Shown here: positions 1 to 64,000 of the stretch, one piece after another | How positions within the stretch are numbered: the first letter of the stretch is position 1 | How the letters are laid out: each line of letters opens with the position of its first letter | Source of the DNA: Nitrososphaeria archaeon | Lineage (GTDB): Archaea; Thermoproteota; Nitrososphaeria; Nitrososphaerales; JAAOZN01 | Reading direction: 5' to 3' | Assembly (NCBI GenBank): GCA_029775855.1 | Contig: JARVJZ010000002.1 | Span: 269,599 to 333,598, forward strand | Length of the DNA stretch: 64,000 bases | The notes under the pieces: model-generated | What the model saw: only the letters and a program-made list of their open reading frames with translations | Told to the model about the DNA's origin: nothing | The model's database searches: none | Made by a program: the position numbers and the translations under genes

Positions 1-197
1 TCAACGCGATCCGCTAAGTCATAAGCCAAAATAGACTCGACAGAAGTTGAAGGATCAAACCCTTTTGCTCTAGCCTTTAAAGCCACTTCATTTAGCTTCT
101 TAAATTCAATTAACAACTGCTCCTGAAATTTCTTTTGCCTATCAGACATGGCGCCTCTAACATATTCTTTATTGAGCACATCTTCTTGTGACATCAT
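1..197 (-). CDS. polC: DNA polymerase D large subunit (DP2), 5' fragment running off the window
   Basis: Manual translation MMSQEDV...EFKKLNEVALKARAKGFDPSTSVESILAYDLADRV matches the DP2 N-terminal AR.KG.DP...VE...A.D.A.RV pattern; not in the ORF track. Confidence 0.85.
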   Translation of the reverse strand, partial: MMSQEDVLNKEYVRGAMSDRQKKFQEQLLIEFKKLNEVALKARAKGFDPSTSVESILAYDLADRV

Positions 198-203
198 GTG
201 ATA

Positions 204-965
204 TCACAATGCCTTAGCAGATTCGGCAGCGTTCACAATTTTGCTTAAAAGTTTCCTACCATCCTTTGACTCAAGCAGAGTGCCAATAACTAAGATATCG
301 GCTCCGCATTTAACTAACTCTTCAGCAATTTCAGGCTTTGTTATTCCACCGCCAACGATTAGTACGCCGTCGTAGACTTTTCTAACAGCTTGAACCATTT
401 GTGATGATACATGTGATATCACACCTGAACCAGCTTCAAGATATAGAAAGCGCATACCCAAATATTGACTAGCTAAAGCGTACATGGCTGCTATTTCTGG
501 CTTTGAATTCGGAATACCTCTAGCTTTACCTATAAACCCAGCTGCGCCTCCTTCGCCAACTATAAGATAAGCCATCGGAATAGCTTCTAATCCGTACTTT
601 TTAACTAGTAACGCGCCTAAAGCTTGAGCTTCGGTTATAAAGTAGGTATTCTCAGAGTTCAGGAGCGAGCTAAATAAAATAGCATCTGCACTAGGCACGA
701 CACTATTAACATTACTTGGAAAGATTATAACAGGCTTTGCTACAGCTTTCTTTATCGCTCTTACGACCTTATCTAATTCTAGCTGATCCATTGCTGTAGA
801 GCCGCCTACAAGTATCGCAGCCACGCCAGCTTTGTCTGCTTCCTTAGCCATCTTAGCAGCTTCTTGTTCGGTAAGACCTTCTGAGTCTATTAATCCGAAG
901 CAGATAGCACCTCTCTTCTTAATTTCGTTTTTAATAAGTTGCTCAACACTATACTTATTGGTCAC
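204..965 (-). CDS. Geranylgeranylglyceryl phosphate synthase
   Basis: LIDS..., ILVGGS, FPSN, LYLEAGSG and VGGGI motifs of the GGGPS/PcrB TIM barrel. Confidence 0.93.
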   Translation of the reverse strand: MTNKYSVEQLIKNEIKKRGAICFGLIDSEGLTEQEAAKMAKEADKAGVAAILVGGSTAMDQLELDKVVRAIKKAVAKPVIIFPSNVNSVVPSADAILFSSLLNSENTYFITEAQALGALLVKKYGLEAIPMAYLIVGEGGAAGFIGKARGIPNSKPEIAAMYALASQYLGMRFLYLEAGSGVISHVSSQMVQAVRKVYDGVLIVGGGITKPEIAEELVKCGADILVIGTLLESKDGRKLLSKIVNAAESAKAL

Positions 966-1209
966 TTTTGATCTTCCCCGCCATAAATTGATCTACAAAT
1001 TCGTTGTAGATGTCTATTACTTCTTTTCGCCCAGTAAATTCATAGTCGCGCGTTAGCCTACAGTTCCCGCAGGAGATTAAAGCAAGGTGTTCACCTTTGA
1101 GTTTAACCCTGACGCCTGATACTCCACAGTTTGGGCAGGTAAATACTTTAGGCAGAGTTCTTCTTACTACCCTAATCACTTTTCTTCTTCGTCTACCCAA
1201 GTTGACCAC
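955..1209 (-). CDS. elf1: Transcription elongation factor Elf1-like zinc ribbon
   Basis: Basic N-terminus GRRRRK, LPKVFTCPNC, CGNC, ID(I)YNEFVD. Confidence 0.9.
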   Translation of the reverse strand: MVNLGRRRRKVIRVVRRTLPKVFTCPNCGVSGVRVKLKGEHLALISCGNCRLTRDYEFTGRKEVIDIYNEFVDQFMAGKIKSDQ

Positions 1210-1267
1210 TTAGTATAGGGCTTGCTATTTAAAAAGGTCACTTTTCCACTTGCAAACCATATCAATA

Positions 1268-1294
1268 AATATGTTTTGGTTAACGAAACATATT
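1268..1294. promoter_or_regulatory. Inverted repeat in the divergent promoter between elf1 and the origin-adjacent genes
   Basis: AATATGTTT-N9-AAACATATT, perfect 9-bp arms. Confidence 0.45.
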
Positions 1295-1366
1295 ATTTCA
1301 GCAGTTTTCCTAAATGGAAAGGGGATGAGGAAAAAGAATAATTATACCATTCTGTATTAATGGGTT

Positions 1367-1768
1367 GTGCTTAAAATAATGCAACAAGAAAATAAGCTAC
1401 TACTCAGCCTAATTGAAGGTTCTACTCTCACAAATGCCCAAGTAGACACATTACTATGTGAAATAGAAGGTAAAGGTGCAGCAAAACAATTGAGAGAAAG
1501 GGCTGCCATGAGAGACAAAGAAAACATTACACTAGGCGCTTACTCAAGAACAAGAAAACAAGCATACATGAGAATCAGGAAGGTTCTAAAAACAGTACTT
1601 TTACTATCGTATTTGGGCATCTTTTCACAAGACGGATTAAACACATTAGTAAAAGCAGCAGAATTAATAAGCAGAGTCAAAACAGCTAATCTAACTGATG
1701 AAGACATAATAAAATTAAACAAACTTATAGACGAAACATTAAGCAATCTAATTGTGATATCACAGTAA
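1367..1768 (+). CDS. Hypothetical protein, possible HTH-like DNA-binding protein, origin-adjacent
   Basis: 133 aa helical ORF; LTNAQVDTL and ITLGAYSRTRKQA resemble an HTH; same orientation as the next ORF, 30 nt apart. Confidence 0.65.
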   Translation: MLKIMQQENKLLLSLIEGSTLTNAQVDTLLCEIEGKGAAKQLRERAAMRDKENITLGAYSRTRKQAYMRIRKVLKTVLLLSYLGIFSQDGLNTLVKAAELISRVKTANLTDEDIIKLNKLIDETLSNLIVISQ

Positions 1769-1798
1769 AGGTCATATACAAGCATCACATATCACAAA

Positions 1799-2332
1799 AT
1801 GATGTTAGAACTAATAATAGCAAGCATAGCTTTACTATTAGCTATCGTCGCCCTATTTATCAACATAAAACGAAACCACAAGCAAAATAACGCAAACTAT
1901 GATGTGGTCTTGGCCCTTTCCGAGGAATATTCGCGAAGAATGAATAAGTTGGAAACTAGACTGGTTGATCTTCAAGTTAGATTGGATATTATAGAAACTA
2001 GGATAGAGAAACCCACTCTTCATAGTGATGTAGAAGAAGTAAAGAAGATTAAAGGTTTCAATAATGTGATATCACAAAAGCCGCAAATTGATATCACAAA
2101 GTTTTCCAAGGGATTAAGTGAGTTTGAGTTGGCAGTACTTAGATGTGTTGCTGAAGGTGCGAAGACACCGAGTGAGGTTAAGGCTGTTGTTGGACATACC
2201 AGAGAGCATGTTGCTAGAGCGCTTAAAGATCTTTATGAGGAAGGTTTTCTTTTTAGGCAGGGTGGTAGACCATTTATTTATTCATTGTCTGATAAGGGTA
2301 GAGCTGTTCTTAGTGGGGATTCTCGTGCTTAA
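1799..2332 (+). CDS. Membrane-anchored coiled-coil winged-helix protein
   Basis: N-terminal hydrophobic helix (LIIASIALLLAIVALFINI), heptads (MNKLETRLVDLQVRLDIIETRI), C-terminal wHTH (TPSEVKAVVGHTREHVARALKDLYEEGFL...PFIYSLSDKG). Confidence 0.8.
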   Translation: MMLELIIASIALLLAIVALFINIKRNHKQNNANYDVVLALSEEYSRRMNKLETRLVDLQVRLDIIETRIEKPTLHSDVEEVKKIKGFNNVISQKPQIDITKFSKGLSEFELAVLRCVAEGAKTPSEVKAVVGHTREHVARALKDLYEEGFLFRQGGRPFIYSLSDKGRAVLSGDSRA

Positions 2333-2695
2333 TGTGGTCTTTCTGTAAATATATCCTGTTCCTATTCTTACTCTTTTTAGCATTCTTTGGTCGACTAATC
2401 TGTTTAGGTAGGTGGATAATGTTGTGAGCTTTATAGGTTGTTGATATTTGCTTTCGTAGGCTTCTTGTAAGTTTGCTGTTGTGAAGTTAGAGGCTGGAAA
2501 TTCTTCATCTATTAATGCGCATACTTTTGAGAAGATTGTGTCTACTTCAGTTTTTTCCTCTTCCCTTTCGCCGCCTAGAAACTCATATACTTCTATCAAT
2601 TTATGCATCTTCTCTTTCGATAGAGGGCCTTCTATTGTAAGAGAATATTTACTACCCTCCTCGTCTGTAAATTCAATCTTCATCCTTTTTGGCAT
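2282..2695 (-). CDS. Hypothetical winged-helix protein divergent from cdc6 across oriC
   Basis: N-terminal beta hairpin (MKIEFTDEEGSKYSLTIEG) plus wHTH-like C-terminus (FTTANLQEAYE...IKLTTLSTYLNRLV...GYIY); ATG at 2695 preferred. Confidence 0.75.
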   Translation of the reverse strand: MPKRMKIEFTDEEGSKYSLTIEGPLSKEKMHKLIEVYEFLGGEREEEKTEVDTIFSKVCALIDEEFPASNFTTANLQEAYESKYQQPIKLTTLSTYLNRLVDQRMLKRVRIGTGYIYRKTTLSTRIPTKNSSTLIRQ

Positions 2696-2865
2696 ATTTT
2701 GCCACAATAAGATATCAAGTTCAACTTATACATTGAAGGTGTGAAAAAGTGAACAAGTTTGTCAAACCATCATTTACTGAGCCAAATGTAATGTTATTAA
2801 CTACTCTATTACATTATTCACTATTTTACAATTATCAAACTTTTCGCTAACAATCAAGAATATGA

Positions 2866-2887
2866 TTTGCAGTGGAAATGGAGGGGT
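2866..2887 (+). promoter_or_regulatory. ORB element 1
   Basis: TTTGCAGTGGAAATGGAGGGGT. Confidence 0.8.
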
Positions 2888-2929
2888 GTGCCAAAACACC
2901 TTTTAACTATTAAATAGGGCATATTTTTG

Positions 2930-2951
2930 GCTCCAGTGGAAATAAAGGGGT
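2930..2951 (+). promoter_or_regulatory. ORB element 2
   Basis: GCTCCAGTGGAAATAAAGGGGT, near-perfect ORB consensus with G-string. Confidence 0.9.
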
Positions 2952-3003
2952 GCCTGTGAACGGTAAGTGCAAGTATATTCACAAATACTAGATAAGAAGG
3001 GGT

Positions 3004-3024
3004 ACCCCTTTGTTTCAGCTGGAG
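3004..3024 (-). promoter_or_regulatory. ORB element 3 (inverted)
   Basis: Reverse complement CTCCAGCTGAAACAAAGGGGT. Confidence 0.85.
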
Positions 3025-3171
3025 ATTTCAATTAGGCTTCTTCTTGCTCTTTGTGTGACCGAATTGACATAACAGTCATTATTTTTGCCCAAAACAGAGA
3101 TATAATTTAGATAAAGAAACAAGTACGGGATAGACCAAACAATTCCTCATAATTAACTATTTAGGGGATAC

Positions 3172-3192
3172 TTCCTATGGAAGCGATGGGGT
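3172..3192 (+). promoter_or_regulatory. Degenerate ORB abutting the cdc6 start
   Basis: TTCCTATGGAAGCGATGGGGT. Confidence 0.55.
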
Positions 3193-4410
3193 GTGCGGCT
3201 AAACTTGGGTAGTGAAGCAGATCAAAAAAAGATAATTAACTCAATATTTACCAAAGCAGCTGAAGGGTCAAGAATAATAAAGGATGCTGAACCCTTAAGA
3301 CCTGATTATGTGCCACCTAAACTTCTTTTCAGAGATGAACAAATTACTGCTGTAGCTCAAATCGTTGCACCTATTCTTAGGAAGCAGCGCTGCTCTAATG
3401 TGCTACTTTACGGTAAAACAGGTACTGGGAAGACTGCTACGGCTCGTCTGGTTCTTAATGAGCTTAGGTTGAAGGCTCAAGAGTTTAAGATTCCTGTTTG
3501 TTTATGTTACACTAATTGTAGACTTGCTGGGACTGAGTACAGGGTTGTTCTAGATCTTGCGGAAAGTGTTGGTGTTAAGATACCCTTCACAGGTTTATCC
3601 TTAGGTGAAGCGTATAGTAGGGTTGCTGCTCAAATATCAGATAATAACTTAAATTTTCTAGTAGTTTTGGATGAGATTGATTATTTGGCTAAAAATTCAA
3701 CAGGTAACCTTCTCTATGAGTTAACACGCTCACATGAGAAGTTAACCCCTGGTGGTATATCGTTAATCGGGATCTCCAATGATCTTCGTTTTAAGGAGAT
3801 GCTTGATCCGCGTGTTTTGAGCAGTTTAGGTGAAGAAGAGATGGTTTTTCCACCTTATTCAGTCGAAGAGCTTAGACTAATTTTAAAGGAGCGTGTTAAG
3901 CTAGCTTTCAATGATGGCTGTATAACTGAGGGTGCAGTAAACTTATGTGCAGCATTAGCCGGTTCTGAACACGGTGATGCAAGAAGAGCTGTCGATTTAC
4001 TTAGGGTGTCTGCTGAAGTCGCTGAGCGTGAAGGAAAGGCTAGGGTAGAAGAACATCATATTAAGATTGCTCTGCAGAAGATGGAGCAAGACCGATTGAT
4101 AGAAGCTTTAAGAGTTTTACCGCTTCAAGCTAAGTTGATTCTCTTATCAGTCATAAAATCAGAAGACTCCTCCTCTACAGGCTCTATTTACCAAACATAC
4201 CTTAGATTAAGTTCTAGAGTTGGTGTTGAAACACTCACTGCAAGAAGGGTGAGCGGTATACTTTCCGAATTAGATATGCAGGGTTTAATTTCGGCTAATG
4301 TTTTAAGCAAGGGTAGGTATGGTAGATCTAAACGGGTCTCTTTACTTGTATCTAAGCATCTTGTTCTAGATGTTTTAACTCAAGATCCGATTATTGCTGC
4401 TGTAATTTAG
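3193..4410 (+). CDS. cdc6: Orc1/Cdc6 replication initiator
   Basis: L.PDYVP..L.FRD, Walker A GKTGTGKT, Walker B VVLDEID, GDARRA, C-terminal wH with GRYGR; start may be TTG at 3205. Confidence 0.97.
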   Translation: MRLNLGSEADQKKIINSIFTKAAEGSRIIKDAEPLRPDYVPPKLLFRDEQITAVAQIVAPILRKQRCSNVLLYGKTGTGKTATARLVLNELRLKAQEFKIPVCLCYTNCRLAGTEYRVVLDLAESVGVKIPFTGLSLGEAYSRVAAQISDNNLNFLVVLDEIDYLAKNSTGNLLYELTRSHEKLTPGGISLIGISNDLRFKEMLDPRVLSSLGEEEMVFPPYSVEELRLILKERVKLAFNDGCITEGAVNLCAALAGSEHGDARRAVDLLRVSAEVAEREGKARVEEHHIKIALQKMEQDRLIEALRVLPLQAKLILLSVIKSEDSSSTGSIYQTYLRLSSRVGVETLTARRVSGILSELDMQGLISANVLSKGRYGRSKRVSLLVSKHLVLDVLTQDPIIAAVI

Positions 4411-5845
4411 TGAAGTCTAAGGTAATGACCTGTAAGGTTGATAGGTCTACTATGGGTAGAATTGCTGGTGTAGGGTTTATACCCATGTCAAGTTGATAAC
4501 TTGTCTGGCTCTGCCATGTGCCTGAGTTAATTAGTAAGCATCCACGGTAGCGCTCAGTGTCGAGTATATGTATATGTCCTGTGTGAAATATGTCTGGTAT
4601 CTGGTCTATAACCAACAAGTCTTCATAAGTTGGTAAGATCGGTGTCCTTCTGCCGTAAATTGGAGCTAAATGTCTTGCCTTTAATAGGTTCTTCATAGCT
4701 AAAGCAGGGCGCTCCACTTTCAAACCCGGTGTTGTCGCCACAACATCTTCTAAACTTTTACCGTGATACATCAAAACTTTAACTCCTTCTAGCTCAAGCC
4801 ATACTGGATTGCTTACTAAAACTACATTCGAAAGTTCGCTTAGAGAAGACGCGTACTCTTTAGGTATAGGCGGCTGTGGGATGGATTGCCTAACTGGCTC
4901 GTGATTGCCTGGGCTGATGAAGATTTGTATGTTCTGTGGTATGTTTTTTAAAAGAGCAGCCACTTCATTGAATTGTTGTTTAACATCCGCTGTAATAAGT
5001 TCTTTTTCTTGGTTAGGGTAAACACCAACGCCATCTATGATATCACCACAAATTAGAAGGTAGCGTATTCGTAATGCGATTTCATTGTCTTTTTTGTTAA
5101 GCCAATCAATAAAGGTTTTAAATGCTTGCTTTAAAAAATATTTGTTCCCAATATGTAGATCTGATGTTAGAACCGCGTATAATCTCTTTTTGGAGAGGTT
5201 TGGCACATGTTCAGGTATGTCTGGAAGCGTTATAGAGTCAATTGTGTAAATTTTCTTTCTGATGGGGGTTATTGAAGCGACTACTAGCGCATCTAATGGC
5301 GCTTCTTGTATATTTTTTATTATCGAAACTTCAAATGTTGTGGCTTCTATTTTGTTAGTCAGATCTTCTAAGATTATGGTTGCAGATCCTTTTTTGATTG
5401 TCTTCGAGTAGATTAGACCAGCTACCTTCATAGGTAATTTACTATCTTCTAATCTTGTGATACTTTCTATGTTTCCACTATCTCGCCGCTTTTTTGCCAA
5501 GGCTAACAATTTTTGGTATCTGCTTAGGAAGAGTTGTCTGAAGCCTTCTACTCCGTCAGCGGCCTTCACTTTTTCATAATTTTGTAAAACTTTAAAGTTT
5601 AGAGGTTCGTTTAGTTCTGTTTCATCTATCTTCATTTCGGTATCCTTTTTTGTGGTGAAGCGTTGTATGTCTTCAGCCTTTATCGTTCTGTCCCCTTCTT
5701 CGCCTTTTAATTTAATTACTTCTTCTATAAGCGCACCCACATTAGTTTCTTTTGACATCTGCAGCAGCAGGTTGAATGCTTTAGGCTCAATTTGGTATCC
5801 CTTCGCAACGACTTCCCGTATGAGTTGTGCTGCGTTGTCGGACAT
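4391..5845 (-). CDS. polB: DNA polymerase D small subunit (DP1)
   Basis: OB fold plus calcineurin-like motifs SDLHIG, GDIIDG.G.YP.Q, PGNHE, YHG, RHLAP, GHIH, NSGTWQ. Confidence 0.96.
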   Translation of the reverse strand: MSDNAAQLIREVVAKGYQIEPKAFNLLLQMSKETNVGALIEEVIKLKGEEGDRTIKAEDIQRFTTKKDTEMKIDETELNEPLNFKVLQNYEKVKAADGVEGFRQLFLSRYQKLLALAKKRRDSGNIESITRLEDSKLPMKVAGLIYSKTIKKGSATIILEDLTNKIEATTFEVSIIKNIQEAPLDALVVASITPIRKKIYTIDSITLPDIPEHVPNLSKKRLYAVLTSDLHIGNKYFLKQAFKTFIDWLNKKDNEIALRIRYLLICGDIIDGVGVYPNQEKELITADVKQQFNEVAALLKNIPQNIQIFISPGNHEPVRQSIPQPPIPKEYASSLSELSNVVLVSNPVWLELEGVKVLMYHGKSLEDVVATTPGLKVERPALAMKNLLKARHLAPIYGRRTPILPTYEDLLVIDQIPDIFHTGHIHILDTERYRGCLLINSGTWQSQTSYQLDMGINPTPAILPIVDLSTLQVITLDFTKLQQQ

Positions 5846-5924
5846 CGGCTTGCCGCATCCGGTAATATCATAGTTAGGAATAAGATAGATAAAGAATCTT
5901 ATGGTGTTTAATATTTAAGTTTAG

Positions 5925-6497
5925 ATGAGCAGTATCTATGGTGTGAGCGACGCCATAAAGACACTATCTTCAGAATTAGTTTATAACGGGCGTGTAGTCA
6001 GTCTCGTCAAAGATGTGGTGCTTTTACCTTCTGGGCGTAAAACAATAAGAGAAAAAATTATACATCCCGGCGCTGTAGGCATTTTACCTGTATTAAAAGG
6101 AGAGAACCTTATTTTGGTTGAGCAGTTTCGTTATGTAATAAACTCCACCTTGTTGGAGATACCTGCTGGAACGATTGAGGAAAATGAAGCACCTGAGGAG
6201 TGTGCCGCTCGTGAACTTCGTGAAGAAACAGGCTATCAAGCCAGTAAGTTAGAGCTTCTATCAACCTTTTACTTAGCGCCAGGATATAGTACCGAGTTTT
6301 TCTGGCTCTTCAAAGCTAGTGGTCTTAAGCGAGGTAAGGTGAAACCTATGCTTGATGAAACGATTAAAGTTAAGAAGGTTAAACTTGCTGAGGCTTACGA
6401 CTTGATTAGAAGAGGTGTAATCAGAGACGCTAAGAGCATATGCGCCATACTACTTTATATTAGAATGAAAAGAAGCAAGGGTGACGCTCAAGATTGA
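5925..6497 (+). CDS. NUDIX hydrolase, ADP-ribose pyrophosphatase-like
   Basis: HPGAV, QFRY, EIPAG...AARELREETG Nudix box, DAKS. Confidence 0.9.
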   Translation: MSSIYGVSDAIKTLSSELVYNGRVVSLVKDVVLLPSGRKTIREKIIHPGAVGILPVLKGENLILVEQFRYVINSTLLEIPAGTIEENEAPEECAARELREETGYQASKLELLSTFYLAPGYSTEFFWLFKASGLKRGKVKPMLDETIKVKKVKLAEAYDLIRRGVIRDAKSICAILLYIRMKRSKGDAQD

Positions 6498-7366
6498 GAT
6501 GTGAAAAAATACCTCCTTGGATCCGTGTTAAGATACCAGCAGCCGGGCCAATAAAGCGCGTTGAATCTACACTGCGAAGTTTAAATCTGAATACAGTCTG
6601 TGAAAGCGCTTTATGCCCAAATCGAGGCTCGTGCTTCGAAAAAGGAACTGCAACATTCATGATCTTGGGTTCAGTTTGCACCCGTAATTGTCCGTTTTGT
6701 GCAGTCGCTAAGGGAAAGCCTGAGCCCGTTGATGAATCCGAGCCCTTTAGGGTTGCTGAGGCGGTTAAGATTCTCGGGTTAAAACATGTTGTAATTACTT
6801 CTGTTGATAGAGATGATCTTCCTGACAAAGGTGCTGGGCATTTTGCGGCGACAGTGAAAGCGATTAGAAGCGTTAAGAGCGATGTGTCGATAGAGCTTCT
6901 TGTGCCAGACTTTGGCGGCTCTAAAGAGGCGGTTGATATTGTGCTTGATGCTGAACCAACAATCTTAAATCATAATTTGGAGACTGTGCGCCGCCTTCAT
7001 CAAGTTATAAAGCCTAAATCAAGTTACCAGCGTTCTCTATGGTTGCTTAAGTATGTAAAAGATAAAGCGCCGAATATTCTCACCAAATCCGGGCTTATGG
7101 TTGGTTTAGGAGAGACTGACGATGAAGTCTTAGACACTATTCGCGACATTAGATCTGCTGGCTGCGACATTTTAACTATAGGGCAGTATCTTAAACCGCC
7201 GAACAGTAGGCTTGAAGTTAAAAGGTATGTTGAGCCAAGAACCTTCGAATATTATAAAGAGGTTGCTAAGCAGATGGGTTTCATCTTTGTAGCATCAGCG
7301 CCGCTAGTCCGCAGTTCCTATAGTGCTTTAGAAGTCTTTGAGCAAGTGAGGTCTAAGTGTTGCTGA
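6494..7366 (+). CDS. lipA: Lipoyl synthase
   Basis: CESALCPNRGSC, CTRNCPFC, HNLETV, GQYL, RSSY. Confidence 0.96.
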   Translation: MRCEKIPPWIRVKIPAAGPIKRVESTLRSLNLNTVCESALCPNRGSCFEKGTATFMILGSVCTRNCPFCAVAKGKPEPVDESEPFRVAEAVKILGLKHVVITSVDRDDLPDKGAGHFAATVKAIRSVKSDVSIELLVPDFGGSKEAVDIVLDAEPTILNHNLETVRRLHQVIKPKSSYQRSLWLLKYVKDKAPNILTKSGLMVGLGETDDEVLDTIRDIRSAGCDILTIGQYLKPPNSRLEVKRYVEPRTFEYYKEVAKQMGFIFVASAPLVRSSYSALEVFEQVRSKCC

Positions 7367-7875
7367 TTAATATTAGAGGTAAAGCGCCGAAACTAGGTCA
7401 ACGCGTGTTTGTTGCTGAAAGCGCACATATAATAGGTGATGTGGAAATTGGTGATGACTCAAGTGTGTGGTTTAATGCCGTAATTAGAGCAGAAGCCGAA
7501 TATATTATAGTCGGCAGCGGAACAAGTATACAAGACTGCAGCGTGCTACACACAGATAATGAACATAAAGTTATCATAGGAGACAGAGTCACTATAGGTC
7601 ATGGTGCGATAGTTCATGGCTGCCAAGTCTCTTCTAATTGCATAATTGGAATAGGTGCACGCATTCTTAACGGCGCCAAGATTGGCGAATGGTGTATCAT
7701 CGGCTCAGGCGCTGTAGTCACTGAAAACACAGAGATCCCACCATATTCTTTAGCTTTGGGTGTTCCTGCGCGTGTAGTTCGCAGCGTAACTGAAAGTGAC
7801 CAAAAGAGGATAGTGAACAGTGCGCTCGAATATATTAAGCTGAAGAATCTTTATCTGAATCAGAGTCAGATATAA
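7357..7875 (+). CDS. Gamma carbonic anhydrase family protein
   Basis: Hexapeptide repeats, IQD..VLH, GH.AIVHGC. Confidence 0.9.
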   Translation: MLLINIRGKAPKLGQRVFVAESAHIIGDVEIGDDSSVWFNAVIRAEAEYIIVGSGTSIQDCSVLHTDNEHKVIIGDRVTIGHGAIVHGCQVSSNCIIGIGARILNGAKIGEWCIIGSGAVVTENTEIPPYSLALGVPARVVRSVTESDQKRIVNSALEYIKLKNLYLNQSQI

Positions 7876-8095
7876 CTGGAAGTGTGTAGGTGTGTCTAAC
7901 ACCATTTATTTGCCTTATACTCTTAGTAACCTTACTTTTAAGGTCAGCTTTCGAAGCATTTCTTATTATCGCTATTATATCATATGAACCCATTATGAAA
8001 TATGCTTCAGAAACCCCCTCTGTTTTCCTTACTGCCTCTAAAACCCTTTTGTCTAAACCTGGTTCCACTTCGATGAGCACATATGCGGACAGCAT
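7835..8095 (-). CDS. Stand-alone Lrp/AsnC ligand-binding (RAM) domain protein
   Basis: AYVLIEVEPG, G.YDIIA, IRQINGV..TYTL; start placed at ATG 8095. Confidence 0.85.
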   Translation of the reverse strand: MLSAYVLIEVEPGLDKRVLEAVRKTEGVSEAYFIMGSYDIIAIIRNASKADLKSKVTKSIRQINGVRHTYTLPVISDSDSDKDSSA

Positions 8096-8145
8096 CTGGA
8101 ATAAACGGCTAAAAAAGGGGTAGTAAAAGTTTTCTGATGCAAGCT

Positions 8146-8787
8146 TCAAATAGAGTTAGAAGATAAGGGGTAGGTTTGAAGCATACTTCTGCTTGCTCTT
8201 ATCTTTGTAGCCAAGCTCTCTATAGAGTGATTTAAAACCTCCTCTTTTATTCTGGTCTGACCTCTTCTTCTATATGGGTCGTTTACATAAAACCAGTCTT
8301 CTTCATAACCACTGACTACTATCCAATGTGGCACATTGTATCTATGCAAGTCATACATGTTCACTAAAACGATTGGAGCCGCTCCGGCATTAAGTGCTTC
8401 TTTGATGTCCGCAACTTTAGGTTTTCTAAATAAGATTTTTGCGCCAAGATTCTTTGACTTCTCGTAAGACAATGCCATGGCGTACTTTGCAATTTGCCCT
8501 CTGTTTTCGCCCCACCTACGCACTATTCGTTTTATCGGTATCGTTTCCTTTCTTTCTGTGACTATTTTGACTCCTATACCTCTCTTTAATAGTGGAATCG
8601 ATAGACCAAAAGCGTCCGAACCCAAAGAGCCTATCATATTACATTCTCTCCAGATTTCAAACTCTTGCCTCTTATTCATCTCAATCTCCTTACCAAATAA
8701 CTTCAAAACCATCATAACACAAGCAGGTCCACAAGTAAATTCTGTGCTTTGCCTATAATGTGGGACATCAAGCCTCATTAAACCCAT
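8146..8787 (-). CDS. Peptidase C39-like family protein
   Basis: YRQSTEFTCGPAC, PHWIVV.G, NDP catalytic motifs. Confidence 0.85.
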   Translation of the reverse strand: MGLMRLDVPHYRQSTEFTCGPACVMMVLKLFGKEIEMNKRQEFEIWRECNMIGSLGSDAFGLSIPLLKRGIGVKIVTERKETIPIKRIVRRWGENRGQIAKYAMALSYEKSKNLGAKILFRKPKVADIKEALNAGAAPIVLVNMYDLHRYNVPHWIVVSGYEEDWFYVNDPYRRRGQTRIKEEVLNHSIESLATKIRASRSMLQTYPLSSNSI

Positions 8788-9207
8788 TTACTCCCCTAAG
8801 ATCTGTAGTATAATATTCCTTGCGCGTGCCCTTATATCAAGCTCAATTAACACTATCTGCTGCCAAGTGCCCAAGCAGAGCCTCTGATTTCTGAATGGAA
8901 TGACTAAACTCGGCCCTAAAAGTGAAGCGCGGACATGAGAATGCCCGTTTCCGTCATGCCACATCTCCTCATGCCTATATTCAATATTTTTCGGCGCTAC
9001 TCTCTCTAACATCGCTGGTAAGTCTTTTAGTAAGCCTGGTTCATACTCTATTGTAGTTACAGCTGCCGTCGAGCCGACAACAAAGATCGTTAGTAACCCG
9101 TTTTCTAAACCTGAGGATTTTATTGCTTCCTGTGCTCTATCTGTTAGATCGACTATATCACATTCTCCTTTGGTTTGTATATGGATTTCTTTAGTAACTA
9201 TCTGCAT
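8788..9207 (-). CDS. YjbQ/UPF0047 family protein
   Basis: GSTAA.TTIEYEPGL, NGHSHVRASLLG, LGTWQQI. Confidence 0.93.
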   Translation of the reverse strand: MQIVTKEIHIQTKGECDIVDLTDRAQEAIKSSGLENGLLTIFVVGSTAAVTTIEYEPGLLKDLPAMLERVAPKNIEYRHEEMWHDGNGHSHVRASLLGPSLVIPFRNQRLCLGTWQQIVLIELDIRARARNIILQILGE

Positions 9208-9255
9208 ATTGTCCTCAGCCTACCATTAAGTTGGGTGATGTAAATATGCTGTGTC

Positions 9256-10773
9256 TTATGTTGGTAGTGGTGTCCATCTTTTCAAGAGGTTTATAAGTAG
9301 TCTAACACCCACACCAGTTGCACCCTTCGGTGTATATGGCTTTACCTTCGTCCCATCCTCAGGGGTGTATGCTGTACCAGCTATGTCCAGATGCGCCCAA
9401 GGAGTTGTATTTACAAAGTTGCTTAGAAAGGCTGCTGCTGTTATTGCTCCAGCAGATCTACCGCCTGAATTCTTTATATCTGCGACTTCACTCTTGATCT
9501 GGTCAAAATATTCCTTCCAAAGAGGAAGGGGCCAAACCCTTTCACCACTTACATCAGCTGCCTCCTTGACTTTATTCAGAAGCGCTTCATTATTACTAAA
9601 AAGCCCAGAAGCTTGCGAACCTAAGGCTACTACACACGCGCCAGTTAAAGTCGCTAAGTCAATTATCGCTTGAGGTTTTTCCCTCTCCACAGCATAAGCA
9701 AGCACATCTGCAAGAATAAGACGCCCCTCAGCGTCAGTATTCACAACCTCAGATGTCTTACCACCATAATGCTTTATCACATCACCAGGCTTATAGGCTG
9801 AACCGCTGGGTAGATTCTCCACGAGAGGAGCTATTGCTACAAGATTTAATGGTAGGTGAAGGTCAGCTGCAGACTGTATAGCTCCTATTACGGCTGCTGC
9901 TCCAGATTTATCGTATTTCATTTCCTCCATCTTTTCTGAAGGTTTAAGTGATATGCCTCCGCTGTCGAAAGTTACTCCTTTGCCTACCAGTACTATGGGC
10001 TTCTCATCTGCTTTCCCCCCTCTGTATCTAAGTATAACCACCTTAGGTTCCTCTTTACTTCCTTTTGAAACATTAAGTATACCACCCATACCCAGATTTT
10101 TGATCTCTTCTAAACCGAGCACAACACACTCTAAGCCAAACTTCTCAGCTACTTTTTTAGCCTCTTCTAAAACTAAACTTGGTGTCATGTCACTGCTAGG
10201 CATATTAGCTATATCCCGAGCCCACTTAACGCCTTCACATACCTTCTGAGTCTCTTCTACAACTGGTTTTAACTGCGCAGCCTTCCAATCTTGGTCTACA
10301 ATTAAAATCAATTCTTCAACACTTTTCTTTTCAGAGCGACTCTTATAGCGATTGAAGCTATATAGCGCTAACTCAGCACCTTCAACCACAGACTCTACCA
10401 TCTTACGCTCATCGAAGCCAGAGAGACTTGAATCAAACAAAGCATATCTTTGAAACCCAAGACTTGATACCCTTTGAGCAGCTTCAGCAGAAGCTATTCT
10501 AAAGGATTCACTCGTCAAATCCTGCTTTGGCCCTAATCCTACAAGTAGTAAGTAGTCTGGTTTAATTTTACCAGCTGTATATATCAAAAAACTAGTGTAG
10601 AGCTTACCTTTAAAGACCTCTGTGTTTAACGCTTTCATCACACCATTACCCAGCAGCTCATTAATTTCTTGCAGCGGTTGGCTAAGATACGTTGTGTCTT
10701 CAAGTAGAAAGGAAACAAGGACTGTTGCGTCAACATCCTTTGGTTTTACTGATGTAATAGATACTTTCAACAT
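9256..10773 (-). CDS. pepA: Leucyl aminopeptidase (M17)
   Basis: GKGVTFDSGG, MKYDKSG, NTDAEGRL, DLATLTGA, HLDIAG. Confidence 0.97.
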   Translation of the reverse strand: MLKVSITSVKPKDVDATVLVSFLLEDTTYLSQPLQEINELLGNGVMKALNTEVFKGKLYTSFLIYTAGKIKPDYLLLVGLGPKQDLTSESFRIASAEAAQRVSSLGFQRYALFDSSLSGFDERKMVESVVEGAELALYSFNRYKSRSEKKSVEELILIVDQDWKAAQLKPVVEETQKVCEGVKWARDIANMPSSDMTPSLVLEEAKKVAEKFGLECVVLGLEEIKNLGMGGILNVSKGSKEEPKVVILRYRGGKADEKPIVLVGKGVTFDSGGISLKPSEKMEEMKYDKSGAAAVIGAIQSAADLHLPLNLVAIAPLVENLPSGSAYKPGDVIKHYGGKTSEVVNTDAEGRLILADVLAYAVEREKPQAIIDLATLTGACVVALGSQASGLFSNNEALLNKVKEAADVSGERVWPLPLWKEYFDQIKSEVADIKNSGGRSAGAITAAAFLSNFVNTTPWAHLDIAGTAYTPEDGTKVKPYTPKGATGVGVRLLINLLKRWTPLPT

Positions 10774-10866
10774 TTGTCATCGATATATGCTTCGACTCAG
10801 ATGCTTATATCGTTGATGGCTCAACAGCTTTGTAAAAGAACGTTTGCGTAGACGGTTTACTGACGT

Positions 10867-11154
10867 TTACACGCGCTTACCCCTTATCAGCTCAAGCTCT
10901 AAGACAACAACTTTAAAAGGTAACCCGTCTCTGCCAACTACTGTGTCGCGGTCGATATTTGCGACACGTATTTCGACGTCTCTCATGAATCTGCTTTGAA
11001 GGAGTTGAACAACTTCTACAGCCACATTAATGGCACGCCCTCTGGCGCGAATTTTTATCCTTTTTTCGCCATTGTTAAAGAGGGTTATGCAAGCTGTGAC
11101 ATAGTTAAGGACAGGTTTAGATGTGCCAACTATCACGAGCTTGGGTTGGTTCAA
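10867..11154 (-). CDS. albA: Alba chromatin protein
   Basis: KPVLNYV, IRARGRAINVAVEV. Confidence 0.9.
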   Translation of the reverse strand: MNQPKLVIVGTSKPVLNYVTACITLFNNGEKRIKIRARGRAINVAVEVVQLLQSRFMRDVEIRVANIDRDTVVGRDGLPFKVVVLELELIRGKRV

Positions 11155-11261
11155 CTCCTCCCCTCTTATTAACGCTACAAACCACGCTTATATTAGCAGT
11201 GAGGTATAAGTCTCTTAGAATACTGAAGGCTTAAAAATATGATGTATGTTAATATCTTGCG

Positions 11262-11516
11262 ATGGTTGAAGACAGATTAGAGCGTGAGGACAAACCCCTT
11301 CTCTACATGCATAATCTTGGCATAGTTAATGTTAAGCGTGCCAAGAAGATCGAAGAATTGGCCTCCATACTATCTATAGGAATAGAAGAGTTAAAGAGGC
11401 TGCTCGGGCACAACGAAGCTCAAGGTTACATCGAAAGCACTGTGGTTGAAAATGGGGAGAAAGCCTACTATTTGAGCCCAAAGGGTATAGTAAAAGTCTG
11501 CTCTTGTTTTAGCTAA
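11262..11516 (+). CDS. Small winged-helix hypothetical protein
   Basis: IEELASIL...GYIE...YYLSPKGI pattern. Confidence 0.6.
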   Translation: MVEDRLEREDKPLLYMHNLGIVNVKRAKKIEELASILSIGIEELKRLLGHNEAQGYIESTVVENGEKAYYLSPKGIVKVCSCFS

Positions 11517-11537
11517 TGCTTCATAGCGTCAGTTAGG

Positions 11538-12143
11538 ATGGTTCTATTGAAGGTGTTGATCTTAAGCTGGGAATACCCTCCTCACATCGTGGGTGAGATG
11601 GCTTGGCACGTGCGTGAATTGGCAAGGCGTCTTAAAGCAAAAGGTTTAGATGTTTATGTAGCAACATACTCATCTTCGAACGAGCGTGTAGATGTTGATG
11701 AAGGTGTTGTTGTATCACGGGTCAAACCTCCTATTAGCGTTACATCAAATATTGTTGTATGGTCTTTGCTTTTCACTTCAAAACTGCAAGCCGCGGCTGC
11801 TGAGATGATCTATAAAAATGGTCCTTTTGATATAGTTGATGCGCATGAATGGATTACCGTTGACGCGGCATTAGCTCTTAAAGACCGTTTTGAAATACCC
11901 TTCGTCTACACTCTCCACAGTTTAGAGAAGCATCGTTCTGCAAACTCATCTACACCACTCAATATAGCTATCGAAGGTATAGAGGAGTTGGGGTGTAGAG
12001 AAGCAAAGTGTATAATAGTTAACTCCGAGTGGATGAGAAAAGAAGTAGTCACTAAGATTAGTGGAGTAGAAGAAAAGATAAATGTGGCTCAACCTTACAC
12101 AGAAAGTTGGATAGATAAAGTTTTAGAGTCCTACCAGCGGTGA
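11538..12143 (+). CDS. Glycosyltransferase family 4 N-terminal domain only
   Basis: SWEYPP..VG, AHEW, TLHSLE; ends before the C-terminal GT-B domain. Confidence 0.8.
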   Translation: MVLLKVLILSWEYPPHIVGEMAWHVRELARRLKAKGLDVYVATYSSSNERVDVDEGVVVSRVKPPISVTSNIVVWSLLFTSKLQAAAAEMIYKNGPFDIVDAHEWITVDAALALKDRFEIPFVYTLHSLEKHRSANSSTPLNIAIEGIEELGCREAKCIIVNSEWMRKEVVTKISGVEEKINVAQPYTESWIDKVLESYQR

Positions 12144-12153
12144 ACGAAACCCT

Positions 12154-13329
12154 TTGGATATAAGTGTTATTATGCTGACTTGGGAGTTTCCACCTAGAAT
12201 CATAGGTGGTATAGCACCGCACGTCTATAACCTGTCCACACAATTAGTCAAGCTTGGTGTAGATGTGCAAGTTGTGACTTGTGACTTCCCTAACACGCCT
12301 GAGTATGAGGTCGTTGAAGGTGTTGCTGTGCACAGATTCGATTCATATAAGCATCCAACGCCAGACTTCGCTGCTTGGATTCAATTGATGAATCTGAATA
12401 TGCAAAGAGCTGCTACGCAAATAATCAAGGCAAAAAAAGGTAGAGCAATAATACTGCATGCACATGACTGGCTAACCGCGAAGGCTGGTATAGGTTTAAA
12501 ACATCTAAATAGGCTGCCGCTCGTCACAACAATCCACGCTACTGAATATGGGCGTAGAGGTGGAGTATTTACAGAATATAATCAGATGATCCATGAGATC
12601 GAAGTTTGGCTTGGCCACGAGTCTAAGAAGGTTATATGTTGCAGCCGCTTTATGGCTGAGCAAGTAAATAAAGTTCTTGGGGTACCTTATGAGAAGATAC
12701 AAGTTATACCTAATGGAATAGATCCAAAGATCTTTTCGGGGTTAAAAGATGTGGATGCGGTGCGAAGTAGGTTTGTCGACAAAAATGGAGTTCTTATTCT
12801 TTTTGTCGGTAGGTTGGTTGTGGAGAAAGGTGTGCGTGTTCTTTTAGATGCTATCCCTAAAGTGCTTCGAAAGGTTGATGCGCGCTTTGTTATAGCTGGA
12901 GACGGCTACATGAAGAATGAAGTTCTAAGCCGAATTTCGCAAGATGGGCTTAAGGATAAGGTTGCTGTCACAGGATATCTCGACACTGAGATGATAAGAA
13001 AACTTTTTTTGGCTGCTGATGTATGCGTAGTACCATCCATCTACGAACCGTTTGGAATAGTTGCGTTAGAAGCTATGGCAGCAGGCTGCCCAGTAGTTGC
13101 ATCAGACACAGGTGGGCTTTCAGAGATCATAGAGCACGAGAAGACAGGCATTAAAGTCTACCCTAACAACGCTGATTCTCTTGCTTGGGGGATTTTAAGG
13201 GTGCTGGAGTCAAAAGAGCTTGTTGAGCAGATTCGGAAAAATATGCGTGAGAAGGTTGAACGTGAATATAAGTGGAGTGCTATCGCTGAAGCAACAAAAA
13301 ATGTTTACGAGAAGGTCGTTGCTAATTAA
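12154..13329 (+). CDS. Glycosyltransferase family 4
   Basis: WEFPP..GGI, HAHDW, FVGRL..EKG, PS.YEPFGIVALEAMA. Confidence 0.94.
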   Translation: MDISVIMLTWEFPPRIIGGIAPHVYNLSTQLVKLGVDVQVVTCDFPNTPEYEVVEGVAVHRFDSYKHPTPDFAAWIQLMNLNMQRAATQIIKAKKGRAIILHAHDWLTAKAGIGLKHLNRLPLVTTIHATEYGRRGGVFTEYNQMIHEIEVWLGHESKKVICCSRFMAEQVNKVLGVPYEKIQVIPNGIDPKIFSGLKDVDAVRSRFVDKNGVLILFVGRLVVEKGVRVLLDAIPKVLRKVDARFVIAGDGYMKNEVLSRISQDGLKDKVAVTGYLDTEMIRKLFLAADVCVVPSIYEPFGIVALEAMAAGCPVVASDTGGLSEIIEHEKTGIKVYPNNADSLAWGILRVLESKELVEQIRKNMREKVEREYKWSAIAEATKNVYEKVVAN

Positions 13330-14627
13330 AGGTAGTCTTTCATGCTCTTCTGATGCAAAGCTTCTCTTAGGATTACACTATGCTCTATCCAAGACCGTAA
13401 AGGCACATTAAGTAGACCTTTAACAAACTTCAACACATCGTCTAACGTATCAAATATCAGCGGCTTGCTCTTGAAGGCTGCGCGAACGCTTTCCCTAACA
13501 TTCCAAACACCAACAGGAAGTATGTACTCTGGATATATCTCGCGTAAAACGAGCGCTGTTGCTTGACGCCCATATCTGTTAAGAGCCTCAGCAACCGCTA
13601 GTCGTGTAGAATAGTAGCATCCACCTATAGCGGGGTAAGTCTTACGACCCCAGTATCCTTCATAATCGCCCATCAATGCAGGCTTAGATGAAGCCCCTTC
13701 AGGGTTCCAAGGTGTGCCTGGGAACCAAGCTTCTATCCACTCGAAGCTCCAAGTTTTTGGCATTAGTACGGCTATGTAGAGGTTTCCTATGTTCTTAAGG
13801 TAGTAGACTAAGTATTTATCCACTGTAGGTTTGTTTCTTACCTCTTTTACGAGTAATTCTGAAATTATGCTGTCTACTGCTGTTATGCTCCACCTTGTTG
13901 GAACAAGCCTCCGTCTTTTTCCTTCTCCGAACATTCCTAAGCTGAAGGCGCGCTGTATTCTTGTAACCATAACTCCTTTCCTATATAGGTCAGCTACAGC
14001 TTCTGCAGCCTTCAGATCTTTATCGTAATACGCCTTCTCTATTCTTTTATCAACACTACTATCTGCTGCCTTGAACGATCTTAAGGGTGCTGATGGGCCG
14101 AAGGGTTGAGTTATATCTGATAAGATGAGCATCTTTGTAGGCTTCTTTTCAAAGACCGCTTCTGCATCTACCGATCTTGTGCTTAACGCTAACTCTTGTA
14201 GTGTATCTAGAAGTCTATGCCCAGTTGAAGCGGCTTTAACATCAACTCTACTTTTGCCTCTAATAAGATTGTATCTGAAACTTACTATCTCTTCTATTCC
14301 TCTACCCAGCCACCACTCGGGTGTATCTAAAAGAACGGTATCACCGTAAAAATGGGGTATAAGAGGGCCGACATACACTTTTGGGTAGCCTAAGCGTCCT
14401 ACGAAAGCTGCTGGGGGTGTTGAACCAGCAAGTTGTTCACGGTCTATCTCACCTTTAATTTTAACTAAAGCTTCGGCTTTTAATAAGATGGGGCATCGTG
14501 CTTTACCGCAGAGCATCTTAGCTCCTCTACATGCTAAGCATAGGGTGGGGTAGACTCTGCCTGAAACCCTTATGCCTTCTCCAAGCGCTTCAACTATACT
14601 GTGTGGTAAAATATCTTCTATCCCCAC
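13326..14627 (-). CDS. nreA: Nre family DNA repair protein
   Basis: C..CRG...LCG...CP, FVGR.GYPKV, PTRWSITAVD, GGCYY, VGVW.VRE; C-terminal PIP-like QKSMKDYL. Confidence 0.93.
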   Translation of the reverse strand: MGIEDILPHSIVEALGEGIRVSGRVYPTLCLACRGAKMLCGKARCPILLKAEALVKIKGEIDREQLAGSTPPAAFVGRLGYPKVYVGPLIPHFYGDTVLLDTPEWWLGRGIEEIVSFRYNLIRGKSRVDVKAASTGHRLLDTLQELALSTRSVDAEAVFEKKPTKMLILSDITQPFGPSAPLRSFKAADSSVDKRIEKAYYDKDLKAAEAVADLYRKGVMVTRIQRAFSLGMFGEGKRRRLVPTRWSITAVDSIISELLVKEVRNKPTVDKYLVYYLKNIGNLYIAVLMPKTWSFEWIEAWFPGTPWNPEGASSKPALMGDYEGYWGRKTYPAIGGCYYSTRLAVAEALNRYGRQATALVLREIYPEYILPVGVWNVRESVRAAFKSKPLIFDTLDDVLKFVKGLLNVPLRSWIEHSVILREALHQKSMKDYL

Positions 14628-14679
14628 CCTTTGAGCACCATCGTTTACTATAGTGTTCTGGCTCTTGATTAACCTAACT

Positions 14680-15765
14680 TTAGATGGTTAGTGTTAGCGA
14701 TATTTCATCGATGTTTTTAGCCGCTTTGCTTCTCTTATTTTTAGAGAGTTTTAACATTAGTTCGTAAGCTGATTTAAACTCTTGTAGAGGTTTAGCTTCA
14801 ATAACTTTATCTGCAAGCATCCCTTCAATTGCTTCTTCACCTAATTTGCTCCTTATCAGAACAGCGGACCAACCATCTAACCCCACTCCTCCAGCAGAAA
14901 CATCTGCATCTACGGCTGTGAAGTCGTCACAGAATTCACAAGCCTTTCTTACATAACTCTTCACATCCTTTAGTGGTATTTCATGCTGCCGTCCGTCTTT
15001 CAGATAGATGAAGAACTTTCCTTTAATGTTAGTTTTAGCTATCTGCTCTAAAGGTATCTTCATCTCCCCCTCAATTTTTTGCTTCATTAACCCAACATAG
15101 TCAAAGCTCTCGCTGCAAAACAGCCCAATTGAAATCTTAATGCGTTCAAAAGGTTTAATGTTATTTCGCTGAGCCTTTTTAAGTGAATGAATCTGACACG
15201 GAACACCTACAAACGCAATCTTACCTGAAGAGTAAGGTGCTAACTTAGGTATTTCATCTAATAAAGAAAGTATGTTTGGTGAATAAGTGTATCTTGTCCC
15301 AGCTGACGAAAGTATTTCTTCAGCGGTCTTTGCTAAGCGTGGTTCAGCTAGCTGAGGCTGTTCGCCTACACCAGAAAGTAGGGCAGCGTCTATCATGCCA
15401 TTTTCGTAAGCCCAAAGGAGAAGTGTGGTCACAAACCCTCCGTCTTGGCATACTCGGCGCACATCCTCTCTCGTCGTTCTCACAGCGTAAGCAGCCCTAA
15501 CCTCACCTACACCTTCAACTGCCTCACGGCTGATAAACCCAAGCTTCTCCATAAGTATATCAGCTCTAGCGCACGAATGTAGACAGATTCCGCAATCTAT
15601 ACATCTGGATTCTTCTCTTAGAGGTTTGCCAGCATAATCTAAACAATCCCTACTGTTAACTTTACAAGCCACTATACAAGTGCCACACTTTGAGCATAAT
15701 TCTGTAGCAACAACCTTATCTAATATATTAGTATATTTTAAACCCTTCAACCATCTAAGGCTCAT
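14680..15765 (-). CDS. Coenzyme F420 hydrogenase/dehydrogenase beta-subunit family protein with N-terminal 2x[4Fe-4S]
   Basis: CSKCGTC, CIDCGIC, QDGG.VT, GTRY, VG.PCQ, IGLFC, C.FC.DF...AD.S.G. Confidence 0.9.
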   Translation of the reverse strand: MSLRWLKGLKYTNILDKVVATELCSKCGTCIVACKVNSRDCLDYAGKPLREESRCIDCGICLHSCARADILMEKLGFISREAVEGVGEVRAAYAVRTTREDVRRVCQDGGFVTTLLLWAYENGMIDAALLSGVGEQPQLAEPRLAKTAEEILSSAGTRYTYSPNILSLLDEIPKLAPYSSGKIAFVGVPCQIHSLKKAQRNNIKPFERIKISIGLFCSESFDYVGLMKQKIEGEMKIPLEQIAKTNIKGKFFIYLKDGRQHEIPLKDVKSYVRKACEFCDDFTAVDADVSAGGVGLDGWSAVLIRSKLGEEAIEGMLADKVIEAKPLQEFKSAYELMLKLSKNKRSKAAKNIDEISLTLTI

Positions 15766-15801
15766 TCTGCGATTAATCCTAACATAACTTAAATTTAAAG
15801 T

Positions 15802-16227
15802 CTAATGTTTATAGCCAAATAAGTAGAATTCGATTGCTAAAGCGATTAGCAGCCCCATCGCACCAGCAAATAAGTAAAAGTTTGTTAAACGCCTACTTGA
15901 GAGAAATCTGCTTCCACGGTAAATAAAGTAGATACTTGCTGTCCCAAGAATTAGGGTGAAGATGTTTATTATCGTCTCCCCTATGCTTTGAACGGTTGAA
16001 GATACAAAGATAATAGCTTGAGGGGCTCTAATTCTCAAGCCTTCAAGTGCGGCATTCACGCTTCCGCCTAAAAGGATGAGAAGCGCTAGTAGATATAATC
16101 CTTCTATTAGCTTATTGAAAGATGGTGTGAGTAGGCTTTTTACTCTTCTTATTATTCGGCTTCTCTCTAATCTTTTGATTATGCTAAAAGATAGGTTGTC
16201 AAGAGTCCTCTTTAACACCATTATCAA
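15802..16227 (-). CDS. Three-TM membrane protein, possible OST3/OST6/DC2-like
   Basis: LLGG..N, Q...ET.I, three hydrophobic helices ending F..K. Confidence 0.55.
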   Translation of the reverse strand: MIMVLKRTLDNLSFSIIKRLERSRIIRRVKSLLTPSFNKLIEGLYLLALLILLGGSVNAALEGLRIRAPQAIIFVSSTVQSIGETIINIFTLILGTASIYFIYRGSRFLSSRRLTNFYLFAGAMGLLIALAIEFYLFGYKH

Positions 16228-16451
16228 CTCCTCTCCTTTATGCGCTTAAGCTCCATCTTTGCAACCTCTTTAATCCATTCTCCACATTCGGGCAACTCCA
16301 GTAGTCTCTCCAAATACTTCACTTCACTTATGTTGTCGTACGCCCTACACCAACGCTGATACCCTTCTTTAAGGCTTCTGTATGCTTCATCGTGGTAAAA
16401 GCAGAGACCGTATTTAGATTTGCTTTCTCTCCAGCAGAGTAGACACTTCAA
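16224..16451 (-). CDS. Small zinc-binding hypothetical protein
   Basis: C..C...LC..H, W..AY, G.WI.EV; overlaps the ends of both neighbouring genes by 4 nt. Confidence 0.7.
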   Translation of the reverse strand: MKCLLCWRESKSKYGLCFYHDEAYRSLKEGYQRWCRAYDNISEVKYLERLLELPECGEWIKEVAKMELKRIKERS

Positions 16452-18511
16452 AGCTTACCCTCCTCCTTCTTAGTAGGGCAGCTTGGGTTTACGCAAATCC
16501 TCCAAGGATATCTAGTTAGTATGACAGCCACCATAGGCCAACCACATAACTTACATCTTCTATTAAGGCTTTTTATCCTACCCTTTTGCGGCAGCGGCGC
16601 CGAGGTTCTGCAGCCTCCATCATAATTTGTGCAACCCACAAACCGTTTCCCGCTCTTCTTAGAGCGTATGATCTTAAGATAACCCTCCTTACATACTGGG
16701 CATTCTCCTATGATGTCTGCTGCAGCCAAGCTGGCTCGTGTTGCTTCCCTAACTTTTGAACTGAGCTCCTCTTCAGCCACTTTAAGTTCTTGTAGTGAAG
16801 TAAGTAAATGTGTTGCCGCCTTCTCTATGACATCTGAAACACTTAACACACCTCTTTCAATGCTCTCTAATGCTCTTTCGACTTCTCTCGTCATTTCTGT
16901 TGAAATTATGCTTGGGCTGTATTCTTTCATAACTTCGATTACAGAGAAGGCTATGTCTGTCGCCCTTATGCTGCTGCCAACAATATACCCTCTTTGGTAA
17001 AGAGTGTCGATGATTTCAGCCCTCGTCGCTTTAGTGCCGATTCCTTCCTTCTCCATTTTAGCTAGAAGGCTGCTCTGGTTATATCGTGGCGGGGGCTGCT
17101 CAAACCGCTCAGCAACATCAAGCGAAATAACTTTAAGCCGATTCCCCTCCTCTAAGAGTGGAAGCGGATTATCCTCAGCACTAACATAACTTCTGTAGTA
17201 TTTCATCCAACCCTCTTCTATCGTCCTCCGCCCACTTACTCTAAAAAGGTAGGAGCCTATCTCTACATCAGCAGATACTCTCTCTCTTACAGCATATTCA
17301 CCAAAGACCGCTAAGAACCTCCTAACTATAAGATCATACAATCTACTCTGCCTATCATCCAAACCTTGAGGCAGTTCTCCTGTGGGATATATAGCTGGAT
17401 GCGCTGGGTCATCCTCTTCTCCTTCAAACGGCTTAAGAGGTTTAGTAAGCAAATCGTTAACATCAACCCTATACTGCTCTAGCTTCTGCAGACCACTGAA
17501 GATCTTATGATACCCTATAGAAGGTGGGAGCTTTTGACTCGAAGTGCGGGGATAAGAGATGAGTGCTTTCAAATATAGGCTCTCAGCAACCCTAAGAGTT
17601 AAAGAAGGTGAAAAACCAAACACTCTGTAAGCTTCATGCTGTAGATCTCCTAAGTTAAAAGGTGTGGGTGGATGCTGGCGTATAATCTGCTTACTAACCT
17701 TTTTAACTACCCCCTCCTTCCCTCTACAGCCAGCTTCAATAGCTTGAGCTTCAGCCAGCCGCTCAACCTTATCAACAACATACAGAGCTTTAAACATAAA
17801 ACCATCCTTTTCCAACAACGCACTTACACTCCAAAACGGCGTTGGAACAAACCACCTAATCTCACATTCCCTCTCCACAACAAACGCCAATGTAGGCCCC
17901 TGAACCCTACCTACGCTGAGTGTGCGATAGCCGCCTTTAGACGAATAGGCTTGAGTAAGGGCTCGGGTAAGATTCACACCCCAAAGAAAATCCACAACAT
18001 GCCTAGCTCTACCAGCCTCGGCCAACCTATTTATAGAGTTAGGGGACATCTTAGCAAAAGCTTCTCTCAACTCCTCTAAGGTTAAGGTTGAAAACTTCGC
18101 CCTTAGAGCTACAGACTCTTTTCCACCACAAACATACCTCAAAATATTATATCCTATAGTTTCACCTTCTATATCATAATCACAAGCATTAACAAACCCT
18201 TTTGCGCCTTTAGACAAACTACTAATCACTTTAATCAAATTACCAACACGCCTCTTCCCCTTATCAACCAAATTCAAAGGATACCAGCTTACATCAAACA
18301 CAGGATAGCTGCTCTTCTTCTCCGCAACATCCCAAACAGTATAAAGATGACCTAACGCTGCGCAAACCACATACCTACCCCTCTCTCCACTAACCTTATA
18401 CACAACAACATCGTCAAACCTCTCAGACTCCACAGAGCCTAAAGCTGATGCAATACGCTTAGCAGCATCAGGCTTCTCACATACAACAAGTAGATACTCC
18501 GAATCAAACAT
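16448..18511 (-). CDS. topA: Type IA DNA topoisomerase (archaeal TopA/Topo III)
   Basis: CEKP..A, ALGHL, DYD.EGE, GRVQGP, SYPRT, AHPAI.PT, GT.ATR, C-terminal Zn ribbons. Confidence 0.96.
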   Translation of the reverse strand: MFDSEYLLVVCEKPDAAKRIASALGSVESERFDDVVVYKVSGERGRYVVCAALGHLYTVWDVAEKKSSYPVFDVSWYPLNLVDKGKRRVGNLIKVISSLSKGAKGFVNACDYDIEGETIGYNILRYVCGGKESVALRAKFSTLTLEELREAFAKMSPNSINRLAEAGRARHVVDFLWGVNLTRALTQAYSSKGGYRTLSVGRVQGPTLAFVVERECEIRWFVPTPFWSVSALLEKDGFMFKALYVVDKVERLAEAQAIEAGCRGKEGVVKKVSKQIIRQHPPTPFNLGDLQHEAYRVFGFSPSLTLRVAESLYLKALISYPRTSSQKLPPSIGYHKIFSGLQKLEQYRVDVNDLLTKPLKPFEGEEDDPAHPAIYPTGELPQGLDDRQSRLYDLIVRRFLAVFGEYAVRERVSADVEIGSYLFRVSGRRTIEEGWMKYYRSYVSAEDNPLPLLEEGNRLKVISLDVAERFEQPPPRYNQSSLLAKMEKEGIGTKATRAEIIDTLYQRGYIVGSSIRATDIAFSVIEVMKEYSPSIISTEMTREVERALESIERGVLSVSDVIEKAATHLLTSLQELKVAEEELSSKVREATRASLAAADIIGECPVCKEGYLKIIRSKKSGKRFVGCTNYDGGCRTSAPLPQKGRIKSLNRRCKLCGWPMVAVILTRYPWRICVNPSCPTKKEEGKL

Positions 18512-18612
18512 AACCTAAGCAAGCAACAAGCACTTATATAAGTGCAAATAACAACAACACTTGAATTCAGAGCCATGTGCCATAAAGAAATTTTAAGAGC
18601 GAGGAAGAATAA

Positions 18613-19638
18613 TTGCGACACTCCACTGCAGCACTAATAATCACATTAACAGTAGTTTGTGCCTTCTTAGCAACTCAGAGCTATATGCATCCCCAACCCA
18701 CTCTTACAACTGAAACAAAAGTATTAACCGAATATCTTACTCAGACAGAAAGATACACAACCACAAGCACATCTACCTTTTACATAACCATAACAGAAAC
18801 AGCCACAGCACCGCCAATAAATAAAACCATAACCTTACCGCCGATAACTACCACAACAACTACAACTGTAAAAACAACCGAGTTCATCACATCCTCAACC
18901 ACAGTAACTCTAACAGCAACCGAAACCTCAATCACAACCCTAACAGAAACCACGACAACCCAAACGACAGTAACCAAGACGGTGCAAAACAGAACCTTAA
19001 GAAACCCAACTTGGCAAGAACTCGTCGACTTCCTTAAAGAAGATGAAACCAACACTCTCATCTATATTGCTAAAGAATTTGACTGCAGCGGCTTCGCAAT
19101 AACACTCCGAGACCACGCAATAGCAAAAGGCTTCAGAGCCGCCTACGTCGAAATAGAGTTCACAGATGGAAATTCACACGCTTTAGTAGCCTTCCAAACA
19201 GTTGACAAAGGGTTAGTATACGTCGATGAGACTGGCTCTGAAGGAGGAAGAGGTAGCGATAAGATAGCGTATATAGAAGTCGGCAAGGAATATGGAGTAA
19301 TCGCCCTCGATGCTGTAAGGTGGCGGTATATTTCAACTTCAAACTACACAGCCAGCGAATTTTGGAGGCCCTTAATCTACACAACCCATTCAGAAAACAG
19401 CACCTACCCTCTAACCTACAACTACTACATCGAATACACCTCTAAAATCAGATTCTATTATGAAACTACAGAAGCATACAGCAAAGCTGTAGCTGAATAC
19501 AACCAGGGAAGCACAAAATACACCTATATACAGCTTTCAAATTGGCTCTCTAACATAAACAGTCTAGAGAATGAGATAGGCACGTGGTGGCTGCCGATGG
19601 GTGTCGTTAGAAATATAGAGATTTACTGGAGTGATTAA
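18613..19638 (+). CDS. Exported Thr-rich protein with a transglutaminase/papain-like Cys-His-Asp domain
   Basis: Signal/anchor helix, about 100 aa Thr-rich stalk, FDCSGFA...HALVAF...YVD. Confidence 0.7.
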   Translation: MRHSTAALIITLTVVCAFLATQSYMHPQPTLTTETKVLTEYLTQTERYTTTSTSTFYITITETATAPPINKTITLPPITTTTTTTVKTTEFITSSTTVTLTATETSITTLTETTTTQTTVTKTVQNRTLRNPTWQELVDFLKEDETNTLIYIAKEFDCSGFAITLRDHAIAKGFRAAYVEIEFTDGNSHALVAFQTVDKGLVYVDETGSEGGRGSDKIAYIEVGKEYGVIALDAVRWRYISTSNYTASEFWRPLIYTTHSENSTYPLTYNYYIEYTSKIRFYYETTEAYSKAVAEYNQGSTKYTYIQLSNWLSNINSLENEIGTWWLPMGVVRNIEIYWSD

Positions 19639-19672
19639 CAAAGCTGTGTAAGTCGATCTAAGATATTCTTAA

Positions 19673-19700
19673 ATATCACTAGCGATATCACTAATGATAT
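19673..19700. promoter_or_regulatory. Tandem palindromic operator, probably PadR autoregulation
   Basis: ATATCACTAGCGATATCACTAATGATAT, two overlapping ATATC-N6-GATAT repeats reaching the start codon. Confidence 0.6.
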
Positions 19701-20160
19701 GAGCAGAAGCGCTATACCAAGAGGATTCTCAAGACTATACATCCTAACGCTACTCTTAGAAAAACCTATGACTGGCAAGCAAATCATAGAAGAAACTGAA
19801 AAGAGGACACAAGGCGCTTGGAAACCCTCTCCAGGCTTAGTTTATCCACTACTAGCCAAGCTCCTCACAGAAGGCTTAATAGAAGAGGTCGAGGGCGGAT
19901 ACCGAACCACAGAAAAAGGTAAGAAAACGCTCGAAGAATATAAACAAACATACACAGAGTTTGAAAGAGGATTCAACGCTCTCTTAAAGATAGGCTTATT
20001 CAGTAAAATAATCGCACAAGATCTGATAGACAGAATAATAGGTATCATCTCACTTCTGCGTGAAGACATAGCCAACTTAGGAAAGGCTCAAAGAGAAAAA
20101 TACAAAGCATTTCTACGAGCAGAACTCAAAAGACTAGAAGAAGAGGAGCAACAAAGCTAA
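19699..20160 (+). CDS. PadR family transcriptional regulator
   Basis: PRGF, KPMTG, WKPSPGLVYPLL, Y.TTEKG. Confidence 0.92.
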   Translation: MSRSAIPRGFSRLYILTLLLEKPMTGKQIIEETEKRTQGAWKPSPGLVYPLLAKLLTEGLIEEVEGGYRTTEKGKKTLEEYKQTYTEFERGFNALLKIGLFSKIIAQDLIDRIIGIISLLREDIANLGKAQREKYKAFLRAELKRLEEEEQQS

Positions 20161-20166
20161 AAGAAA

Positions 20167-20458
20167 GGGGTGCGTTCTGGCCGTAACCCTCCTTCTGTTT
20201 TAGGTAGGATTCCGCTAAGCAGCCTACCCGAGGTTCATGCAGCCCTCATCACCTCATGTTTGGCCTTGCTCCCCGCGGGTCAACCGTTTCACTCTGAAGC
20301 TGGGAACCTCAGAGTTCCCCCATCACTGTGCCCCAGCTCAGATGTCGTTTCTGTTTTGTAGCCATCGGTCTCCCGATGCGCCTCGCGGCGCCGCGGTGCT
20401 GCAAGGAGGGAGGAGTTTCCTCAGGATACCCCGAAACCTACCCGCCAGCTCACACCCC
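20167..20458 (-). ncRNA. rnpB: RNase P RNA
   Basis: GC-rich island; minus strand carries GAGGAAACTCC (CR-I), ACAGAAACG, TGAAACGG, GAGCAAG and AAACAGAAGGAGGGTTAC (CR-V); ends GGGGTG/CACCCC can pair (P1). Confidence 0.95.
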
Positions 20459-20515
20459 AATAAATTAATGTAGGGAGTAGGTAAAACCTTTTTCTCTACG
20501 CGATATAAAGTATGC

Positions 20516-21214
20516 TTGATGGTTAAAATAATCGTAGACACTAGAGAGCCTGCTATCATACCCCTCCTTTTGCTTAAGTTAGGTATAGATGTCGAAAGGC
20601 AGCCTGTGACGCCTGGAGACTATATTCTAGCATCTGATTGTGCTGTTGAGAGGAAGACTATTCAAGACTTCTTTAATTCACTATACAGTGGTAGGTTGTT
20701 TGAGCAGACAGAGCGCCTTAGAGCCTCGTATGCAAAACCCATTCTGGTTATAGAAGGTGATGTAAAAGAAGAGCTTCTTAGTAGGCAGAATCCAAGAGCC
20801 TTCTGGGGCGCTCTACTTAAGCTGCAGATGGGATACAACCTTCCTACAATAAACACACATGACCCACTTGAAACAGCAGACTTACTGGTCACTTTAGCAA
20901 AGCAACTACAAACACGCTCTAAAGAAGAACATATACATCCAAAGCATAAACCAAAACTTTTAACCGAAAAGGAGATGCAGATATATGCCGTCTGCAGTCT
21001 GCCCGGTGTAGGTGAGAACTTAGCGGTTAGACTTCTTAAGCACTTTGGATCAGTTAGAAGAGTCTACTCCGCCTCTAAAACCGAGCTTACAAAAGTTGAA
21101 GGCATAGGTGAAGTAAAAGCTGAGCAGATAACTAGGCTCTTAGACAAACCCTTCACAGAAGACAAAAACGAACAAAACATATTTAATAAATCAACATTTG
21201 CCTTAGATCGGTAG
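20516..21214 (+). CDS. xpf: Short XPF/ERCC4 structure-specific endonuclease
   Basis: VDTRE, GDY, VERK...DF..S..GRLFEQ, C-terminal (HhH)2. Confidence 0.93.
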   Translation: MMVKIIVDTREPAIIPLLLLKLGIDVERQPVTPGDYILASDCAVERKTIQDFFNSLYSGRLFEQTERLRASYAKPILVIEGDVKEELLSRQNPRAFWGALLKLQMGYNLPTINTHDPLETADLLVTLAKQLQTRSKEEHIHPKHKPKLLTEKEMQIYAVCSLPGVGENLAVRLLKHFGSVRRVYSASKTELTKVEGIGEVKAEQITRLLDKPFTEDKNEQNIFNKSTFALDR

Positions 21215-21649
21215 ATTAAAGTCTTCTTTAGCGGTGCTTAAAACAACATGGGTATTCGTTCGCTCAATATAGGGCATCTTTAGAAGGCTCTTAGTGAAGT
21301 TGCTTAGGCTCTCGCGGTCTTTAAACTTCGCTATAACTATCGCATCAGTTTCACCAGTAACATCATATACTGCACAAACACCTGGCATCTCAGCCACACT
21401 CTTCTCAACCTCAATCAACTTACCCTTAGAGACCACAATCTCAGTCACGACAGTTATATCGTAACCAAGCTTACTATAATCTATAATAGCTGAATACCCT
21501 TTTATCACTCCAGACGCTTCAAGCTTTCTTATCCTAGCAAGTACCGTTCCAACTGCTACACCAACCTTTTTAGCGACTTCCCTATAAGAGCATCGGGCAT
21601 CTTTAAGATATTCATTAACTATCCTTTTATCAACATCATCCAGCTGCAA
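21203..21649 (-). CDS. Lrp/AsnC family transcriptional regulator
   Basis: LDDVD..I...DAR.S, RI.KLE..GVI.GY, YDVTG..D. Confidence 0.94.
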   Translation of the reverse strand: MQLDDVDKRIVNEYLKDARCSYREVAKKVGVAVGTVLARIRKLEASGVIKGYSAIIDYSKLGYDITVVTEIVVSKGKLIEVEKSVAEMPGVCAVYDVTGETDAIVIAKFKDRESLSNFTKSLLKMPYIERTNTHVVLSTAKEDFNLPI

Positions 21650-21771
21650 ACTAAAAGAAGAAAAACACAGCTTACTTATAAGTATGCTTAGAAAAAGAGA
21701 TTGGACAAATGTTCAGTAAGAAAAGCGCTAAGTATATATATGTCATCAATTCGACCACCAGCTATATTCAA

Positions 21772-23229
21772 ATGGAGAGTCCAAAAATGAAGAGCAAACC
21801 CCCAAATTCTTTAACACCAGCAGACATACTCTCCCTAATTAAAGAAGATAACATCAGATTTATAGATCTTCAATTTACAGACCTACCAGGTAAACTGCAG
21901 CACGTGACCATACCTTCAAGAGAACTTAACGAAGACTCCTTTAGCGCTGGCGTACCTAAATTAGATGGTTCCTCAATAAGAGGCTTCGTTGAAATCCACG
22001 AATCAGACCTCTTACTTGTACCAGATCCAACCACCTACGCAGTCCTTCCATGGTATAGTGAAGAAATCAAGACTGCTAGGCTTCTTTGTGACGTTTACCG
22101 AGGGTTTGGCACTGGTCGACTACTATGGGATCCTAGAGCAATAGCTCAAAAGGCTGAAGCCGAGCTCAATAAACTAGGTTATACCACCTCGTATTGGGGA
22201 CCAGAGGTTGAGTTCTTTGTCTTTGACAAAGTCGCATGGGATACGTTGGCACCTTACCGTGGTCAGAGCTATTCTATTGAGTCAAGGGAGGCTGCTTGGA
22301 GCTGCTCAGGCTACCCTATACGCTTCAAAGAAGGCTACTACCCAGCCCCGCCTCAAGACACGCTTATGGTGTTCAGAAGCGAATGTGTAAGAGTTTTAGA
22401 GGACTATTTTGGTGTTAAATGTGATGCCCACCATCACGAAGTAGCCACAGCCGGACAATGCGAGATCGACATACTCTACAACACGTTAACCAAAACAGCC
22501 GACAACGTAGTAACATACAAGTATGTTATCAAAAATGTAGCTGTGCAGCATAACATGGTAGCAACCATGATGCCTAAACCCATCTTTTCAGACAACGCTT
22601 CAGGCATGCATGTGCATATGAGCATATGGAGAGATGGAGTAAACCTCTTTTATGATGAAAAAGACGAATACGCTGAGCTAAGTCAACTTGCAAGATATTA
22701 TATTGGAGGGTTGCTGGAGCACGCAGAAGCACTATCAGCAATCACTGCACCAACAACAAACTCATACCGAAGGCTTGTCCCAGGATATGAAGCGCCAGTT
22801 TATGTGGGTTGGAGTAAAAGCAACAGATCAGCAGCAGTAAGGATACCCATCTATGAGAAGGGTTCTAAAAGCGCTGCTAAAAAACGAATCGAATATAGAC
22901 CACCAGACCCCTCAGCCAACCCCTACCTCTGCTTCGCAGCACTATTAGCAGCCGGAATCGATGGTATAAAGAAGAAGATCGAAATAGGCGACCCACTAGA
23001 CGAAAACATCTATAAGCTAACACCAGAGAGAAGGCGTGAACTCGGTGTAAGAGAGCTGCCAGGAAACCTAAAGGAGGCTATTGAAGCGCTTAAAAGCGAC
23101 TCAGAATTTCTGAAGCCCATATTCCCAGAGGAAGCTATTGAACGCATAATAGAAATTGAATTAAAAGAATATTTTGAAGTATCTATGAGACCACATCCCC
23201 ACGAATTCTACCTCTACTTCGACATCTAA
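21772..23229 (+). CDS. glnA: Glutamine synthetase type I
   Basis: DGSSI.GF, GPE.EFF, HHHEVA, MPKP, SGMH.H, NSYRRLVPGYEAP, NRSA..RIP, RIEYR.PD; start set at 21772, downstream of a TATA-like tract. Confidence 0.97.
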   Translation: MESPKMKSKPPNSLTPADILSLIKEDNIRFIDLQFTDLPGKLQHVTIPSRELNEDSFSAGVPKLDGSSIRGFVEIHESDLLLVPDPTTYAVLPWYSEEIKTARLLCDVYRGFGTGRLLWDPRAIAQKAEAELNKLGYTTSYWGPEVEFFVFDKVAWDTLAPYRGQSYSIESREAAWSCSGYPIRFKEGYYPAPPQDTLMVFRSECVRVLEDYFGVKCDAHHHEVATAGQCEIDILYNTLTKTADNVVTYKYVIKNVAVQHNMVATMMPKPIFSDNASGMHVHMSIWRDGVNLFYDEKDEYAELSQLARYYIGGLLEHAEALSAITAPTTNSYRRLVPGYEAPVYVGWSKSNRSAAVRIPIYEKGSKSAAKKRIEYRPPDPSANPYLCFAALLAAGIDGIKKKIEIGDPLDENIYKLTPERRRELGVRELPGNLKEAIEALKSDSEFLKPIFPEEAIERIIEIELKEYFEVSMRPHPHEFYLYFDI

Positions 23230-23348
23230 CACCATTTACACAATAGATTACTTCAATAAGTTTGATGGTTTGCTAAACCCTTCAGCTTTTAGTTGCTTCA
23301 AGCATACTTTTATTCTTCTTATACAGAGTAGTGTTCTGGTAAAGACAC

Positions 23349-24161
23349 TTGGAGGATGAAGCTTCATACTTCTTCGCTATGCTTGGGCATCCTTTAAGAA
23401 GGCGAATCATTAAGTATTTGGGTGAAAAAGGCTATGCTGGATTTAGTGACCTTAAAGCCAACCTTAATGTAAGTATAGGTACCCTCTACTACCAGCTCGA
23501 CCAACTTAAGGGGCTTTTGGATCAGAATGAGTCAAAGAAATATGCTTTAAATGAGAAAGGTAAATTCGCCTACCAGCTCTTGTTAGAAAGCGAAGAAAGG
23601 ATATCCTCCAGCCGATATGTGAAACATAAGCTAAGTGCAGCGCTTTACTTAACGCGATGGCTCTTAGGTTGGCCCATCATCTTATACTTATATGGTAAGA
23701 CGAAGTATGCTTCTATATTTGCAGCTACCATAATAATATACGGTGCTTACTCAGCGTATAAATCAAATCTCTACCCAATCCTATTTATCTACTTAAATCA
23801 TCTACCTCTATCTAAATTGTATATACCAATTCTCTTCGTAGCAGAGTACCTAGTAGTTAATGCAATAGCTAACCTTATCCCTCTGATCTTATATAGAGTA
23901 AAAGAGGGAGTGAAGCCTCTGCTGATAGGCTCAGCCTTCTCTTTTCTCCCTTCTCTTTTACTGCCTACAGCATCCATCTTCACATACCCTACCTTAACAC
24001 AAGCCCAGATCCTGATGCTCATTGGCATAGGGTTTTCGTTATGTTTCCTAACATCCGCAATCTCTCTTTCTAAAGGTTTAGCTGTTGAGAAGGCTGCTTT
24101 GGTGTCTTCAATAATTCTTTACTTATCTGTCGCTTTAACTCTATTACTAGTTTCAGTATAA
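23349..24161 (+). CDS. ArsR-type wHTH regulator fused to a multi-TM domain
   Basis: LGHPLRR.I...GTLYY.L...Y.L.EKG followed by about 6 hydrophobic helices. Confidence 0.8.
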   Translation: MEDEASYFFAMLGHPLRRRIIKYLGEKGYAGFSDLKANLNVSIGTLYYQLDQLKGLLDQNESKKYALNEKGKFAYQLLLESEERISSSRYVKHKLSAALYLTRWLLGWPIILYLYGKTKYASIFAATIIIYGAYSAYKSNLYPILFIYLNHLPLSKLYIPILFVAEYLVVNAIANLIPLILYRVKEGVKPLLIGSAFSFLPSLLLPTASIFTYPTLTQAQILMLIGIGFSLCFLTSAISLSKGLAVEKAALVSSIILYLSVALTLLLVSV

Positions 24162-24208
24162 TGTATTTGTTTGCCTCGACTTTTTCGAACCTTTAAGGCA
24201 TAAGGTTG

Positions 24209-24223
24209 TTCGGAAAATCCGAA
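24209..24223. promoter_or_regulatory. Inverted repeat upstream of the export module
   Basis: TTCGGA-AAA-TCCGAA. Confidence 0.45.
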
Positions 24224-24264
24224 ACAAAAGGGTTAAAGTCGTCAACGTTTTCTATCATTAGGGT

Positions 24265-25581
24265 TTGCTGTGGAGGGAAATGCTGCTGATACTTTTGGGC
24301 TCAATGCTAGGCACATCAATAATAATAGATTATGTAACATTAAACACAGCATATGCTCAAAGAAGTTTTGAGTTTAAGGGTGGAGGAGTAATCTCCTCTA
24401 TAACACCTTCTTTAACAAGCACTCAAGCTGGCTATCAAGGCTCAAGGTACACAGGTTACACTTTAACAGTTGCCTCCGAGGATAATGGGCAGGTCCGTGC
24501 GATATTGGCTTGGCAAGTCATGCCACCCCACTCTCCAAGGGTATACGACAGCTATCTTACACTTCAAATAATCAAGACATTTGAAGACGGTTCTCTTGAT
24601 CACGCTTTAACCTATATCCCCCTCTACTTGGTACAATATGAAGATCAAGATAATGACGGCCTTCTCACTTTACAATTTGAACGGCAAAGTTTTGCGCCTA
24701 TAGATGAAGCTGTAGGTTGGAGACCTTCTCAAGACAAGATTCTTAAGGTGTATCCTCTTCTACCATTTGATCATTCGTCAACTGCCATGCGTTGGCGTAT
24801 CAGCAAAAGTCTACTCCAAGAAGATTATCTATATAATTGGAATGCATCATTAACTATCAGAGGCTTCGAGATAACCAACGGTTCTTTGAATCCTGACACC
24901 ATTGACAGCACACTACAAGTAGGTTATCACCTGAGGATGCAGAGTAGTGGTTTGAAAGTGAAAGTGAGCTATAAGGTAGAAGATGTTAACTGGTCCTCTG
25001 GATCTGGTATTAGGCTTGCTTTAATATCGACATTACTCTATCAAAGTAAAGAGCAGATTTCACTAAGGGAAGTGGGAGTGTATAAGACCTCAAAAGATGC
25101 GTATAAGATGCAAAACATCGATCTAGTAACCGCTAATGAACGCATTAAATCGTCTATATTTACCAGCGCAGATGCGTATATAGATGGCAGTTTACAGCGT
25201 GATATAGTTTCAGTCTCATTACAGCCTTTGTTTATTTTCAAGGAAGCGCCTCAGCCAGTCAAAATCAGAGACATAAAACCTATGTTCGAAGAACGCATGT
25301 TAGGAGGTTACAGTATTGCGTTTGCACACCAAATTTCCTTTCCCCGTTTTAATAGAAGCGTCTTCCAAGACCCAGAGATCTACTTCTCAGCCCCTATACC
25401 TTTACCTTCTACTGCATCTTACATCAATTTAGGTTGGATAATAGCAGCTGCACTAACTATAACAGTTATTCTCCTTCTAATTAAGGTAGTCTTCGAAAAC
25501 CGTTGTTTTCGAAATTTTTGGCGGTTCCCCGAATCTGCTTTAAGGTGTTTCGATTCAAAGGGAGGGAAGGCAGATGCGTAA
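24265..25581 (+). CDS. Cell-surface hypothetical protein
   Basis: N-terminal signal, beta-rich body, DQDNDG Ca-loop-like motif, QDP then C-terminal TM helix. Confidence 0.7.
   Translation: MLWREMLLILLGSMLGTSIIIDYVTLNTAYAQRSFEFKGGGVISSITPSLTSTQAGYQGSRYTGYTLTVASEDNGQVRAILAWQVMPPHSPRVYDSYLTLQIIKTFEDGSLDHALTYIPLYLVQYEDQDNDGLLTLQFERQSFAPIDEAVGWRPSQDKILKVYPLLPFDHSSTAMRWRISKSLLQEDYLYNWNASLTIRGFEITNGSLNPDTIDSTLQVGYHLRMQSSGLKVKVSYKVEDVNWSSGSGIRLALISTLLYQSKEQISLREVGVYKTSKDAYKMQNIDLVTANERIKSSIFTSADAYIDGSLQRDIVSVSLQPLFIFKEAPQPVKIRDIKPMFEERMLGGYSIAFAHQISFPRFNRSVFQDPEIYFSAPIPLPSTASYINLGWIIAAALTITVILLLIKVVFENRCFRNFWRFPESALRCFDSKGGKADA
25492..25513. promoter_or_regulatory. Inverted repeat upstream of the ABC ATPase gene
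   Basis: TTCGAAAAC-CGTT-GTTTTCGAA, perfect 9-bp arms. Confidence 0.5.
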
Positions 25582-26674
25582 ACTTATTGTAGCATTGGGC
25601 TTCGTCTTAGTGGCAGCTTCATTAACCACACTTATGGTTCTTGACCGTGAAGTCAATCTAATAATCTTTGGCATAACGACTACAACTCAACCTTCTACCA
25701 TAGGAAGCGGATTTATACGCCAGCCTCAAACGCAAACCTTTCAACTTCTGCAGACAACCACCTACATCAAACTTGCTTCATATCTGATCGGAGTATCTGG
25801 GCTTCTTCTGATACTATTAGGCATCCTTTTAGAGCCAAAGAAGGGGGGAGGTAAAACAACTGAAGTTAAAGAGCCTTGTAGCAAAGAAGCTGAATCCAAC
25901 ATAAGCAAAGCTACGCTCATAAACTTAACACTGCCTTATATTCCTCAACCTCTTGCGAGACCGGAAAGCGAAAGAGACGTAATCATACGCCTCTCCTCTG
26001 TAACTAAGACTTACTCAGGTAATGGTGTAGAAACACCTGCGCTTCGAGGTGTATCACTTGAAATCTTCAAAGGCGAATTTGTAGCGATAGTAGGGCCATC
26101 AGGTAGTGGGAAATCAACATTGTTGAATATGATGGGTTGTTTAGATACACCCAGCAAGGGTAGAATCTACATAGATGGAGTAGACACATCAAAGCTTAGT
26201 AGTAAAGATCTAGCCGAGCTTAGGAATAAGAAGATAGGCTTCATCTTCCAATCCTTCAACTTAATTCAGCGGATGACCGCGTTAGCCAACGTGGAGTACC
26301 CTCTAGCTGCAGCAGGGGTTCCGCCAAAGATACGTAGGCAGAAGGCTCTACAATGCTTACAGATAGTAGGTTTAAGTGATAAAAGTAATCGTCCCCCTTC
26401 GAAGCTGAGCGGTGGGGAGCAGCAGCGTGTCGCTATAGCTAGAGCACTTGTAACCGATGCGCCGCTACTACTTTGTGACGAACCTACTGGTAACCTTGAT
26501 ACGCAGAACACTCAGAGCATCATCAACCTCTTACATCGTTTAAATAAAGAATTCGGCAAAACACTAGTCGTCATCACACATAACATGGATTTAGCAAAGA
26601 CCGCTGACAGAATTCTCTTCATTAGAGATGGGTTAATCGAAAAAGAAGAGCGACTAAGAGGTTTGACAATATGA
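25574..26674 (+). CDS. MacB/LolD-type ABC ATPase with a 2-TM N-terminal extension
   Basis: GPSGSGKST, IGFIFQSFNL, LSGGEQQR, DEPTGNLD, ITH. Confidence 0.92.
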   Translation: MRKLIVALGFVLVAASLTTLMVLDREVNLIIFGITTTTQPSTIGSGFIRQPQTQTFQLLQTTTYIKLASYLIGVSGLLLILLGILLEPKKGGGKTTEVKEPCSKEAESNISKATLINLTLPYIPQPLARPESERDVIIRLSSVTKTYSGNGVETPALRGVSLEIFKGEFVAIVGPSGSGKSTLLNMMGCLDTPSKGRIYIDGVDTSKLSSKDLAELRNKKIGFIFQSFNLIQRMTALANVEYPLAAAGVPPKIRRQKALQCLQIVGLSDKSNRPPSKLSGGEQQRVAIARALVTDAPLLLCDEPTGNLDTQNTQSIINLLHRLNKEFGKTLVVITHNMDLAKTADRILFIRDGLIEKEERLRGLTI

Positions 26675-29600
26675 ATCAAACAAAATCTGAACACTTTAAA
26701 CACAAAACCATCGCCTTGCTCTTCATGTTGTTATTCGCAACTTTACTAGCACCTCTTTCCTACCTTTCAGCATCGTCAGCAACCACCTTCACAATAGTAA
26801 GCGCTGTATGGGGTACACCTGCTAACCCAACTATAGTCTATCCAGGAGATCAAAAGGTGAAGCTCAGCGTCGTAGTGCAGAATACAGGAGGCGAGACCTA
26901 TAATACAATAACGCCACTACTCTATCCATTAGGTCCACCTTTCAGCAGCGAAAGTGGTTCCTACGACCAAGCTGTAGGAACTACATCCAAGTCTACACTC
27001 ACAAGCGGAGATTATGCTACATTCGAATTCACTTTAAACATTGACCGAACAGCAACTCCGGGCACATATCTAAGACACCTATTAATCAACTACCGTGCCG
27101 CAGGAACCCAATATTCCACAACACTAAGCTTTAGTGTTCAGATCTCACCTATTATCAAATTCAAAGTGCTCCAAACCGTTTGGGGTTCTCCTTCATCTCC
27201 TGCAGTGGTTGAGCCAGGAGATAAAGGAGCAACTTTAAGCGTTGTTCTCCAGAATACTGCTCCACACGCAGTATATGCTCTTAGTGGCTCTCTGTATCTT
27301 AACTATCCCTTCAACCACACCAGCAAAATAGATACTACAAGCTTTGTTGCAGCAACCCTACTCTCAGGTGCAACAGCAACAGCAACATTTACCCTAGATA
27401 TTGCCAAAGACGCACCTACAGGTACCTATTGGGCAACGTTAACCATCAACTACCTAGATCACTGGAATACTTCTCTCTCCCAAAACATCACATTTCAGAT
27501 TTACCTACCAGGTAAAAGCACCTTTATTTTAACACCTATTAGCACTGCACTTACCTTAGGTGAAGAAGGTAAGCTCACTTTCTTAATCAAGAATAATGGA
27601 AGCGCAGCAGCATATAAGCTCTCAATAACTTTAACCACACCGACAGGCATAAACCTAGACCCTTCTCAATCCACGCAATACCTCTACGAGATACCAGCAA
27701 AGGCGAGCTACCTCTTTGATGTAGATGTTAAAGTAGCGGAGAATGTAGTACCAGGAGTCTATCAAGCTCAGATTACTCTCTCTTACACAGACGCTTACGG
27801 CTCTCCAGTTTCAAAGACTTATAGCATAGGTATCGTTGTCAACGCTTCCCCATCGCCTAAAGTTGATGTTGTAAGCTACTCATGGGGTGCCTCATTAACA
27901 CTTCCAGCACACCCAGGCGACAGAAATGTACCGCTCCAGATAGTTATCCAGAATCTCAACCCCTACACCATCACCAACATAAACACTAAGCTGCTGCTTA
28001 CCCACCCCTTCTACAACTCAACAAGAGGCTCTGTATGTGTGGCACCATATCCTTCTCTACAACCTGGGCAAGCCGCAACTCTATCCTTCTATATAAATAT
28101 CGCTGAAGACGTTGAACCATCTCTCTACACTTCAAATCTGAGCATAACCTATAGAGACCCCTCTGCTACTGAACACACCGTAAAAAGAATCTTACAGCTA
28201 CCTATTACAAATCCTCAACAATTCTACCTATTAAACAGTCTATGGGGCTCACCGTCTAACCCCGAGCCCGCAGCACCGGGCGATAAATCTGCGCTATTAA
28301 CGCTAATTCTGCGTAATACCCAAACATATCAGATCTCATCAATTAACGCAACCCTACACTTGAAGAAACCTTTCACCAACACTACAGGCGGCTCAGTTGC
28401 AGTAAGCTATAGCGACGCTACTGTAGCAGCAGGCGCTACTTTTACACTACAGTACCTTCTCAATATAGATGAAGATACCTCTGTAGGGAACTACACTCTT
28501 ACTCTAAGACTTTCGTATATAGATCTTTGGTCAACAAGGCAGCAGCAGATAATACCTGTTAACGTCGTTTTAACTGGACGAGGTAAAATAACAGTCACTC
28601 CTCTTTCTACAGAATTTTACATAGGTTCAACAAATAGGTTAGCGTTAGAGATAACTAATGTAGGTTCAGCTTCTGTTTTAAATCCATCTATCACCTTAAC
28701 ACCGCCAAGCAGCCTACCAATTGTAGTAGATCCTTTGGGAGCTACTCAATACTTTAATGAGATCGCACCCAATAAAGCAGTAATCTACAAGGTTAACGCT
28801 TCTCTTCCTAACACAGCAACAGCAGGACTCTACCAAGCTACATTGACCATCTCATATAAGGATGTATATGGTAAGGCACATACTGATGTAAAGTCGATAG
28901 GGTTAACAGTGCAGTCTAAACCCGCATCTTTCCGTGTTGTAGATGCTGTATGGGGCTCACCTGACTTACCAATTCTAGCAGCACCAGGCGATAAATCCAT
29001 CACTTTAAGTGTAACGATTCAGAATTGTGAAAGCTACACCATTTCTGGGCTATCTTCCAAACTTTATCTTCCAGACTCGTTTACCAATACTACAGGCGGT
29101 AGTATCGCTTCAGCGTATTACCCAAGCACCATACCGCCATCACAATACGCTACCCTCAAATTTACGTTAAATGTGAATGCAAACGCTACCTTAGGTTTCC
29201 ATAAATTTGTGCTTATCCCACAATATGTCGAGCAAGGCTCGTTGAAGCAGGCTCAAAACGTGAGTGTAATAGTCCTTCTGCCTGGAAGAGCAGAATTAGA
29301 GGTTGAGGCTGATAAACAGCGCCTCATCTTAGGCGCTGAAAATACTATCATCTTTAGGATCAAAAATAGTGGCACAGCCGCAGCAAAAGACCTTCAAATA
29401 ACTTTAACTCCTCCCTCCAATATTATTCTGCTCAGTACCGAAGACGCCACAAAAGCTCTTGAGGTAGGTGAAGTGACTACTCTACGTGCCCGCATATTTG
29501 TTCCACAGAACATAGCTTCAGGTTCAGGCGTAGTGTTTACGCTTAGATTAAGCTATCTCTGCGCAAACCTTATCAGATCGGAAGAGAAGGTTTTATCCTT

Positions 29601-30783
29601 CATCACCTCATCATCTTCATCATCCTCGGGTTTACTGAACGTTAGAACAGCATCTTCATCGCTTGTAAGCGGTAGTGTAAACGATGTTGATGTGCAAATT
29701 ACGAATAATCTAAGTAGACCTATTCAAAACATCACTGCTACACTTTCATCGCCATCTGCTTCTATGCTAGTAGATAAAGCACAATATAGCGAAGTAATCC
29801 AGCCTAAACAGACTATACGCCTAAAGTTTAGTGTAACTGTGCCCAAGAGCGTAGGAGATAGCAACATACTATTCCAACTTTCTTTAAACTATCTAGATGA
29901 GCAATGGAACACGTATAACGACATCTACACCTTCACACTTCCAGTAAAAGAGTGGTCTTCCCCAATCACTTTATCGGCTAACTCCACTGTCTTAAAATCT
30001 GGCAGCACAAACAACCCCCTTATTTTAATAAAGAACATTGGCTCACAACCATTATCATCAGTTGAAGTCTCCTTTACCTCAGCCTCAACAACTCTCTCTA
30101 TCCTTCCTGAGAGCGCCAAGTGGTTCTTCCCTTCCATTGATGCACAAGCAGCAGTGCAGGCTAAGCCTAAGATCTTCGCCTCACTACTCACAACAGACTC
30201 TCTAGAAAGTGTAGTAGCATCTCTGAGCTACTTTGATTGGATGGGCAACTGGCGCAAAGAATCATACACCATCATCTTTAGCGTGCAGGGCTCCATAATA
30301 ATTTCCTTCCAAAATATGCAAAGCACACCATCCTCGACGCAACCCGGTGGAAACATCACCATAACTGGAAACGTTCTCAATAAGGGTAACCGTCAAGCCT
30401 ACTACGCTACAGTCTCTCTTAAAGCGAGCCAACCTTTCCAACCTATTCTCAGAAGTCAGTATATAGGTGACATTTCTGTGAATACACCCATCCCATTCAG
30501 CCTTACTGCAACTGTAGGCAGAAACGTTGCAAACGGCACCTACCCTATTACCGTAGTATTAGAGTATGAAGACAGCTATGGAAGCAAGTACTCTTCAGAA
30601 TACACACTCCAAGTAACTGTAACCAGAATCACACCACAAACTACACAACCTATCGCATCCCAAACGCAAGAACTACTTACTACCTTAAGAACCGTCTTCC
30701 TTACAGCCTTAGCAGTAATAGTAGCAGGAGGCGTCTTTAGCATAATTAGAGCATATAGGAGAAGAAGGCATGCTTCTGCGTGA
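26671..30783 (+). CDS. Large COG1361/S-layer-domain-like surface protein with repeated Ig-like domains
   Basis: Signal peptide, five WG...PGD...L....(Q/R)N repeats, further N.G...A repeats, C-terminal TM plus RRRR. Confidence 0.85.
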   Translation: MNQTKSEHFKHKTIALLFMLLFATLLAPLSYLSASSATTFTIVSAVWGTPANPTIVYPGDQKVKLSVVVQNTGGETYNTITPLLYPLGPPFSSESGSYDQAVGTTSKSTLTSGDYATFEFTLNIDRTATPGTYLRHLLINYRAAGTQYSTTLSFSVQISPIIKFKVLQTVWGSPSSPAVVEPGDKGATLSVVLQNTAPHAVYALSGSLYLNYPFNHTSKIDTTSFVAATLLSGATATATFTLDIAKDAPTGTYWATLTINYLDHWNTSLSQNITFQIYLPGKSTFILTPISTALTLGEEGKLTFLIKNNGSAAAYKLSITLTTPTGINLDPSQSTQYLYEIPAKASYLFDVDVKVAENVVPGVYQAQITLSYTDAYGSPVSKTYSIGIVVNASPSPKVDVVSYSWGASLTLPAHPGDRNVPLQIVIQNLNPYTITNINTKLLLTHPFYNSTRGSVCVAPYPSLQPGQAATLSFYINIAEDVEPSLYTSNLSITYRDPSATEHTVKRILQLPITNPQQFYLLNSLWGSPSNPEPAAPGDKSALLTLILRNTQTYQISSINATLHLKKPFTNTTGGSVAVSYSDATVAAGATFTLQYLLNIDEDTSVGNYTLTLRLSYIDLWSTRQQQIIPVNVVLTGRGKITVTPLSTEFYIGSTNRLALEITNVGSASVLNPSITLTPPSSLPIVVDPLGATQYFNEIAPNKAVIYKVNASLPNTATAGLYQATLTISYKDVYGKAHTDVKSIGLTVQSKPASFRVVDAVWGSPDLPILAAPGDKSITLSVTIQNCESYTISGLSSKLYLPDSFTNTTGGSIASAYYPSTIPPSQYATLKFTLNVNANATLGFHKFVLIPQYVEQGSLKQAQNVSVIVLLPGRAELEVEADKQRLILGAENTIIFRIKNSGTAAAKDLQITLTPPSNIILLSTEDATKALEVGEVTTLRARIFVPQNIASGSGVVFTLRLSYLCANLIRSEEKVLSFITSSSSSSSGLLNVRTASSSLVSGSVNDVDVQITNNLSRPIQNITATLSSPSASMLVDKAQYSEVIQPKQTIRLKFSVTVPKSVGDSNILFQLSLNYLDEQWNTYNDIYTFTLPVKEWSSPITLSANSTVLKSGSTNNPLILIKNIGSQPLSSVEVSFTSASTTLSILPESAKWFFPSIDAQAAVQAKPKIFASLLTTDSLESVVASLSYFDWMGNWRKESYTIIFSVQGSIIISFQNMQSTPSSTQPGGNITITGNVLNKGNRQAYYATVSLKASQPFQPILRSQYIGDISVNTPIPFSLTATVGRNVANGTYPITVVLEYEDSYGSKYSSEYTLQVTVTRITPQTTQPIASQTQELLTTLRTVFLTALAVIVAGGVFSIIRAYRRRRHASA

Positions 30784-32071
30784 CATCCTCAAGTTTTCAT
30801 TTGACGCTCTACGAGAGAGAAAGCTGAGGGCTGCATTAACTATACTTGGGATAGCAATCGGACCCGCTGCGATTGTAGCGCTTATTGGTGCAACAGAAGG
30901 TCTTAGCCATAGTGTTTCAGCGCAGTTTGATAAGATGGGTGTAACGACAATCCAAGTTATGCCGGTAGGCAGAGGCTTCACGTTTACTGATGTTGAGGTT
31001 AATACGATTCGAAATATAAAGGGTGTTAAAGAAATCTTGCCTTACTATCGGGTGAACTCTATATTACAGTACGGAGGTACAAACATTCAAGCTGCGGTAG
31101 TATCAATCAACCTCGAAAAACTAAGTATATTATTCCCAGATATCACAATAATTGAGGGTTCTATGCCACAAAGCTCAGATATGACCGCAGCCCTAATAGG
31201 ATACAGGCTGGCTAAACCGCCAGACACAGAAACGCCTCCCATCTCCCTATATCAAGTTATCACCGCTTCAATACAATCTGGCTCAACTCTCCAAGGCATA
31301 GGCGGCTCTGCTTTGCAAGCTGCTTCACTTCAGCAGCAAAGTAGGACTACTTCCAGATCACTGTTGGTTAAAGGTGTACTCTCAGAATTCGGTCAAGGCT
31401 TATTCATTAATCCCGATGATACAGTATTCGTACCTCTCGAAAGCGGTAGGTTGCTAACAGGCAGAAACCAGTACACGGGCGCCTACGTTATAGCGTCGAG
31501 TAGAGAAGTTGTCAACGATGTTACAGCCGCTATCTCTGAAATATTTGGAAATAATGTTAGAGTTATGACTGTATCATCTATACTCTCAACAATCCAAAAT
31601 ATCACGGGCACCATGAGTACCATTCTCGCCTCTATAGCCTCAATCTCTGTCGTTGTAGCATTCATGGGTATAATGACAACTTCGTTTACATCGGTTTACG
31701 AGAGGACTCGAGAGATCGGAGTTGCAAAAGCCGTAGGATACACAAACACAGCTATCTTACTCTTCTTCCTATCAGAAGCTGTGCTTACAGGGTTTATAGG
31801 AGGTGTAATCGGCTCTCTCTCAGGCGGTATAATCTCAAACTTCGTAATCTCATTATTCGGTGGTAGAATAGGCTTTGGCGCCGGCCCAATTATGGCTGGT
31901 GGGGCTAGAGCTCAGACCCAAGCTTCCACACTTCAAATAGTACCAATCATTACACCTCAACTCATCCTTATTGCAATCCTTATGGCTACAGTAGTAGGCG
32001 CTTTGGCGGGTTTACTTCCAGCTTGGAGAGCTTCTCGCCTTACTCCAGTTGAATGCCTAAGGCACGAGTAA
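30770..32071 (+). CDS. MacB/FtsX-family ABC permease
   Basis: R..LT.LGI.IG, SV.ERTREIG..KA.G, PAWRASRL.P.E.LR.E. Confidence 0.94.
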   Translation: MLLRDILKFSFDALRERKLRAALTILGIAIGPAAIVALIGATEGLSHSVSAQFDKMGVTTIQVMPVGRGFTFTDVEVNTIRNIKGVKEILPYYRVNSILQYGGTNIQAAVVSINLEKLSILFPDITIIEGSMPQSSDMTAALIGYRLAKPPDTETPPISLYQVITASIQSGSTLQGIGGSALQAASLQQQSRTTSRSLLVKGVLSEFGQGLFINPDDTVFVPLESGRLLTGRNQYTGAYVIASSREVVNDVTAAISEIFGNNVRVMTVSSILSTIQNITGTMSTILASIASISVVVAFMGIMTTSFTSVYERTREIGVAKAVGYTNTAILLFFLSEAVLTGFIGGVIGSLSGGIISNFVISLFGGRIGFGAGPIMAGGARAQTQASTLQIVPIITPQLILIAILMATVVGALAGLLPAWRASRLTPVECLRHE

Positions 32072-32112
32072 TAGTAATTTTCTAACCTTAATTTTATAAT
32101 AGTAGCAACATT

Positions 32113-32571
32113 CTAGTTGTCTTCAGACTCTTGTTTTCTCTCAATTTCAGCTACAAGTCTTTCACATAAGTGATATGTTTTATCAGCCCTTTTGACCGCA
32201 TCCTCTGCATCTCTAGCGTTGATTACCTCCTCAGGTGTGAGGAAAGATTCTTCTCCCCCATAGAGGCTTATTTCCCTCTTTTTAACTAGAATCTTGCTTG
32301 ACTCAATTAGAAACCCTATTTCCTCTCTGAACCAGCTCGGAAACCTATCTTCAACTAGAAGCATTACGTCTGAGACATCATGGATCTTAGGATATTCTAT
32401 ACCAACAGCTTTCAGCACAGCCTTTAAAGACAGTTCAACACATTCTTGGCTTAGCCTTACAGTGTAGGGGTAATTACGCTTCGGAAAAGCTTCCTTGGCG
32501 TCTTCAAGCCTAGCTTCGGCTTGGCGAAGATATGCTCTCGCAACCTTATACAACTTCAATTCTTTCACCAA
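32113..32571 (-). CDS. HEPN domain protein
   Basis: A..YL.QA..RL, SQECVELSLKA.L, YPKIHDV, R..SLYG. Confidence 0.9.
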   Translation of the reverse strand: MVKELKLYKVARAYLRQAEARLEDAKEAFPKRNYPYTVRLSQECVELSLKAVLKAVGIEYPKIHDVSDVMLLVEDRFPSWFREEIGFLIESSKILVKKREISLYGGEESFLTPEEVINARDAEDAVKRADKTYHLCERLVAEIERKQESEDN

Positions 32572-33289
32572 ATCTGTAGTTTGGCTTTAAGTCCCAGTAC
32601 CAGTGCTTCTTGTTTACTACGTGCTTCTTAGCACCATACTTAAGTAGCTTCGCTTTAAGCTCGAGTAGTAAAGATTCAAGGAACCCATCCCTGTCATAAA
32701 GGATTACGGCTTCCTCTGTTAAATCTAAGAACAGAAGTGGTAGCCTTAACGCCTCGCTTCTTTTAAGAGGGTAGAAGCTTAAGGACGTGTATATTCCATG
32801 CTCCCTAAGCCACATAAGCTCTTCACTCAGATTATTCTCTATTTGTATGAGTTTCTCAACTCTGGAGCTAAGGCTTCCCTGCAGTGAATCTGAGATTAAG
32901 AGTATATCAATGTCGCTACAGTCAGATGCATCTCCACGCGCCACGGAGCCGTAGACAGCAAACGAATCTAGCTTCACCGTTTTCATAAGAGTTAGAAGGC
33001 AACCCAATATGAGATTAAGGTACCTCTCTTGGACGATTCTATCGAAGTTTTTGATAAACCCTGAAGCTAAAAAGGCAAAGTTTTCAGGATTCAAAAGTCT
33101 ATAAGATCTAGGTCTCCTTCGGTTAAAAACCAGCAACATCCTTGAGGAGTGGAGCTTACTGAAGGCTACAGAAAGCCTATTTTCATCAAACGATAGAGCT
33201 TCTTTAGCTTCGCTGAACGTAAACAGTTCCTGACCAAACTTGATGTAAAGTTTAGAGTAGCATTCACCAAGCCGCTTCGAAACCCACAT
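32546..33289 (-). CDS. Minimal nucleotidyltransferase (MNT) with N-terminal extension
   Basis: YGSVARG...SDIDILLI, LYDRDG, WYWDLKP; overlaps the HEPN gene. Confidence 0.88.
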   Translation of the reverse strand: MWVSKRLGECYSKLYIKFGQELFTFSEAKEALSFDENRLSVAFSKLHSSRMLLVFNRRRPRSYRLLNPENFAFLASGFIKNFDRIVQERYLNLILGCLLTLMKTVKLDSFAVYGSVARGDASDCSDIDILLISDSLQGSLSSRVEKLIQIENNLSEELMWLREHGIYTSLSFYPLKRSEALRLPLLFLDLTEEAVILYDRDGFLESLLLELKAKLLKYGAKKHVVNKKHWYWDLKPNYRFGERIEVV

Positions 33290-33577
33290 CTTAACTAACT
33301 GATAATCTTAACAATTTATTAACATTTCTGATTAAAAAAAAAGCGGGAATATGATGACCTGTCTCCAATCAGATTTTAGATTGTGTGAATGGTGGTCTCG
33401 CTAAGAAGGTGTAAAAAATTTTAGAAAGCTTATATGCTTGTCTTTAAAGAGATAAAGATGTTATACAACTCTCAATATATTTATGCGAACAAAGATGTGA
33501 AGCGGAAATTATTGTTCAATTTTTAAATATATGTGTCTGCAAAAACATTATTATACTGAATAAAGATAGATGTTAAG

Positions 33578-34771
33578 ATGCTCCGAAGGAGAGTTCCTGC
33601 AGCTAAACCAGCAATCAAAGTTGACCACTTTTTAGCTTCACTATTTGTTGCGTCTATAGCCTTCTACCTTTATTCTTCTCAGCAGTTGTTGCTTGGAGCT
33701 ATTATAGCGCCTATAAGTGGGGTCTTTACTTTCTTGGCGGTTGTACGCGGCAAAACCTCGCGTATGAGAAGCATATTTGTGGCAGTTCTTACTTTATTTG
33801 TGTGGATAACTTTCGCTGCTTTCTTGTATCAGCTGGGGAACTATCTTGATCTGTGGATTTCAAGGCATGAGCGTATATCTATTTTGCCATCCGCTCTTTC
33901 TGGCTCTGGATATATCTCAATAATCTGTCCTTTTCTTATACCAGCAAGTGTAGGAAACCAGATTTATATTTCTGTTCCTATCTATATGAAGTTCTTTGCT
34001 GAGTTCCCACTTAGCTTGAGCACCTTTCTACTTGTATTTGCTTTCTTTATGGTAAGTGCTTTTCTACTTGGTAAGGGTTGGTGCGGTTGGCTCTGCCCTT
34101 TCGGTGGGTTAGGCGAAGTAGCTAGACACGCAAAAGTCTTCACTAAGATATATAATGCTCTGAGGCGTCCACTTCTGAAGCTAACGACTATCAAATTTTC
34201 AGACGCTACACCTGCGAAGGCTACGCAACTATTTTTTGACTTGAAATATGCAATATTGTTTGTAACCGTCTTACTCTCTTTACTCTTTGCTGTGCAGTGG
34301 CTCTGTGTTTTTTGCTGGGCTGGTATACTATCTTGGGTATCTCCATCTCTAAACCTATCTATAGCAGTAGCAATTCTCTTAATATTTTTTGTCGCTCTAC
34401 CCCTTCTTAGCAGAAGAAAGTGGTGCCACTTCATCTGCCCGCTAGGTGCGGCTTTAAGCCTAATCGACAAAGCCGCGCCGTTTAAGATTAGGGTTAAGGA
34501 TGATCATTGTACCGATTGTGGTGTATGTTCAACTCTCTGTCCAACGTTTGCGATCCAACATAGTGAAGGTGGAGGTGTTAAGATAACGGACACTTGTGAT
34601 AAATGTTTAGTATGTGTGGAGAGGTGTCCTCAAAAAGCTATAGAGCTGAAGACCTTTAATTTGAATATCGAGCCTAAGATATATTTGGTTACATTGAGCG
34701 TTGCTGTTGGTTTAATTTGGTTTTACTGGTTTATTGTTGTAGTGTATGAGTTAGCTCTGATCTTGATATGA
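33578..34771 (+). CDS. NapH/MauN-like polytopic membrane 4Fe-4S protein
   Basis: WCGWLCPFG, WCHFICPLG, CTDCGVC...CP, CDKCLVC...CP. Confidence 0.88.
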   Translation: MLRRRVPAAKPAIKVDHFLASLFVASIAFYLYSSQQLLLGAIIAPISGVFTFLAVVRGKTSRMRSIFVAVLTLFVWITFAAFLYQLGNYLDLWISRHERISILPSALSGSGYISIICPFLIPASVGNQIYISVPIYMKFFAEFPLSLSTFLLVFAFFMVSAFLLGKGWCGWLCPFGGLGEVARHAKVFTKIYNALRRPLLKLTTIKFSDATPAKATQLFFDLKYAILFVTVLLSLLFAVQWLCVFCWAGILSWVSPSLNLSIAVAILLIFFVALPLLSRRKWCHFICPLGAALSLIDKAAPFKIRVKDDHCTDCGVCSTLCPTFAIQHSEGGGVKITDTCDKCLVCVERCPQKAIELKTFNLNIEPKIYLVTLSVAVGLIWFYWFIVVVYELALILI

Positions 34772-35391
34772 TGGAAGCAGTTTTAGCTGGGTTTATTCTC
34801 GGCGTGTCAAATAGTGTGCGTTGCACATCTATCTGTCTACCTATTCTTTCTGTTCAACTAATTACTGGCAAAAAGACTGTTGGCAACTCGCTCTTTATTG
34901 TCGCTCTATTCTCATTAGGTAGGTTGATGAGCTACTTAGCCATATCTACAATCTTCTATCTCGCAGCGGCGCAGATTAACGTCTTTGAAACTCCGCTTGT
35001 CAAAGGATTAACCTCACTTAGCCTTGGCTTCGTTATGATTTATCATTGTTATAAGTCGCTGGTTAAAAGTGAGCAAGCTTCTTGTAAGACCTTCTCTCAA
35101 GGTCGAATTCCCTTCCTACTTGGTTATCTCACAAGTTTTTCGGCCTGTCTTCCATTGCTTTCAGTTTTGTCTATGTATTCTGCTTCAAATCTATCTTTTG
35201 CTTACGCCGCTGTAGGTATGTTTTGGATAGGCTCCTCTGTTCTACCGTTAGCAGCTACCTTACCTTTTTTTGGTCTATTTAGGTTGAAAGATACCTCTGC
35301 TATTCAACGAATCACTTCTATAGGTGCTTTAGCTGGCGGCATACTTGGTTTAACCTTTATAGTAAACAGTGCTCAAATACTAATTGGTTGA
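34768..35391 (+). CDS. DsbD_2/TauE-like membrane protein
   Basis: C...C.P in TM1, F.LGR..SY, SAC.P, about 6 TMs. Confidence 0.7.
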   Translation: MMEAVLAGFILGVSNSVRCTSICLPILSVQLITGKKTVGNSLFIVALFSLGRLMSYLAISTIFYLAAAQINVFETPLVKGLTSLSLGFVMIYHCYKSLVKSEQASCKTFSQGRIPFLLGYLTSFSACLPLLSVLSMYSASNLSFAYAAVGMFWIGSSVLPLAATLPFFGLFRLKDTSAIQRITSIGALAGGILGLTFIVNSAQILIG

Positions 35392-35921
35392 GTTTGCCTC
35401 TTTTTTGCGGCTGCCTCCGTCTTAGCTACTCTTATGTTTCTCGATGAGCCCAGGTAAGTTGCCACTAGATCCGCCGCTAAAGCTCCCGCTAATATGAGGT
35501 AGGTGTTCACAACAATTATCCAATGTAGTTTGGTGATAATGATTGTGTAGAATTGTGATGTTAGGTAAATGGTTAATCCAATTATCAGCCAAGAGATTAT
35601 TGTAGAGTACAGTGGTCTAATTCGACTAGATAGCCCTCCAGCAAGCAAGCCGAGTAAAGCGTAGAATATCATCACATCATATTCAATGTATATAGGTTGG
35701 GTTTGTAGAGCGCCGATTAATCCGGTAATCGCTCCTACTATAGGTCCACCTGAGCAAGCTGCTATAAAGATACCGATTTGTGAAAGGTTCAGCTCAACGT
35801 TATAGGGGTAGGTTAGTTTGATTAATGATAGTATGTAGGAGAGGATAAAGCCGACTAACGATATGGAGATCTGTCTGCGTGTATAAGGTAAAAGGATTTT
35901 CACCGCTTTTGTTTGGCTCAT
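35373..35921 (-). CDS. Membrane protein resembling an ECF S-component
   Basis: GGPIVGAITGLIG motif, 5-6 TMs. Confidence 0.55.
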   Translation of the reverse strand: MSQTKAVKILLPYTRRQISISLVGFILSYILSLIKLTYPYNVELNLSQIGIFIAACSGGPIVGAITGLIGALQTQPIYIEYDVMIFYALLGLLAGGLSSRIRPLYSTIISWLIIGLTIYLTSQFYTIIITKLHWIIVVNTYLILAGALAADLVATYLGSSRNIRVAKTEAAAKKRQTQPISI

Positions 35922-35927
35922 TTTCGT

Positions 35928-36554
35928 TTAATGTGGTGTTATTCCAATTTGGTAGAGCATGTATTCTAACAATGACACTTGTTTTGTTTTGGGCTCTTCG
36001 TAAGCAAGCTCTTCAGCGGTTGGAAAGGTTATTTTAATTAAGAAGGCAGTGTTAGATTCAAGTGTAACGACAGAAAACTTCATAATTTTGTTGACTGGCT
36101 CCCTAGGTATAAAATTCACTAATAATAGTCTGGAGTCATAAACGAATCCAGTCTCATAGTTACATATCTCTACTTTTACTGTCCCAACAACCCGTTCAAG
36201 TATTGTGTGTGTGATTGTGAAGTTTATCTGCAAATTATTGATATATTCTGAGGAGCAGCCTTGCGTATTCACTGCTGAAGGTCTTAGGACAGCCCCCTCA
36301 CTTATCTTCCACATCTCATATTCACTCATTAACTGCCCCACATCTCCGTGTTCATCCACTGCAAGTATCGCTTGTACTGCTCCATTGATGGTTTCCACTG
36401 TTACCGCGTCCCTATACTCATCCGGTAGTGGGACGAACCCCTCAGCCAAAGCCTTCTGAGGTAGCCTAATTTGAGTTAAGGCTGCTAAAAGCAAAAGCAC
36501 AGCAATAAAGCTAGAGATCTTAAGGTACGTCTGTTTGTTCTTTGCTCCCTTCAT
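35928..36554 (-). CDS. Exported hypothetical protein
   Basis: Basic N-terminus, hydrophobic helix, ALA cleavage-like site. Confidence 0.55.
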   Translation of the reverse strand: MKGAKNKQTYLKISSFIAVLLLLAALTQIRLPQKALAEGFVPLPDEYRDAVTVETINGAVQAILAVDEHGDVGQLMSEYEMWKISEGAVLRPSAVNTQGCSSEYINNLQINFTITHTILERVVGTVKVEICNYETGFVYDSRLLLVNFIPREPVNKIMKFSVVTLESNTAFLIKITFPTAEELAYEEPKTKQVSLLEYMLYQIGITPH

Positions 36555-36675
36555 ACCATTTATATTTTTAGACGTCCTCTATATATGTGTTTTAGAAACA
36601 TACAATTTGGAGAAATACGCTTTAAGATGCGGCTAATTTGTGGTAGATAGAAAAATTCTTAAATAATGCTTATCT

Positions 36676-37143
36676 TCACGCTTTTTTCTTGGGCAAAAGT
36701 TTAGGCGTGCAGATAAGGTACGCGTTAGTTCCTTCGAACAACGCTTCAAAGGTGTAGTATGTAGTAATATACGTTACTGCATCCTCAATATTTCGAACTC
36801 TGAACCATTTTACCATAATTTTGTTGTCAAAGAGTAGTATTGTCTGCATCGCCTTATCCATTGGTTTGTTTGGGGAGATCACAAGCCCCTCATATAGCCT
36901 ACTTGCCACACATAGGTTATAGAAGTCGTCGATCTCTTTGTCGGTAAGCGGTTCATCCCTTATTTTCACCGCAAATGGTCCTAACATCGTATTCCCCATG
37001 ATCTCTACAACCTCTTCCCCTAATTTTTGGTTAAACGATAGTTCGCCTTGCAGAGAACTGCCGCTTCTCTCAAAATGGTCTACTACATACCGAGCCAGCA
37101 TCCAATCGCGGCTCTCTTTTCCTAAGGCTATCTTAGGGAACAA
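36676..37143 (-). CDS. Hypothetical protein
   Basis: 155 aa ORF co-oriented with its neighbours; weak restriction-endonuclease-like alpha/beta pattern. Confidence 0.5.
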   Translation of the reverse strand: MFPKIALGKESRDWMLARYVVDHFERSGSSLQGELSFNQKLGEEVVEIMGNTMLGPFAVKIRDEPLTDKEIDDFYNLCVASRLYEGLVISPNKPMDKAMQTILLFDNKIMVKWFRVRNIEDAVTYITTYYTFEALFEGTNAYLICTPKLLPKKKA

Positions 37144-37197
37144 TGATCTTGTGACCCTTTTGATAGTTTTATCTTATAAGCCCTTCGATAAGTTTCC

Positions 37198-37482
37198 TTA
37201 GTCCCACCGTTGACCACAAGGTCCTATTACAGGTAAAGGTTTATCGACTTTTTTGAATGGAGTTTTCTTAACTTTGAGGTGGAAATCATTACCTTCATAT
37301 CTTGATTCAAGGATTTCTTGCCCATTATTCCAGCAGTAGCGGAGAACATTCTCTTTTGAAGTTTTGTCATTGACGATTATCTCTAGAATTTCACCTATTT
37401 GCGCGCTCTCCAACGCCCTTTTTGCCATCAAAATCGGCTTTGGGCAAGGCTGGTTTCTTGCATCGATAACTTTAGCAGACAT
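37198..37482 (-). CDS. TusA/SirA/YedF-family sulfur carrier
   Basis: IDARNQPCPKP, G..LEI..D...NV; extra C-terminal GPCG; start ATG 37482. Confidence 0.88.
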   Translation of the reverse strand: MSAKVIDARNQPCPKPILMAKRALESAQIGEILEIIVNDKTSKENVLRYCWNNGQEILESRYEGNDFHLKVKKTPFKKVDKPLPVIGPCGQRWD

Positions 37483-37533
37483 ACAAGCTAACATCCTTCA
37501 TTCACATATATATGTTTTTCCAGAGGATTTCAA

Positions 37534-37553
37534 TAAATATTATAGAATATTTA
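37534..37553. promoter_or_regulatory. Inverted repeat in the divergent tusA / Mo-hydroxylase promoter
   Basis: TAAATATT-ATAG-AATATTTA; AT-rich context weakens significance. Confidence 0.35.
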
Positions 37554-37618
37554 GAGTTAAATATGATAAAAAATAAATACTTAGCAAGCTTACCTATTGC
37601 CCGAAAAAGTGATGCGTA

Positions 37619-38401
37619 ATGGATTCTGATAACGAAAAAACAAAAAGGATCACGCGTAGAAAGTTTCTAGGCGTTTCAACAGCGGCTGCAGCGGGTGGTG
37701 TTGTCGGCGGAATTATAGTGGGCGCGGTAGGAGGGTACTTAGCGGGGCAAGCAGCAGCACCACCAGCAGCAACAACTACAGTCACTACTACAAAAACAGC
37801 TACACAGACTGTTACGACTACGCAAACTGCAGCCACAGCTACTGTAACTTCGACTGTTACACAGCCAGCTACAACTGTCACACAGCCCGTTACAACTACC
37901 GTCACAACTACTCGGACTGTTGCGCCTGAAGCGGAAGTAGGATATACTTCGCTCATAACCCTAAACGTTAACGGTGTGGACTATGCACTACTTGTCGACA
38001 ACAGATGGAGTCTGGCAGATGTGCTTAGAGAGAAGCTTGGATTAACAGGCACAAAGACTGGCTGCGACCGAGGCGAATGCGGCTCTTGCGCCGTCTTGGT
38101 GGATGGTGTGCCGATGTTGAGCTGCATGCTACTAGCCTGCTCAGTAAGCGGAAGCAAGATTACGACAATCGAAGGGATAGGTACTGTGGGCAACTTAGAT
38201 AAGCTCCAAGCGTCATTCGTAAACAACGAAGGCATTCAATGCGGCATGTGTATACCTGGAATTATCGTGGTCTCAAAGGCTCTGTTGGAGAAGAATCCCA
38301 AGCCTACGGAGGAGGAGGTGAAGGAGGCGTTGAGTGGGAACCTCTGCAAGTGCGGCAACTGGCCGTTTATCGTGAAGTCTGTGTTGGAGGCGGCGAAGTG
38401 A
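37619..38401 (+). CDS. Xanthine-dehydrogenase-family 2x[2Fe-2S] subunit with Tat signal and Thr-rich linker (PaoA/CoxS-like)
   Basis: TRRKFL Tat motif, TM helix, Thr-rich stalk, GCDRGECGSC, QCGMC.PG, NLCKCG. Confidence 0.92.
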   Translation: MDSDNEKTKRITRRKFLGVSTAAAAGGVVGGIIVGAVGGYLAGQAAAPPAATTTVTTTKTATQTVTTTQTAATATVTSTVTQPATTVTQPVTTTVTTTRTVAPEAEVGYTSLITLNVNGVDYALLVDNRWSLADVLREKLGLTGTKTGCDRGECGSCAVLVDGVPMLSCMLLACSVSGSKITTIEGIGTVGNLDKLQASFVNNEGIQCGMCIPGIIVVSKALLEKNPKPTEEEVKEALSGNLCKCGNWPFIVKSVLEAAK

Positions 38402-38402
38402 T

Positions 38403-40649
38403 ATGTCGCAGCAAGAGTTTAGACTAGTAGGAAAATACAATGGGCCACGCATTACAGGAGCGAAGGCAGCAGCTGGTGCAATAAAGTATGGATGGGACTT
38501 TAACCTACCTAACCAGCTCTACATGAGGATTCTGAGAAGTCCGTATGCGCACGCAAAGGTTACTGCTGTTGATGCTAGCGCAGCGCTTGCCATGAAGGGT
38601 GTGCATGGTGTGCTTACACCCTTTGACTTCAAGGACAGCCCTGTGAGGCTTGCCGGCACAACTATGATGATACTCCCCTATGACAAGGTAAGGTATGCTG
38701 GTGAAGAGGTTTGTGCTGTTGTTGCTGATGACCCCTATATCGCTGAGGAAGCGCTATCTAAGATTAAGGTGACATATGAGCCGCTACCATACGTTTTGGA
38801 TGTTGAAGAGGCGATAAAACCTGATGCGCCACAGCTACATGAAGGCGGCAACATCGTCAGAACACCAACCACCGTCACATATAAGGTTGGTGACACTGCG
38901 AAGGGGTTTGCGGAAGCTGAGTTAACGGTTGAGTTTAAGTTAAAGAGTCAGACGATCCAGCACAATAACATAGGCACTTACGCTGCTTTAGTGAGCTGGG
39001 AGAAAGATGGAAGGCTGCACATGTGGACAGACGCTCAATACATGCACGGCCCACGCAATACGTTGGCTACAGTATTAGGTATACCTCAAAGCAGGATTTG
39101 TGTGCACGCTGAATTATGTGGAGGAGGCTTCGGAGATAAATCAGGCGCTCAGAGATGCCACATTCTCGCAGCGATCTTCGCAACAAAGACAGGTAGACCA
39201 GTTAAGTTCAAGTTAACCAGAGAAGATAATCTCCTGCAAGGTCTCCACCGCTGGACCTGCGTCACATACTTTAAGTTCGGTCTTAAGAAGGATGGAACAG
39301 TAACAGCCTTCGAAGCGAAGAACTACTCAAATGCAGGCGCATACTACAGCGTCTGGGGCTCAGGCATGGCTACAGAACAACTATACATCTACAAGTGGCC
39401 AAACTTCCTTGTAGACTGCTATGACGTCTACACAAACACACCCAGAACAGGTCCTCTAAGGTGCGTGGCAGATCCACAGAGCTGCTGGATGATAGAAACC
39501 GCTATGGATAGGCTTGCCTTCCAGCTGAACATGGATCCAATAGCCTTCAGATTGAAGAACAATATGTTCACACAAGGCGACAAGGACCCTGTCACTGGAA
39601 ACAGAATACCATCTATAGGTCAACCGCAGTGCATAAACAGAGCAAAGGAGCTTGCGGAGTGGGATAAGAAGTGGAAGCCTTGGCCCAAAACCAAACCCAC
39701 CTCAGGAGTTGTTCGCGGCATAGGCGTAGCAAACCACTGCTGCGGGCACGGTGCAGGCAGCTTAGCCAACGCAGCCGTCTTAGTGATGAACCCAGACGGC
39801 TCCCTAACAATCTACACAGGCGCCACTGATATAGGTAACGCGAGGAGAGAGCAGCTAGCCATTATCGCAGCTGAGCACCTTGGTCTACCATTTGAGAAGG
39901 TCACTGTAGCAAACTATTCAACAGACACAGGCCCAGACAGCGGAGCAACCGTTGGCAGTAGGCAGACCAAATCTGCTGGGAACGCTGTTGGCGTCGCAGC
40001 GCTTCAAGTGAAAGATCAACTGTTGGCGAGGGCTGCGGATAGGCTGAAGGTGACGAAAGAGGAGCTAAGCGTAGGCGAAGAGAAGATCTTTGTAACTAAA
40101 GACCCATCCAAATCTGTGACTATTCGTGAGTTGGTCGCGTCAGCGCCTTGGATAATCGCAGCTGGGCAGTGGATTCCTCCAGCAAACACTACGCAAAGAA
40201 CATATGGGACACACATCGCTGAAGTTGAGGTGGACTGCGACACAGGACTAGTTAAGGTGCTGAAGGTAGTAGCCGTCCACGATGTAGGTAGGGTAATCTA
40301 CCGCAAGAGCTGCCTAAGCCAAGTCCACGGAGGCATCATACAAGGTATCGGCATGGCCCTACAAGAAGAGCTACTATTCGACCCGCAGACAGGTAGACCC
40401 TATAACGCATCTATGCTAGACCACAAGATGCCACTATCTTCGCAAGCCCCAGAAATCGTAGTAGACTTCGTTGAGACCGTGGAGCAGCCTCCAGACTCAT
40501 ACAACCACGGTGCAAAAGGCTTAGGCGAACCACCAACCTCACCCATCGTACCAGCAATCACAAACGCGATAGCCAACGCCATAGGCGTATACTTCGACAC
40601 ACTACCAGTAACACCAGACAAGATCCTCAAGGCATTAGGGAAGGTGTAG
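38403..40649 (+). CDS. Xanthine-dehydrogenase-family molybdopterin subunit (PaoC/CoxL-like)
   Basis: RSPYAHA, GGGFGDK, TVGSR, SQVHGG..QG.G, KGLGEPP. Confidence 0.95.
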   Translation: MSQQEFRLVGKYNGPRITGAKAAAGAIKYGWDFNLPNQLYMRILRSPYAHAKVTAVDASAALAMKGVHGVLTPFDFKDSPVRLAGTTMMILPYDKVRYAGEEVCAVVADDPYIAEEALSKIKVTYEPLPYVLDVEEAIKPDAPQLHEGGNIVRTPTTVTYKVGDTAKGFAEAELTVEFKLKSQTIQHNNIGTYAALVSWEKDGRLHMWTDAQYMHGPRNTLATVLGIPQSRICVHAELCGGGFGDKSGAQRCHILAAIFATKTGRPVKFKLTREDNLLQGLHRWTCVTYFKFGLKKDGTVTAFEAKNYSNAGAYYSVWGSGMATEQLYIYKWPNFLVDCYDVYTNTPRTGPLRCVADPQSCWMIETAMDRLAFQLNMDPIAFRLKNNMFTQGDKDPVTGNRIPSIGQPQCINRAKELAEWDKKWKPWPKTKPTSGVVRGIGVANHCCGHGAGSLANAAVLVMNPDGSLTIYTGATDIGNARREQLAIIAAEHLGLPFEKVTVANYSTDTGPDSGATVGSRQTKSAGNAVGVAALQVKDQLLARAADRLKVTKEELSVGEEKIFVTKDPSKSVTIRELVASAPWIIAAGQWIPPANTTQRTYGTHIAEVEVDCDTGLVKVLKVVAVHDVGRVIYRKSCLSQVHGGIIQGIGMALQEELLFDPQTGRPYNASMLDHKMPLSSQAPEIVVDFVETVEQPPDSYNHGAKGLGEPPTSPIVPAITNAIANAIGVYFDTLPVTPDKILKALGKV

Positions 40650-40653
40650 AAAG

Positions 40654-41616
40654 ATGCAGCCAATCAAATATTACGAGCCTAAAACATTGGACGACGCAGT
40701 CAAGATACTAACAACCATACCTGACGCAGCAATAATCGCAGGAGGCACAGAGCTCCTACACGTAATAAGACAAAACTGCCTACCAACATTCCAGCCAACA
40801 GCACTCATCAACATAAAGAAGATCCCAGGCTTAAGCTACATCAAAGAAGAAGGCGGAACACTAAAGATCGGCCCAGCAACCACACTAGTAGACATCGCGA
40901 ACAACGAAACCGTCAAAACAAAGTATAGAGCACTAGCTATGGCAGCAGCGCACGTAGCATCACCACTCATAAGGAACATGGGAACCATAGCGGGCAACAT
41001 CTGCCAAGATGTGTGGTGCTGGTACTACAGAGCCTCAGACAACCAATTCAACTGCATCAGAAAAGGCGGAGCAATATGCTACGCCATAGGCGGAGACAAC
41101 AGATACTACCACAGCATCTTCGGCGGACCAAGAGGCTGCTACGCAGTCTGCCCCTCAGACACAGCACCAGCACTCGTAGCCCTAAACGCCACAATAGTAA
41201 CAACTAAACGAAACATACCTGCAGAAAACTTCTTCACAGAACTACAGCCAGGAAACGTTCTAGAGAAGGGTGAAATAGTAAAGGAGATTCAGATACCAAC
41301 CCCACCGGCAACATCAAAATCAGCCTTCATGAAGGCAGCCATAAGACCAAGCATCGACTTCGCCTTAGCAAGCGCAGCAGTCTGGTACAACATCTCAGGA
41401 GGAAACGTAACTGAGTCAAGAATAGTTCTAGGCGGAGTCTACTTAACACCTAAACGCGCTAAAGCAGCAGAAGACTTCCTAAAGGGTAAAGCGATAACGG
41501 GAGAGACAGCGGCGGCAGCAGGCAAACAAGCAGTAATAGACGCCATCCCTATGGTGGGCAACGCCTACAAGAAATCCGTCGCAGCAGCGATGGTGACAAA
41601 AGCCCTATTAGCGTAA
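40654..41616 (+). CDS. Xanthine-dehydrogenase-family FAD subunit with [4Fe-4S] insertion (PaoB/HcrB-like)
   Basis: AGGTEL, IRNMGT.AGN, Cys-rich insert CWYYR...C..KGG..C...C.AV.PSD. Confidence 0.93.
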   Translation: MQPIKYYEPKTLDDAVKILTTIPDAAIIAGGTELLHVIRQNCLPTFQPTALINIKKIPGLSYIKEEGGTLKIGPATTLVDIANNETVKTKYRALAMAAAHVASPLIRNMGTIAGNICQDVWCWYYRASDNQFNCIRKGGAICYAIGGDNRYYHSIFGGPRGCYAVCPSDTAPALVALNATIVTTKRNIPAENFFTELQPGNVLEKGEIVKEIQIPTPPATSKSAFMKAAIRPSIDFALASAAVWYNISGGNVTESRIVLGGVYLTPKRAKAAEDFLKGKAITGETAAAAGKQAVIDAIPMVGNAYKKSVAAAMVTKALLA

Positions 41617-41632
41617 AAGAGGCGCATAAAAT

Positions 41633-41658
41633 GAGCAGTAAAATTGTTTTTACTGCTC
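41633..41658 (+). terminator. Hairpin followed by a T-rich tract between the Mo-hydroxylase and hydrogenase genes
   Basis: GAGCAGTAAAA-TTGT-TTTTACTGCTC, perfect 11-bp stem. Confidence 0.55.
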
Positions 41659-41707
41659 CTCACCCTTTATTTTATTAAATTTTAGTTGGTATTTGTGGTG
41701 AAATATT

Positions 41708-42202
41708 TTGGTTGAAAAAATTAAACTAGCAATAGAAGACTGCGCTCTATGCGGTGGCTGTGAAATCGCCTTAGCAGACTTAGGCACAGCCCTACTCGAC
41801 CTCTTCGACAAACATATAGACCTCGTCTACGCACCAATATTAGCAAGCACAACAGATTATGACAAAGCAGACATCACATTAGTAATAGGCGCCATCAGAA
41901 GCGACCACGACTTAGAGCGAGTTAAAGCTGCGCGCGAAAAATCCAAGATAATAGTATCATTCGGAACCTGCCCAAGCTCAGCGGGCTTAGTAGGCTTAGC
42001 AAACCTCTTTGACAAAGATGAAATGCTGAAAAGAGCCTATGGCACAGAAGACCCCTCAAAACATAAAGAAACACCTAAACTCTTAGATGAAGTAAAACCC
42101 TTATCAAAATACATACACGTCGACTACATCATACCAGGCTGCCCGCCACCGCAGCCAGTCATCAAACAGATGTTGAAGAGTGTGTTGAAGGGTGTGTTAT
42201 GA
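41708..42202 (+). CDS. [NiFe]-hydrogenase small subunit, proximal-cluster domain only
   Basis: CGGCEI, GAIR, FGTC...G..GLAN, VDY.IPGCPP; ends at 164 aa; no Tat signal. Confidence 0.9.
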   Translation: MVEKIKLAIEDCALCGGCEIALADLGTALLDLFDKHIDLVYAPILASTTDYDKADITLVIGAIRSDHDLERVKAAREKSKIIVSFGTCPSSAGLVGLANLFDKDEMLKRAYGTEDPSKHKETPKLLDEVKPLSKYIHVDYIIPGCPPPQPVIKQMLKSVLKGVL

Positions 42203-43611
42203 TGAAGCAGATTGAAATAGAACCAGTAACAAGAATAGAAGGACACCTTAAAGTAATGATCCAACTCGACGATAAAGGCAATGTAGCTAAAACACAAGCT
42301 TGCTTCGCTGAATTTAGAGGCTTCGAAAAATTCGCAGAAAACAGACTAGTCACAAGGCTACCCATAATAACCACAAGGATATGTGGAGTATGCCCAGTCC
42401 CTCATCACCTAGCAAGTGTGAAAGCCATAGAAGATGGGCTTAACCTAACACCAACCGAAACTGCAGAAAAGCTCAGAGAACTTATGCTGATGGGCGAAAT
42501 ACTGGGCGACCACACACTACACCTCTTTATATTAGCAGGCCCTGACTACCTTCTCACAGACCTACCCTTAAAGCAGCGAGACATTATAGCGATCTACAAA
42601 AAGTATCCAGCTGTAGCAAAAGAAGTGGTTAAAGTAAGAGAGGTCGGTCAAAAGATAATCGAAACCATAGGTGTTCAAGCAGTCCACCCAATGACAGCAG
42701 TGCCAGGAGGCATCACCAAGCAGCTTACAGAAGATAAAAGAGCTGAGTTGCTAAACGAAGTAATCGAGGCGAAGAAGATGGTTATCGGCTGGTGGGATGC
42801 AGTGATTGCCCCTACAATCCTCAAATACATAGAAGAAAACAAAGAGCTTGGGAAAGTAGACTCAAACTATATGGCTATGAGCTACAATGATGCTCTAAAC
42901 TACTATAGAGGCGACATTAGCATCATAGATAGAAACGGTGAGTTAAAAGCAGCATTCAAACCCCTCAACTACACCAGCTACATAATAGAAGCCCCCATCC
43001 CATACTCTTATGGGAAGAGCATCACAGTAAAAGGCGAAGAACCCACCAAAGGGCTGATTCGAACAGGCGCATTAGCAAGAATCAACGTAGCCAAGAAAGC
43101 TGGAACAGATGTAGCAGACCGTCTACTGAAAGACCTTAGAAGCAAGTTTGGCTCACCTATACATGGCACACTACAGTATAACCTCGCAAGATACGTATGT
43201 CTGGTTTACTCTGCGGAGCGCTTAGAGCAGCTCCTATCAGATCCAACAATCTCCAGAGGTGACACCTTGGCTGAGTATAAGATGAAGGCTGGGGAAGGTG
43301 CTGGCTCAGTTGAAGCAAGTAGAGGAACACTCATCCACCACTACAAGTGGGATGACAACGGCTATGTAACATACGCAAATATAATCACACCTACCGTAGT
43401 AAATGCGAACGGCTTCGAAGCATCAGCCTTAAACGCCGCTTCAAGAAACATTAAGCAAGGCATCGTAGATGAAGAAAAGCTCTGGCATGAAGTTGGAACA
43501 ATTATAAGAGCCTACGACCCATGCATCTCTTGCTCAACCCACATAGAGAAGAATCTTATAATCGAAGTTTTGTCCCAAGACGGTGAAACCTTAAAAGTTA
43601 TCAAGAGGTGA
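42199..43611 (+). CDS. [NiFe]-hydrogenase large subunit, group 3c/3d-like (MvhA/HoxH-like)
   Basis: PVTRIEGH, RGFEKF, L1 TRICGVCPVPH, RGTLIHHY, L2 YDPCISCSTH plus cleavable tail. Confidence 0.95.
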   Translation: MMKQIEIEPVTRIEGHLKVMIQLDDKGNVAKTQACFAEFRGFEKFAENRLVTRLPIITTRICGVCPVPHHLASVKAIEDGLNLTPTETAEKLRELMLMGEILGDHTLHLFILAGPDYLLTDLPLKQRDIIAIYKKYPAVAKEVVKVREVGQKIIETIGVQAVHPMTAVPGGITKQLTEDKRAELLNEVIEAKKMVIGWWDAVIAPTILKYIEENKELGKVDSNYMAMSYNDALNYYRGDISIIDRNGELKAAFKPLNYTSYIIEAPIPYSYGKSITVKGEEPTKGLIRTGALARINVAKKAGTDVADRLLKDLRSKFGSPIHGTLQYNLARYVCLVYSAERLEQLLSDPTISRGDTLAEYKMKAGEGAGSVEASRGTLIHHYKWDDNGYVTYANIITPTVVNANGFEASALNAASRNIKQGIVDEEKLWHEVGTIIRAYDPCISCSTHIEKNLIIEVLSQDGETLKVIKR

Positions 43612-44441
43612 AATATGAGTTGAAGATAAGTAGAAGAAGCTTCATAGGCACAGCAGCAGGATTAGGAGGAATCACACTAGCAGCCACAACCATAACGCCA
43701 ACACCAGCTCTAGCGGTCAAACCTAAGAATGCAATGCTAATCGACGTATCCAAATGTATAGGATGCATGCGATGTGTAGCTGCTTGCGCAGAGTATCATA
43801 AGAAGTATTATGGGCAGGAAACAGACGGCACCGTATTCACAACCGTCCCTCTAGCTACCATGCAATATGGCAAAAGGCCAACTCCACAAAACTGCATGCA
43901 CTGTATAGACGCACCTTGTGCTACAGTCTGCCAAAGTAGAGCGCTAGAGCAACTCGAATCTGGTGCAGTAATTTATCATGAAGATAGGTGCATAGGATGC
44001 TTCCTCTGCACAACCGTATGCCCGTTCGAATCTATAACCACCGATCTTGAAAATAAGAAGATATTTAAATGTGATTTATGCAGCAAGATAACTGAAAACG
44101 GCGGCGCCCCTAGCTGCGTTACCATATGCCCCACACAGTCAAAGAGCTGGGGACCTTACGAAGAAAAGGTAAAGGAAGGTCAAGAAACCGCGGAGAGAAA
44201 CAAAGGTAAGCTCCTTTACGCCAATGATGCTACCGTCATCTACGTTCTATCAGAGTATGAATATGAGCAGCTTAGAAATGCGCCTGAAGTGACGGTCATA
44301 AAACCAGAGTATCCATCAGAATACAAGTCGTATTCACTTCTAGTGAAATGGTCTAGAGTCCTGTGGATACCCTTCTTAGCTGGAGCAGTATTCTACGGTT
44401 TGGCTTGGCGTGGAGGGAAGACTGTAAAGAAGGTGGAGTAA
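43608..44441 (+). CDS. Tat-exported 4x[4Fe-4S] protein with C-terminal TM anchor (HybA/FdnH-like)
   Basis: SRRSFI Tat motif, CIGCMRC..AC, CMHC..APC..VC, CIGC..C..VCP, KCDLC...P.CV..CP, C-terminal TM. Confidence 0.9.
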   Translation: MKYELKISRRSFIGTAAGLGGITLAATTITPTPALAVKPKNAMLIDVSKCIGCMRCVAACAEYHKKYYGQETDGTVFTTVPLATMQYGKRPTPQNCMHCIDAPCATVCQSRALEQLESGAVIYHEDRCIGCFLCTTVCPFESITTDLENKKIFKCDLCSKITENGGAPSCVTICPTQSKSWGPYEEKVKEGQETAERNKGKLLYANDATVIYVLSEYEYEQLRNAPEVTVIKPEYPSEYKSYSLLVKWSRVLWIPFLAGAVFYGLAWRGGKTVKKVE

Positions 44442-44442
44442 T

Positions 44443-45309
44443 ATGGCGAAGAGTAAAGAATCAGTATACCGGCTCTCCTCGCTAAAAATGGAGAAGCCTG
44501 GACTACTTGCTCTCCTATTTAAAAGAAGCCCAAGACGTAGCATCACGAGTTTCATCTTTCATCTTGGTGTATGGTGCAACATAATCACAGGGCTAATTAT
44601 GGAAGTCGCCTTCCTAACTACAGACGTATCTACTGCATTTAGCGGCTGGGGTTGGCTCTTATCGTGGGCGCATGGAATAACAGGCTTCCTCATAATAATA
44701 GGAGGCATAGGCATAATCGCTCAATACATCAGAAAACCAGCGTTTAGACTCGCATATGGCAAAGTCTTCTTCCTAGACCTTGCCTTCTTAGCAGCATTCG
44801 CCATAGTCGGGTTAATCCAATTCTTCCCAATCTTCGGCTTCCTCTCCATCAAAAGCTTCACACCAACATCCATCAAATGGCTAGGCACACTACACATGAT
44901 CATAATCTACGTCTGGATTGTAGCCTCACTAATAGCAGGAGGTGCTATAAGGCACGCCGTCGCAACAATAGCATGGAGGGTCATCAACCCAGCTTCAAAG
45001 CCAACAGGTCTCATGGTGTTTGCAGATGCTTGCGGCAAATGCGGGCGCTGCATAGAAGTCTGCCCAACATACAAAGCATTCAATAACAACCCTATAGAAG
45101 CGCCGATAATAAAGCTGAAGACATACTATCAGATGCATAGATCAAAGAAGTTCACACCAGCCGAAATACGCCTACTATCAGAGCAGTTAGCAACATGCAC
45201 GCAATGCAACTTATGCGCTGGCGTATGTCCATTCTCATTCAACTATGCTGCATTATACCAAGAAATGCTCAGGGAAGCCCAGCGGCTAGCTGTAGTGAAG
45301 ACCATCTAA
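44443..45309 (+). CDS. NarI/HdrE-like putative cytochrome b fused to a C-terminal 2x[4Fe-4S] domain
   Basis: About 4 TMs with His (FIFH, WAHG, TLHM, IRHA), then CGKCGRC..VCP and CTQCNLC..VCP. Confidence 0.75.
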   Translation: MAKSKESVYRLSSLKMEKPGLLALLFKRSPRRSITSFIFHLGVWCNIITGLIMEVAFLTTDVSTAFSGWGWLLSWAHGITGFLIIIGGIGIIAQYIRKPAFRLAYGKVFFLDLAFLAAFAIVGLIQFFPIFGFLSIKSFTPTSIKWLGTLHMIIIYVWIVASLIAGGAIRHAVATIAWRVINPASKPTGLMVFADACGKCGRCIEVCPTYKAFNNNPIEAPIIKLKTYYQMHRSKKFTPAEIRLLSEQLATCTQCNLCAGVCPFSFNYAALYQEMLREAQRLAVVKTI

Positions 45310-45311
45310 TC

Positions 45312-45818
45312 TTGCTTCAACATACTGTAAAGCAACTAAGGGATCTAGTAATCGGTAAAAATGTTATAGCAATGTGCATAGGCAGCGACTTCGGTGACGA
45401 CATCGCTGGAACCCTATTTTACAAATTAACCCACAAACATCTATCAAACATCAAAATCATATTTTGCGGCACTACTCCAGAGAAGTTTCTTACAGAAGTC
45501 AAAGGGCTAAAGCCTAACCTAGTGTTGATGATTAATGCCATAGACAGAAGTTTGAAGCCTGGTACAGTTGTTGTAGAAGATCTGCTTGAACAACATTCAG
45601 AATCGCTACTTGCACATAATTTACCGCTCTCGCTGATTGCTCACATCTTATCGTCAGAGCTCAATGACTGCCTCTTTAGGCTGATAGGTATACAAGCAGC
45701 AAAGGCTTATGGAAGCCCCTCCAAACCCGTTGTGCAGTCAGTTAAAAATTTAGCAAAAGTCATATTGGAGTTCGATAAATACGCTAAAGGAGGTTCATCT
45801 TTTGAGCAAAGGAGCTGA
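45312..45818 (+). CDS. Hydrogenase maturation protease (HycI-like)
   Basis: IG..FGDD.AG, GTTPE, HNLPL, IGIQ; start moved to TTG 45312. Confidence 0.82.
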   Translation: MLQHTVKQLRDLVIGKNVIAMCIGSDFGDDIAGTLFYKLTHKHLSNIKIIFCGTTPEKFLTEVKGLKPNLVLMINAIDRSLKPGTVVVEDLLEQHSESLLAHNLPLSLIAHILSSELNDCLFRLIGIQAAKAYGSPSKPVVQSVKNLAKVILEFDKYAKGGSSFEQRS

Positions 45819-46335
45819 AGGGTATACAAGAGCTCTCTTCCTCTTTGAGTTGTTCAAGGATGCCATGCAGGCTGAACACACTCTACGTAAAGCAGGATTC
45901 AACATTAAAACGGGTGCCCCCCCACCAGAGGTCAGAACAGGTTGTGATCTAGCTATCTCTGTACCAAGTCAAGACGTAAATGCTGCTGAAAAGGTTCTGA
46001 AAGAAAATGATATACCAATTCTTGACGTCGTATTCACATTTGAGGAGGAGCTACCACCACTCCAGCTCTCTCAACTCGTAAAGAGAGTCGACTTTGGAAA
46101 CTACTTGATGATACGTGTAGGAAACATGAAGCTGACCTTCGAAAAAAAGAGCGGCGTTATAGTAAACATTTCTGGTGGAGGATGTCCAGATATACCCCTC
46201 TTAGGGTTAAAGATGATAGGTAAGCCTCTAGATAAAGCTCCTCAACCAAATGAAGTAGGATATACACTGTGCGCCTACACGCTGCAAAAGGCATATGAAC
46301 ACGCGGTTGAAGCTTGGAAGAAGGTGAAAAAGTAG
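45802..46335 (+). CDS. DUF3343-family protein, copy 1
   Basis: AE..L, APPP..R.GCDLA, N.SGGGCPD.P, TLCA. Confidence 0.75.
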   Translation: MSKGAEGYTRALFLFELFKDAMQAEHTLRKAGFNIKTGAPPPEVRTGCDLAISVPSQDVNAAEKVLKENDIPILDVVFTFEEELPPLQLSQLVKRVDFGNYLMIRVGNMKLTFEKKSGVIVNISGGGCPDIPLLGLKMIGKPLDKAPQPNEVGYTLCAYTLQKAYEHAVEAWKKVKK

Positions 46336-46336
46336 A

Positions 46337-47209
46337 ATGCTTCTACTCACAGGCACACTACCAATCGAAGAAAAGACTCTTTTAGTAGGCACGATAAAGT
46401 TTGACGGTAAGAGCCTCTATATAGGGAACAAAGTATTTGGGAACGAGATGGTTTCAATAGGTGCTACAGCAATGATGGCCGCAGCAGCAACAACCTGTGA
46501 AACGTTGCAACTAGAACCACCGCTAGCAGCCGTAGCTGGAGACTTAGGTCAAGGAGACGGGTCTACACTACTCTATACATATCTCACAGAAGACGCTTCA
46601 ACTACAGGAGCTTCAACCATAACTATGCACTATATTCTGCCAATACGTAAAGGCTTCATGGAGTTCATAGAAATGCTGGATTATTGGGAAAAGAGACCCT
46701 TTATGATAGCGGATGCTGGTAGCATGCTCATAGCAAAAGCAACAGGAAGTTGTAAAAAATTTGACCTCTTTACACCAGACGCTGGCGAGATATGTTTCTT
46801 AGCCGATCCTGAAGCTGGTCATCCTGCTTATGTTAAGAGCATGTTCTTCGCTATCGATACAACCGATGTTCCTTACCTTATTCAAGAAGCCTACAAATAT
46901 AATAATGCGCCACGCTATCTTCTAGTAAAAGGCCCAACAGACTTCATTGTGGATGAGGGGAAGATCATTTATACCATAAGTGAACCCAACATACCTGTCT
47001 TAGAACCTATCGGAGGAACTGGTGACACAATAACTGGAATACTGTCAGCCCTAATAGGTGGAGGCTACGACCCCATAAAAGCTTGTCTTATAGCTGCTAG
47101 AGCCAACCGCCTTGCAGGTCAGCTGGCTAACCCTACACCAGCTACACGCGTAGCCGAGATAATCAATTATATAGGTAAAGCGGTGAAGCAGGTTATAGAT
47201 TCCCTATAG
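46337..47209 (+). CDS. YjeF/ribokinase-like carbohydrate kinase family protein, copy 1
   Basis: GD.G.G.GS, HY.LP, ADAG, FTPD.GE, HPAY, LEPIGGTGD. Confidence 0.8.
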   Translation: MLLLTGTLPIEEKTLLVGTIKFDGKSLYIGNKVFGNEMVSIGATAMMAAAATTCETLQLEPPLAAVAGDLGQGDGSTLLYTYLTEDASTTGASTITMHYILPIRKGFMEFIEMLDYWEKRPFMIADAGSMLIAKATGSCKKFDLFTPDAGEICFLADPEAGHPAYVKSMFFAIDTTDVPYLIQEAYKYNNAPRYLLVKGPTDFIVDEGKIIYTISEPNIPVLEPIGGTGDTITGILSALIGGGYDPIKACLIAARANRLAGQLANPTPATRVAEIINYIGKAVKQVIDSL

Positions 47210-47210
47210 T

Positions 47211-47684
47211 GTGAGTGATATGGTAAAGGTTGATAAACTCACAGCAGGCTTCTTCACAGGGCTCTGGGCTGCAATAGCTCAAGCTTGGGTGGGTGTTCTA
47301 CCACCCTCAGCCTTCGGCATCTGCTTTATTAGCCATCCAAACGACCTTTTTAACTGGACGATCAACAAACTCTTCGGCACCTCTTTCTACGTCCACGACC
47401 CCTCAATCGACTTGCCTGTGCTCACAGTAATCGGTGTGCTGATTGGTGCCTCACTCGCAACAATCCAGCATAAAGAATTTAAGTTCAAGATGCCTAGAAA
47501 CCCTCTTGACCACTATATCAATGGGTTTATGGTTGCTGTCTTTGGGCTTCTGCTAGGCTACTGCTCTGTACACATCATAATGGGGTTAATGTATGGTAGC
47601 ATAATCGCGTTAACAGGCTTCGCAGCTATGATGGTAGGTGTCACTCTAGCTGTAAGATACATAAAATGGAGGGTTCGCAGATGA
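47211..47684 (+). CDS. YeeE/YedE sulfur/selenium transporter N-half, copy 1
   Basis: PP.A.GIC...H..D, LT..G.LIGA, GYC. Confidence 0.75.
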   Translation: MSDMVKVDKLTAGFFTGLWAAIAQAWVGVLPPSAFGICFISHPNDLFNWTINKLFGTSFYVHDPSIDLPVLTVIGVLIGASLATIQHKEFKFKMPRNPLDHYINGFMVAVFGLLLGYCSVHIIMGLMYGSIIALTGFAAMMVGVTLAVRYIKWRVRR

Positions 47685-48133
47685 CTCTGACAGTATCGTT
47701 GGCCACGCTTGTGGCGGGAATCGTAATAGGCTACCTTTGGCAGCGCTCAAGGTCATGCTCCATTTCAGGCTACAGAGACTTCTTCTTATTTAGAGACACG
47801 CTCTTTATGAGGACAATCATAGGCATGGCGTTGGGTGCGCTTATAGGTTACCTGCTCTTCTACAGATTCTCATCATTAATGTCAGATTTCCCCCTATACC
47901 TACATAATGAACCAGGCGCTAACTCGATACCTACATTAATTCTAGCAGCTATAGGCGGTTTAGGATATGCTTTCTTCTCAGTTCTAGCTGAAGGATGTCC
48001 ACTTAGACAGCATGTTAACGCTACTACTGGAAACGGAATGTCTATCTTTTATTTACTGGGATTTTATAGCGGTATTCTCTTTTTCTGGTTAGTCGTCAGT
48101 GAAATCGCAGCTCTTTTCTTACGATTATTTTAG
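47666..48133 (+). CDS. YeeE/YedE transporter C-half, copy 1
   Basis: QRSRSC...GYRD..LFRD, EGCPLRQHV.A..G. Confidence 0.8.
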   Translation: MEGSQMTLTVSLATLVAGIVIGYLWQRSRSCSISGYRDFFLFRDTLFMRTIIGMALGALIGYLLFYRFSSLMSDFPLYLHNEPGANSIPTLILAAIGGLGYAFFSVLAEGCPLRQHVNATTGNGMSIFYLLGFYSGILFFWLVVSEIAALFLRLF

Positions 48134-48220
48134 CTAAAGAATTAAATAAAATGATTTATATAGGATATTTCCATTATTTTAAGGAAAAAAATAAATATTA
48201 CTACAGATACTGCATAAAAT

Positions 48221-48742
48221 ATGTCCCAAAAATTTAGAATTAAATTTAGAATTAAAACATGGCAAGCCGGTTTTGTGGTTGGCCTGCTGTCAGCACTTGC
48301 GCAGTCGATCTATAACCTTATGCCTAAAGCTGTCGAAGGGGTAGCAGCGTATAAGTTAGCACCAGTTGCCTATGGTTTCTGTATGTTTTGTCACGTCAGG
48401 GATATAGTCAACTGGTTTATGAGGAGCTTCTTCTCCTTTATGACACCAGCACCAATATCAACGATAATCCCAGCGTTAACTATAGTTGGTCTTCTAATAG
48501 GTGCCTACATCTCCGCCCTTTCCACCAAGTCCTTTAATGTTCGTAAGACCATTAACCCCGGCCTCGCGTTCGTATATGGCATCTTAGTAGCATCCTTCGC
48601 AGCAATATTGGGAGCCTGCCCAATACGTATCGCTTTAAGAGCAGCATACATAGACATAATAGCCTTCGTAGGTATTGCCGGCATGATCATAGGAGCAATT
48701 GCTGCTTCAGAAATTCTACTGAAAAGAGCCGGAGGTGATTAG
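48221..48742 (+). CDS. YeeE/YedE transporter N-half, copy 2
   Basis: P.AYGFC..CH.RD, LT..G..IGA, GACPIR. Confidence 0.8.
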   Translation: MSQKFRIKFRIKTWQAGFVVGLLSALAQSIYNLMPKAVEGVAAYKLAPVAYGFCMFCHVRDIVNWFMRSFFSFMTPAPISTIIPALTIVGLLIGAYISALSTKSFNVRKTINPGLAFVYGILVASFAAILGACPIRIALRAAYIDIIAFVGIAGMIIGAIAASEILLKRAGGD

Positions 48743-48744
48743 GG

Positions 48745-49212
48745 ATGGTGTATGCATTCGCTGTAGCAACGTTAATTATAGGTCTTATAGCTGGCTTCCT
48801 TTTCCAAAGAACTGGACAGTGCTTCATCGGCGCATATAGAGACCTATACCTATTCAAAGATACACACCTTCTAAAGGGTGTTGTCGGCTTCTTTATCGGC
48901 GCACTAATAGGATACATAATACTAAAGATAGTGGCAGAGCCTTTTACAGCAGCCAACTTTCCATGGGCATTCTACAACACATTAGCCGCAATACCAGGTA
49001 GCATAGTTAAAGCGAAGGATCTACTATCAATTCTCATCGTAGCCATAGTAGGAGGATTCGGGATAGGGTTCTTCTCGACAGCTATGGGAGGATGCCCAAT
49101 GCGAAACCACGTTATGGCAGCAGAAGGTAATCTAAGTTCTGTAGCATATGTAATAGGTTTCTGGGTAGGCATACCAATAATATATTTGATCATCAACGCA
49201 TTAGGCATCTAA
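48745..49212 (+). CDS. YeeE/YedE transporter C-half, copy 2
   Basis: QRTGQCFIGAYRD..LFKD, GGCPMRNHV.A.EGN. Confidence 0.82.
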   Translation: MVYAFAVATLIIGLIAGFLFQRTGQCFIGAYRDLYLFKDTHLLKGVVGFFIGALIGYIILKIVAEPFTAANFPWAFYNTLAAIPGSIVKAKDLLSILIVAIVGGFGIGFFSTAMGGCPMRNHVMAAEGNLSSVAYVIGFWVGIPIIYLIINALGI

Positions 49213-49249
49213 AATAGTAGGTGATAGAAGCAGCCGCGGTGCAAGGCTG

Positions 49250-49771
49250 ATGAGCGCACGAGGGTTAATCACATTCGAAGAAGTTAGACAAGCATTCAAA
49301 GCAGAATCAGTACTAAAAAAAGCAAAACACGACGCAAAGCTTGTAGTCCCCCCTCCAGAGTTCCGGAAAGGTTGTGACTTGGCTGTAGAGTTCAACATAA
49401 ATGAATTGGTAAATATAAAGCGTACACTCGCAACCAACAAAATAAAATACTCTGACATAATCTCAATAGATGCGGCTACAACTAAGACACTTGAAGTAGT
49501 CAAAGTCTTCGACTTCGGCGACTCAATTATGGTAAGGTGTGGAGCGCTGAAAATAACATTCGAAAAAGGAACTGGTCTAATACGTAACATATCAGGCGGA
49601 GGGTGTCCAGATGTACCATATCTTTACATAGAGCTTGTCGGCAAGAAACTTACAGAAGCACCTAAACCAAGGGATATAGGCTTCACCCTCTGCGCTTTAT
49701 GCCTTGATAGAGCTTATGAGGAGGCTGTAAAACTCTATGAGTCTAGTCATAGTGGGCACAGTACCAATTAA
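49250..49771 (+). CDS. DUF3343-family protein, copy 2
   Basis: AESVLK, PPP..RKGCDLA, NISGGGCPDVP, TLCA. Confidence 0.75.
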   Translation: MSARGLITFEEVRQAFKAESVLKKAKHDAKLVVPPPEFRKGCDLAVEFNINELVNIKRTLATNKIKYSDIISIDAATTKTLEVVKVFDFGDSIMVRCGALKITFEKGTGLIRNISGGGCPDVPYLYIELVGKKLTEAPKPRDIGFTLCALCLDRAYEEAVKLYESSHSGHSTN

Positions 49772-50591
49772 AGACTTTCCGCTTTACGTAGGCACACCAA
49801 AGGTCGAAGGGAACTATCTACTTCTAGATGGGTATAAAGTGCCTTGTGGTATGGGAACAGCAGCCCTATTTTTCACAGCTAACTTGGTTTGCCAAACACT
49901 AAATCTAACTCCTCCTATTTGGGTTACAGCCGGAGACATAGGTGACTCTAGTGGAAGTAGAATCCTATATCAACACCTAGCGAGTAACATCCAAAACATC
50001 AAGCCTAAAGTTCTTACTCTCCATTACCTTCTCCCCATCACCTTGTTAGCTAAGAATATGATGGAATCAATAAGAAAAGTGAAGCCAATGTTGATAGCAG
50101 ACGCAGGCTCAATGTATGTTATGAAGTCCATAGGAGCAGCCAAAGAGTTCGACCTCTTTACCCCAGATCCAGGAGAGATGGCGTTTTTAGCAGACCCTAA
50201 AGCCATACACCCTGCATATATGCAACACTACCTATTCGAATTAGACACAGCCAATATGCCGTCTCTTATCGAGCAAGCCTATAAACAAGGTAACGTGCCT
50301 AAAGTTCTGCTGGTGAAGGGTGCAATTGACTACATAGTAAAGGAAGGCAAGATACTTGCTGTTATAGATGAACCAAACATACCAGCGCTTGAACCTATAG
50401 GTGGAACAGGCGACACCATAACAGGAACCGTATCAGCTCTAATTTATAGCGGTTTAGAAGTTGAGAAAGCAGCTATAATCGCTGCTAAAACCAATAGATT
50501 AGCCGGCAAACTCGCTAATCCAACGACAGCAACACGTGTCTTAGATATTGCTCTGCAGATCCCTAAAGCTTTGGTGCAGTGTCTTCAATAG
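49737..50591 (+). CDS. YjeF/ribokinase-like carbohydrate kinase family protein, copy 2
   Basis: GDIG...GS, HYLLP, ADAG.MY, FTPD.GE, HPAY, LEPIGGTGD. Confidence 0.8.
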   Translation: MSLVIVGTVPIKDFPLYVGTPKVEGNYLLLDGYKVPCGMGTAALFFTANLVCQTLNLTPPIWVTAGDIGDSSGSRILYQHLASNIQNIKPKVLTLHYLLPITLLAKNMMESIRKVKPMLIADAGSMYVMKSIGAAKEFDLFTPDPGEMAFLADPKAIHPAYMQHYLFELDTANMPSLIEQAYKQGNVPKVLLVKGAIDYIVKEGKILAVIDEPNIPALEPIGGTGDTITGTVSALIYSGLEVEKAAIIAAKTNRLAGKLANPTTATRVLDIALQIPKALVQCLQ

Positions 50592-50599
50592 TTGCTTTA

Positions 50600-51082
50600 T
50601 TAAACCCTATCTTCACTTTTTTCTTTACTTTCGGTCTGCTGCTGTGTGTAATCTTCTAATATCAGCTGCTTCTTTTCGTAGTCGATGACGACTGCTTTGA
50701 GTTTGCTTAGGAAGGTGTGACCTAAAATCACATCCACACCCGTTTCCATCGGTATATCGTGAGGTAGTGCTAACACATCCTTAACAACTAAGTCAGCGAC
50801 CCTTATCTCATTTATCATAATGTCTAACACTTCTATAGGGCCGGCTATAGTGTACGCGAGCATCATTCCAAACTCTTCCGATAAGCCAACTAATGTTTCC
50901 CTGAATCCCGGCTCATAGCCTAAGTGAAGTGCATCAACCTTGGGTATTATGACGTATTGTGCTGCAGGGTCTATGACTGCACGGAGTTCTCTTTGCTTAC
51001 CGTTCTTGCCAACCACTTTGACAAATAATGTTGGGATGTCCTTAAACGGTATTACGATCTTAGTCATAGTATCAGCAACCAC
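50600..51082 (-). CDS. Retropepsin-like (clan AA) aspartyl protease
   Basis: AVIDPAA (D-T-G-A variant), LG, ILG..FL. Confidence 0.7.
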   Translation of the reverse strand: MVADTMTKIVIPFKDIPTLFVKVVGKNGKQRELRAVIDPAAQYVIIPKVDALHLGYEPGFRETLVGLSEEFGMMLAYTIAGPIEVLDIMINEIRVADLVVKDVLALPHDIPMETGVDVILGHTFLSKLKAVVIDYEKKQLILEDYTQQQTESKEKSEDRV

Positions 51083-51276
51083 CCCTCTTGAATTACGTCT
51101 TTTGCGCAGAGAAAGCAGACATCCTGCTCATTAAGAGTCTTTTCCCTGACAGCGAGTCTATGTGGACCCACACACAACATTTCAAAGTCGATAGGCTGAC
51201 CATTTTCGTCTCTTTTTAACACACGAGCAGCAACCCAAAGATTTGGATACTTTTCCCTGAGCTCTTTTAGATCCAT
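51064..51276 (-). CDS. Small DUF5678-like protein
   Basis: L.EKYPN.WVA; overlaps the protease gene. Confidence 0.6.
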   Translation of the reverse strand: MDLKELREKYPNLWVAARVLKRDENGQPIDFEMLCVGPHRLAVREKTLNEQDVCFLCAKDVIQEGWLLIL

Positions 51277-51384
51277 AAGGCTTGCTGAAGAAAAAGCGTG
51301 TTATATATTTTTCCTTAGACTACAGGAACGTTCTCTATTTCAACAAGATTTTCTGTAAAAAAGCATCAACATTCTAATAGCTGC

Positions 51385-51816
51385 TTATACGCGTAAATTA
51401 GTGTATACAAGTGTATGCTGGTTTACTTCTTCTATGTAATCAGCGGTTTGGCGTATTTCTTCATATACTTCTCTTACACCGACTCGACTCATCTTCCTCT
51501 TGAGTAAGCCGAGTGCTACAAGCGCTGCACCTATTACATCTGAGATGGTTGGATCTGGGAACGCTATTAAAGCAACACCTATTGCTATTAATGTTGTGCC
51601 GCTTCTTTTATAGGCTCCTTTTCCTATAAGTGGTTTTAGGCTTCTGGTTGTGGATGCTGCTTCAACCATAGTTCTGCCTACTTCAAGGTATGTTGCTGCC
51701 CTTCTTTGGATGTGTGCTGCGAGGTTAGCTGCTGCTTTAGGTGTCAGCATATATTCTAGTTTAGCCTTTTCTGATTTATTGGGTTCTTTGTCAATTTTTT
51801 TGATGTTGGTAATCAA
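51385..51816 (-). CDS. Hypothetical membrane-hairpin protein
   Basis: G..LIA.PDP..SD.IG..L...G. Confidence 0.6.
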   Translation of the reverse strand: MITNIKKIDKEPNKSEKAKLEYMLTPKAAANLAAHIQRRAATYLEVGRTMVEAASTTRSLKPLIGKGAYKRSGTTLIAIGVALIAFPDPTISDVIGAALVALGLLKRKMSRVGVREVYEEIRQTADYIEEVNQHTLVYTNLRV

Positions 51817-51827
51817 ATGTGAGCCGC

Positions 51828-52787
51828 TTAGCTGAAGGCTTCTTTTAGAGCGAATTTGAAGGATAGTTTAGAGAGGTAGGATGGTTCTCGAAAGCAGTTA
51901 GCTAAGCAGAGATCACAGTTGAACCTCTTAAAATCCTCTTCATCGTCAAATATGTTGAACAGTTTTCGCCTTATGAAACATGGGTAGACATCTCCAAACC
52001 AATCTATGTACACCACAGTGTACCCAGCTAAGCAAGGGTAAGTTGTAGGCTTGTTTTCTGTGTGGCGTATAGCGTCCTCTATGTATGCTAATGTATTAGT
52101 TATGGTTCCCAAACGGCTCTTCTTCAAATATAATATGGTATATAGAGCATTCAGCAGATTCGTTTGCATCTGCCTCTCGAGTTTTAATGTGAAGGAGTTT
52201 TTAGCGACTGTAGGGTAGCAGAAGCCCCAAGGCAAAGCTAACTTAAAGTTAACATATTTGATTAGCTTCTCTACACCATCTCTAGTAATCTCTGGACCTA
52301 AGTAGGTGAGGGCATAGGGTCTTAGACCTAAAGTGTTTGCATATATAAGGCTCTTTATTTGTTTGGGCATTATTTGTTTGACTCCTCTTATGGCTTCACA
52401 CCGCTGTGGGTCGTAGTGGTCTAGTGAAATGCTTATGCTTTGAAGCCCACTTTGTCTTAACCTCTCCATAGTCTTTGGTGGTGCGGTGCCGTTGCTCGTC
52501 ATTGTGGTTATGAGCCCCTTAGAGGAAGCGTAGCCCACTATTTCAGCTATATCTGGATGTAGGGTTGGCTCACCTCCAGTTAAGTAGAGTATTAGGAAGC
52601 GGTTTTTAACCAAGAAGTCAATCACTTGCTTAGCGTCAGACAAAGAGATGTGCTGCTTAGGCTTCTCCCACATGCCGCACATAACACATCTACAGTTACA
52701 TCTAGGTGTGACTGCAAACACAGCTGTTCTTCTATATCCTCTTAGGAAGTTTATGACGTTCTTTGGTTTGATGTCTGCTAAATACAC
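51828..52787 (-). CDS. Radical SAM protein with C-terminal Cys-rich (SPASM/twitch-like) domain
   Basis: CNCRCVMC, TGGEP, SNG, C.AG...D..G.VYPC, C..C...C. Confidence 0.9.
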   Translation of the reverse strand: MYLADIKPKNVINFLRGYRRTAVFAVTPRCNCRCVMCGMWEKPKQHISLSDAKQVIDFLVKNRFLILYLTGGEPTLHPDIAEIVGYASSKGLITTMTSNGTAPPKTMERLRQSGLQSISISLDHYDPQRCEAIRGVKQIMPKQIKSLIYANTLGLRPYALTYLGPEITRDGVEKLIKYVNFKLALPWGFCYPTVAKNSFTLKLERQMQTNLLNALYTILYLKKSRLGTITNTLAYIEDAIRHTENKPTTYPCLAGYTVVYIDWFGDVYPCFIRRKLFNIFDDEEDFKRFNCDLCLANCFREPSYLSKLSFKFALKEAFS

Positions 52788-52846
52788 TTAGATCAATATA
52801 CTATTAGGTTCAATCTGGATATAATTGTATCTAGTAGGCTTAGGTG

Positions 52847-53545
52847 TTATCCTTTAGGTTCTTTACTCTGTAGCCTTAAAAGTGGTAAGCGTATCCAAGT
52901 TAAGGGTGTTAGTCTTTTAACAAGGGCTTCTTCAATGACATATGAGAGTGGTATTGTGTATGCTGCGACGAGAGAGTTAAATAAGATGAGCGATACTACC
53001 CAGCTTCTAAGTAGCAGAGGGTTACTCCAGAGCGGTATATTAAATCCTAGAGGTGGGGGGAGAGGCAGCATAACAAGCATCAAAGGAACCATAACCCCAA
53101 CCCTAACCACTATTCCTCCTAGCGTAGATGTTAATACGCTACCTTTAAGGTTGAACCTTCTGCTTCGCGAATAGATCTTATTGGCTAACGTCATCCCAAG
53201 AAGCATGCTTGAAAAGGCTATGAAATTATACACTTGACCAGTTGGATTGCTCCCTATCATCAAACCTATCGCCAAAACTACCGCGCCAGCGCTGAACCCA
53301 ACAGTAGGTCCATAGAGCAGTAGCCCCAGCGCTACAGGAATCTCCCAGATCTCCAGCTTTAAAGCCGGCATAAGAGGGAAAGGTAAGCTCAAGACTTTGC
53401 TCTGAAGCCTTATTACTGCTGCCACTGCTGCGAAGACAGCTATAGCGGCTAGCCTTCTTGTTCTGCTGAATCTAAGCTCATCATTAATTAAGCTCATTCC
53501 AGTCATTATAGGGTTAGTTGAACTATTATTTATGCTTAGTGTCAT
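52847..53545 (-). CDS. ECF transporter S-component
   Basis: A.A..AA.A, PFP..P.L...WEIP...LL.GP..G. Confidence 0.8.
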   Translation of the reverse strand: MTLSINNSSTNPIMTGMSLINDELRFSRTRRLAAIAVFAAVAAVIRLQSKVLSLPFPLMPALKLEIWEIPVALGLLLYGPTVGFSAGAVVLAIGLMIGSNPTGQVYNFIAFSSMLLGMTLANKIYSRSRRFNLKGSVLTSTLGGIVVRVGVMVPLMLVMLPLPPPLGFNIPLWSNPLLLRSWVVSLILFNSLVAAYTIPLSYVIEEALVKRLTPLTWIRLPLLRLQSKEPKG

Positions 53546-53593
53546 AATAAATTTATCTAGGTGATTTCTATTCTGCTTCTTAATATAACTAAT

Positions 53594-54730
53594 TTAGGGC
53601 TTCTTCCAGCTTAGTGGTGAAACATCCACTAGGCTCTTTAGAACATTATTTTTGAAGTTGTTGGCTACTTCAGTGAAACCTATGCTCTGATAATCTTCTA
53701 TAAGTCCTTTATCAGCTAATTCGGTCATCTTGGGGTCAAGGGGGATTACGCCGAGAAAGGGTATGTTAAATTTCTTCGCAGCCTTTTCACCCTTAGGCTC
53801 GCCAAATAGGTTGATTTTGCCGCCGCAGTGTGGGCAGATCAAGTAACCCATGTTTTCTATGAGCCCAAGCACTGGCACCTTTATGGATCTAGCCATATTA
53901 ACTGCTTTAGCAACTATCATTAACGCCAAGTCTTGTGGTGTGGAGACGACGACAACGCCATCTATAGGAATAGATTGGTAAACTGTAAGGGGTGCATCGC
54001 TTGTGCCTGGTGGTAGGTCGATTATTAAGAAGTGTAAATCTCCCCAGTCTACTTCAGAGTATAGCTGCTTTATCACATTACTTACTATTGGCCCCCTCCA
54101 GACTACAGCTTGCTCTGGGTCGTCTAAGAGTAGGTTTACTGAGATGGCTTTTATTCCGCTTTTTGTTGTAGGTGGTAGTATTCCGTTTTGGCTTATTCTG
54201 GGTCTGTCGGTTAGGTTAAAGAGCTTAGCTATACTTGGACCAGTGACATCTGCGTCTAATACACCTACTTCGTAGCCCATTCTTCTGAGTTCGGTTGCAA
54301 GTAGGGCTGAGACAGATGATTTACCTACTCCGCCTTTGCCTGAAACTACAGCTATAATGTGTGCTATGTTCTTCTTATCTAGCTTCTCTATACCCGTGGT
54401 GGCTGCTTTTTTACCGAACTTCTGCTGAAGTTTCTCCTTGAGCCTATCTAGCTCCTCTTTGCTCATTGATGTAGTCTCAACCGAAACTGCTTTAACACCA
54501 TTTAGCTTCTTTACATTCTTCTCGACATCGCTTTTGATGGTGTTGGCTAGAGGGCAGCTCGGCACAGTAAGAGCAATCAGTATCTTGACGACACCATCCT
54601 CTACTTTAATGTCTCTTACCATTCCTAGCTCAACTATGTTTAAGCCTATCTCAGGGTCAACTACTTCAGAAAGCGCTTCCAAGATCTTACTCTTAGTTAA
54701 CATTGAGATTTCATTGTAAAAAGGGGTCAT
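53594..54730 (-). CDS. mrp: Mrp/ApbC/NBP35 Fe-S carrier ATPase with N-terminal DUF59
   Basis: V.DPEI..NIVELG, CP, GKGGVGKS, WRGP, DLPPGTSD, ENM...CPHC. Confidence 0.94.
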   Translation of the reverse strand: MTPFYNEISMLTKSKILEALSEVVDPEIGLNIVELGMVRDIKVEDGVVKILIALTVPSCPLANTIKSDVEKNVKKLNGVKAVSVETTSMSKEELDRLKEKLQQKFGKKAATTGIEKLDKKNIAHIIAVVSGKGGVGKSSVSALLATELRRMGYEVGVLDADVTGPSIAKLFNLTDRPRISQNGILPPTTKSGIKAISVNLLLDDPEQAVVWRGPIVSNVIKQLYSEVDWGDLHFLIIDLPPGTSDAPLTVYQSIPIDGVVVVSTPQDLALMIVAKAVNMARSIKVPVLGLIENMGYLICPHCGGKINLFGEPKGEKAAKKFNIPFLGVIPLDPKMTELADKGLIEDYQSIGFTEVANNFKNNVLKSLVDVSPLSWKKP

Positions 54731-54828
54731 AAGCTCAATATAAAATTATTTTGCAAATTTCACGCCTTTCAACGTGAGGTAGGTGCAGACACATTTTTAG
54801 GCTACGCTAAACACACATCCTTATAGTC

Positions 54829-56166
54829 TTGATTATAAAATCTGTAGCTACAGCCTTCCTCACTTATCGTGGCAAGATTCTAATCTTAAAGCGAAGCGAT
54901 AAAGTTGGAACCTATCGTGGTGCTTGGGCTGGTGTGAGCGGGTATGTCGAGCAGGGTGAGGAGCCCTTAGATACCGCGCTTAAAGAAGTAGTGGAGGAAA
55001 CGGGGTTAAAACTTGATAGAGGCGCGCTTTTGAAAAGAGGTGCCCCTCTACCAGCATACGATAAAGTAAAGGATGTGCTTTGGCTTGTCCACCCCTTCCT
55101 CTTTAAAGCGCCAACAAACAAAATAAGACTAGATTGGGAGCATGAAACCTATGCTTGGATTAAACCAGAAGCAGTCAAGCATTACAGCACTGTGCCACGC
55201 TTAGCAGATGCTTTGGAGCGTGTTAAACCACCAGCCTTCAAGCTAGATAAGACGCTTAGCAGCTACCTTAAGGAAATAAAACAAGACTCAACACACGGGT
55301 CAAGCTGGCTGGCAGCTAGAGCTGCAAGAATTCTCCAAGTAGCCTCAGATTCATCTACATACAGTAGCGTCGACCAATATGTCCAATTTCTCAAGTTTTA
55401 CGCTAAGATGTTAGCTGAAGCAAGGCCAAGTATGCTTGCCATAGAGAACACTATAATATATCTGCTTGGAGCTCTCATGGAAGGATACAGCAAGACTCCA
55501 GACTTAACTACTCTTAAAGACCTTTTGAGAAGAGCTGTTAGTGAGTGGCTTAAGATTAAAGAAGTAGCGTTTAAGAAGTGCGTTGAAAACACCTCAAACC
55601 TATTTGAAGAGGAATGTAAAGTGATAACGCACAGCTACAGCAGCACCGTCTTAGAAGCATTAAAACAAGCCTCTTCAAAGAATAGAGGCATCACAGTGTA
55701 TGTATCCGAATCAAGACCACGCTACGAAGGCAGAATTATGGCTAAAAAGCTAGCAGAAAGCAGATGCGATGTCACATTAATCACCGACGCATCAATAGGA
55801 CACTTCATTAAAGATGCAGATGTAGCTGTGGTAGGAGCAGATACAATTTCAGCCGACGGCTCAATAATTAATAAAGTGGGGACATATCTGCTTGCCTTAT
55901 CAGCCTATAAGGCTAATGTGCCCTTCTATGTCGCTGCTGAAACACTTAAGATTGGTGTAAGAACCCTCTTCGCTAAACCAGTATTAGAGGAGCATTCTCC
56001 TACCGAAGTTTTTAAAGGTTCTCCTAGTCTTAAAGCAAGAAACATATACTTTGATGTGACGCCAGCCGATTTGGTCACAAAGATCATCTGTGAAGATGGT
56101 TTAATCGAAGTCTCTAAGGCTTATGAATACGCTGTAAAAGCACTCAGATTGTCTTATTTCCCATAG
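54829..56166 (+). CDS. NUDIX domain fused to an aIF-2B/sugar-phosphate isomerase-like domain
   Basis: LKRS..VGTY.G.W..VSG..E...EETG, DWEH; then HGS, RPSM, THSYSSTV, ESRP..EG, GAD, NKVGT, FDVTP. Confidence 0.88.
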   Translation: MIIKSVATAFLTYRGKILILKRSDKVGTYRGAWAGVSGYVEQGEEPLDTALKEVVEETGLKLDRGALLKRGAPLPAYDKVKDVLWLVHPFLFKAPTNKIRLDWEHETYAWIKPEAVKHYSTVPRLADALERVKPPAFKLDKTLSSYLKEIKQDSTHGSSWLAARAARILQVASDSSTYSSVDQYVQFLKFYAKMLAEARPSMLAIENTIIYLLGALMEGYSKTPDLTTLKDLLRRAVSEWLKIKEVAFKKCVENTSNLFEEECKVITHSYSSTVLEALKQASSKNRGITVYVSESRPRYEGRIMAKKLAESRCDVTLITDASIGHFIKDADVAVVGADTISADGSIINKVGTYLLALSAYKANVPFYVAAETLKIGVRTLFAKPVLEEHSPTEVFKGSPSLKARNIYFDVTPADLVTKIICEDGLIEVSKAYEYAVKALRLSYFP

Positions 56167-56810
56167 CTCTCTAAGATGCTAGATGTGACTTCTCTACCTT
56201 GTCTCAACGCTATAAGCCTAGCAGATCTAAGATCCTTAACGCTGCGCTTATTCGGTTTACTTTTGACTAAGGAAGTTGTCCCAGCTTCGTCAACTATTTC
56301 TACTTGAATCTGTCTCCCAAATTCATCTAAAATTCCTTTCACCAACTTCAAAGCTATATCGATATTGCCGTCTCCTACCCTCACCACTTTTCTTTTTGCC
56401 GGTGTGCCTTTTAACAGCTTAGAAACTATGCTCAAAGCCTTTGCAGGGGAGTAGACAACACACTTATACACTTCTTCACCTAAATAAAAAGCTGAAATAC
56501 CTATCCTCACACCAGGATCAATACCGATAACATACACATCATCTCCACTTGGCTTCTTCAACATATGGAGGATCTTAGCCACAGCCAGCTCGCTATCTAA
56601 ATCCTCCAGACAAAGCACCGACTCAAAAGGTATATGAGCACGCTCCTTCCTCGTGGAGATGACAACTTTCACATTTTTATCTAAAGGCTCGTAAGGCGTA
56701 AGGCTTCTAAATGGTAAGCCCATGCTCTTAAGTAGATTCGATATAAAGAAGTATGCTCTACCATCAAGCGTAGCTACAGCAACTTCACGAGCAGCATCCA
56801 CCTCAACCAA
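56154..56810 (-). CDS. Hypothetical protein with RNase H-like C-terminal domain
   Basis: IGIDPG..IG, VRVGDG, VDE..T, D..SA..IA.R.G; start trimmed to avoid aIF2-alpha. Confidence 0.7.
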   Translation of the reverse strand: MVEVDAAREVAVATLDGRAYFFISNLLKSMGLPFRSLTPYEPLDKNVKVVISTRKERAHIPFESVLCLEDLDSELAVAKILHMLKKPSGDDVYVIGIDPGVRIGISAFYLGEEVYKCVVYSPAKALSIVSKLLKGTPAKRKVVRVGDGNIDIALKLVKGILDEFGRQIQVEIVDEAGTTSLVKSKPNKRSVKDLRSARLIALRQGREVTSSILESYGK

Positions 56811-56923
56811 ACATAAAAGACTTCTACACACACTTATATGAGCCTTACCATCCCATATGTTTAAGAAGAGCCTAACAAGAGGTAACATTACTACAGCAAA
56901 TAGTTTGGGTTGGAGGCTCAAGA

Positions 56924-57706
56924 TTGGAAGCACAGCTAGATCTACCAGAAGAAGGAGAATTAGTCTACGCAACCGTAACTCAGATAACACCACACGGCGT
57001 ATATGTAACCTTAGACGAATACGATGGAATGAAAGGTTTTCTACACATTTCAGAAATCTCTACAGGCTGGGTTAGAAACATCAGCAGATTCGTGCAGGAA
57101 AAACAAAAACTCATCCTTAAAGTGATAAGAGTGAATAAGGTGAGGAGAGAAGTAGACCTCTCCCTTAGACAAGTAACCGAAGAAGAGCGGAGGGCCAAGA
57201 TACTTCAGATCAAAAGATTCGAAAAAGCTAGAATCGTTTTTAACACTGTTAAGATGAGACTTAATCTAACTCAAGAAGACGCAACGAAATACGAAGAAGC
57301 TATCCTTGAAAAATACGACGATCTATACACAGCCCTTGAAACTATACTTACCAAAGGAGAAAAAGCATTTGAAGGTTTAAATCTTCCAGCAGAATATATC
57401 GCAACCTTAAAGCAGGTCGCTAAAGAAAAGATAACGCTCCCTACCGTCAGCATAAAAGGAGTTATTGAAGCAAAGTCCCTAAGCCCCAACGGTATAGAGA
57501 TAATCAAAGAAGCGCTAGAAGAAGCAGAAAAAGTAAAGAGCAGCGGAGCAGTGGTAAATATAACCTACCTTGCAGCCTCAAAGTATTTAATAACCGTAAC
57601 AGCAGAAAACTACAAGATAGCCGAAAGAACCCTTGAGGCTGCGCTCAATAAAGCCAAAAACATATTACAAAAGAATAAAGCGTTTTTCTCATTCAGCAGA
57701 GGTTGA
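56924..57706 (+). CDS. eif2a: Translation initiation factor 2 subunit alpha
   Basis: LPEEGELV.ATV, LDEY, HISEI.TGWVRNI, VDLSLR, Y.AA..Y...AENYK.AE. Confidence 0.96.
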   Translation: MEAQLDLPEEGELVYATVTQITPHGVYVTLDEYDGMKGFLHISEISTGWVRNISRFVQEKQKLILKVIRVNKVRREVDLSLRQVTEEERRAKILQIKRFEKARIVFNTVKMRLNLTQEDATKYEEAILEKYDDLYTALETILTKGEKAFEGLNLPAEYIATLKQVAKEKITLPTVSIKGVIEAKSLSPNGIEIIKEALEEAEKVKSSGAVVNITYLAASKYLITVTAENYKIAERTLEAALNKAKNILQKNKAFFSFSRG

Positions 57707-57710
57707 TAGT

Positions 57711-57890
57711 TTGATTAAGCTTTTACGAAGATGCAGTAAGTGCCAAACTTATACACTATCAACCATCTGCAGCAAATGCGGCAGCGAGACATCTTACCCT
57801 CATCCGCCCAAGTTCTCACTAGATGATAAATACGCCACATATAGATTAATGGAGCGCTATAAGAAATCTGAGCAAGAGCAGCCTACATAA
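57711..57890 (+). CDS. nop10: H/ACA RNP protein Nop10
   Basis: RC..C..YTL...C..CG....HPPKFS.DDKY..YR; start TTG 57711. Confidence 0.93.
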   Translation: MIKLLRRCSKCQTYTLSTICSKCGSETSYPHPPKFSLDDKYATYRLMERYKKSEQEQPT

Positions 57891-60054
57891 GCACCTTATA
57901 GATCAAGACCGCAGCGAACACACCCTCAGCACTAGGATTGTCTAGACTAGAAGATTTGAAGACGAGCTTCAGCAGCCCATCATCGTCTGTATACTTAAGC
58001 TGTTTTGTGTAAAGCGCTATATATCCAGGCTTATACTCTGAACCCTGAAACCTACCAGATCTATCAACGAACTGCACAAACTCAAATGGCCACATCTTAC
58101 CTAATATCGTGTTTTCCCAAAAGTATGGTTTAGGTGTGAACTCATCTTCATACAGGAATTGAGTCATATTAAGCCCCCCTATCCTTATGAACCACTGCTT
58201 CTTACTTTCATCTCCACCACCACCAAGCATATAGTACTCAAAGCCTTGAGAAGAAAGCCTTTGACCCGCAACAAAAGCGACTATATAGCCCGGTCTTAGC
58301 CTATCTGGCTCCTTTGGATCTCGAAGTAGGCTCTTTAGAATCGATGCTGCTTGACTTTCATTTGACATGAATAATCGCCCTATCTGCGCTATCTTAGTTG
58401 AGTTTATAGTAGCATTATCCGCTAAAGTGGTTCTATTCCCCATAACTGTTATCCAATACCCATAATCCCACCAAGAAATGATAACAGCATCCTCAGGAGT
58501 ATTATCCCTGATCCAAGCCAAGGCTTCACGCCAATCTGATAACTCTATTTTATAGCCGGTTCCAGCATTCGCAATACTTACAGGTTGATCCGCTATATCA
58601 CGCCAACTTGAGCCCACAGGATAGACCATAGGTATTGTCAGAAGCCCTATAAGCAAGATAGAATAAGCAATCTTCACATCGCTCCTAATTTCACGTAGGT
58701 AAGCCTTCTTACCAACCACTTTAGACGATTTAAGAATGGATGAAGAGAGTTCAACTAAACCAATAGCGCCCAAGGTCACTAAGGCTAAAGTTGAATAGAC
58801 CATAAGTCTGGAGAACGATGACGCAATATACACACCAGATATGCCCAAAATCAAAGCGAAGATAGACTCAGGACTTCTACGCCTAAACGCAACATAAACA
58901 CCAAAGAGCGCCAAAAAGATAAGCACACCATACGCCCTAAAATACTCTATATGAGTAGGCACAAAGTGCTCAGCTACAGACTCTATAAGTGGGTCAGCAG
59001 TCCTCTGGAAAGGGTAAATCACTGTGTAGTATCTTGCGCTAACAGCTGAAACCGCACCAAAACTTACTACCAGCAGACTGACTACAAGTAGTGAAAAGAC
59101 CGCCTTCAAAACATTCCTTGAAAACATCTTTTCTTGAACAGACTCAAGCCTATAAGCTATAAGGGAAAATAGGTAACCAACTATCAGCAGTAAACCTATA
59201 GGGTTCAGAATAAATGCTGCTCCCGGTCTTGGGAATATGGAGCTAAAGACTAAGGTGAAAGATACGAGTAATCCGCCAGCATATGCATTTTTCTCCAAGT
59301 CAAACTTCATAAAGGATGCTATAATTAAAAAGAGTCCAAAGACTATCCCAAAGTATTGTGCGCCGCCCCAGCATGTGTTAGCATAGCCTAGTAATATACC
59401 AGCCAAGCTAGCACGCCAAATAAGGCTGCTGAGCTTGACCTTTGAATCATAAATAGTAAGGTAAAGGTAGACCGCCGAGAGTGCTAGGAAGAGCGCAAGA
59501 GGCTCGGATTTGAACCAACCCAAGCTTCCACGTTGAAGAAGCGGAGGAGAAGTCGCAAATAAAAGTGAAGCTAAGAGACCACCGCCAGAGCCAGCAAACC
59601 TCTTAACAAGCAGAAACATAATTAGAGTCGTAAATGCACCTATATACACGGGTAAAATCACTAAGAAGTCATAGAGAGTTATCGATATGTTAAATATACT
59701 AGTCGCTATGAGGTAAAGAGTTGCGCCTGCGAAGTGCAGCCCGACTTGTGAGCTTGAAGCAACATCTCTACCCTCAGGAAACCAAGTGCTATAATCCCTC
59801 CACGTAAAATACTCTGCGAAACCAGCTAACCCCTTCTCCTTAAACCCCTCCACTAAACGGTTTGTAGCATAGTAGTCAAAGAAGGGGTCATATTCGTGGA
59901 GGTAATATCCATACTTTGATGGATATATTCTTAAGAAGAGTGCAACCGAGAATATGGCGACTAAGGCTAAGAGCAGTAAAACAGTTTTCGAACTAACCGT
60001 CGGCCTATGAATAGACTTTACGGCGTCTTTAAGCATAGAGACTCTATCTGTCAA
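57883..60054 (-). CDS. aglB: Oligosaccharyltransferase AglB (STT3)
   Basis: EYDPFF, W.PEGR, SVAEH, SWWDYGYWI, DNAT, DESK. Confidence 0.95.
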   Translation of the reverse strand: MTDRVSMLKDAVKSIHRPTVSSKTVLLLLALVAIFSVALFLRIYPSKYGYYLHEYDPFFDYYATNRLVEGFKEKGLAGFAEYFTWRDYSTWFPEGRDVASSSQVGLHFAGATLYLIATSIFNISITLYDFLVILPVYIGAFTTLIMFLLVKRFAGSGGGLLASLLFATSPPLLQRGSLGWFKSEPLALFLALSAVYLYLTIYDSKVKLSSLIWRASLAGILLGYANTCWGGAQYFGIVFGLFLIIASFMKFDLEKNAYAGGLLVSFTLVFSSIFPRPGAAFILNPIGLLLIVGYLFSLIAYRLESVQEKMFSRNVLKAVFSLLVVSLLVVSFGAVSAVSARYYTVIYPFQRTADPLIESVAEHFVPTHIEYFRAYGVLIFLALFGVYVAFRRRSPESIFALILGISGVYIASSFSRLMVYSTLALVTLGAIGLVELSSSILKSSKVVGKKAYLREIRSDVKIAYSILLIGLLTIPMVYPVGSSWRDIADQPVSIANAGTGYKIELSDWREALAWIRDNTPEDAVIISWWDYGYWITVMGNRTTLADNATINSTKIAQIGRLFMSNESQAASILKSLLRDPKEPDRLRPGYIVAFVAGQRLSSQGFEYYMLGGGGDESKKQWFIRIGGLNMTQFLYEDEFTPKPYFWENTILGKMWPFEFVQFVDRSGRFQGSEYKPGYIALYTKQLKYTDDDGLLKLVFKSSSLDNPSAEGVFAAVLIYKVLM

Positions 60055-60098
60055 ACTCTACGCCTAACCACACAGTTGAATTTGATGGTTTTATAACT

Positions 60099-61220
60099 TT
60101 ATGCAATGCACCTTATAACCTGAATCTCATTATAATCGACGATGACCTTATAGTATCCCTCCAACTCCTTATCGAGCTGTGCATCTCCAGTATCAACTCT
60201 TAAGAAATCTAGTGTATCCCTCTTTCCCTTAGTAGCAACCACAATTACCCCGTTTTTACCTACTTGCCTTATAACTTCAGGGCTTATCTGCTGATTTCCC
60301 CGTCCAAAGATGTAGCCTTGGCGCCCTATAGGTGAAACTATTATCTTCGCTCTCATACCTTTTATAGCCTCGAGGATCTGAGCCTCATTAGCATCCTTAA
60401 CGATAACTCTATCCTTTTTTATCACGTCAACTCCAAGAAGCGTTTTAGGAAGATTAAGTAGATCAGCTATAGCCTTAGTGGTCGTCCCAGCACCAAGTAT
60501 GTAGATCTCATCATCACTCATATCTTTAACCACTCTTCTAGCTATTGCTTGCTGATTCTCAGCTTCATCCCCAGCAGCTATAGTCGGCATCTTTGATGAT
60601 TGCACAAATACGGGATCTGACAATGTAAGCATATACCCATAGAGTTTAATCGAAAGCACACCACGCCTATATGCATCTTCATCTATATCAAGAACTTCAC
60701 TAAGTCTTGTTGCTACCCTTCCACCCAAATATTCAGAAACAAGCTTCGCAGCACCTTTTGGCGTAGATGCAAAGACAGCTGAATACATCTTAACGCCAGC
60801 CGGCACACCTATAACTGGCACGCCTTCCTTAATAGCATCTAACACATCTCTTGCTGTTCCATCTCCGCCTACAAAGACTATCAACTCAACCCCTTCATCA
60901 ATACAATCTCTCACAGCCCTCTTAGTATCTTCTGCTGTAGTAGGCTGCTTCACCGAACCTACAACCTTAAAGTTAAAACCAGATTTTTTTAACACCTCCT
61001 CACCCATTCCATCGGGATAACAGACCATCTGTACGCCTTTCTCTAGCATCCTAAGTTCACGTAAAAATTCTTCTGCCCTTTGAGGTGCGATTAGTTTTGC
61101 ACCTAAATCTAAAGCTCTTCTTACTATTTCTTCTCCATCAGACCCCTTTAAACCTACCCGCCCACCTACTCCCGCTATAGGGTTAACTATGAACCCTATC
61201 TTGCTCTCTTTTAGAGTCAT
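60099..61220 (-). CDS. ATP-NAD kinase-like protein (COG3199-type)
   Basis: NPIAG.GG..GLKGSDG, GGDGTARD, PAGVKMYS, GRGNQQ. Confidence 0.88.
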   Translation of the reverse strand: MTLKESKIGFIVNPIAGVGGRVGLKGSDGEEIVRRALDLGAKLIAPQRAEEFLRELRMLEKGVQMVCYPDGMGEEVLKKSGFNFKVVGSVKQPTTAEDTKRAVRDCIDEGVELIVFVGGDGTARDVLDAIKEGVPVIGVPAGVKMYSAVFASTPKGAAKLVSEYLGGRVATRLSEVLDIDEDAYRRGVLSIKLYGYMLTLSDPVFVQSSKMPTIAAGDEAENQQAIARRVVKDMSDDEIYILGAGTTTKAIADLLNLPKTLLGVDVIKKDRVIVKDANEAQILEAIKGMRAKIIVSPIGRQGYIFGRGNQQISPEVIRQVGKNGVIVVATKGKRDTLDFLRVDTGDAQLDKELEGYYKVIVDYNEIQVIRCIA

Positions 61221-61633
61221 CTCCCCTCTTTTCTGCCTAACTCCTTTAGGTAGGCAGCGTAGGCTACCGCTGTATATAGGCTCTTAACCTCCTCTAGGTT
61301 TAAGGGCTCTATCTCAGCTATCCACCCATCACCATAAGGAGATTCTGATATTAACTCTGGTATGCTACTCAGCTTATCATTTACCTTCACTACTACACCT
61401 GATAAAGGTGCGTATATGTCTGAGACGGCTTTAACAGACTCCACTGACCCTAACACTTCACCACTCTTGACTGTGGAGCCAACTTCAGGCAACGAAACAT
61501 ACACTATGTCACGAAGCATCTTCACAGCATAATCAGTTATACCCACCACAGCCCTCTTATCACTAACAATTCTTACCCACTCATGCTCCTTTGTATAGTA
61601 AAGCCCCTCAATGACCTTAAACTCTTCAACCAT
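61217..61633 (-). CDS. gcvH: Glycine cleavage system H protein
   Basis: Y..EHEW, GITDYA, ESVKAVSD lipoyl-Lys, PYGDGW. Confidence 0.96.
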   Translation of the reverse strand: MVEEFKVIEGLYYTKEHEWVRIVSDKRAVVGITDYAVKMLRDIVYVSLPEVGSTVKSGEVLGSVESVKAVSDIYAPLSGVVVKVNDKLSSIPELISESPYGDGWIAEIEPLNLEEVKSLYTAVAYAAYLKELGRKEGR

Positions 61634-61656
61634 CTAAACCATCGCCCATAAACTAA

Positions 61657-61866
61657 CTAATCCAATCTCTTCAGAACGGTAGCAAAAATCTTAGCCTTTC
61701 CTCCAGTATTTTGAGCTATAGGAGCTCCGCAACTACTACACTTTACAGTTAAAGTTGAATTCGAAAAGAGCACTTGCTCATTACTACAATTAGAGCATTG
61801 AACCAGAAGGAAGCTGCTCCTAGGCTTAGGAAGCAAAACCCTCTCTCTTTTAACCACTTTTAACAC
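61657..61866 (-). CDS. rps27e: 30S ribosomal protein S27e
   Basis: PRSSFL.V.C..C.NEQ, C..CG...TGGKA. Confidence 0.96.
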   Translation of the reverse strand: MLKVVKRERVLLPKPRSSFLLVQCSNCSNEQVLFSNSTLTVKCSSCGAPIAQNTGGKAKIFATVLKRLD

Positions 61867-61868
61867 AC

Positions 61869-62147
61869 CTACGCTACAATCTCAAGCTTCCTTAGTCTGA
61901 TGCCCTCCCTCATACTCTGCCGACCGCACTCTTTGCATTTAAGCTTCAACGTCTGCTTCTTTGTAGTCTTCGCTGTCCTCTTAAGCTCAGGGAACTTCTG
62001 CCCACCATAACCTTTCTTATCCTCAGCATGTCTCCTAGCGCCAAGCGCTGTGCTTCTCTCCTTCCCCTTCTTATATAACGAAACAGAGTGAACAGTATAC
62101 TTATTACACTTCTTGCAATAGGTATTGATCTCTTTCGGAACCTTCAT
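61869..62147 (-). CDS. rpl44e: 50S ribosomal protein L44e
   Basis: MKVPK...TYC..C..YT.H, GYGGQ, KTTKK..L.C..C. Confidence 0.96.
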   Translation of the reverse strand: MKVPKEINTYCKKCNKYTVHSVSLYKKGKERSTALGARRHAEDKKGYGGQKFPELKRTAKTTKKQTLKLKCKECGRQSMREGIRLRKLEIVA

Positions 62148-62431
62148 CTGTAGGGCACCTTCAACACCATTTCATTTCTAACTATATAATGGTTATGGCA
62201 TCCAAATAACTCAGAAAGGCACCATAACTGTTAGAACTTTTCTATTTTAAGCATAGTAGAAAACTGCGCAAAGATAAAAATCCTATAATATACCTAAATA
62301 TGCATTAAATAAATGCGCAGCAAAAATTTAGATTAGAAAGAAACCGAGATAAACTCATGTGAAAAGGTTTAGAGTATGCTAACCGCATAAGTTAAGTGCA
62401 TAAACAAACCAACATATAGAGGCTAGTAGAG

Positions 62432-63832
62432 ATGCCAGATACTCAATCGTTGAAAGCGAGGATACTTAACCAAAGAAGAGACCTAACTGAAGAAGAGTTA
62501 AACAAGCTTATTGAGGAGAAGAAGAAGCAGATAGGGGCAGGATACCTTAGTGATGCAGGAGCATGTTGGCTCATAGCTTCTGAACTCGGAATTACATTAG
62601 AAGATGAGCCTCAAATTAGCACTGAGTTCACACCCAGCACCATACAGATAGGGATGCAAGAGGCAACAGTCAAAGGCCGTGTACTCTCAATATACCCAAC
62701 AAAAACCTACACCAAAAAGGATGGGTTAAGTGGTAGATTTAGGCGTATGGTAATATTCGACACAAAAGCCTACCTCCCAGTAACATTATGGGACGAAGCT
62801 TCAACGCTTCCCGAGCACCTGTCGATTAAAGTTGGGAGCTTGGTTAAGATCGTAAGAGGCTATGTTAGAGCAGGGTTAGATGGTAAGCCTGTGCTGCACG
62901 TAGGTTATCGGGGCTCTATCGAAGTCATTCAGGAAGATGAAGCCTTCATAACTCTAGAGGAGATTAGTAAAGATGTTTCTGAGGTGAAGGCTGTCGAACG
63001 TAGTCTTATAGTCAAAGGAGTAGTGGATTCTGAACCCAAGCATTCCGAGTTCACAAAAAGAGATGGCAGGTTAGGTCGTGTGTCGCAATTCTACATCAAG
63101 GGTAAAGCTGGGTTAAGGGTTAGGGTTGTGCTATGGGACAGCAGCCCAGATATAATCAACACAATAAGTGTTGGCAGCGGCGTGTTAATAACTGCAGTTC
63201 GTTCTAAAATCTTGCCAAACGGAGATATTGAGTTACACGGAGACGAGGCGACAACAATACAACCATATAAAATAGAGGTCAGCAAGAAGACCTTTAGATT
63301 ACTGTCTAAAGGTGCTTCTCAGCAAGAAGCCACAACAATTCTTCTACTCGACGAAACGAAAAACATAAAACCATACATTATAAAGGGAGAAGCATTACAA
63401 GTCGTCAAGAACATGCCCTACGATACCTTAATCGAAGTAAACACCCAGAAACCAGTAATTTACACACCATCAGAACTAAAGATAATCAAAGAAGATAAAA
63501 GCTCAATACCTAAGAGCACAGAGTTACTAACTAAGATCAAGGACGTTAAAGGCGCTTCTGACATACTCTTCTTAAAAGTGATAGCCTTATCTAAACCCAT
63601 AGCACAAGACATCACCGCAAAAGACGGATCTACGGTGAAGAAGGCTGAGCTTATAGTCGGTGATGAAACAGGGGAAATAAGGCTGAATGCGTGGAGAGAA
63701 CTCACCGATAAAATCGTTAACATAAAGCCAGGAGAGCGGCTACTACTGAGAGGCGTGTCAAGCCAAGTCGGGAGAGACGGTGCACCACATCTGATGGTGA
63801 AAGCTTATACAGATGTGGAGAAAATCAAGTAA
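62432..63832 (+). CDS. rpa: Replication protein A (multi-OB-fold ssDNA-binding protein)
   Basis: N-terminal helical domain, OB folds with KDG..G, D.T....LW, GDETGEIRLNAW. Confidence 0.88.
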   Translation: MPDTQSLKARILNQRRDLTEEELNKLIEEKKKQIGAGYLSDAGACWLIASELGITLEDEPQISTEFTPSTIQIGMQEATVKGRVLSIYPTKTYTKKDGLSGRFRRMVIFDTKAYLPVTLWDEASTLPEHLSIKVGSLVKIVRGYVRAGLDGKPVLHVGYRGSIEVIQEDEAFITLEEISKDVSEVKAVERSLIVKGVVDSEPKHSEFTKRDGRLGRVSQFYIKGKAGLRVRVVLWDSSPDIINTISVGSGVLITAVRSKILPNGDIELHGDEATTIQPYKIEVSKKTFRLLSKGASQQEATTILLLDETKNIKPYIIKGEALQVVKNMPYDTLIEVNTQKPVIYTPSELKIIKEDKSSIPKSTELLTKIKDVKGASDILFLKVIALSKPIAQDITAKDGSTVKKAELIVGDETGEIRLNAWRELTDKIVNIKPGERLLLRGVSSQVGRDGAPHLMVKAYTDVEKIK

Positions 63833-64000
63833 TCTTGGAGGCAAACTCTAACAGACTGTTAACCACATACTCCCCCTTCCCCTTTCCGCTTCTGTCGAGT
63901 AGATAAGCTCTCACGCCAACCTTTCTAGGAACCTCAAAGTCAAAAACTTGACTATCACCAACATGATACAGTTCTGAAGGCTTCAAGTTTAATTCAGCAA
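63825..64000 (-). CDS. HAD-superfamily hydrolase, 3' fragment
   Basis: Manual translation ...KPSELYHVGDSQVFDFEVPRKVGVRAYLLDR...VNSLLE (HAD motif IV); not in the ORF track. Confidence 0.8.
   Translation of the reverse strand, partial: AELNLKPSELYHVGDSQVFDFEVPRKVGVRAYLLDRSGKGKGEYVVNSLLEFASKIT

What the first reader, a model, noticed from the sequence alone, without database searches (positions are those of the whole stretch)
187..2098. Centromere-like cluster of a 12-bp palindrome (TGTGATATCACA) beside oriC
Seen: four perfect copies (197, 412, 1753, 2065) and near copies at 187 (9/12) and 2087 (10/12, 22 bp or about two helical turns from 2065), plus stacked half-sites at 400-405 and 1784-1796. 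All lie within about 2.7 kb of the ORBs, and I found no perfect copy in the other 62 kb by eye. A given 12-mer is expected far less than once per 64 kb. The sites are mostly inside ORFs of unrelated proteins and show up as VISH, VISQ and DITK peptides; one bridges the GGGPS stop and the DP2 start. That placement argues against ordinary operators. Known: ori-proximal intragenic palindromes are the hallmark of parS, ram (RacA) and SegB-type sites, and the motif is neither an ORB nor bacterial parS. Inference: cis-acting sites of an undescribed chromosome anchoring/segregation system.
Basis: partly seen in the sequence, partly recalled or inferred. Interest (0 to 1): 0.9.

Follow-up and report, generated by a model that had tools for sequence, protein, structure and literature searches.

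The report
Conserved TGTGA boxes beside archaeal origin
A 12-base palindrome found nowhere else in this archaeal genome sits in four double copies next to the replication origin, most likely as docking sites for a neighbouring membrane-anchored DNA-binding protein, a pairing not yet described in archaea.

Summary
TGTGATATCACA occurs four times in the window (0 expected) and nowhere else in the 1.5-Mb genome. Each copy has a degenerate partner 10-32 bp away.

The sites lie in a gene block, DP2-GGGPS-Elf1-ORF133-ORF177-ORF141-ORBs-Cdc6-DP1, conserved across Nitrososphaerales and other orders of the class. The boxes recur at the same places in relatives:
- the DP2 start codon
- GGGPS codons G-V-I/T-S-H, with synonymous constraint
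- either side of a TATA-like box before ORF177
- the DNA coding ORF177's disordered linker

Best candidate binder is ORF177, which has an N-terminal membrane helix, a coiled coil, a flexible linker and a winged helix. Its invariant recognition helix R-E-x-x-x-R-x-x-K aligns with CRP/Vfr, whose half-site is also TGTGA (recalled).

My reading: these are ORF177 boxes that autoregulate its gene and act on PolD DP2. Binding would also hold the origin flank at the membrane.

The sites are real, origin-proximal and conserved, but two of four places are a promoter and a start codon, no partition motor is adjacent, and binding is untested.

No RNA data were available, and the dimer prediction tool was unreachable. 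I found no paper describing this motif.

The parts
187..208 (.). Double box a: TGTGACATCA + TGTGATATCACA. It spans the GGGPS stop (the TGA inside TGTGA on the minus strand) and the DP2 start; the last A of the palindrome is the A of the ATG.
   Evidence: The 12-mer is fully conserved in 4 of 4 genus members. A motif at or inside the DP2 start recurs in other families and in another order.
400..423 (.). Double box b: two abutting 12-mers inside GGGPS, at codons G-V-I-S-H-V-S-S-Q after the EAGSG motif.
   Evidence: In 11 loci with G-V-[IT]-S-H, Val is GTG in 11 of 11 (1.9 expected), Ser is TCA in 11 of 11 (2.9 expected) and Gly is GGT in 9 of 11 (4.1 expected).
1752..1778 (+). Box c1 (1753-1764), then the ORF133 stop and a TATA-like CATATA. 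This is the presumed ORF177 core promoter.
   Evidence: It is the longest fully conserved run (27 nt) among 4 genus members, which share only 50.5% identical columns over 2.57 kb.
1784..1797 (+). Box c2: ATCACATATCACAA half-sites between the TATA-like box and the ORF177 ATG (1799).
   Evidence: In 19 order-wide loci, TGTGA/TCACA pentamers number 50 against 4.8 expected in the 100 bp before the ORF177 start.
2065..2098 (+). Double box d: TGTGATATCACA and ATTGATATCACA, 22 bp apart, inside ORF177 in the DNA coding residues 89-100 of its disordered linker.
   Evidence: AF2 pLDDT is below 50 for residues 75-103. The order-wide pentamer peak at +200..+300 is 23 against 4.8 expected.
1799..2332 (+). 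ORF177, the candidate binder: N-terminal membrane helix (5-23), coiled coil to about residue 70, disordered linker, C-terminal winged helix (108-172).
   Evidence: Pfam HTH_27 23.1 bits against a cut-off of 22.2, plus weak TrmB and HVO_A0261_N matches. AF2 model. R135, E136, H137, R140 and K143 are invariant. The helix aligns to Vfr/CRP. A TM-like N-terminus is present in 14 of 15 homologues.
1367..1768 (+). ORF133: a lineage-specific helical protein whose N-terminal part resembles LuxR / sigma region 4 / EnfR HTH domains. It is an alternative binder.
   Evidence: No Pfam match. AF2 pLDDT 90.4. VIA-align Z 6.0-6.4 to HTH domains, which is middling. Atlas clusters are Nitrososphaerota hypotheticals.
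2282..2707 (-). ORF141: a winged-helix protein (weak BlaI/CopY-type match), divergent from Cdc6 across the origin.
   Evidence: It was found in 20 of 20 relatives' loci.
3..197 (-). 5' end of the PolD large subunit DP2 gene; it runs off the window.
   Evidence: Pfam PolC_DP2_N 27.8 bits against a cut-off of 24.3.
204..965 (-). GGGPS (PcrB family).
   Evidence: Pfam PcrB, E 1.1e-54.
955..1209 (-). Elf1-like zinc ribbon.
   Evidence: Pfam Zn_ribbon_Elf1, E 1e-14.
2868..3026 (.). Three ORB-like elements (2868-2888, 2931-2951, and 3002-3026 inverted); this is oriC.
   Evidence: Read. The exact core CCAGTGGAAA occurs once in the genome, here. The same element stands before Cdc6 in relatives.
3193..4410 (+). 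Orc1/Cdc6 initiator.
   Evidence: Pfam Cdc6_C and Cdc6_lid.
4391..5845 (-). PolD small subunit DP1.
   Evidence: Pfam DNA_pol_E_B and Metallophos.

Best explanation
The palindromes are the DNA boxes of the locally encoded protein ORF177. ORF177 is a single-pass, N-out/C-in membrane protein. Its cytoplasmic part is a coiled coil (a likely dimer), then a flexible linker of about 30 residues, then a winged helix. Each winged helix reads a TGTGA(Y) half-site with a CRP-like recognition helix, R-E-x-x-x-R-x-x-K.

Two or more dimers occupy each double box. The boxes on either side of the TATA-like element and over the start of ORF177 give autoregulation. The boxes over the DP2 start codon and about 215 bp upstream inside GGGPS act on expression of the PolD catalytic subunit, possibly through a loop between the two.

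Because the protein is membrane-anchored, occupancy would hold the 2 kb to the left of oriC at the membrane.

Shown here: the uniqueness of the sites, their pairing, their conservation, DNA-level selection, the predicted protein architecture, and the helix similarity. Inferred: that ORF177 is the binder, the sign of the regulation, and the tethering.
For: Uniqueness and pairing: 4 of 4 genome copies lie here, and each is paired.

Link to the locus in relatives: 37 perfect TGTGAYRTCACA sites were found in 41 genomes, and I count 24 of them within about 4 kb of the ORF177 homologue, where roughly 0.2 would be expected. The reversed control pattern gave 5. Perfect sites lie inside the block in 12 of 20 fetched loci.

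DNA-level selection: the two most notable conserved runs in the genus are the 27-nt box-plus-TATA block and the 12-mer at the DP2 start. Synonymous codons are fixed in GGGPS. The motif is kept inside a non-conserved, disordered linker.

Order-wide half-site profile over 19 loci: 50 against 4.8 expected in the 100 bp before ORF177, and 17 of 19 loci have 2 or more half-sites in the 120 bp before it. There are further peaks at the linker, the DP2 start and inside GGGPS. The same pile-up, 8-13 fold, is seen in 64 named loci, mostly titled Nitrosopumilus or Nitrosarchaeum.

Binder: R135, E136, R140 and K143 are invariant. The profile aligns 'sREHtaRllKkL' to Vfr 'SREMVGRVLKSL' (E 0.011), and the NCBIfam CRP model matches residues 125-161 (E 0.0018). 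Of 13 weak HTH_Crp_2 places in this genome, only ORF177 carries RE...R..K. That CRP reads TGTGA through these residues is recalled knowledge, not a result of any call.

Membrane anchor: the KD19 hydropathy score is 1.96-3.36 in 14 of 15 homologues, with no K/R before the helix and 1-5 after it.

Family spread: single copy in 99 of 121 genomes of the class.
Against: No binding experiment exists, and no protein-DNA model could be made with these tools. The matches to CRP/Vfr are weak and below the curated cut-offs. Seven other places in this genome score higher on HTH_Crp_2 than ORF177, and one ties with it.

The half-site spacing is N2, not CRP's N6, so a rigid CRP-like dimer cannot be assumed. 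In relatives the spacing varies from N2 to N10.

Two other local proteins, ORF133 and ORF141, are probably DNA-binding too. No obvious TATA box precedes DP2 in this genus. GTGAT 5-6 nt before the DP2 start could partly be a Shine-Dalgarno element.

Boxes b and d lie inside genes, which is unusual for plain operators. An anchor with no sensor domain is an odd design for a protein that is only a regulator.

In f13 (54 genomes) the perfect 12-mer is never next to ORF177: 0 of the 20 genomes with a match. Related genomes are not independent samples, so the counts overstate the support.
Confidence: 0.5

Rival explanations
1. One reading: the main selected function is chromosome anchoring or segregation. 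ORF177 bound to its boxes tethers the oriC flank to the membrane, as a Jacob-type replicon attachment. This would work like RicO/ricS in Staphylococcus aureus or RacA/ram in Bacillus. Autoregulation would be a by-product, as in plasmid centromeres that overlap the par promoter.
For: The sites occur only beside oriC. They lie inside genes and are kept by synonymous constraint. The candidate binder has a membrane anchor, a coiled coil and a DNA-binding domain, but no sensor domain. RicO has the same three elements (abstract and section 8 of the bioRxiv preprint 10.64898/2026.03.06.710092).

ORF177 stays beside ORF141, the origin and Cdc6 in 18 of 20 loci of the order; the other two are cut by the end of the stretch. 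The same holds in 11 of 15 loci from other orders. Loci titled Nitrosopumilus carry arrays of 7-9 TGTGA repeats, more than simple autoregulation needs. The top Foldseek match of the ORF177 model is AspA, the centromere-binding protein of plasmid pNOB8, though it is tied with MarR-family proteins. A 2024 review states that how archaeal chromosomes are segregated is not understood (passages of PMC7617429).
Against: Two of the four places are a promoter and a start codon. No ParA/SegA or ParB gene is adjacent: the ParA-like hits are at C4:83245, C4:84042 and window ~54242, and the ParB_N hits at C6:140529 and C2:211981. All sites lie within 1.9 kb on one side of the origin, whereas ricS sites span about 700 kb. 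In most families only one or two perfect sites remain. In f26, where Cdc6 lies 6-8 kb away, no perfect site was found in any of 17 genomes, so it could not be tested whether the sites follow the origin or the gene.
Confidence: 0.27
2. The boxes are protein-binding sites, but the binder is ORF133 (LuxR / sigma-4 / EnfR-like HTH), ORF141 (BlaI/CopY-like winged helix), or a protein encoded elsewhere. ORF177 would then be only a target gene.
For: ORF133 residues 18-88 align to HTH domains of EsrB, DesR, sigma-28 and EnfR with Z 6.0-6.4; the EnfR match has rmsd 1.4 A over 52 residues at 25% identity. EnfR is a dimer that binds a pseudo-palindrome (abstract of PMC10570040). Box c1 overlaps the ORF133 stop codon in many lineages. 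All three genes travel together.
Against: Z values near 6 are in the range expected for unrelated helical proteins, according to the tool's own note. A second motif, TGTGAAC/TGTTAAC, lies between ORF141 and the ORBs. It changes between families together with helices of ORF141 and ORF133, so at least one of those proteins probably has that other target. The TGTGA half-site and the ORF177 helix are both invariant across these same families. Only ORF177 has the RE...R..K signature.
Confidence: 0.13
3. The repeats are not protein-binding DNA sites. They would instead arise from protein-coding constraint, a Shine-Dalgarno element, RNA hairpins, a restriction site (GATATC), or remnants of a mobile element.
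For: GTGAT 5-6 nt before the DP2 start resembles part of a Shine-Dalgarno sequence; L040 has GGTGAT there. GTGAT lies within 16 nt before the first ATG of 25 of 904 long ORFs. The residues G-V-I/T-S-H follow a conserved EAGSG motif in GGGPS.
Against: Synonymous positions are fixed far beyond local codon usage. The motif persists in a disordered, non-conserved linker and in a non-coding promoter. The central two bases vary as Y-R without keeping self-complementarity, which a hairpin would need. GATATC itself is common, at 368 copies in the genome. Gene order is conserved across the class, which excludes a recent mobile element.
Confidence: 0.05

Closest known systems
CRP/Vfr (CRP-FNR family) and its site TGTGA-N6-TCACA
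   Same: The recognition helix pattern R-E-x-x-x-R-x-x-K aligns. The half-site TGTGA and its inverted arrangement are the same; the CRP site and its contacts are recalled, not taken from a call.
   Different: ORF177 has no cyclic-nucleotide-binding domain. Its N-terminus is a membrane helix plus coiled coil. The spacer is 2 bp, not 6. The matches fall below the curated cut-offs.
RicO/ricS of Staphylococcus aureus (bioRxiv 10.64898/2026.03.06.710092; abstract and section 8 read)
   Same: One polypeptide combines a sequence-specific DNA-binding domain, a coiled coil and a membrane-binding element, and its specific sites lie only in the origin-proximal region.
   Different: It is bacterial and the domain order is reversed: DNA-binding domain at the N-terminus and an amphipathic helix at the C-terminus. 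Nine sites spread over about 700 kb, against four double sites in 1.9 kb here. No homology was tested.
AspA, centromere-binding winged-helix protein of Sulfolobus plasmid pNOB8 (PDB 5k5q, 4rs8)
   Same: It is the top Foldseek match of the ORF177 model (E 1.6e-4). It is an archaeal winged helix that binds a palindrome beside its own gene (recalled).
   Different: The match is tied with dozens of MarR-family regulators. AspA has no membrane anchor and is encoded with parB and parA, which are not adjacent here.
SegAB of Sulfolobus (passages of review PMC7617429)
   Same: A site-specific DNA-binding protein of an archaeal chromosome that has been proposed to act in segregation.
   Different: SegB works with the ParA-like ATPase SegA, encoded next to it. 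No such ATPase is in this block. No SegB sequence was available for comparison.
Plasmid type II centromere parC/ParR (recalled)
   Same: Repeats that bracket the core promoter of the operon encoding their own binding protein, so that one array serves as both centromere and operator.
   Different: That system has an actin-like motor, ParM, and is carried on a plasmid. The binder is a ribbon-helix-helix protein.
MarR/TrmB-type archaeal winged-helix regulators
   Same: The fold and Pfam matches agree: HTH_27 passes its cut-off, 52 PDB chains match at E <= 0.001, and the target is a palindromic operator at the regulator's own promoter.
   Different: The dimerisation helices that flank a MarR winged helix are absent. 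ORF177 has a membrane anchor, sites inside neighbouring genes, and a fixed position beside oriC across a whole class.

Membership tests
ParABS (parS/ParB) | A ParB protein (ParB_N domain plus HTH) encoded beside its sites | tested here: not met
   No ParB_N domain in the block. The two ParB_N matches in the genome are at C6:140529 and C2:211981, 58 kb or more away.
ParABS (parS/ParB) | A ParA ATPase partner next to the DNA-binding gene | tested here: not met
   AAA_31 matches lie only at C4:83245, C4:84042 and C2:323840 (window ~54242).
SegAB | A SegA (ParA-like) gene adjacent to the site-binding partner | tested here: not met
SegAB | Sequence homology of the binder to SegB | not tested
CRP-FNR family | C-terminal HTH whose recognition helix has the R-E-x-x-x-R pattern | tested here: inconclusive
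   The pattern is present and invariant and aligns to Vfr and CRP. Scores of 17-19 bits are below the cut-offs (27 bits for HTH_Crp_2, 266 for the CRP equivalog).
CRP-FNR family | N-terminal cyclic-nucleotide-binding beta-barrel | tested here: not met
   No such Pfam match. AF2 shows a single long helix over residues 2-70.
CRP-FNR family | A 22-bp site, TGTGA-N6-TCACA | tested here: not met
   The half-sites match but the spacer is 2 bp. The CRP consensus is recalled.
MarR/TrmB-like winged-helix regulators | Winged helix-turn-helix fold | tested here: met
   HTH_27 scores 23.1 bits against a cut-off of 22.2. AF2 gives a wHTH over residues 108-172 with pLDDT above 90. 52 PDB chains match at E <= 0.001.
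MarR/TrmB-like winged-helix regulators | A dimer interface formed by helices directly flanking the winged helix | tested here: not met
   The winged helix is preceded by a disordered linker (residues 75-103) and a distant coiled coil.
Origin-membrane anchors of the RicO / RacA kind (functional class, not a homology family) | A DNA-binding domain, a coiled coil and a membrane or polar-anchor element in one protein | tested here: met
   By prediction only.
Origin-membrane anchors of the RicO / RacA kind (functional class, not a homology family) | Specific sites confined to the origin-proximal region | tested here: met
Origin-membrane anchors of the RicO / RacA kind (functional class, not a homology family) | Loss of the protein mislocalises origins or causes segregation defects | not testable with these tools
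   This needs genetics or microscopy in a cultivated relative.

The most novel reading that the evidence does not exclude
ORF177 and its TGTGAY/RTCACA boxes form an archaeal origin-to-membrane tether. A dedicated, sensor-less, membrane-anchored winged-helix protein would clamp the flank of oriC to the cell membrane, as a Jacob-type replicon attachment. It would be conserved throughout Nitrososphaeria, including the globally abundant ammonia oxidisers, and in MAGs titled Bathyarchaeota. The same boxes would couple expression of the PolD catalytic subunit to that attachment.
Probability: 0.27. Interest if true: 0.9.

Novelty: new variant of a known kind. Interest (0 to 1): 0.72.

Why it matters
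How archaea without a known partition machine place and separate their chromosomes is an open question. So is how they control the cell cycle. A 2024 review says the mechanism is not understood even for Sulfolobus (PMC7617429, passages).

This locus offers a concrete, testable handle in Nitrososphaeria, the class that includes the ammonia-oxidising archaea. It has three parts:
- a single-copy, class-wide gene fixed next to oriC and Cdc6
- a protein design that joins membrane and DNA
- a short DNA box, unique in the genome, that also sits on the start of the replicative polymerase gene

Whichever of regulation or tethering is the selected role, this would be the first described origin-linked membrane-anchored DNA-binding system in archaea. 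My four literature searches on the topic found none, and a search for the motif string found no paper.

The finding also shows DNA-level selection shaping the N-terminus of DP2, a loop of GGGPS and the linker of the binder itself.

Tried and rejected
The steps below led nowhere or were blocked.

- **Complex prediction** (ORF177 homodimer, alignment A2, 2 copies) was unreachable five times. No result exists, so dimerisation rests only on the coiled-coil prediction.
- **RNA evidence:** no RNA holder was listed. All holders of more than half the words are DNA runs of hot-spring metagenomes. No TSS or expression data could be obtained, and read laying was not used.
- **ORF133 fold:** Foldseek of the model against the PDB gave no match at E <= 0.001. 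A profile search of PDB sequences gave nothing meaningful; the best hit was interferon gamma at E 0.34.
- **NCBIfam** gave no family for ORF133 or ORF141 above cut-off.
- **Planned control:** I wanted to compare a GGGPS gene that is not next to DP2. No GGGPS was found with this query in 4 genomes of family f24, so the control could not be made.
- **16S rRNA 3' end:** a conserved primer-like pattern did not find it in the genome. The anti-Shine-Dalgarno sequence is therefore recalled, not read.
- **The search for related loci:** A2 was rejected as too diverse. The window protein alone found no relative. The smaller alignment A3 worked.
- **Literature:** the motif string occurs in 0 papers. Searches combining Thaumarchaeota / origin / palindrome / cdc6, Nitrosopumilus / segregation / membrane / winged helix, AOA / transcription factor / motif / PolD and archaea / membrane-anchored / winged helix / origin / tether listed nothing on this system. 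I judged these four from titles and abstract starts. PMC12141716 was checked with find and mentions no Thaumarchaeota.
- **Explanations rejected:** a mobile element (synteny holds across the class), an RNA hairpin (the centre varies without complementarity), and GATATC restriction-site avoidance or enrichment (368 copies genome-wide).
- **Co-variation test:** I tried to use co-variation between motif 2 and the ORF141/ORF133 helices to assign binders. The families that switch may form one clade, which would make it a single event and inconclusive.

Full report
**Observation.** The 12-mer TGTGATATCACA is present at 197, 412, 1753 and 2065, and at none of 100 shuffles. I laid the whole genome (1.507 Mb in 6 contigs; the window is C2:269599-333598). 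It has exactly four perfect copies, all here, plus three one-mismatch copies elsewhere, which is about the chance number. Each perfect copy has a degenerate partner at 10, 12, 32 or 22 bp. Only three places in the genome pair two sites that each have at most 2 degenerate mismatches, and all three are here (window 187, 400 and 2065); the partner of site 1753 has 3 mismatches.

**Surroundings.** The genes are as follows:
- DP2 5' end, 3-197 (-)
- GGGPS/PcrB, 204-965 (-)
- Elf1-like zinc ribbon, 955-1209 (-)
- ORF133, 1367-1768 (+), no Pfam match
- ORF177, 1799-2332 (+)
- ORF141, 2282-2707 (-), weak BlaI/CopY-type winged helix
- three ORB-like elements, 2868-3026
- Orc1/Cdc6, 3193-4410 (+)
- PolD DP1, 4391-5845 (-)

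The exact ORB core occurs once in the genome, here. The cumulative GC skew of the contig peaks within about 10 kb, which is weak support for an origin. A homologue's source name places the lineage in Nitrososphaerales. The DNA is held by hot-spring metagenome runs.

**The sites are conserved, at matching places.**
- ORF177 homologues were found in 35 of 41 genomes of the order.
- The degenerate pattern TGTGAYRTCACA hits 37 places in these 41 genomes. By my count 24 lie within about 4 kb of the ORF177 homologue: 3 of 3, 3 of 4 and 5 of 6 sites in the three congeners, and the sole or one of two copies in nine genomes of eight other families. The reversed control pattern gave 5 hits.
- In 20 fetched loci the gene order DP2-GGGPS-Elf1-ORF133-ORF177-ORF141-Cdc6-DP1 is kept. 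GGGPS and ORF141 are present in 20 of 20 and Cdc6 in 18 of 20; the other two loci are cut by the end of the stretch. 12 of 20 loci carry at least one perfect site inside the block.
- Among the four genus members, only 50.5% of 2,572 aligned columns are identical. Even so, the longest invariant run is the 27 nt at 1752-1778, which holds box c1, the ORF133 stop and a TATA-like CATATA. The 12-mer at the DP2 start is also invariant.

**Selection acts on the DNA, not the proteins.**
- In GGGPS the box writes G-V-I/T-S-H after the EAGSG motif. In 11 loci with these residues, Val is GTG in 11 of 11 (1.9 expected from local codon usage), Ser is TCA in 11 of 11 (2.9 expected) and Gly is GGT in 9 of 11 (4.1 expected).
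- Box d lies in DNA coding residues 89-100 of ORF177. AlphaFold2 predicts this region as disordered (pLDDT below 50 for residues 75-103), and the flanking protein sequence is not conserved while the boxes are.
- The DP2 N-terminus, M-(M/I)-S-Q, is written by the motif in several families. In one genome of another order (G047) the ATG lies inside TGTGATGTCACA even though GGGPS is not there.

**Order-wide half-site profile.** Over 19 loci, TGTGA/TCACA pentamers peak in these places:
- the 100 bp before the ORF177 start: 50 against 4.8 expected, and 17 of 19 loci have two or more in the last 120 bp
- -200..-100: 22 against 4.8
- +200..+300, the linker: 23 against 4.8
- the DP2 start: 20 against 4.7
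- inside GGGPS: 27 against 9.6

In 64 named loci, mostly titled Nitrosopumilus or Nitrosarchaeum, the same pile-up before ORF177 is 8-13 fold. Arrays of 7-9 TGTGA(T) repeats are visible. In that family the perfect 12-mer is not linked to the locus: 0 of 20 genomes with a match, out of 54 searched. These genomes are related, so the numbers describe a pattern and are not independent trials.

**Who binds.** ORF177 is the best candidate.
- AlphaFold2 (15-sequence alignment, mean pLDDT 78) gives one long helix over residues 2-70, a disordered linker and a winged helix over residues 108-172.
- The first ~20 residues are strongly hydrophobic in 14 of 15 homologues, with no K/R before and 1-5 after. 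This fits an N-out, C-in anchor with almost no external part. The fifteenth homologue was cut short by my choice of start codon.
- R135, E136, H137, R140 and K143 are invariant.
- A profile search of PDB sequences aligns this helix to Vfr (E 0.011), and NCBIfam gives the CRP model on residues 125-161 (E 0.0018). Both are below the cut-offs.
- From textbook knowledge, not from a call, CRP reads TGTGA with exactly R-E-x-x-x-R.
- HTH_Crp_2 matches 13 places in this genome weakly, and seven of them score higher than ORF177 (one ties). Only ORF177 has RE...R..K.
- The spacer here is 2 bp, and 2-10 bp in relatives. A rigid CRP-type dimer is therefore unlikely; winged helices on flexible tethers would fit.

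ORF133 (AF2 pLDDT 90) resembles LuxR / sigma-4 / EnfR HTH domains at Z 6.0-6.4, which the tool itself calls middling. ORF141 is another winged helix. Either could be the binder instead.

**A second motif.** TGTGAAC lies between ORF141 and the ORBs and is replaced by TGTTAAC in some families. It probably belongs to ORF141 or ORF133.

**Mechanism.** I commit to the following.
1. ORF177 dimers occupy the double boxes.
2. At its own gene the boxes sit either side of the TATA-like element and over the start. This is a standard archaeal layout for autoregulation.
3. At DP2 the boxes cover the start codon, with a second pair about 215 bp upstream. This would allow a loop or a roadblock that tunes the PolD catalytic subunit separately from Elf1 and GGGPS.
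4. Because the protein is anchored, the bound DNA, 0.8-2.7 kb from the ORBs, is held at the membrane.

Points for the tether:
- The protein has no sensor domain.
- Some sites lie inside genes.
- The gene is single-copy in 99 of 121 genomes of the class.
- It stays next to ORF141 and Cdc6 in 11 of 15 loci from other orders, and also in four records titled Bathyarchaeota or Bathyarchaeia (L074, L102, L103, L138). Three of these four carry a perfect box before ORF177.
- RicO of S. aureus is a functional parallel.
- The AspA centromere-binding protein is the top fold match, though tied with MarR proteins.

Points against the tether:
- Two of the four places are a promoter and a start codon.
- No ParA/SegA or ParB gene is nearby.
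- The sites cover a narrow span on one side of the origin.
- Most families keep only one or two perfect sites.

**Comparison and novelty.**
- It works like a palindromic operator set of a winged-helix regulator and, possibly, like RicO/ricS or parC/ParR.
- It is not a member of ParABS, SegAB or CRP-FNR, because defining features were tested and not met (see Membership tests).
- Source annotations call the family hypothetical or a generic MarR/ArsR/HxlR regulator.
- The motif string occurs in no paper of the library. Four topic searches listed nothing on such a system.
- I rate it a new variant of a known kind, with a 0.27 chance that it is an archaeal origin-membrane tether.

**Limits.**
- There is no experiment, no RNA data and no protein-DNA model.
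- Counts across relatives are not independent.
- The CRP contact residues, the parS/ram/AspA/ParR facts and the anti-Shine-Dalgarno sequence are recalled.

Noticed in passing
window 2740-2755, 2955-2961, 2978-2984; relatives L021-L040: A second conserved motif lies between the ORF141 start and the ORBs: TGTGAA-n-GTGAAC, with inverted GTTCACA copies. It is enriched in the ORF141-Cdc6 spacer of 12 loci. In 6 loci (L025, L026, L036, L037, L039, L040) it is replaced by TGTTAAC, in step with a change in the ORF141 helix from KLST.STYL to KLS[VIL].STYL. It may be an ORF141 operator or an accessory origin site.
   Followed up: partly
window 1367-1768 (+): ORF133 is a confidently folded (pLDDT 90) protein with no Pfam family, restricted to Nitrososphaerota. 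Its residues 18-88 look like a LuxR / sigma region 4 / EnfR-type HTH, and it has a C-terminal helical hairpin.
   Followed up: partly
window 1-5845 and loci L021-L058, L060-L139: The block (DP2)-(GGGPS)-Elf1-(ORF133)-ORF177-ORF141-oriC-Cdc6-DP1 is kept across the order, in other orders of the class, and in records titled Bathyarchaeota. It is an unusually stable origin neighbourhood that joins both PolD subunits, the initiator and three small DNA-binding proteins.
   Followed up: partly
window 955-975: The Elf1 stop and the GGGPS start overlap by 11 nt. A 14-nt run at 962-975 is invariant in the four genus members, the second-longest such run in the region.
   Followed up: no
window 195-208 and DP2 starts in L022-L058: The DP2 start codon lies inside or directly after the motif in many lineages, so the first residues of DP2, M-(M/I)-S-Q, are dictated by the DNA box. 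GTGAT 5-6 nt before the start may also serve as a weak Shine-Dalgarno element.
   Followed up: partly
G073 (a 4.3-Mb genome of family f13): This genome has 10 copies of the degenerate 12-mer, against 3 for the control pattern. They are scattered over three contigs and none is near its ORF177 homologue. The genome is far larger than its relatives.
   Followed up: no
window 5036-5047 and 55765-55776: Two 2-mismatch copies, TATGATATCACC (inside DP1) and TGCGATGTCACA. Both are unpaired, and the number is what chance would give.
   Followed up: yes
window ~54242-54361 (-): A weak ParA/MinD-type P-loop match (AAA_31, 26 bits) lies in a 383-aa open frame, about 52 kb from the boxes.
   Followed up: no
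L084 (record titled Candidatus Nitrosothermus koennekii), about 3420-3470: The DNA coding the ORF177 linker carries four TCACA boxes in 50 bp. The 'boxes inside the linker' feature therefore recurs in a distant family.
   Followed up: partly

Follow-up and report, generated by a model that had tools for sequence, protein, structure and literature searches.

The window, i.e. the whole stretch of 64,000 nucleotides that was analysed, contains a locus in which PolD-large, PcrB and Elf1 are followed by three ORFs and then by an ORB-bearing origin and cdc6. ORF1 (1367..1768, plus strand) and ORF2 (1799..2332, plus strand) encode products of 133 and 177 aa, respectively, and ORF3 (2282..2695, minus strand) encodes a product of 137 aa, with orthologue alignments favouring the ATG at 2695 as its start. 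All three are real genes and occur exactly where the original prediction had placed them, together with the tail-to-tail overlap of 51 nt that results from ORF2 ending at 2332 and ORF3 extending from 2282. The origin core (2866..3024) displays ORB-like elements at 2866-2888 and 2931-2954 in the plus orientation and at 3001-3024 in the inverted one, and is followed by the gene of an Orc1/Cdc6 initiator (3193..4410, plus strand; Cdc6_C 3.9e-23, Cdc6_lid 7.1e-22); the contig reaches its cumulative GC-skew maximum no more than about 10 kb away. The claimed absence of an adjacent ParA gene was borne out, PF13614 being detected in this genome only on one other contig (C4) and in the window at ~54.2 kb. 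A look-up of RNA runs for window positions 1-3300 listed none. Parts of PcrB and ORF1 are covered by contigs of a single run labelled as metatranscriptomic; this run was flagged 'probably DNA' and was not counted as evidence. Searches of the main texts of the literature brought up neither these genes nor the motif described below, and a search with the exact motif was likewise empty.

ORF2 had been described as a transmembrane helix followed by a coiled coil, a linker and a winged helix-turn-helix (wHTH) domain, and the corresponding features were recovered as a membrane helix (residues 5-23), a heptad stretch (residues ~42-69), a linker and a winged helix (residues 105-173). Residues 5-23 form a hydrophobic 19-mer (Kyte-Doolittle 2.94) that is preceded by no K/R and is followed by three K/R within 15 residues. 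A membrane helix was found in 37 of 38 orthologues, 36 of which have more K+R after the helix than before it; in 31 of the 37 the hydrophobic segment begins within the first 10 residues, with nothing beyond it on the outer side. Under the positive-inside rule, this charge pattern points to an N-out/C-in signal anchor with a cytoplasmic wHTH, and so argues against the two pitfalls that had been foreseen, namely cleavage of the N-terminal helix and exposure of the wHTH outside the cell. A signal peptide was considered for the same stretch and rejected, given that there is no basic n-region, that the stretch spans at least 19 residues and that basic residues come after it. In five loci of other classes (L056, L065, L066, L068 and L069), ORF2 relatives apparently occur without the membrane helix. 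As for the heptads, all eight a/d positions of residues 42-69 are hydrophobic and the stretch beats 50 of 50 shuffles, on a crude score devised for this analysis and compared with shuffles; the score exceeded all shuffles in only 18 of the 38 orthologues.

The C-terminal part of ORF2 (residues 105-173) matches winged-helix families, with residues 107-167 passing the gathering cut-off of HTH_27 (PF13463, MarR/TrmB clan; 23.1 bits vs 22.2) and with matches to TrmB (23.0 vs 25.6), MarR_2 and HVO_A0261_N falling under theirs. A PDB profile search returned AdcR at E 1e-3 and generic winged-helix matches only. Within the winged helix, the helix carrying the S/T-R-E-H-x-x-R signature is strikingly constant, R135-E136-H137-x-x-R140 being invariant in 38 of 38 orthologues. 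A complex prediction that combined ORF2 (residues 24-177) and ORF1 gave a score of 0.00 against a mark of 0.32, with controls absent, and counts neither way.

ORF1 had been called HTH-like, a description that stands only as far as a weak structural alignment to HTH domains, no match having been found in Pfam or NCBIfam. Its AF2 model consists of helices only; residues ~18-80 may form a sigma-70-region-4/Tfx-like HTH, and the C-terminus folds into a helical hairpin. Residues 18-88 (7-88 overall) align with the HTHs of EsrB, DesR, EnfR (8hno) and sigma region 4 at VIA-align Z scores of 5.8-6.3, which lie below the reliable level of this tool for helical models. No match was obtained against Pfam (E<=1), Sigma70_r4 included, or in a PDB profile search, and Foldseek returned nothing at E<1 with the ORF1 model. 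An Atlas lead (score 0.82) connects ORF1 to a cluster in which 14% of the members carry Sigma70_r4. R61 and Q65, which are located inside the putative recognition helix, are invariant in 18 order-level sequences. The ORF1 family comprises 437 representatives at E<=1e-3. One of its members, P0147 (362 aa), displays further along a hydrophobic segment and a coiled-coil-like tail with 'FREHITR'. Its reading as an ORF1-ORF2 fusion was rejected, since hhalign against the ORF2 profile gave a probability of 1% (E 0.055, 11 columns).

The third ORF had been taken for a wHTH protein transcribed away from the origin, and both the winged helix and the orientation were found. Its product consists of a beta-hairpin plus helix (residues 4-39), a linker and a winged helix (residues 54-119). 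Similarity to Penicillinase_R (23.7 bits vs 22.6) concerns the wHTH part only, with positions 18-76 of the 115 in the profile covered by ORF3 residues 75-135. An identity as a BlaI/MecI/CopY repressor was rejected on the basis of this partial coverage and of a reversed domain order, with an extra domain that is N-terminal. ORF3 scored 21.5 with CopY_TcrY against a cut-off of 121.95, and its match to Cdc6_C (E 0.081, 13.3 bits) is far under the cut-off of 25.1. Foldseek placed generic winged helices first (F93 of STIV at 3.8e-3, ArsR, Fur, MecI and TubR), and a PDB profile search with ORF3 returned generic winged-helix matches only. The possibility that these proteins belong to a characterised, unrelated regulator family thus found no support beyond generic winged-helix domains in Pfam, NCBIfam, PDB profiles and Foldseek.

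The locus is further marked by a 12-bp palindrome, TGTGATATCACA, which occurs in four exact copies in the window (starting at 197, 412, 1753 and 2065, and named here P1 to P4) vs 0.15 expected from shuffles. These are also the only four copies in the genome (1,507,471 bases; 0.14 expected), all of them falling within 1.9 kb and at most 2.7 kb from the ORB elements. Palindromes had been reported in or between the three genes: this is the case for P3 and P4, as well as for the partial sites at 1784-1798 and 2089-2098, but P1 and P2 lie outside. P1 (197..208) holds the stop codon of PcrB and abuts the ATG of PolD-large (197-195, minus strand); this junction site recurs in three loci of the same genus (L013-L015) and, as the core GTGAYRTCAC, in two more (L021 and L027). 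P2 (412..423) is found inside PcrB, where it encodes G-V-I-S-H, 215 nt upstream of the PolD-large ATG. V-[IT]-S-[HQ] is found at this position in 12 further loci, always written GTG-AYR-TCA-CAN, and in other families unrelated residues follow LEAGSG; codon usage in PcrB at P2 may thus be taken as evidence of selection at the DNA level. P3 (1753..1764) encodes V-I-S-Q at the very end of the ORF1 coding sequence and precedes the ORF2 ATG by 35-46 nt. It is followed by TAAAGGTCATATAC (1766..1779, plus strand), which is kept in same-genus loci and which, given the usual geometry of archaeal promoters, is a putative BRE/TATA-like element for ORF2, and then by ATCACATATCACAAA (1784..1798), in which two ATCAC half-sites stand immediately 5' of the ORF2 start codon. 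P4 (2065..2076) is located inside ORF2 and encodes N-V-I-S-Q, as is the partial site TGATATCACA (2089..2098), which is in a D-I-T frame. About 40 variant positions were recorded in four runs, none of them inside the palindromes, an observation that is uninformative because only about 0.9 would be expected there.

In same-genus genomes, the copies of TGTGAYRTCACA that fall at this locus amount to 3/3, 3/4 and 5/6. The two 500-nt windows of the genome that are densest in TGTGAT/ATCACA are 1603-2200 and 3-600. The full palindrome is restricted to part of the order, being absent from Nitrosopumilaceae and from one further family (f4), and its half-site extends much further: when 38 loci from the whole phylum are taken together, GTGAY/RTCAC occurs 127 times between -100 and +10 of ORF2 vs 13.8 expected (~9-fold), a count in which some half-sites are GTG start codons followed by AT. 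Arrays of GTGAY are visible upstream of ORF2 in distant classes, and in Nitrosopumilaceae 72-75 of 77 loci have the sites at -40, -30 and -10. When the densest 120-nt cluster of each order-level locus is considered, it overlaps ORF1/ORF2 in 16 cases out of 20. Seven of the 38 loci have 0-1 half-sites upstream of ORF2. In L067 and L070, the densest cluster is found at the 3' flank of ORF1 with ORF2 elsewhere, and in L070 the upstream region of ORF2 is devoid of sites. The L051 cluster precedes ORF2 and is separated from ORF1 by about 650 nt. Taken together, these distributions support a putative conserved protein-site pair formed by ORF1/ORF2 and the half-site, for which autoregulation would be the minimum reading.

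Comparison of gene order revealed that the genes are kept beside cdc6/oriC over a range well beyond that for which the original prediction had called. The arrangement, with Cdc6 beside ORF3, persists in 18 of the 20 same-order loci, in 17 of 18 loci from other orders of the class and in 11 of 20 loci from other classes; both misses at the order level and the sole one at the class level are situated at contig ends. ORF2 has a match in 35 of the 41 genomes of the order sample. The ORF3 profile matches 136 of 151 genomes of the class, including 110 of 111 high-quality ones (counts that include one unpublished genome, G165), and 134 of 201 genomes of the phylum. Orthologues are carried by cultured Nitrosopumilus relatives, and relatives labelled Bathyarchaeota are known as an Atlas lead only. 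Of 58 loci, 38 have ORB-like elements in the 700 nt that precede ORF3, vs 4 hits across the other 833 kb, and in five of the 38 (L062-L065 and L068) these elements abut ORF3 without an adjacent cdc6. In three split clusters (L038, L057 and L061), the motif goes with ORF1/ORF2 and not with ORF3, and in L038 the two genes remain paired on relocation. The single three-protein module that had been proposed found no support: ORF3 follows the ORB elements, and ORF1/ORF2 together with the motif are sometimes separate from it. That a gene order which is not operonic is kept across the phylum suggests a constraint acting in cis.

The explanation that we favour, tentatively and with somewhat less than even confidence, is that the locus encodes site-specific DNA-binding proteins whose link to the origin is ancient and which fall into two sub-modules, with ORF2 predicted to be held in the membrane. 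The first sub-module would comprise ORF1 and ORF2 with their own cis-element, the (T)GTGAY repeats, which in the genus of the window would have become four perfect 12-bp palindromes. ORF2 would be bitopic, with few residues outside, one membrane helix and a cytoplasmic part composed of the heptad region and the winged helix. Probably as a dimer, and possibly with ORF1, it would bind the repeats flanking its own TATA-like element, resulting in autoregulation, as well as the additional copies, namely those within ORF2 and PcrB and the one where PcrB meets PolD-large. Since such a binder would be anchored in the membrane, occupied sites would be held there too, and with them a stretch of ~2 kb located 0.8-2.7 kb from the ORB elements. 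In the second sub-module, ORF3 would be a dimerising winged-helix protein, its gene abutting the ORB elements, with a most probably local action on the origin and/or the divergent cdc6 promoter.

A bolder version of this explanation, which we consider plausible but unlikely, is that of an archaeal origin anchor and counterpart of RicO/RacA, in which ORF2 with ORF1 pins the GTGAY/palindrome cluster and ORF3 modulates Orc1/Cdc6. ORF2 would then be a membrane-embedded, centromere-like binder that positions or segregates newly replicated origins with no adjacent ParA/SegA motor, in those Thermoproteota that have the trio, Nitrososphaeria among them, and ORF3 would be a third, previously unrecognised origin-resident factor modulating Orc1/Cdc6 at the ORB elements.

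Two of the palindromes are just upstream of PolD-large, P1 abutting its ATG and P2 lying in the 5' direction at positions that both recur in other families, and ordinary local regulation is therefore a live rival. Under this hypothesis, ORF2 and/or ORF1 would autoregulate and would repress or activate PolD-large via P1 and P2, ORF3 would regulate both cdc6 and itself from the intergenic region that they share, the anchor would serve regulation by sequestration or proteolytic release, and the linkage to oriC would reflect co-regulation of replication genes. The best-conserved sites are indeed found between the TATA-like element and the ORF2 start, as ordinary operators would be, all three products have regulator-type folds, and local regulators are most commonly encoded divergently from their targets. 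We take this possibility seriously while expecting that it will rather prove wrong. With the strict palindrome absent from the rest of the genome, the factor would regulate almost only itself and one neighbour; P2 and P4 are deep in coding sequence; and ORF2 lacks a sensor domain because in most orthologues at most ~0-10 of its residues are outside the membrane. The linkage to ORB elements that persists without an adjacent cdc6, and the non-operonic order kept across the phylum, also fit poorly with purely local control.

A pair resembling an ECF sigma/anti-sigma system, in which ORF1 would read the GTGAY repeats and be held or released by the membrane-anchored ORF2, appears improbable. It would agree with the alignment of ORF1 residues 18-88 to LuxR/sigma-region-4/Tfx HTHs, with the Sigma70_r4-bearing cluster of the Atlas lead, with the invariance of R61 and Q65 in the order-level set, with the repeats that stay with ORF1 in L067 and L070 and with the pairing of both genes in L038. 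However, the winged helix of ORF2, with its invariant recognition helix, would be needless in an anti-factor, the structural matches of ORF1 remain below the reliable level given above and Pfam Sigma70_r4 is not matched, and the repeats of L051 lie with ORF2 and at a distance from ORF1. Finally, that the palindromes serve a factor encoded elsewhere, or no protein at all, and lie beside the trio by coincidence is highly improbable: their GATATC core does resemble a restriction-type palindrome, of which it is a common one, but a restriction-site reading was rejected because the genome shows no depletion of TGATATCA (33 copies vs 36 expected), and coincidence accounts neither for the confinement of all four genome copies to 1.9 kb, nor for the tie of the half-site to ORF1/ORF2 across the phylum, nor for codon-level conservation inside PcrB.

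To our knowledge, how chromosomes are positioned or segregated in archaea outside Sulfolobales is largely unknown, as are origin factors besides Orc1/Cdc6. At this locus, three conserved proteins to which the libraries searched attach no function occur with a defined DNA motif. The origin is of the only type that has been mapped in archaea that oxidise ammonia and in their relatives, that of Nitrosopumilus having reportedly been mapped by Pelve et al. in 2013. The trio and its rare repeated motif make a link between an archaeal origin and the membrane testable, and directly so because orthologues occur in cultured Nitrosopumilus relatives. If ORF2 binds the motif copies, origin-proximal DNA would be held at the membrane; if the tether reading is wrong, the locus would still provide a protein and its operator paired across the phylum, together with a regulator of replication genes whose own gene abuts the origin.

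Returning to the favoured set of origin-linked proteins, several known systems can be compared with it. RacA and Noc of Bacillus subtilis bind DNA site-specifically and recruit defined chromosomal sites to the membrane or the pole, RacA contacting the membrane via DivIVA and Noc being a ParB-family protein with an amphipathic helix; unlike ORF2, neither is a bitopic winged-helix protein, and no sequence relation was seen between the ORF2 profile and ParB chains (E 0.05-0.4 only). Regulators of the ToxR/CadC type and ArnR of Sulfolobus have a cytoplasmic winged helix on a single membrane helix and bind promoters while membrane-bound, with an extracytoplasmic or additional sensor domain, whereas ORF2 has essentially nothing outside the membrane and its strict palindrome is confined to its own locus. 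SegAB of Sulfolobales and ParABS likewise combine a site-specific binder, clustered sites near its own gene and a proposed role in chromosome maintenance; they differ in that no Walker ATPase gene is adjacent here (nearest PF13614 at ~54.2 kb or on another contig), and no ParB-type or SegB-type family was matched by ORF2 or ORF3 in Pfam, NCBIfam or PDB profiles.

A parallel to the predicted role of ORF2 is offered by RicO of Staphylococcus aureus, which has an experimentally shown function and nine ricS sites over about 700 kb (bioRxiv 10.64898/2026.03.06.710092). As predicted for ORF2, RicO has a domain that binds DNA sequence-specifically, a coiled coil and an element that contacts the membrane; its small set of motifs is confined near the origin, as are the motif copies here, and the anchoring itself is ParA-free. 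RicO differs in being bacterial, with a DNA-binding domain that is N-terminal where that of ORF2 is C-terminal, in reversed order, and with a C-terminal amphipathic helix in place of an N-terminal transmembrane helix; its sites are also far more dispersed than the four found here in 1.9 kb, and the role of ORF2 is a predicted one. The likeness is proposed as one of functional class and not of homology. For ORF1, residues 4-55 of the Tfx-family protein EnfR (TON_1525), which form its sigma-70-region-4-like HTH, superpose on residues 18-76 (rmsd 1.4 A over 52 residues, 25% identity, Z 6.1), and no match to the Tfx sequence family was found in Pfam, NCBIfam or PDB profiles. EnfR dimerises and recognises an inverted repeat (PMC10570040); its alpha+beta 'note-head' domain has no equivalent in ORF1, which ends in a helical hairpin instead. 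For ORF3, the counterpart is the gene of WhiP, a Cdt1-like winged-helix initiator, which is located directly beside oriC3 of Sulfolobus (PMC4010727). ORF3 is similarly a winged-helix gene directly beside a replication origin, but it encodes a small protein with a single wHTH, and in most loci it accompanies Cdc6 at an origin of the ORB/cdc6 type instead of replacing it.

All three small ORFs of the original prediction were found at their coordinates (ORF1, 1367-1768 (+); ORF2, 1799-2332 (+); ORF3, 2282-2695 (-)), with ORF2 and ORF3 overlapping tail-to-tail by 51 nt as claimed. To their left lie, all on the minus strand, a partial gene for the PolD large subunit (DP2; 3-197), whose full-length homologue in one relative (L041) matches all three DP2 Pfam domains, and the genes for PcrB/GGGP synthase (204-965) and Elf1 (955-1209). 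On the other side comes a 497-nt intergenic region that contains ORB-like elements at 2866-2888 and 2931-2954 and a third, in inverted orientation, at 3001-3024; it is followed by orc1/cdc6 (3193-4410) and the gene for the PolD small subunit (DP1; 4391-5845, minus strand). Along the contig, cumulative GC skew reaches its maximum no more than about 10 kb from this region. Both PolD subunit genes bracket the origin region, DP2 on the left beyond PcrB and Elf1 and DP1 on the right after cdc6, and the order DP2-PcrB-Elf1-ORF1-ORF2-ORF3-oriC-cdc6-DP1 was found again in many relatives. A single ORB-core-like 10-mer (CAAGTGGAAA, one mismatch, no GGGG tail) occurs between Elf1 and ORF1 (1239-1258, minus strand), with the origin core some 1.6 kb to its right.

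The noted absence of a neighbouring ParA-like gene also held, PF13614 matches being found solely on another contig (C4) and at about 54.2 kb of the window. The latter, a weak ParA/MinD-like P-loop match (about 54242-54361, minus strand; 26 bits, or 30.5 with in-frame neighbours), sits in a 383-aa open frame and is the only one on this contig. The window's sole Rfam match at gathering score is an archaeal RNase P RNA (RF00373, 225 bits; 20172-20453, minus strand). Three studies contribute seven sequencing runs, with the label hot-springs metagenome, in which positions 1-3300 were found at 53-99% of sampled words; strain variants there are mostly transitions, and a 1-nt insertion polymorphism adjoins the first ORB element (2865/2867).

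Of 41 sampled genomes of the same order, 35 gave an ORF2 match. PcrB, ORF2 and ORF3 are present in 20/20 fetched same-order loci, and Cdc6 adjoins ORF3 in 18, the remaining two stopping at a contig end. In other orders of the class (18 loci), Cdc6 adjoins ORF3 in 17 and the ORF1-ORF2 pair does so in 13; in other classes (20 loci), ORF3 is next to Cdc6 in 11 and ORF2 is within the locus in 12, all of the fetched loci being non-independent samples collected via ORF2 or ORF3 matches, so that ORF2-ORF3 adjacency is partly by construction. In split clusters (L038, L041, L042, L049, L052 and L053), ORF3 remains at the origin and ORF1-ORF2 remain paired. The tail-to-tail overlap is not universal, since in L031 ORF3 (8977-9372) shares its strand with ORF2 and cdc6.

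A profile search detected one full-length ORF3 copy in 136/151 genomes of the class (a count that takes in the unpublished genome G165), including 110 of the 111 high-quality ones, and in 134/201 genomes of the phylum; some whole families gave no match (e.g. 0/16, 0/8, 0/7). An ORB-like pattern, defined as CCAGTGGAAA with at most one mismatch and then GGGG after 3-6 bases, is present in the 700 nt preceding ORF3 in 38/58 loci, with four matches in the other 833 kb. Because such elements lie upstream even in loci without an adjacent cdc6 (L062-L065 and L068), it is the origin that ORF3 tracks. The AF2 model of ORF3 (pLDDT 80.6, 52-sequence alignment) shows a beta-hairpin and helix at residues 4-39 and, beyond a linker of low confidence, a winged helix at 54-119; for this model Foldseek returned generic winged helices alone (F93 of STIV, 3.8e-3, then ArsR, Fur, MecI and TubR).

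The window has four copies of the 12-bp palindrome TGTGATATCACA (P1-P4, at 197, 412, 1753 and 2065; 0.15 expected from shuffles), and these are the only copies in the 1,507,471-base genome (0.14 expected). Partial sites lie at 1784-1798, immediately 5' of the ORF2 ATG, and at 2089-2098, and the genome's two densest 500-nt windows for TGTGAT/ATCACA fall at 1603-2200 and 3-600. The palindrome leaves just two stop-free reading frames; P2, P3 and P4 all read in the V-I-S-(H/Q) frame, and P1 spans the PcrB stop codon and adjoins the PolD large-subunit ATG. Residues after the universal LEAGSG of PcrB are unrelated from family to family. The sequence V-[IT]-S-[HQ] stands there in the window and in 12 further loci, always with codons GTG-AYR-TCA-CAN, that is, the palindrome; in these lineages the DNA rather than the protein sequence seems to have been kept.

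The motif belongs with the ORF1/ORF2 pair. In 38 loci, the region from -100 to +10 of ORF2 contains 127 half-sites (GTGAY/RTCAC), where 13.8 were expected, and 31 of these loci have at least three; orthologue starts were assigned by rule, and in a few of the counted pentamers the GTG is a start codon that precedes AT. The densest 120-nt cluster per ca. 16-kb locus overlaps ORF1/ORF2 in 16/20 order-level loci. In Nitrosopumilaceae (77 loci), sites near -40, -30 and -10 of ORF2 are kept in 72-75 and their flanks vary. An ATCAC-N5-ATCAC direct repeat, found ca. 30-45 nt before the first codon of ORF2 in 72-74 of these loci and preceded by a conserved block (gttaatctaaagtgtgaaataatg) amid variable flanks, offers a ready probe for binding assays in cultured relatives. 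Arrays of GTGAT-N2-GTGAT and ATCACA-N4/5-ATCACA were seen in distant classes. In relatives' genomes TGTGAYRTCACA is near-unique: in same-genus genomes 3/3, 3/4 and 5/6 of the copies fall at the locus, and a genome from another family contains 0-2 of them, with the PcrB site included in 6/7 tested. Matches to GTGAYNNGTGAY are concentrated at the locus in two of five genomes tested (3/5 and 4/6) and not in the other three (1/6, 0/4, 0/6). Either ORF1 or ORF2 may be the reader of the motif: L051 has the cluster upstream of ORF2, and L067 and L070 have it at the 3' flank of ORF1, with ORF2 elsewhere. In L067, a relative from another class, the stretch 10620-10720 contains the GTGAT cluster and a TATA-like element and precedes a 1041-aa multi-pass membrane protein (10783-13908) in ORF2's place.

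An alignment of 38 ORF2 sequences, other classes included, has invariant R135, E136, H137, R140 and Y161, which define an S/T-R-E-H-x-x-R helix within the winged helix. An N-terminal hydrophobic 19-mer (Kyte-Doolittle at least 1.6) is present in 37/38 orthologues, and K+R in the 15 residues after it exceed those before it, where there are almost always none, in 36/37; from the positive-inside rule we infer an N-out/C-in topology with a cytoplasmic winged helix and no sensor-like part outside. A crude heptad score exceeds 50/50 shuffles for residues 42-69 of the window's protein and backs a short coiled coil there and in 18/38 orthologues. Five more distant ORF2-like proteins seemingly have no membrane helix.

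At a minimum, the evidence, which is comparative throughout, suggests a conserved protein-operator pair: P3 (-46 to -35) and two ATCAC half-sites (-15 to -4) flank a TATA-like element (1766-1779) 5' of the ORF2 ATG, which we take to be the geometry of an archaeal autorepressor. Because the likely binder is membrane-fixed, the strict site occurs only here and two copies are well inside coding regions, occupancy would keep at the membrane a stretch of DNA that lies 0.8-2.7 kb from the ORB elements, whether such retention of origin-proximal DNA is a selected function or a by-product. A membrane-anchored, origin-proximal binder is the favoured but tentative reading, at somewhat under even confidence. 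Ordinary local regulation is slightly less probable, and P1 and P2 might just as well be operators of the PolD large-subunit gene.

ORF1 has no match in Pfam, NCBIfam or PDB sequences and belongs to a compact family (437 of 1.84 billion representatives match at E<=1e-3, nearly all with 115-190 aa). Its AF2 model (seven helices, pLDDT 93.4) gave no Foldseek match. With Z below the tool's reliability level for helical models, VIA-align placed residues 18-88 onto LuxR/sigma-70-region-4/Tfx HTH domains (EsrB, 6.3; EnfR, 6.1, with 52 residues superposed at rmsd 1.4 A; DesR, 5.9; and several sigma region-4 chains) and residues 85-133 onto the hairpins through which histidine kinases and CheA dimerise; these resemblances may serve as a lead. 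EnfR is a dimer of the Tfx family that binds an inverted repeat (PMC10570040). One ORF1-family representative (P0147, 362 aa) has the family domain, followed some 100 residues later by a hydrophobic segment, then a coiled-coil-like tail with FREHITR; considered as an ORF1-ORF2 fusion, it was rejected, its likeness to ORF2 not being significant (hhalign probability 1%). A sigma/anti-sigma-like partner switch is improbable. Coincidence, or a reader of the motif unlinked to these genes, is hardly credible beside four genomic copies that all fall here.

A literature search of main texts retrieved no description of the ORF1, ORF2 or ORF3 genes or of the motif, and comparison with ParB, SegB, ToxR-like and BlaI-like proteins gave no assignment to any of these groups. 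These would be uncharacterised families in a putative role that so far has bacterial precedents only. The nearest functional analogue of ORF2 may be RicO of S. aureus, in which a DNA-binding domain is combined with a coiled coil and an amphipathic membrane helix, and which has nine ricS sites around oriC. The likeness drawn is one of parts: both have the same three kinds of parts, but in ORF2 their order is reversed and the membrane helix is a true transmembrane one, whereas that of RicO is amphipathic.

Follow-up and report, generated by a model that had tools for sequence, protein, structure and literature searches.

A candidate inward-facing, membrane-bound [NiFe] hydrogenase related to group 3c in a Nitrososphaeria archaeon

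The genes at positions 41,708 to 45,818 of the window (a stretch of 64,000 nt, positions 269,599 to 333,598 of contig JARVJZ010000002.1, Nitrososphaeria archaeon, assembly GCA_029775855.1) are best read, with moderate confidence, as encoding an inward-facing, membrane-bound [NiFe] hydrogenase descended from group 3c and wired through a membrane protein to an exported Fe-S protein. An earlier note on this DNA had proposed as its core reading a cytoplasmic group 3-type hydrogenase wired to the outside, which is supported by the charge pattern of the membrane protein, the Tat signal and anchor of the exported protein, natural fusions in relatives and the clade of the large subunit. To our knowledge, no standard hydrogenase class has a hydrogenase inside wired to an exported Fe-S protein. 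The host is an archaeon from a hot spring.

Gene content and cofactor motifs

Open reading frames and Pfam/NCBIfam family searches gave five close-packed genes, with overlaps of 4 nt or gaps of 1 to 2 nt between neighbours, and the content described for this interval in the earlier note was found in place. These genes and their flanks are as follows.

37,619 to 41,616, + strand: neighbouring molybdenum enzyme of the xanthine dehydrogenase family (NCBIfam XdhA, PaoA)
41,617 to 41,707, + strand: A+T-rich spacer of 91 bp, 5' of the small subunit (sequence reading)
41,708 to 42,202, + strand: [NiFe] hydrogenase small subunit, proximal-cluster domain only (164 aa, PF01058)
42,199 to 43,611, + strand: [NiFe] hydrogenase large subunit, MvhA/VhuA-like (470 aa, PF00374)
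43,608 to 44,441, + strand: 4x[4Fe-4S] protein of the HybA/FdnH/DsrO/HmcB type, exported by Tat and anchored in the membrane at its C-terminus (277 aa, Fer4_11)
44,443 to 45,309, + strand: membrane subunit, four helices plus a cytoplasmic 2x[4Fe-4S] domain (288 aa, Fer4_8)
45,312 to 45,818, + strand: HycI-type hydrogenase maturation protease (TIGR00142, PF01750)
45,802 to 50,591, + strand: two sets of DUF3343 Se/S-carrier-like, NAD(P)HX-dehydratase-like and split YeeE/YedE sulfur-transport genes (Pfam)

The protease ORF as listed (45,195 to 45,818) overlaps the membrane protein gene, and its start is likely the in-frame TTG at 45,312, 3 nt past the stop of that gene; it matches TIGR00142 hycI at 3.9e-15 (below the cut-off) and PF01750 at 3.8e-6. 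In the spacer, a TTTATTTTATTAAA stretch lies 25 to 40 bp ahead of the small-subunit start, and the hydrogenase genes may possibly have their own promoter there. Family searches of the nine ORFs from 41,708 to 48,133 found no FlpD/MvhD, HdrA, HoxEFU or FrhB, as the earlier note had said of the operon.

The small subunit has a TTG start and the N-terminus MVEKIKLAIEDC..., in which neither a twin-arginine motif nor a signal peptide could be read. It matches PF01058 (1.9e-25) and NCBIfam VhuG (3.3e-37), the latter over just positions 1 to 166 of a 286-position model, and aligns with residues 2 to 166 of the 299-aa MvhG chain 5odc_E (E value of 1.6e-34). The protein consists of the proximal-cluster domain and has nothing of the C-terminal cluster domain, and C15, C18, C88 and C145 are invariant among 15 sequences, so that its description as a one-cluster subunit without a Tat signal stands. 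The large subunit, called MvhA/HoxH-like in the earlier note, matches NCBIfam VhuA at 6.2e-99 (331 bits, under the 800-bit cut-off), and its best solved relative is MvhA 5odc_F (1e-96); matches to group 1 large subunits are limited to the N-terminal 120 to 200 residues, at about 1e-20 to 1e-26. The four NiFe cysteines (C61, C64, C441 and C444) and H447 do not vary among 23 sequences, and a C-terminal extension for protease cleavage follows DPCISCSTH.

The next protein carries SRRSFIG close to its N-terminus and ends in a hydrophobic helix followed by RGGKTVKKVE. It matches Fer4_11 (1.8e-17) and, all below cut-offs, NCBIfam HybA (3.2e-29), FDH-beta (1.1e-27) and HmcB (6.6e-26). Its 16 cluster cysteines are conserved, 15 of them invariant and one nearly so. 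Among 12 relatives, 11 retain the Tat RR motif and all have the C-terminal anchor helix, bearing out the idea of a Tat-exported, C-terminally anchored 4x[4Fe-4S] protein.

In the membrane protein, Fer4_8/Fer4_17 match at residues 194 to 266 (Fer4_8 at 194 to 264, 2.3e-10), while residues 1 to 190 had no Pfam match. Two CxxCxxCxxxCP motifs and four histidines are conserved, as expected of the His-containing membrane protein ending in 2x[4Fe-4S] that had been described; all 25 sequences have His40 and His77, 23 have His151 and 22 have His171. These four residues probably bind two haems b, a number that is not certain because His151 and His171 are each replaced by Gln in a few homologues. Averaged over 25 sequences, the inner segments carry 7.1, 2.3 and 3.3 Lys plus Arg residues, against 0.0 and 0.1 for the outer loops, a pattern that by the positive-inside rule would place both the N-terminus and the Fe-S tail in the cytoplasm.

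Profile comparison indicates that this protein is homologous to the haem b and ferredoxin part of EtfD/EMO-like proteins, minus their CCG domains (hhalign against NarI+Fer4+CCG proteins: probability of 99.7%, E value of 9.8e-26, 250 columns). The top VIA-align match of its structure model, and the sole top row covering both the membrane part and the tail, was EtfD 9ojn_A (248 residues aligned, rmsd of 5.4), with a Z of 9.9 that falls short of the value of about 13 advised for helical bundles; NarI gave a Z of 8.8. The model itself is poor (mean pLDDT of 62.5, with 45 to 55 in the tail); Foldseek gave no match with it at an E value of 0.001 or less, and a sequence-profile search gave no solved relative of the membrane part. 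The group 1-style origin suggested earlier did not hold: a group 1 cytochrome b was rejected, the hhalign and VIA-align results being those of an EtfD/NarI-like protein.

Recurrence, clade and natural fusions

The same layout was found elsewhere. Among 105 loci with a large-subunit ORF, 18 (the window included) have the membrane protein, and 16 of these have a small subunit, 150 to 171 aa long in 15 and part of a 442-aa fusion in one. The membrane protein is missing from the other 87 loci; 81 of them encode a small subunit, with a median length of 312 aa and 74 at 280 aa or more. At every assessable locus with both the membrane protein and the large subunit, the small subunit is short or fused. 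The layout recurs across large-subunit identities from 89% down to about 50%, and the family behind it is small and specific, with 12 representatives at an E value of 1e-30 or less among 1.84 billion.

All 15 treed large subunits from membrane-protein loci, together with P0013 to P0042, form a 45-row clade of their own (SH-like support of 98), which contains the window's large subunit and adjoins canonical group 3c. It is separate from a 30-row group, 17 of whose members come from loci with long small subunits. The earlier suggestion of a possibly new subgroup is upheld by this clade and weakened by a Methanonatronarchaeia member already in print as a membrane-bound hydrogenase, so that "new" means unclassified, not unseen.

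Relatives also include natural fusions in the order exported Fe-S domain, membrane helix, Lys/Arg-rich linker and small subunit. In the 442-aa protein of locus L108, a four-cluster domain is followed by a hydrophobic helix, then RKRKR, then the small subunit; the Tat signal is found on the adjoining PhsA-like subunit, whose usual B subunit corresponds to the fused four-cluster domain. Fer4_11 and PF01058 occur in one protein in nine clusters, and a further nine proteins join another ectodomain to the small-subunit domain (the 517-aa P0153 of L106 and clusters P0293 to P0300). Of 18 fusion proteins scanned, 15 have a hydrophobic 19-mer and a linker with six to eight Lys/Arg ahead of the small-subunit motif; the remaining three lack the exact search motif. 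With a single hydrophobic helix and such a linker, ectodomain and small subunit would lie on opposite sides of the membrane, and we regard these fusions as the decisive evidence, read from sequence, for a hydrogenase inside and an Fe-S protein outside.

Relation to known systems

Each half of the putative complex resembles known enzymes. Escherichia coli FdnH, too, is exported by Tat, carries four clusters and is anchored by its C-terminus, a two-haem b subunit spans the membrane in FdnGHI and NarGHI, and in NarGHI cytoplasmic Fe-S clusters lead to the catalytic subunit (NarH to NarG). In the window, by contrast, the two halves would join directly without a quinone, and the cytoplasmic catalytic unit would be a hydrogenase. 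With E. coli hydrogenase 2 (HybOCAB, group 1) the locus shares the HybA-like Tat Fe-S subunit (best NCBIfam match, 3.2e-29); group 1 small subunits have a Tat signal and three clusters, in an enzyme facing outward, whereas the window's small subunit has neither. HmcABCDEF, TmcABCD and DsrMKJOP of sulfate reducers likewise combine a periplasmic HybA-like Fe-S protein, a cytochrome b and a cytoplasmic Fe-S protein, but the matches to HmcB, DsrO, TmcB and HmcF are all far under cut-offs, and the window's putative complex lacks cytochrome c, NrfD-type and CCG parts and would have a hydrogenase at the cytoplasmic end.

The closest solved relatives of both catalytic subunits are in MvhAGD-HdrABC (group 3c, F420-non-reducing, PDB 5odc), which has the same NiFe ligands and cytoplasmic location; the window's enzyme differs in its short small subunit, the lack of MvhD/Hdr in the operon, two membrane-associated subunits and a separate clade. 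EtfD (Mycobacterium) and EMO (Syntrophus) are described as having a haem b membrane domain, 2x[4Fe-4S] and CCG domains, and according to passages of PMC13083937, two cubane clusters in solved EtfD lead to a haem b about 7 Å away. The window's membrane protein is homologous to such proteins over about 250 columns, and for EtfD this wire from cytoplasmic clusters to the haem has a solved structure. The window's protein differs in having four helices instead of five and no CCG domains, with a hydrogenase in place of ETF as cytoplasmic donor or acceptor and an exported Fe-S protein opposite. In a review table, the Methanonatronarchaeia membrane-bound hydrogenase is given as "HyaAB(D)" plus a b-haem subunit "FdhI", and by the review's account Sorokin et al. 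(2017) modelled it as an input module to methanophenazine (PMC7374477). From that lineage, large subunit P0030 falls in the 45-row clade, and membrane protein P0158, three accession numbers apart, is 38% identical to the window's and has all four His and both cluster motifs; the acceptor we propose in the window would instead be the outside Fe-S protein.

Proposed electron path, alternatives and consequences

The catalytic dimer, a large subunit and a small subunit cut to its proximal [4Fe-4S] domain, would face the cytoplasm. Electrons would pass from the NiFe site through the proximal cluster to the two [4Fe-4S] clusters of the cytoplasmic tail, then to two haems b stacked across the four-helix bundle (putative ligand pairs His40/His171 on the inner side and His77/His151 on the outer), and on to the four [4Fe-4S] clusters of the anchored HybA-like protein at the outer face. 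Such a path would link the H2/H+ couple inside to a redox partner outside with no quinone needed. The earlier note had the tail replace the medial and distal clusters, and docking gives a slight hint that it may dock on the small subunit. Three in silico runs with small subunit, large subunit and tail scored 0.50, 0.48 and 0.75 (median 0.50; best of three for controls, 0.00). The mark used was attained by 58 of the 80 solved complexes tried and by 2 of the 110 mismatched pairs; those attaining it with a score of 0.60 or less were just 7 of the 80 and both of the mismatches. The runs had at least 26% of contacts in common and a partner pLDDT of at least 61, and they returned no interface.

In relatives, the outside partner would be an exported Mo/W enzyme encoded alongside, PhsA/PsrA-like in L108 and of the AOR family in L111. 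In the window and its genus, adjacency makes the exported xanthine-dehydrogenase-family enzyme a possible partner, against which counts the possible promoter in the spacer between the two. Besides Mo and FAD subunits it has a [2Fe-2S] subunit in which a Tat motif, an extended hydrophobic segment and a stalk rich in Thr can be read (XdhA, 1.5e-151; PaoA, 3.4e-47; both below cut-offs). The enzyme adjoins the hydrogenase locus in L093, L095 and L096 (coxM is also adjacent in L002), is nearby in L097 and L102, and was not found in the examined flanks of L014, L076, L098, L099 and L103, which likewise counts against its being the partner. Downstream, the first DUF3343-containing set follows the protease in 12 of 26 loci with membrane-protein homologues (68 to 95% identity), a count of whole or partial sets because several contigs stop inside the set.

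Another reading, rather unlikely in our judgment, is a cytoplasm-facing hydrogenase that reduces quinone or methanophenazine in the manner of EtfD (H2 to Fe-S tail to haem b to membrane quinone), the HybA-like protein being a side branch or serving a separate quinol-linked reaction. The homology to EtfD/EMO-like proteins and the top structural match speak for it, EtfD gives electrons from its clusters and haem b to menaquinone (PMC13083937), and the Methanonatronarchaeia model (PMC7374477) would, by analogy, fit a quinone-type acceptor over an outside Fe-S protein and counts against our preferred reading. However, a HybA-like gene or fused four-cluster domain is present at every membrane-protein locus with upstream DNA covered (L109, whose contig starts inside the large subunit, is a possible exception), the four conserved His at both membrane faces suggest a through-membrane wire, and the genome, 98.4% complete, has no match to the MqnA/D families. 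An outward-facing uptake hydrogenase, whose catalytic subunits would hitch-hike on the HybA-like Tat signal and send electrons from H2 outside through the haems and the Fe-S tail to a cytoplasmic acceptor, as in Hmc/Tmc/DsrMKJOP, seems improbable. Other Tat substrates are known to be exported by hitch-hiking, the best NCBIfam matches of the Fe-S and membrane subunits are HmcB, DsrO, TmcB and HmcF, and this arrangement would conserve energy because protons are released outside; but the helix and charged linker of the fusions set the exported domain opposite the small subunit, in L108 the Tat signal belongs to the PhsA-like subunit, whose usual B subunit is the fused domain, and no cytoplasmic partner for the tail would be encoded. 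Very improbable is a soluble group 3c hydrogenase of the ordinary kind, with MvhD/HdrABC borrowed from another locus and the two downstream genes an unrelated system lying alongside. The best large-subunit matches are indeed MvhA/VhuA and the genome has hdrC-hdrB-hdrA-mvhD, yet that canonical hdrCBA-mvhDGA operon, located elsewhere, comes with a full-length small subunit (324 aa) and a large subunit of 489 aa, and the truncation of the window's small subunit, the overlapping or abutting genes, the recurrence of the layout down to about 50% identity and the fused forms all argue against it.

For the hydrogenase wired to the exported Fe-S protein, we lean slightly toward H2 uptake with electrons flowing outward. 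With H2 oxidized inside and reduction outside, protons would be released inside and consumed outside, so that proton-motive force would be dissipated, which would be strange for a respiratory uptake enzyme and counts against this reading. Outward flow, if true, would consume membrane potential and could drive low-potential reductions outside, while with the reverse flow, oxidation outside and proton reduction inside would together form an electrogenic redox loop.

Gene content of the operon and type of its catalytic dimer

The operon that the earlier note had placed at 41708-45818 is real and as tightly packed as described there: its five open reading frames are spaced by 4-nt overlaps or by gaps of 1 to 2 nt.

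41708-42202, + strand: small subunit, 164 aa; PF01058; VhuG at 3.3e-37 over model positions 1-166 of 286
42199-43611, + strand: large subunit, 470 aa; PF00374; VhuA at 6.2e-99 and ShyA at 9.1e-67, both below cut-offs
43608-44441, + strand: HybA-like Fe-S protein, 277 aa; SRRSFIG at the N terminus; Fer4_11; C-terminal hydrophobic helix and basic tail
44443-45309, + strand: membrane protein, 288 aa; 2x[4Fe-4S] domain at residues 194-266
probably 45312-45818, + strand: HycI-type protease, about 168 aa; HycI family matches; TTG start read from the DNA

The top NCBIfam models for the HybA-like protein were HybA, FDH-beta, HmcB, NrfC and DsrO, and it is assigned at the family level only because all equivalog scores were below cut-offs. 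The membrane protein matched the NCBIfam models TmcB and HmcF weakly, with no Pfam match over residues 1 to 190. No match to the MvhD, HdrA, HoxEFU or FrhB families was found in the nine open reading frames between 41708 and 48133. The source genome (archaeal, 1.5 Mb, 98.4% complete) has Conexivisphaerales and Nitrososphaerota MAGs as its closest named relatives among the matches listed, and the DNA runs containing the stretch are labelled as hot springs metagenomes. One contig from DNA run X3 (depth 3.5) lacks 129 bases, or 43 codons in frame, of the large-subunit gene (window 42245-42375), a skip that could reflect strain variation or an artefact of assembly. RNA-library contigs (two libraries, one study) span parts of the large-subunit, HybA-like and membrane-protein genes, the junction between the last two being crossed by one contig of 325 nt with one difference; we do not count them as shown transcription because DNA can occur in such libraries.

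The catalytic core is of the group 3 type, as had been claimed from the sequence. The best solved relatives of the large and small subunits were MvhA (5odc_F, 1e-96) and MvhG (5odc_E, 1.6e-34), and the NAD-, NADP- and F420-linked group 3 enzymes scored lower. VhuA was the top NCBIfam model for the large subunit (331 bits against a cut-off of 800); the NiFe cysteine pairs are invariant, as is the histidine before the C-terminal extension, and by sequence similarity this is an MvhA/VhuA-like large subunit as in group 3c. The small subunit aligns only to residues 2-166 of the 299 of MvhG and keeps only four cysteines (C15, C18, C88 and C145), all invariant. It therefore has the proximal cluster only, where group 3c MvhG has proximal, medial and distal clusters, and the MvhD and HdrABC partners of group 3c are not among the ORFs of the operon. 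The single-cluster small subunit without Tat signal proposed earlier is thereby borne out. Group 1 would call for a Tat signal on a three-cluster periplasmic small subunit, and here there is no RR motif and one cluster domain; group 1 large subunits match the N-terminal part only, at 1e-20 to 1e-26 versus 1e-96 for MvhA, and the large subunit is not of that type. Nor is the layout that of group 4 (NuoD-like large subunit, NuoB-like small subunit, ion-translocating membrane subunits), the NuoD and NuoB models giving only weak matches (4e-7 and 1e-4) and the operon containing no Nuo- or Mrp-type membrane genes. The "group 3e" of a 2021 preprint was also considered and set aside; in the accessible part of that text it is a different clade, restricted to Anaerolinea and without accessory genes.

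Canonical partners encoded elsewhere, which the earlier note had named as evidence against its reading, do exist in the same genome, but they are paired with a complete hydrogenase of their own, MvhG and MvhA included.

Contig C1, 331021-339459 (locus L120): canonical hdrC-hdrB-hdrA-mvhD-mvhG-mvhA operon

The small and large subunits of this second enzyme have 324 and 489 aa, and its large subunit is 37% identical to that of the window. Downstream (3') of it lie a 276-aa ORF without Pfam match and then an HdrD-like protein (Fer4_8 and two CCG domains).

Membrane topology and identity of the membrane protein

Three lines of evidence, namely the charge pattern, the export signals and natural fusions, agree on the topology, in keeping with the earlier proposal of a cytoplasmic hydrogenase with an Fe-S protein outside. 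The HybA-like protein has the Tat signal, four cysteine groups and C-terminal anchor of an exported four-cluster ferredoxin, and among its relatives the twin-arginine motif is found in 11 of 12 and the C-terminal helix with basic tail in all 12. Across 25 sequences of the membrane protein, mean Lys+Arg counts were 7.1 in the N-terminal segment, 2.3 in the second loop and 3.3 after helix 4, and 0.0 and 0.1 in loops 1 and 3, a pattern which indicates a four-helix protein with both termini inside and therefore a cytoplasmic Fe-S tail. In a related locus, L108, whose large subunit is 50% identical to that of the window, a single 442-aa protein consists of a four-cluster domain lacking a signal, then a hydrophobic helix and RKRKR, then the small subunit; its gene directly follows a Tat-signal PhsA/PsrA-like molybdoenzyme and precedes those for the large subunit, membrane protein, protease and NarJ-type chaperone. 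Four-cluster and small-subunit domains are combined in nine protein clusters, and nine further proteins have another ectodomain attached likewise to a domain resembling the small subunit. Of these 18 fusion proteins, 15 have a hydrophobic 19-mer and a linker with 6 to 8 Lys/Arg before the small-subunit motif, while in the other three the exact search motif was absent. Since a single helix separates the fused domains, they must lie on opposite sides of the membrane, with the basic linker marking the inside, and thus the small subunit and the signal-less large subunit are placed in the cytoplasm and the four-cluster protein outside. In the window the last residues of the HybA-like protein are ...WRGGKTVKKVE and the first of the small subunit are MVEKIKLAIEDC; read side by side, the two separate proteins look like a split form of the fusion.

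One of the nine further proteins comes from locus L106:

L106, 4580-7876 (also in L107): 517-aa protein in which a signal anchor and an ectodomain of about 300 aa are followed by a membrane helix and a small-subunit-like domain

Its ectodomain has no Pfam match, and the HybA-like and membrane-protein genes follow it on the 3' side, with no large subunit within the 7-kb flanks. The design is shared by P0293-P0300 and gives the impression that the small-subunit domain of a hydrogenase has been reused where no hydrogenase is present.

The group-1-style membrane subunit claimed earlier did not hold; the protein resembles EtfD and NarI instead. Its AlphaFold model was mediocre (mean pLDDT 62.5), and the top structural match among about 48,000 chains was mycobacterial EtfD (Z 9.9, rmsd 5.4, 248 of 288 residues, covering both parts), followed by NarI (Z 8.8), both Z scores being below the value of about 13 advised for helical bundles. 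With Foldseek, no PDB entry matched the model at E<=0.001; the highest probabilities, 0.75-0.87, went to NarI chains at E of about 1.1-1.7. The sequence profile found nothing in the PDB for the membrane part. Alignment with hhalign to the profile of four distant proteins (NarI-like part, ferredoxin and two CCG domains; PF02665 on one of the four) was clearer, with a probability of 99.7% and E of 9.8e-26 over 250 columns. The protein thus shares with EtfD/EMO/HdrDE-like proteins a homologous membrane domain and the 2x[4Fe-4S] domain behind it, but not their two CCG domains with non-cubane clusters: there is no PF02754 match, and it ends at residue 288 after the ferredoxin domain. In EtfD, according to the accessible part of the structural report, two cubane clusters lead to a haem b at a distance of about 7 A, from which the path continues to menaquinone (PMC13083937). 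Together, the profile homology and the EtfD design identify the membrane protein as the haem-plus-ferredoxin part without the CCG domains. Conserved histidines are found at positions 40 and 77 (25 of 25 sequences), 151 (23 of 25) and 171 (22 of 25), and their depths suggest one predicted haem b near each membrane face.

Docking of the tail was modeled with custom alignments by predicting a complex of the small subunit, the large subunit and tail residues 176-288. The scores were 0.50, 0.48 and 0.75 (median 0.50; best of three controls 0.00). Among solved complexes, 58 of 80 reach the mark, only 7 of the 80 at <=0.60; among mismatches, 2 of 110 pass, both at <=0.60. The runs share at least 26% of contacts with partner pLDDT of at least 61, no interface being returned, and they lend weak support to a contact between the tail and the small subunit.

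Recurrence of the layout and its neighboring genes

Related loci were gathered with two queries, the large subunit and the membrane protein; those listed for the large subunit were mostly canonical, and among the relatives of 45-52% identity (P0013-P0042) the gene contexts covered were those of L108, L109 and L111. A membrane-protein homologue was present in 18 of the 105 loci listed with a large-subunit ORF, the window being one of them, which answers the earlier call to look for the gene order elsewhere. In 16 of the 18 the small subunit is within the available DNA, with 150-171 aa in 15 and as the 442-aa fusion in one. Among the 87 loci without the membrane protein, the small subunit is present in 81, with a median of 312 aa; 74 of these have at least 280 aa. 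The shortest of the exceptions has 160 aa (L015) and is a 67% orthologue whose contig stops inside the large subunit. In a FastTree phylogeny of 83 large subunits (SH-like support only, midpoint root), all 15 membrane-linked members and P0013-P0042 formed one 45-row clade with SH-like support of 98, and a separate group of 30 rows consisted of 17 rows from loci with long small subunits and 13 proteins taken without their gene context. The membrane-protein family is small: a word-indexed search gave 30 clusters, and an exhaustive profile search gave 12 representatives at E<=1e-30 out of 1.84 billion. The layout is a recurring unit rather than a chance neighborhood, and its conserved core is the small subunit, the large subunit, the HybA-like protein, the membrane protein and the protease.

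The exported Mo/W enzymes beside this core differ between loci:

Window, 37619-41616: exported xanthine-dehydrogenase-family Mo enzyme, found also in the window's genus
L111, 8074-10999: Tat Fe-S protein with a Thr-rich stalk and an AOR-family enzyme, directly 3' of the HybA-like and membrane-protein genes

The window's Mo enzyme is a candidate partner by adjacency. In its [2Fe-2S] subunit a Tat motif is combined with a hydrophobic stretch of 27 residues and a Thr/Val-rich stalk about 70 residues long, as though the subunit were tethered outside the membrane. The 91 bp between this enzyme and the small subunit are A+T-rich and may contain a promoter of their own. An enzyme of the same family adjoins the core in L093, L095 and L096 (coxM is likewise adjacent in L002), with L097 and L102 encoding it close by; the available flanks of L014, L076, L098, L099 and L103 showed none. 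The AOR-family enzyme of L111 is tungsten/molybdenum aldehyde oxidoreductase-like, and the small and large subunits are divergently transcribed in that locus. In L108 the outside candidate is the PhsA-like enzyme. This variety suggests that one module on the inside is shared and works with differing enzymes outside. In the window's genome, PhsA-like Mo-bisPGD catalytic subunits were matched at no fewer than six separate places, on contigs C1, C2, C4 and C6, with one NrfD-type membrane subunit beside the matches on C4.

On the 3' side of the protease, Se/S-carrier-like, NAD(P)HX-dehydratase-like and split YeeE genes are found in 12 of 26 membrane-protein loci.

Window, 45802-50591: two tandem gene sets, differing in gene order, for Se/S-carrier-like (DUF3343) and NAD(P)HX-dehydratase-like proteins and for split YeeE/YedE sulfur transport

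The first DUF3343/YeeE set stays beside the operon in relatives (68-95% identity), the carrier-like and dehydratase-like genes being more conserved in identity than the hydrogenase genes. Farther upstream, the window encodes a 397-aa protein with Fer4_5 and Fer4_7 of the NapH/MauN-like membrane polyferredoxin type (33578-34771) and a row (25574-32071) of an ABC ATPase, a 1370-aa NPCBM-associated/CARDB/MG2 protein and a MacB/FtsX-like permease.

Electron flow and place among known hydrogenases

The enzyme is most probably a hydrogenase derived from group 3c that faces inward and has its wiring run across the membrane. With outward flow, H2 would be oxidized inside, protons being released inside and consumed outside, so that membrane potential would be used, which could help low-potential reductions outside. 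Inward flow would make an electrogenic redox loop ending in proton reduction. An improbable version of the latter is a quinone-free redox-loop hydrogenase, in which an exported Mo/W enzyme would oxidize a low-potential substrate outside and the cytoplasmic hydrogenase would reduce protons. Electrons would then move inward through the HybA-like protein, the two haems b and the Fe-S tail to the hydrogenase, and proton-motive force would come from chemistry alone, without group 4 ion-pumping modules. The substrate in the window might be of the aldehyde type and be oxidized by the neighboring xanthine-dehydrogenase-family enzyme, and relatives would plug the same core into AOR-type or PhsA/PsrA-type outside enzymes. 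As for quinone synthesis, no PF02621 match was found in the genome, this being the only route searched.

The feature is real and recurrent, and it is a variant on known kinds of system. The Methanohalarchaeum large subunit P0030 falls inside the 45-row clade, and three accessions from it lies P0158, a membrane-protein homologue with 38% identity and all four histidines. In the accessible part of a review, the corresponding Methanonatronarchaeum genes are named "HyaAB(D)" with a b-haem "FdhI", and a model of a membrane-bound hydrogenase feeding methanophenazine is reported (PMC7374477). The main text of Ferrer et al. 2018 makes no mention of a hydrogenase, and supplementary files may hold gene tables on the Methanonatronarchaeia locus. 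In the literature searched we found no account of the shortened small subunit, of the Tat Fe-S partner, of the EtfD-like subunit or of the fusions; the accessible parts of papers on Conexivisphaerales and Conexivisphaera hydrogenases do not describe the layout, and a search for group 3c with a HybA hydrogenase in archaea was without match.

Hydrogenase surveys classify by large-subunit similarity, and on that basis this enzyme would be filed as a cytosolic, Hdr-coupled group 3c, the only form of that group described in the accessible part of a survey of geothermal archaea. If the transmembrane reading is true, some of what counts as "group 3c" among archaea, Conexivisphaerales and Methanonatronarchaeia included, would be a membrane complex linking H2 inside to redox chemistry outside. 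Conclusions drawn from such genomes about H2 metabolism, about the reduction of sulfur or metals and about energy conservation would then change. The complex would also show, in a compact form found in nature, a protein wire moving electrons across a membrane to or from a hydrogenase.
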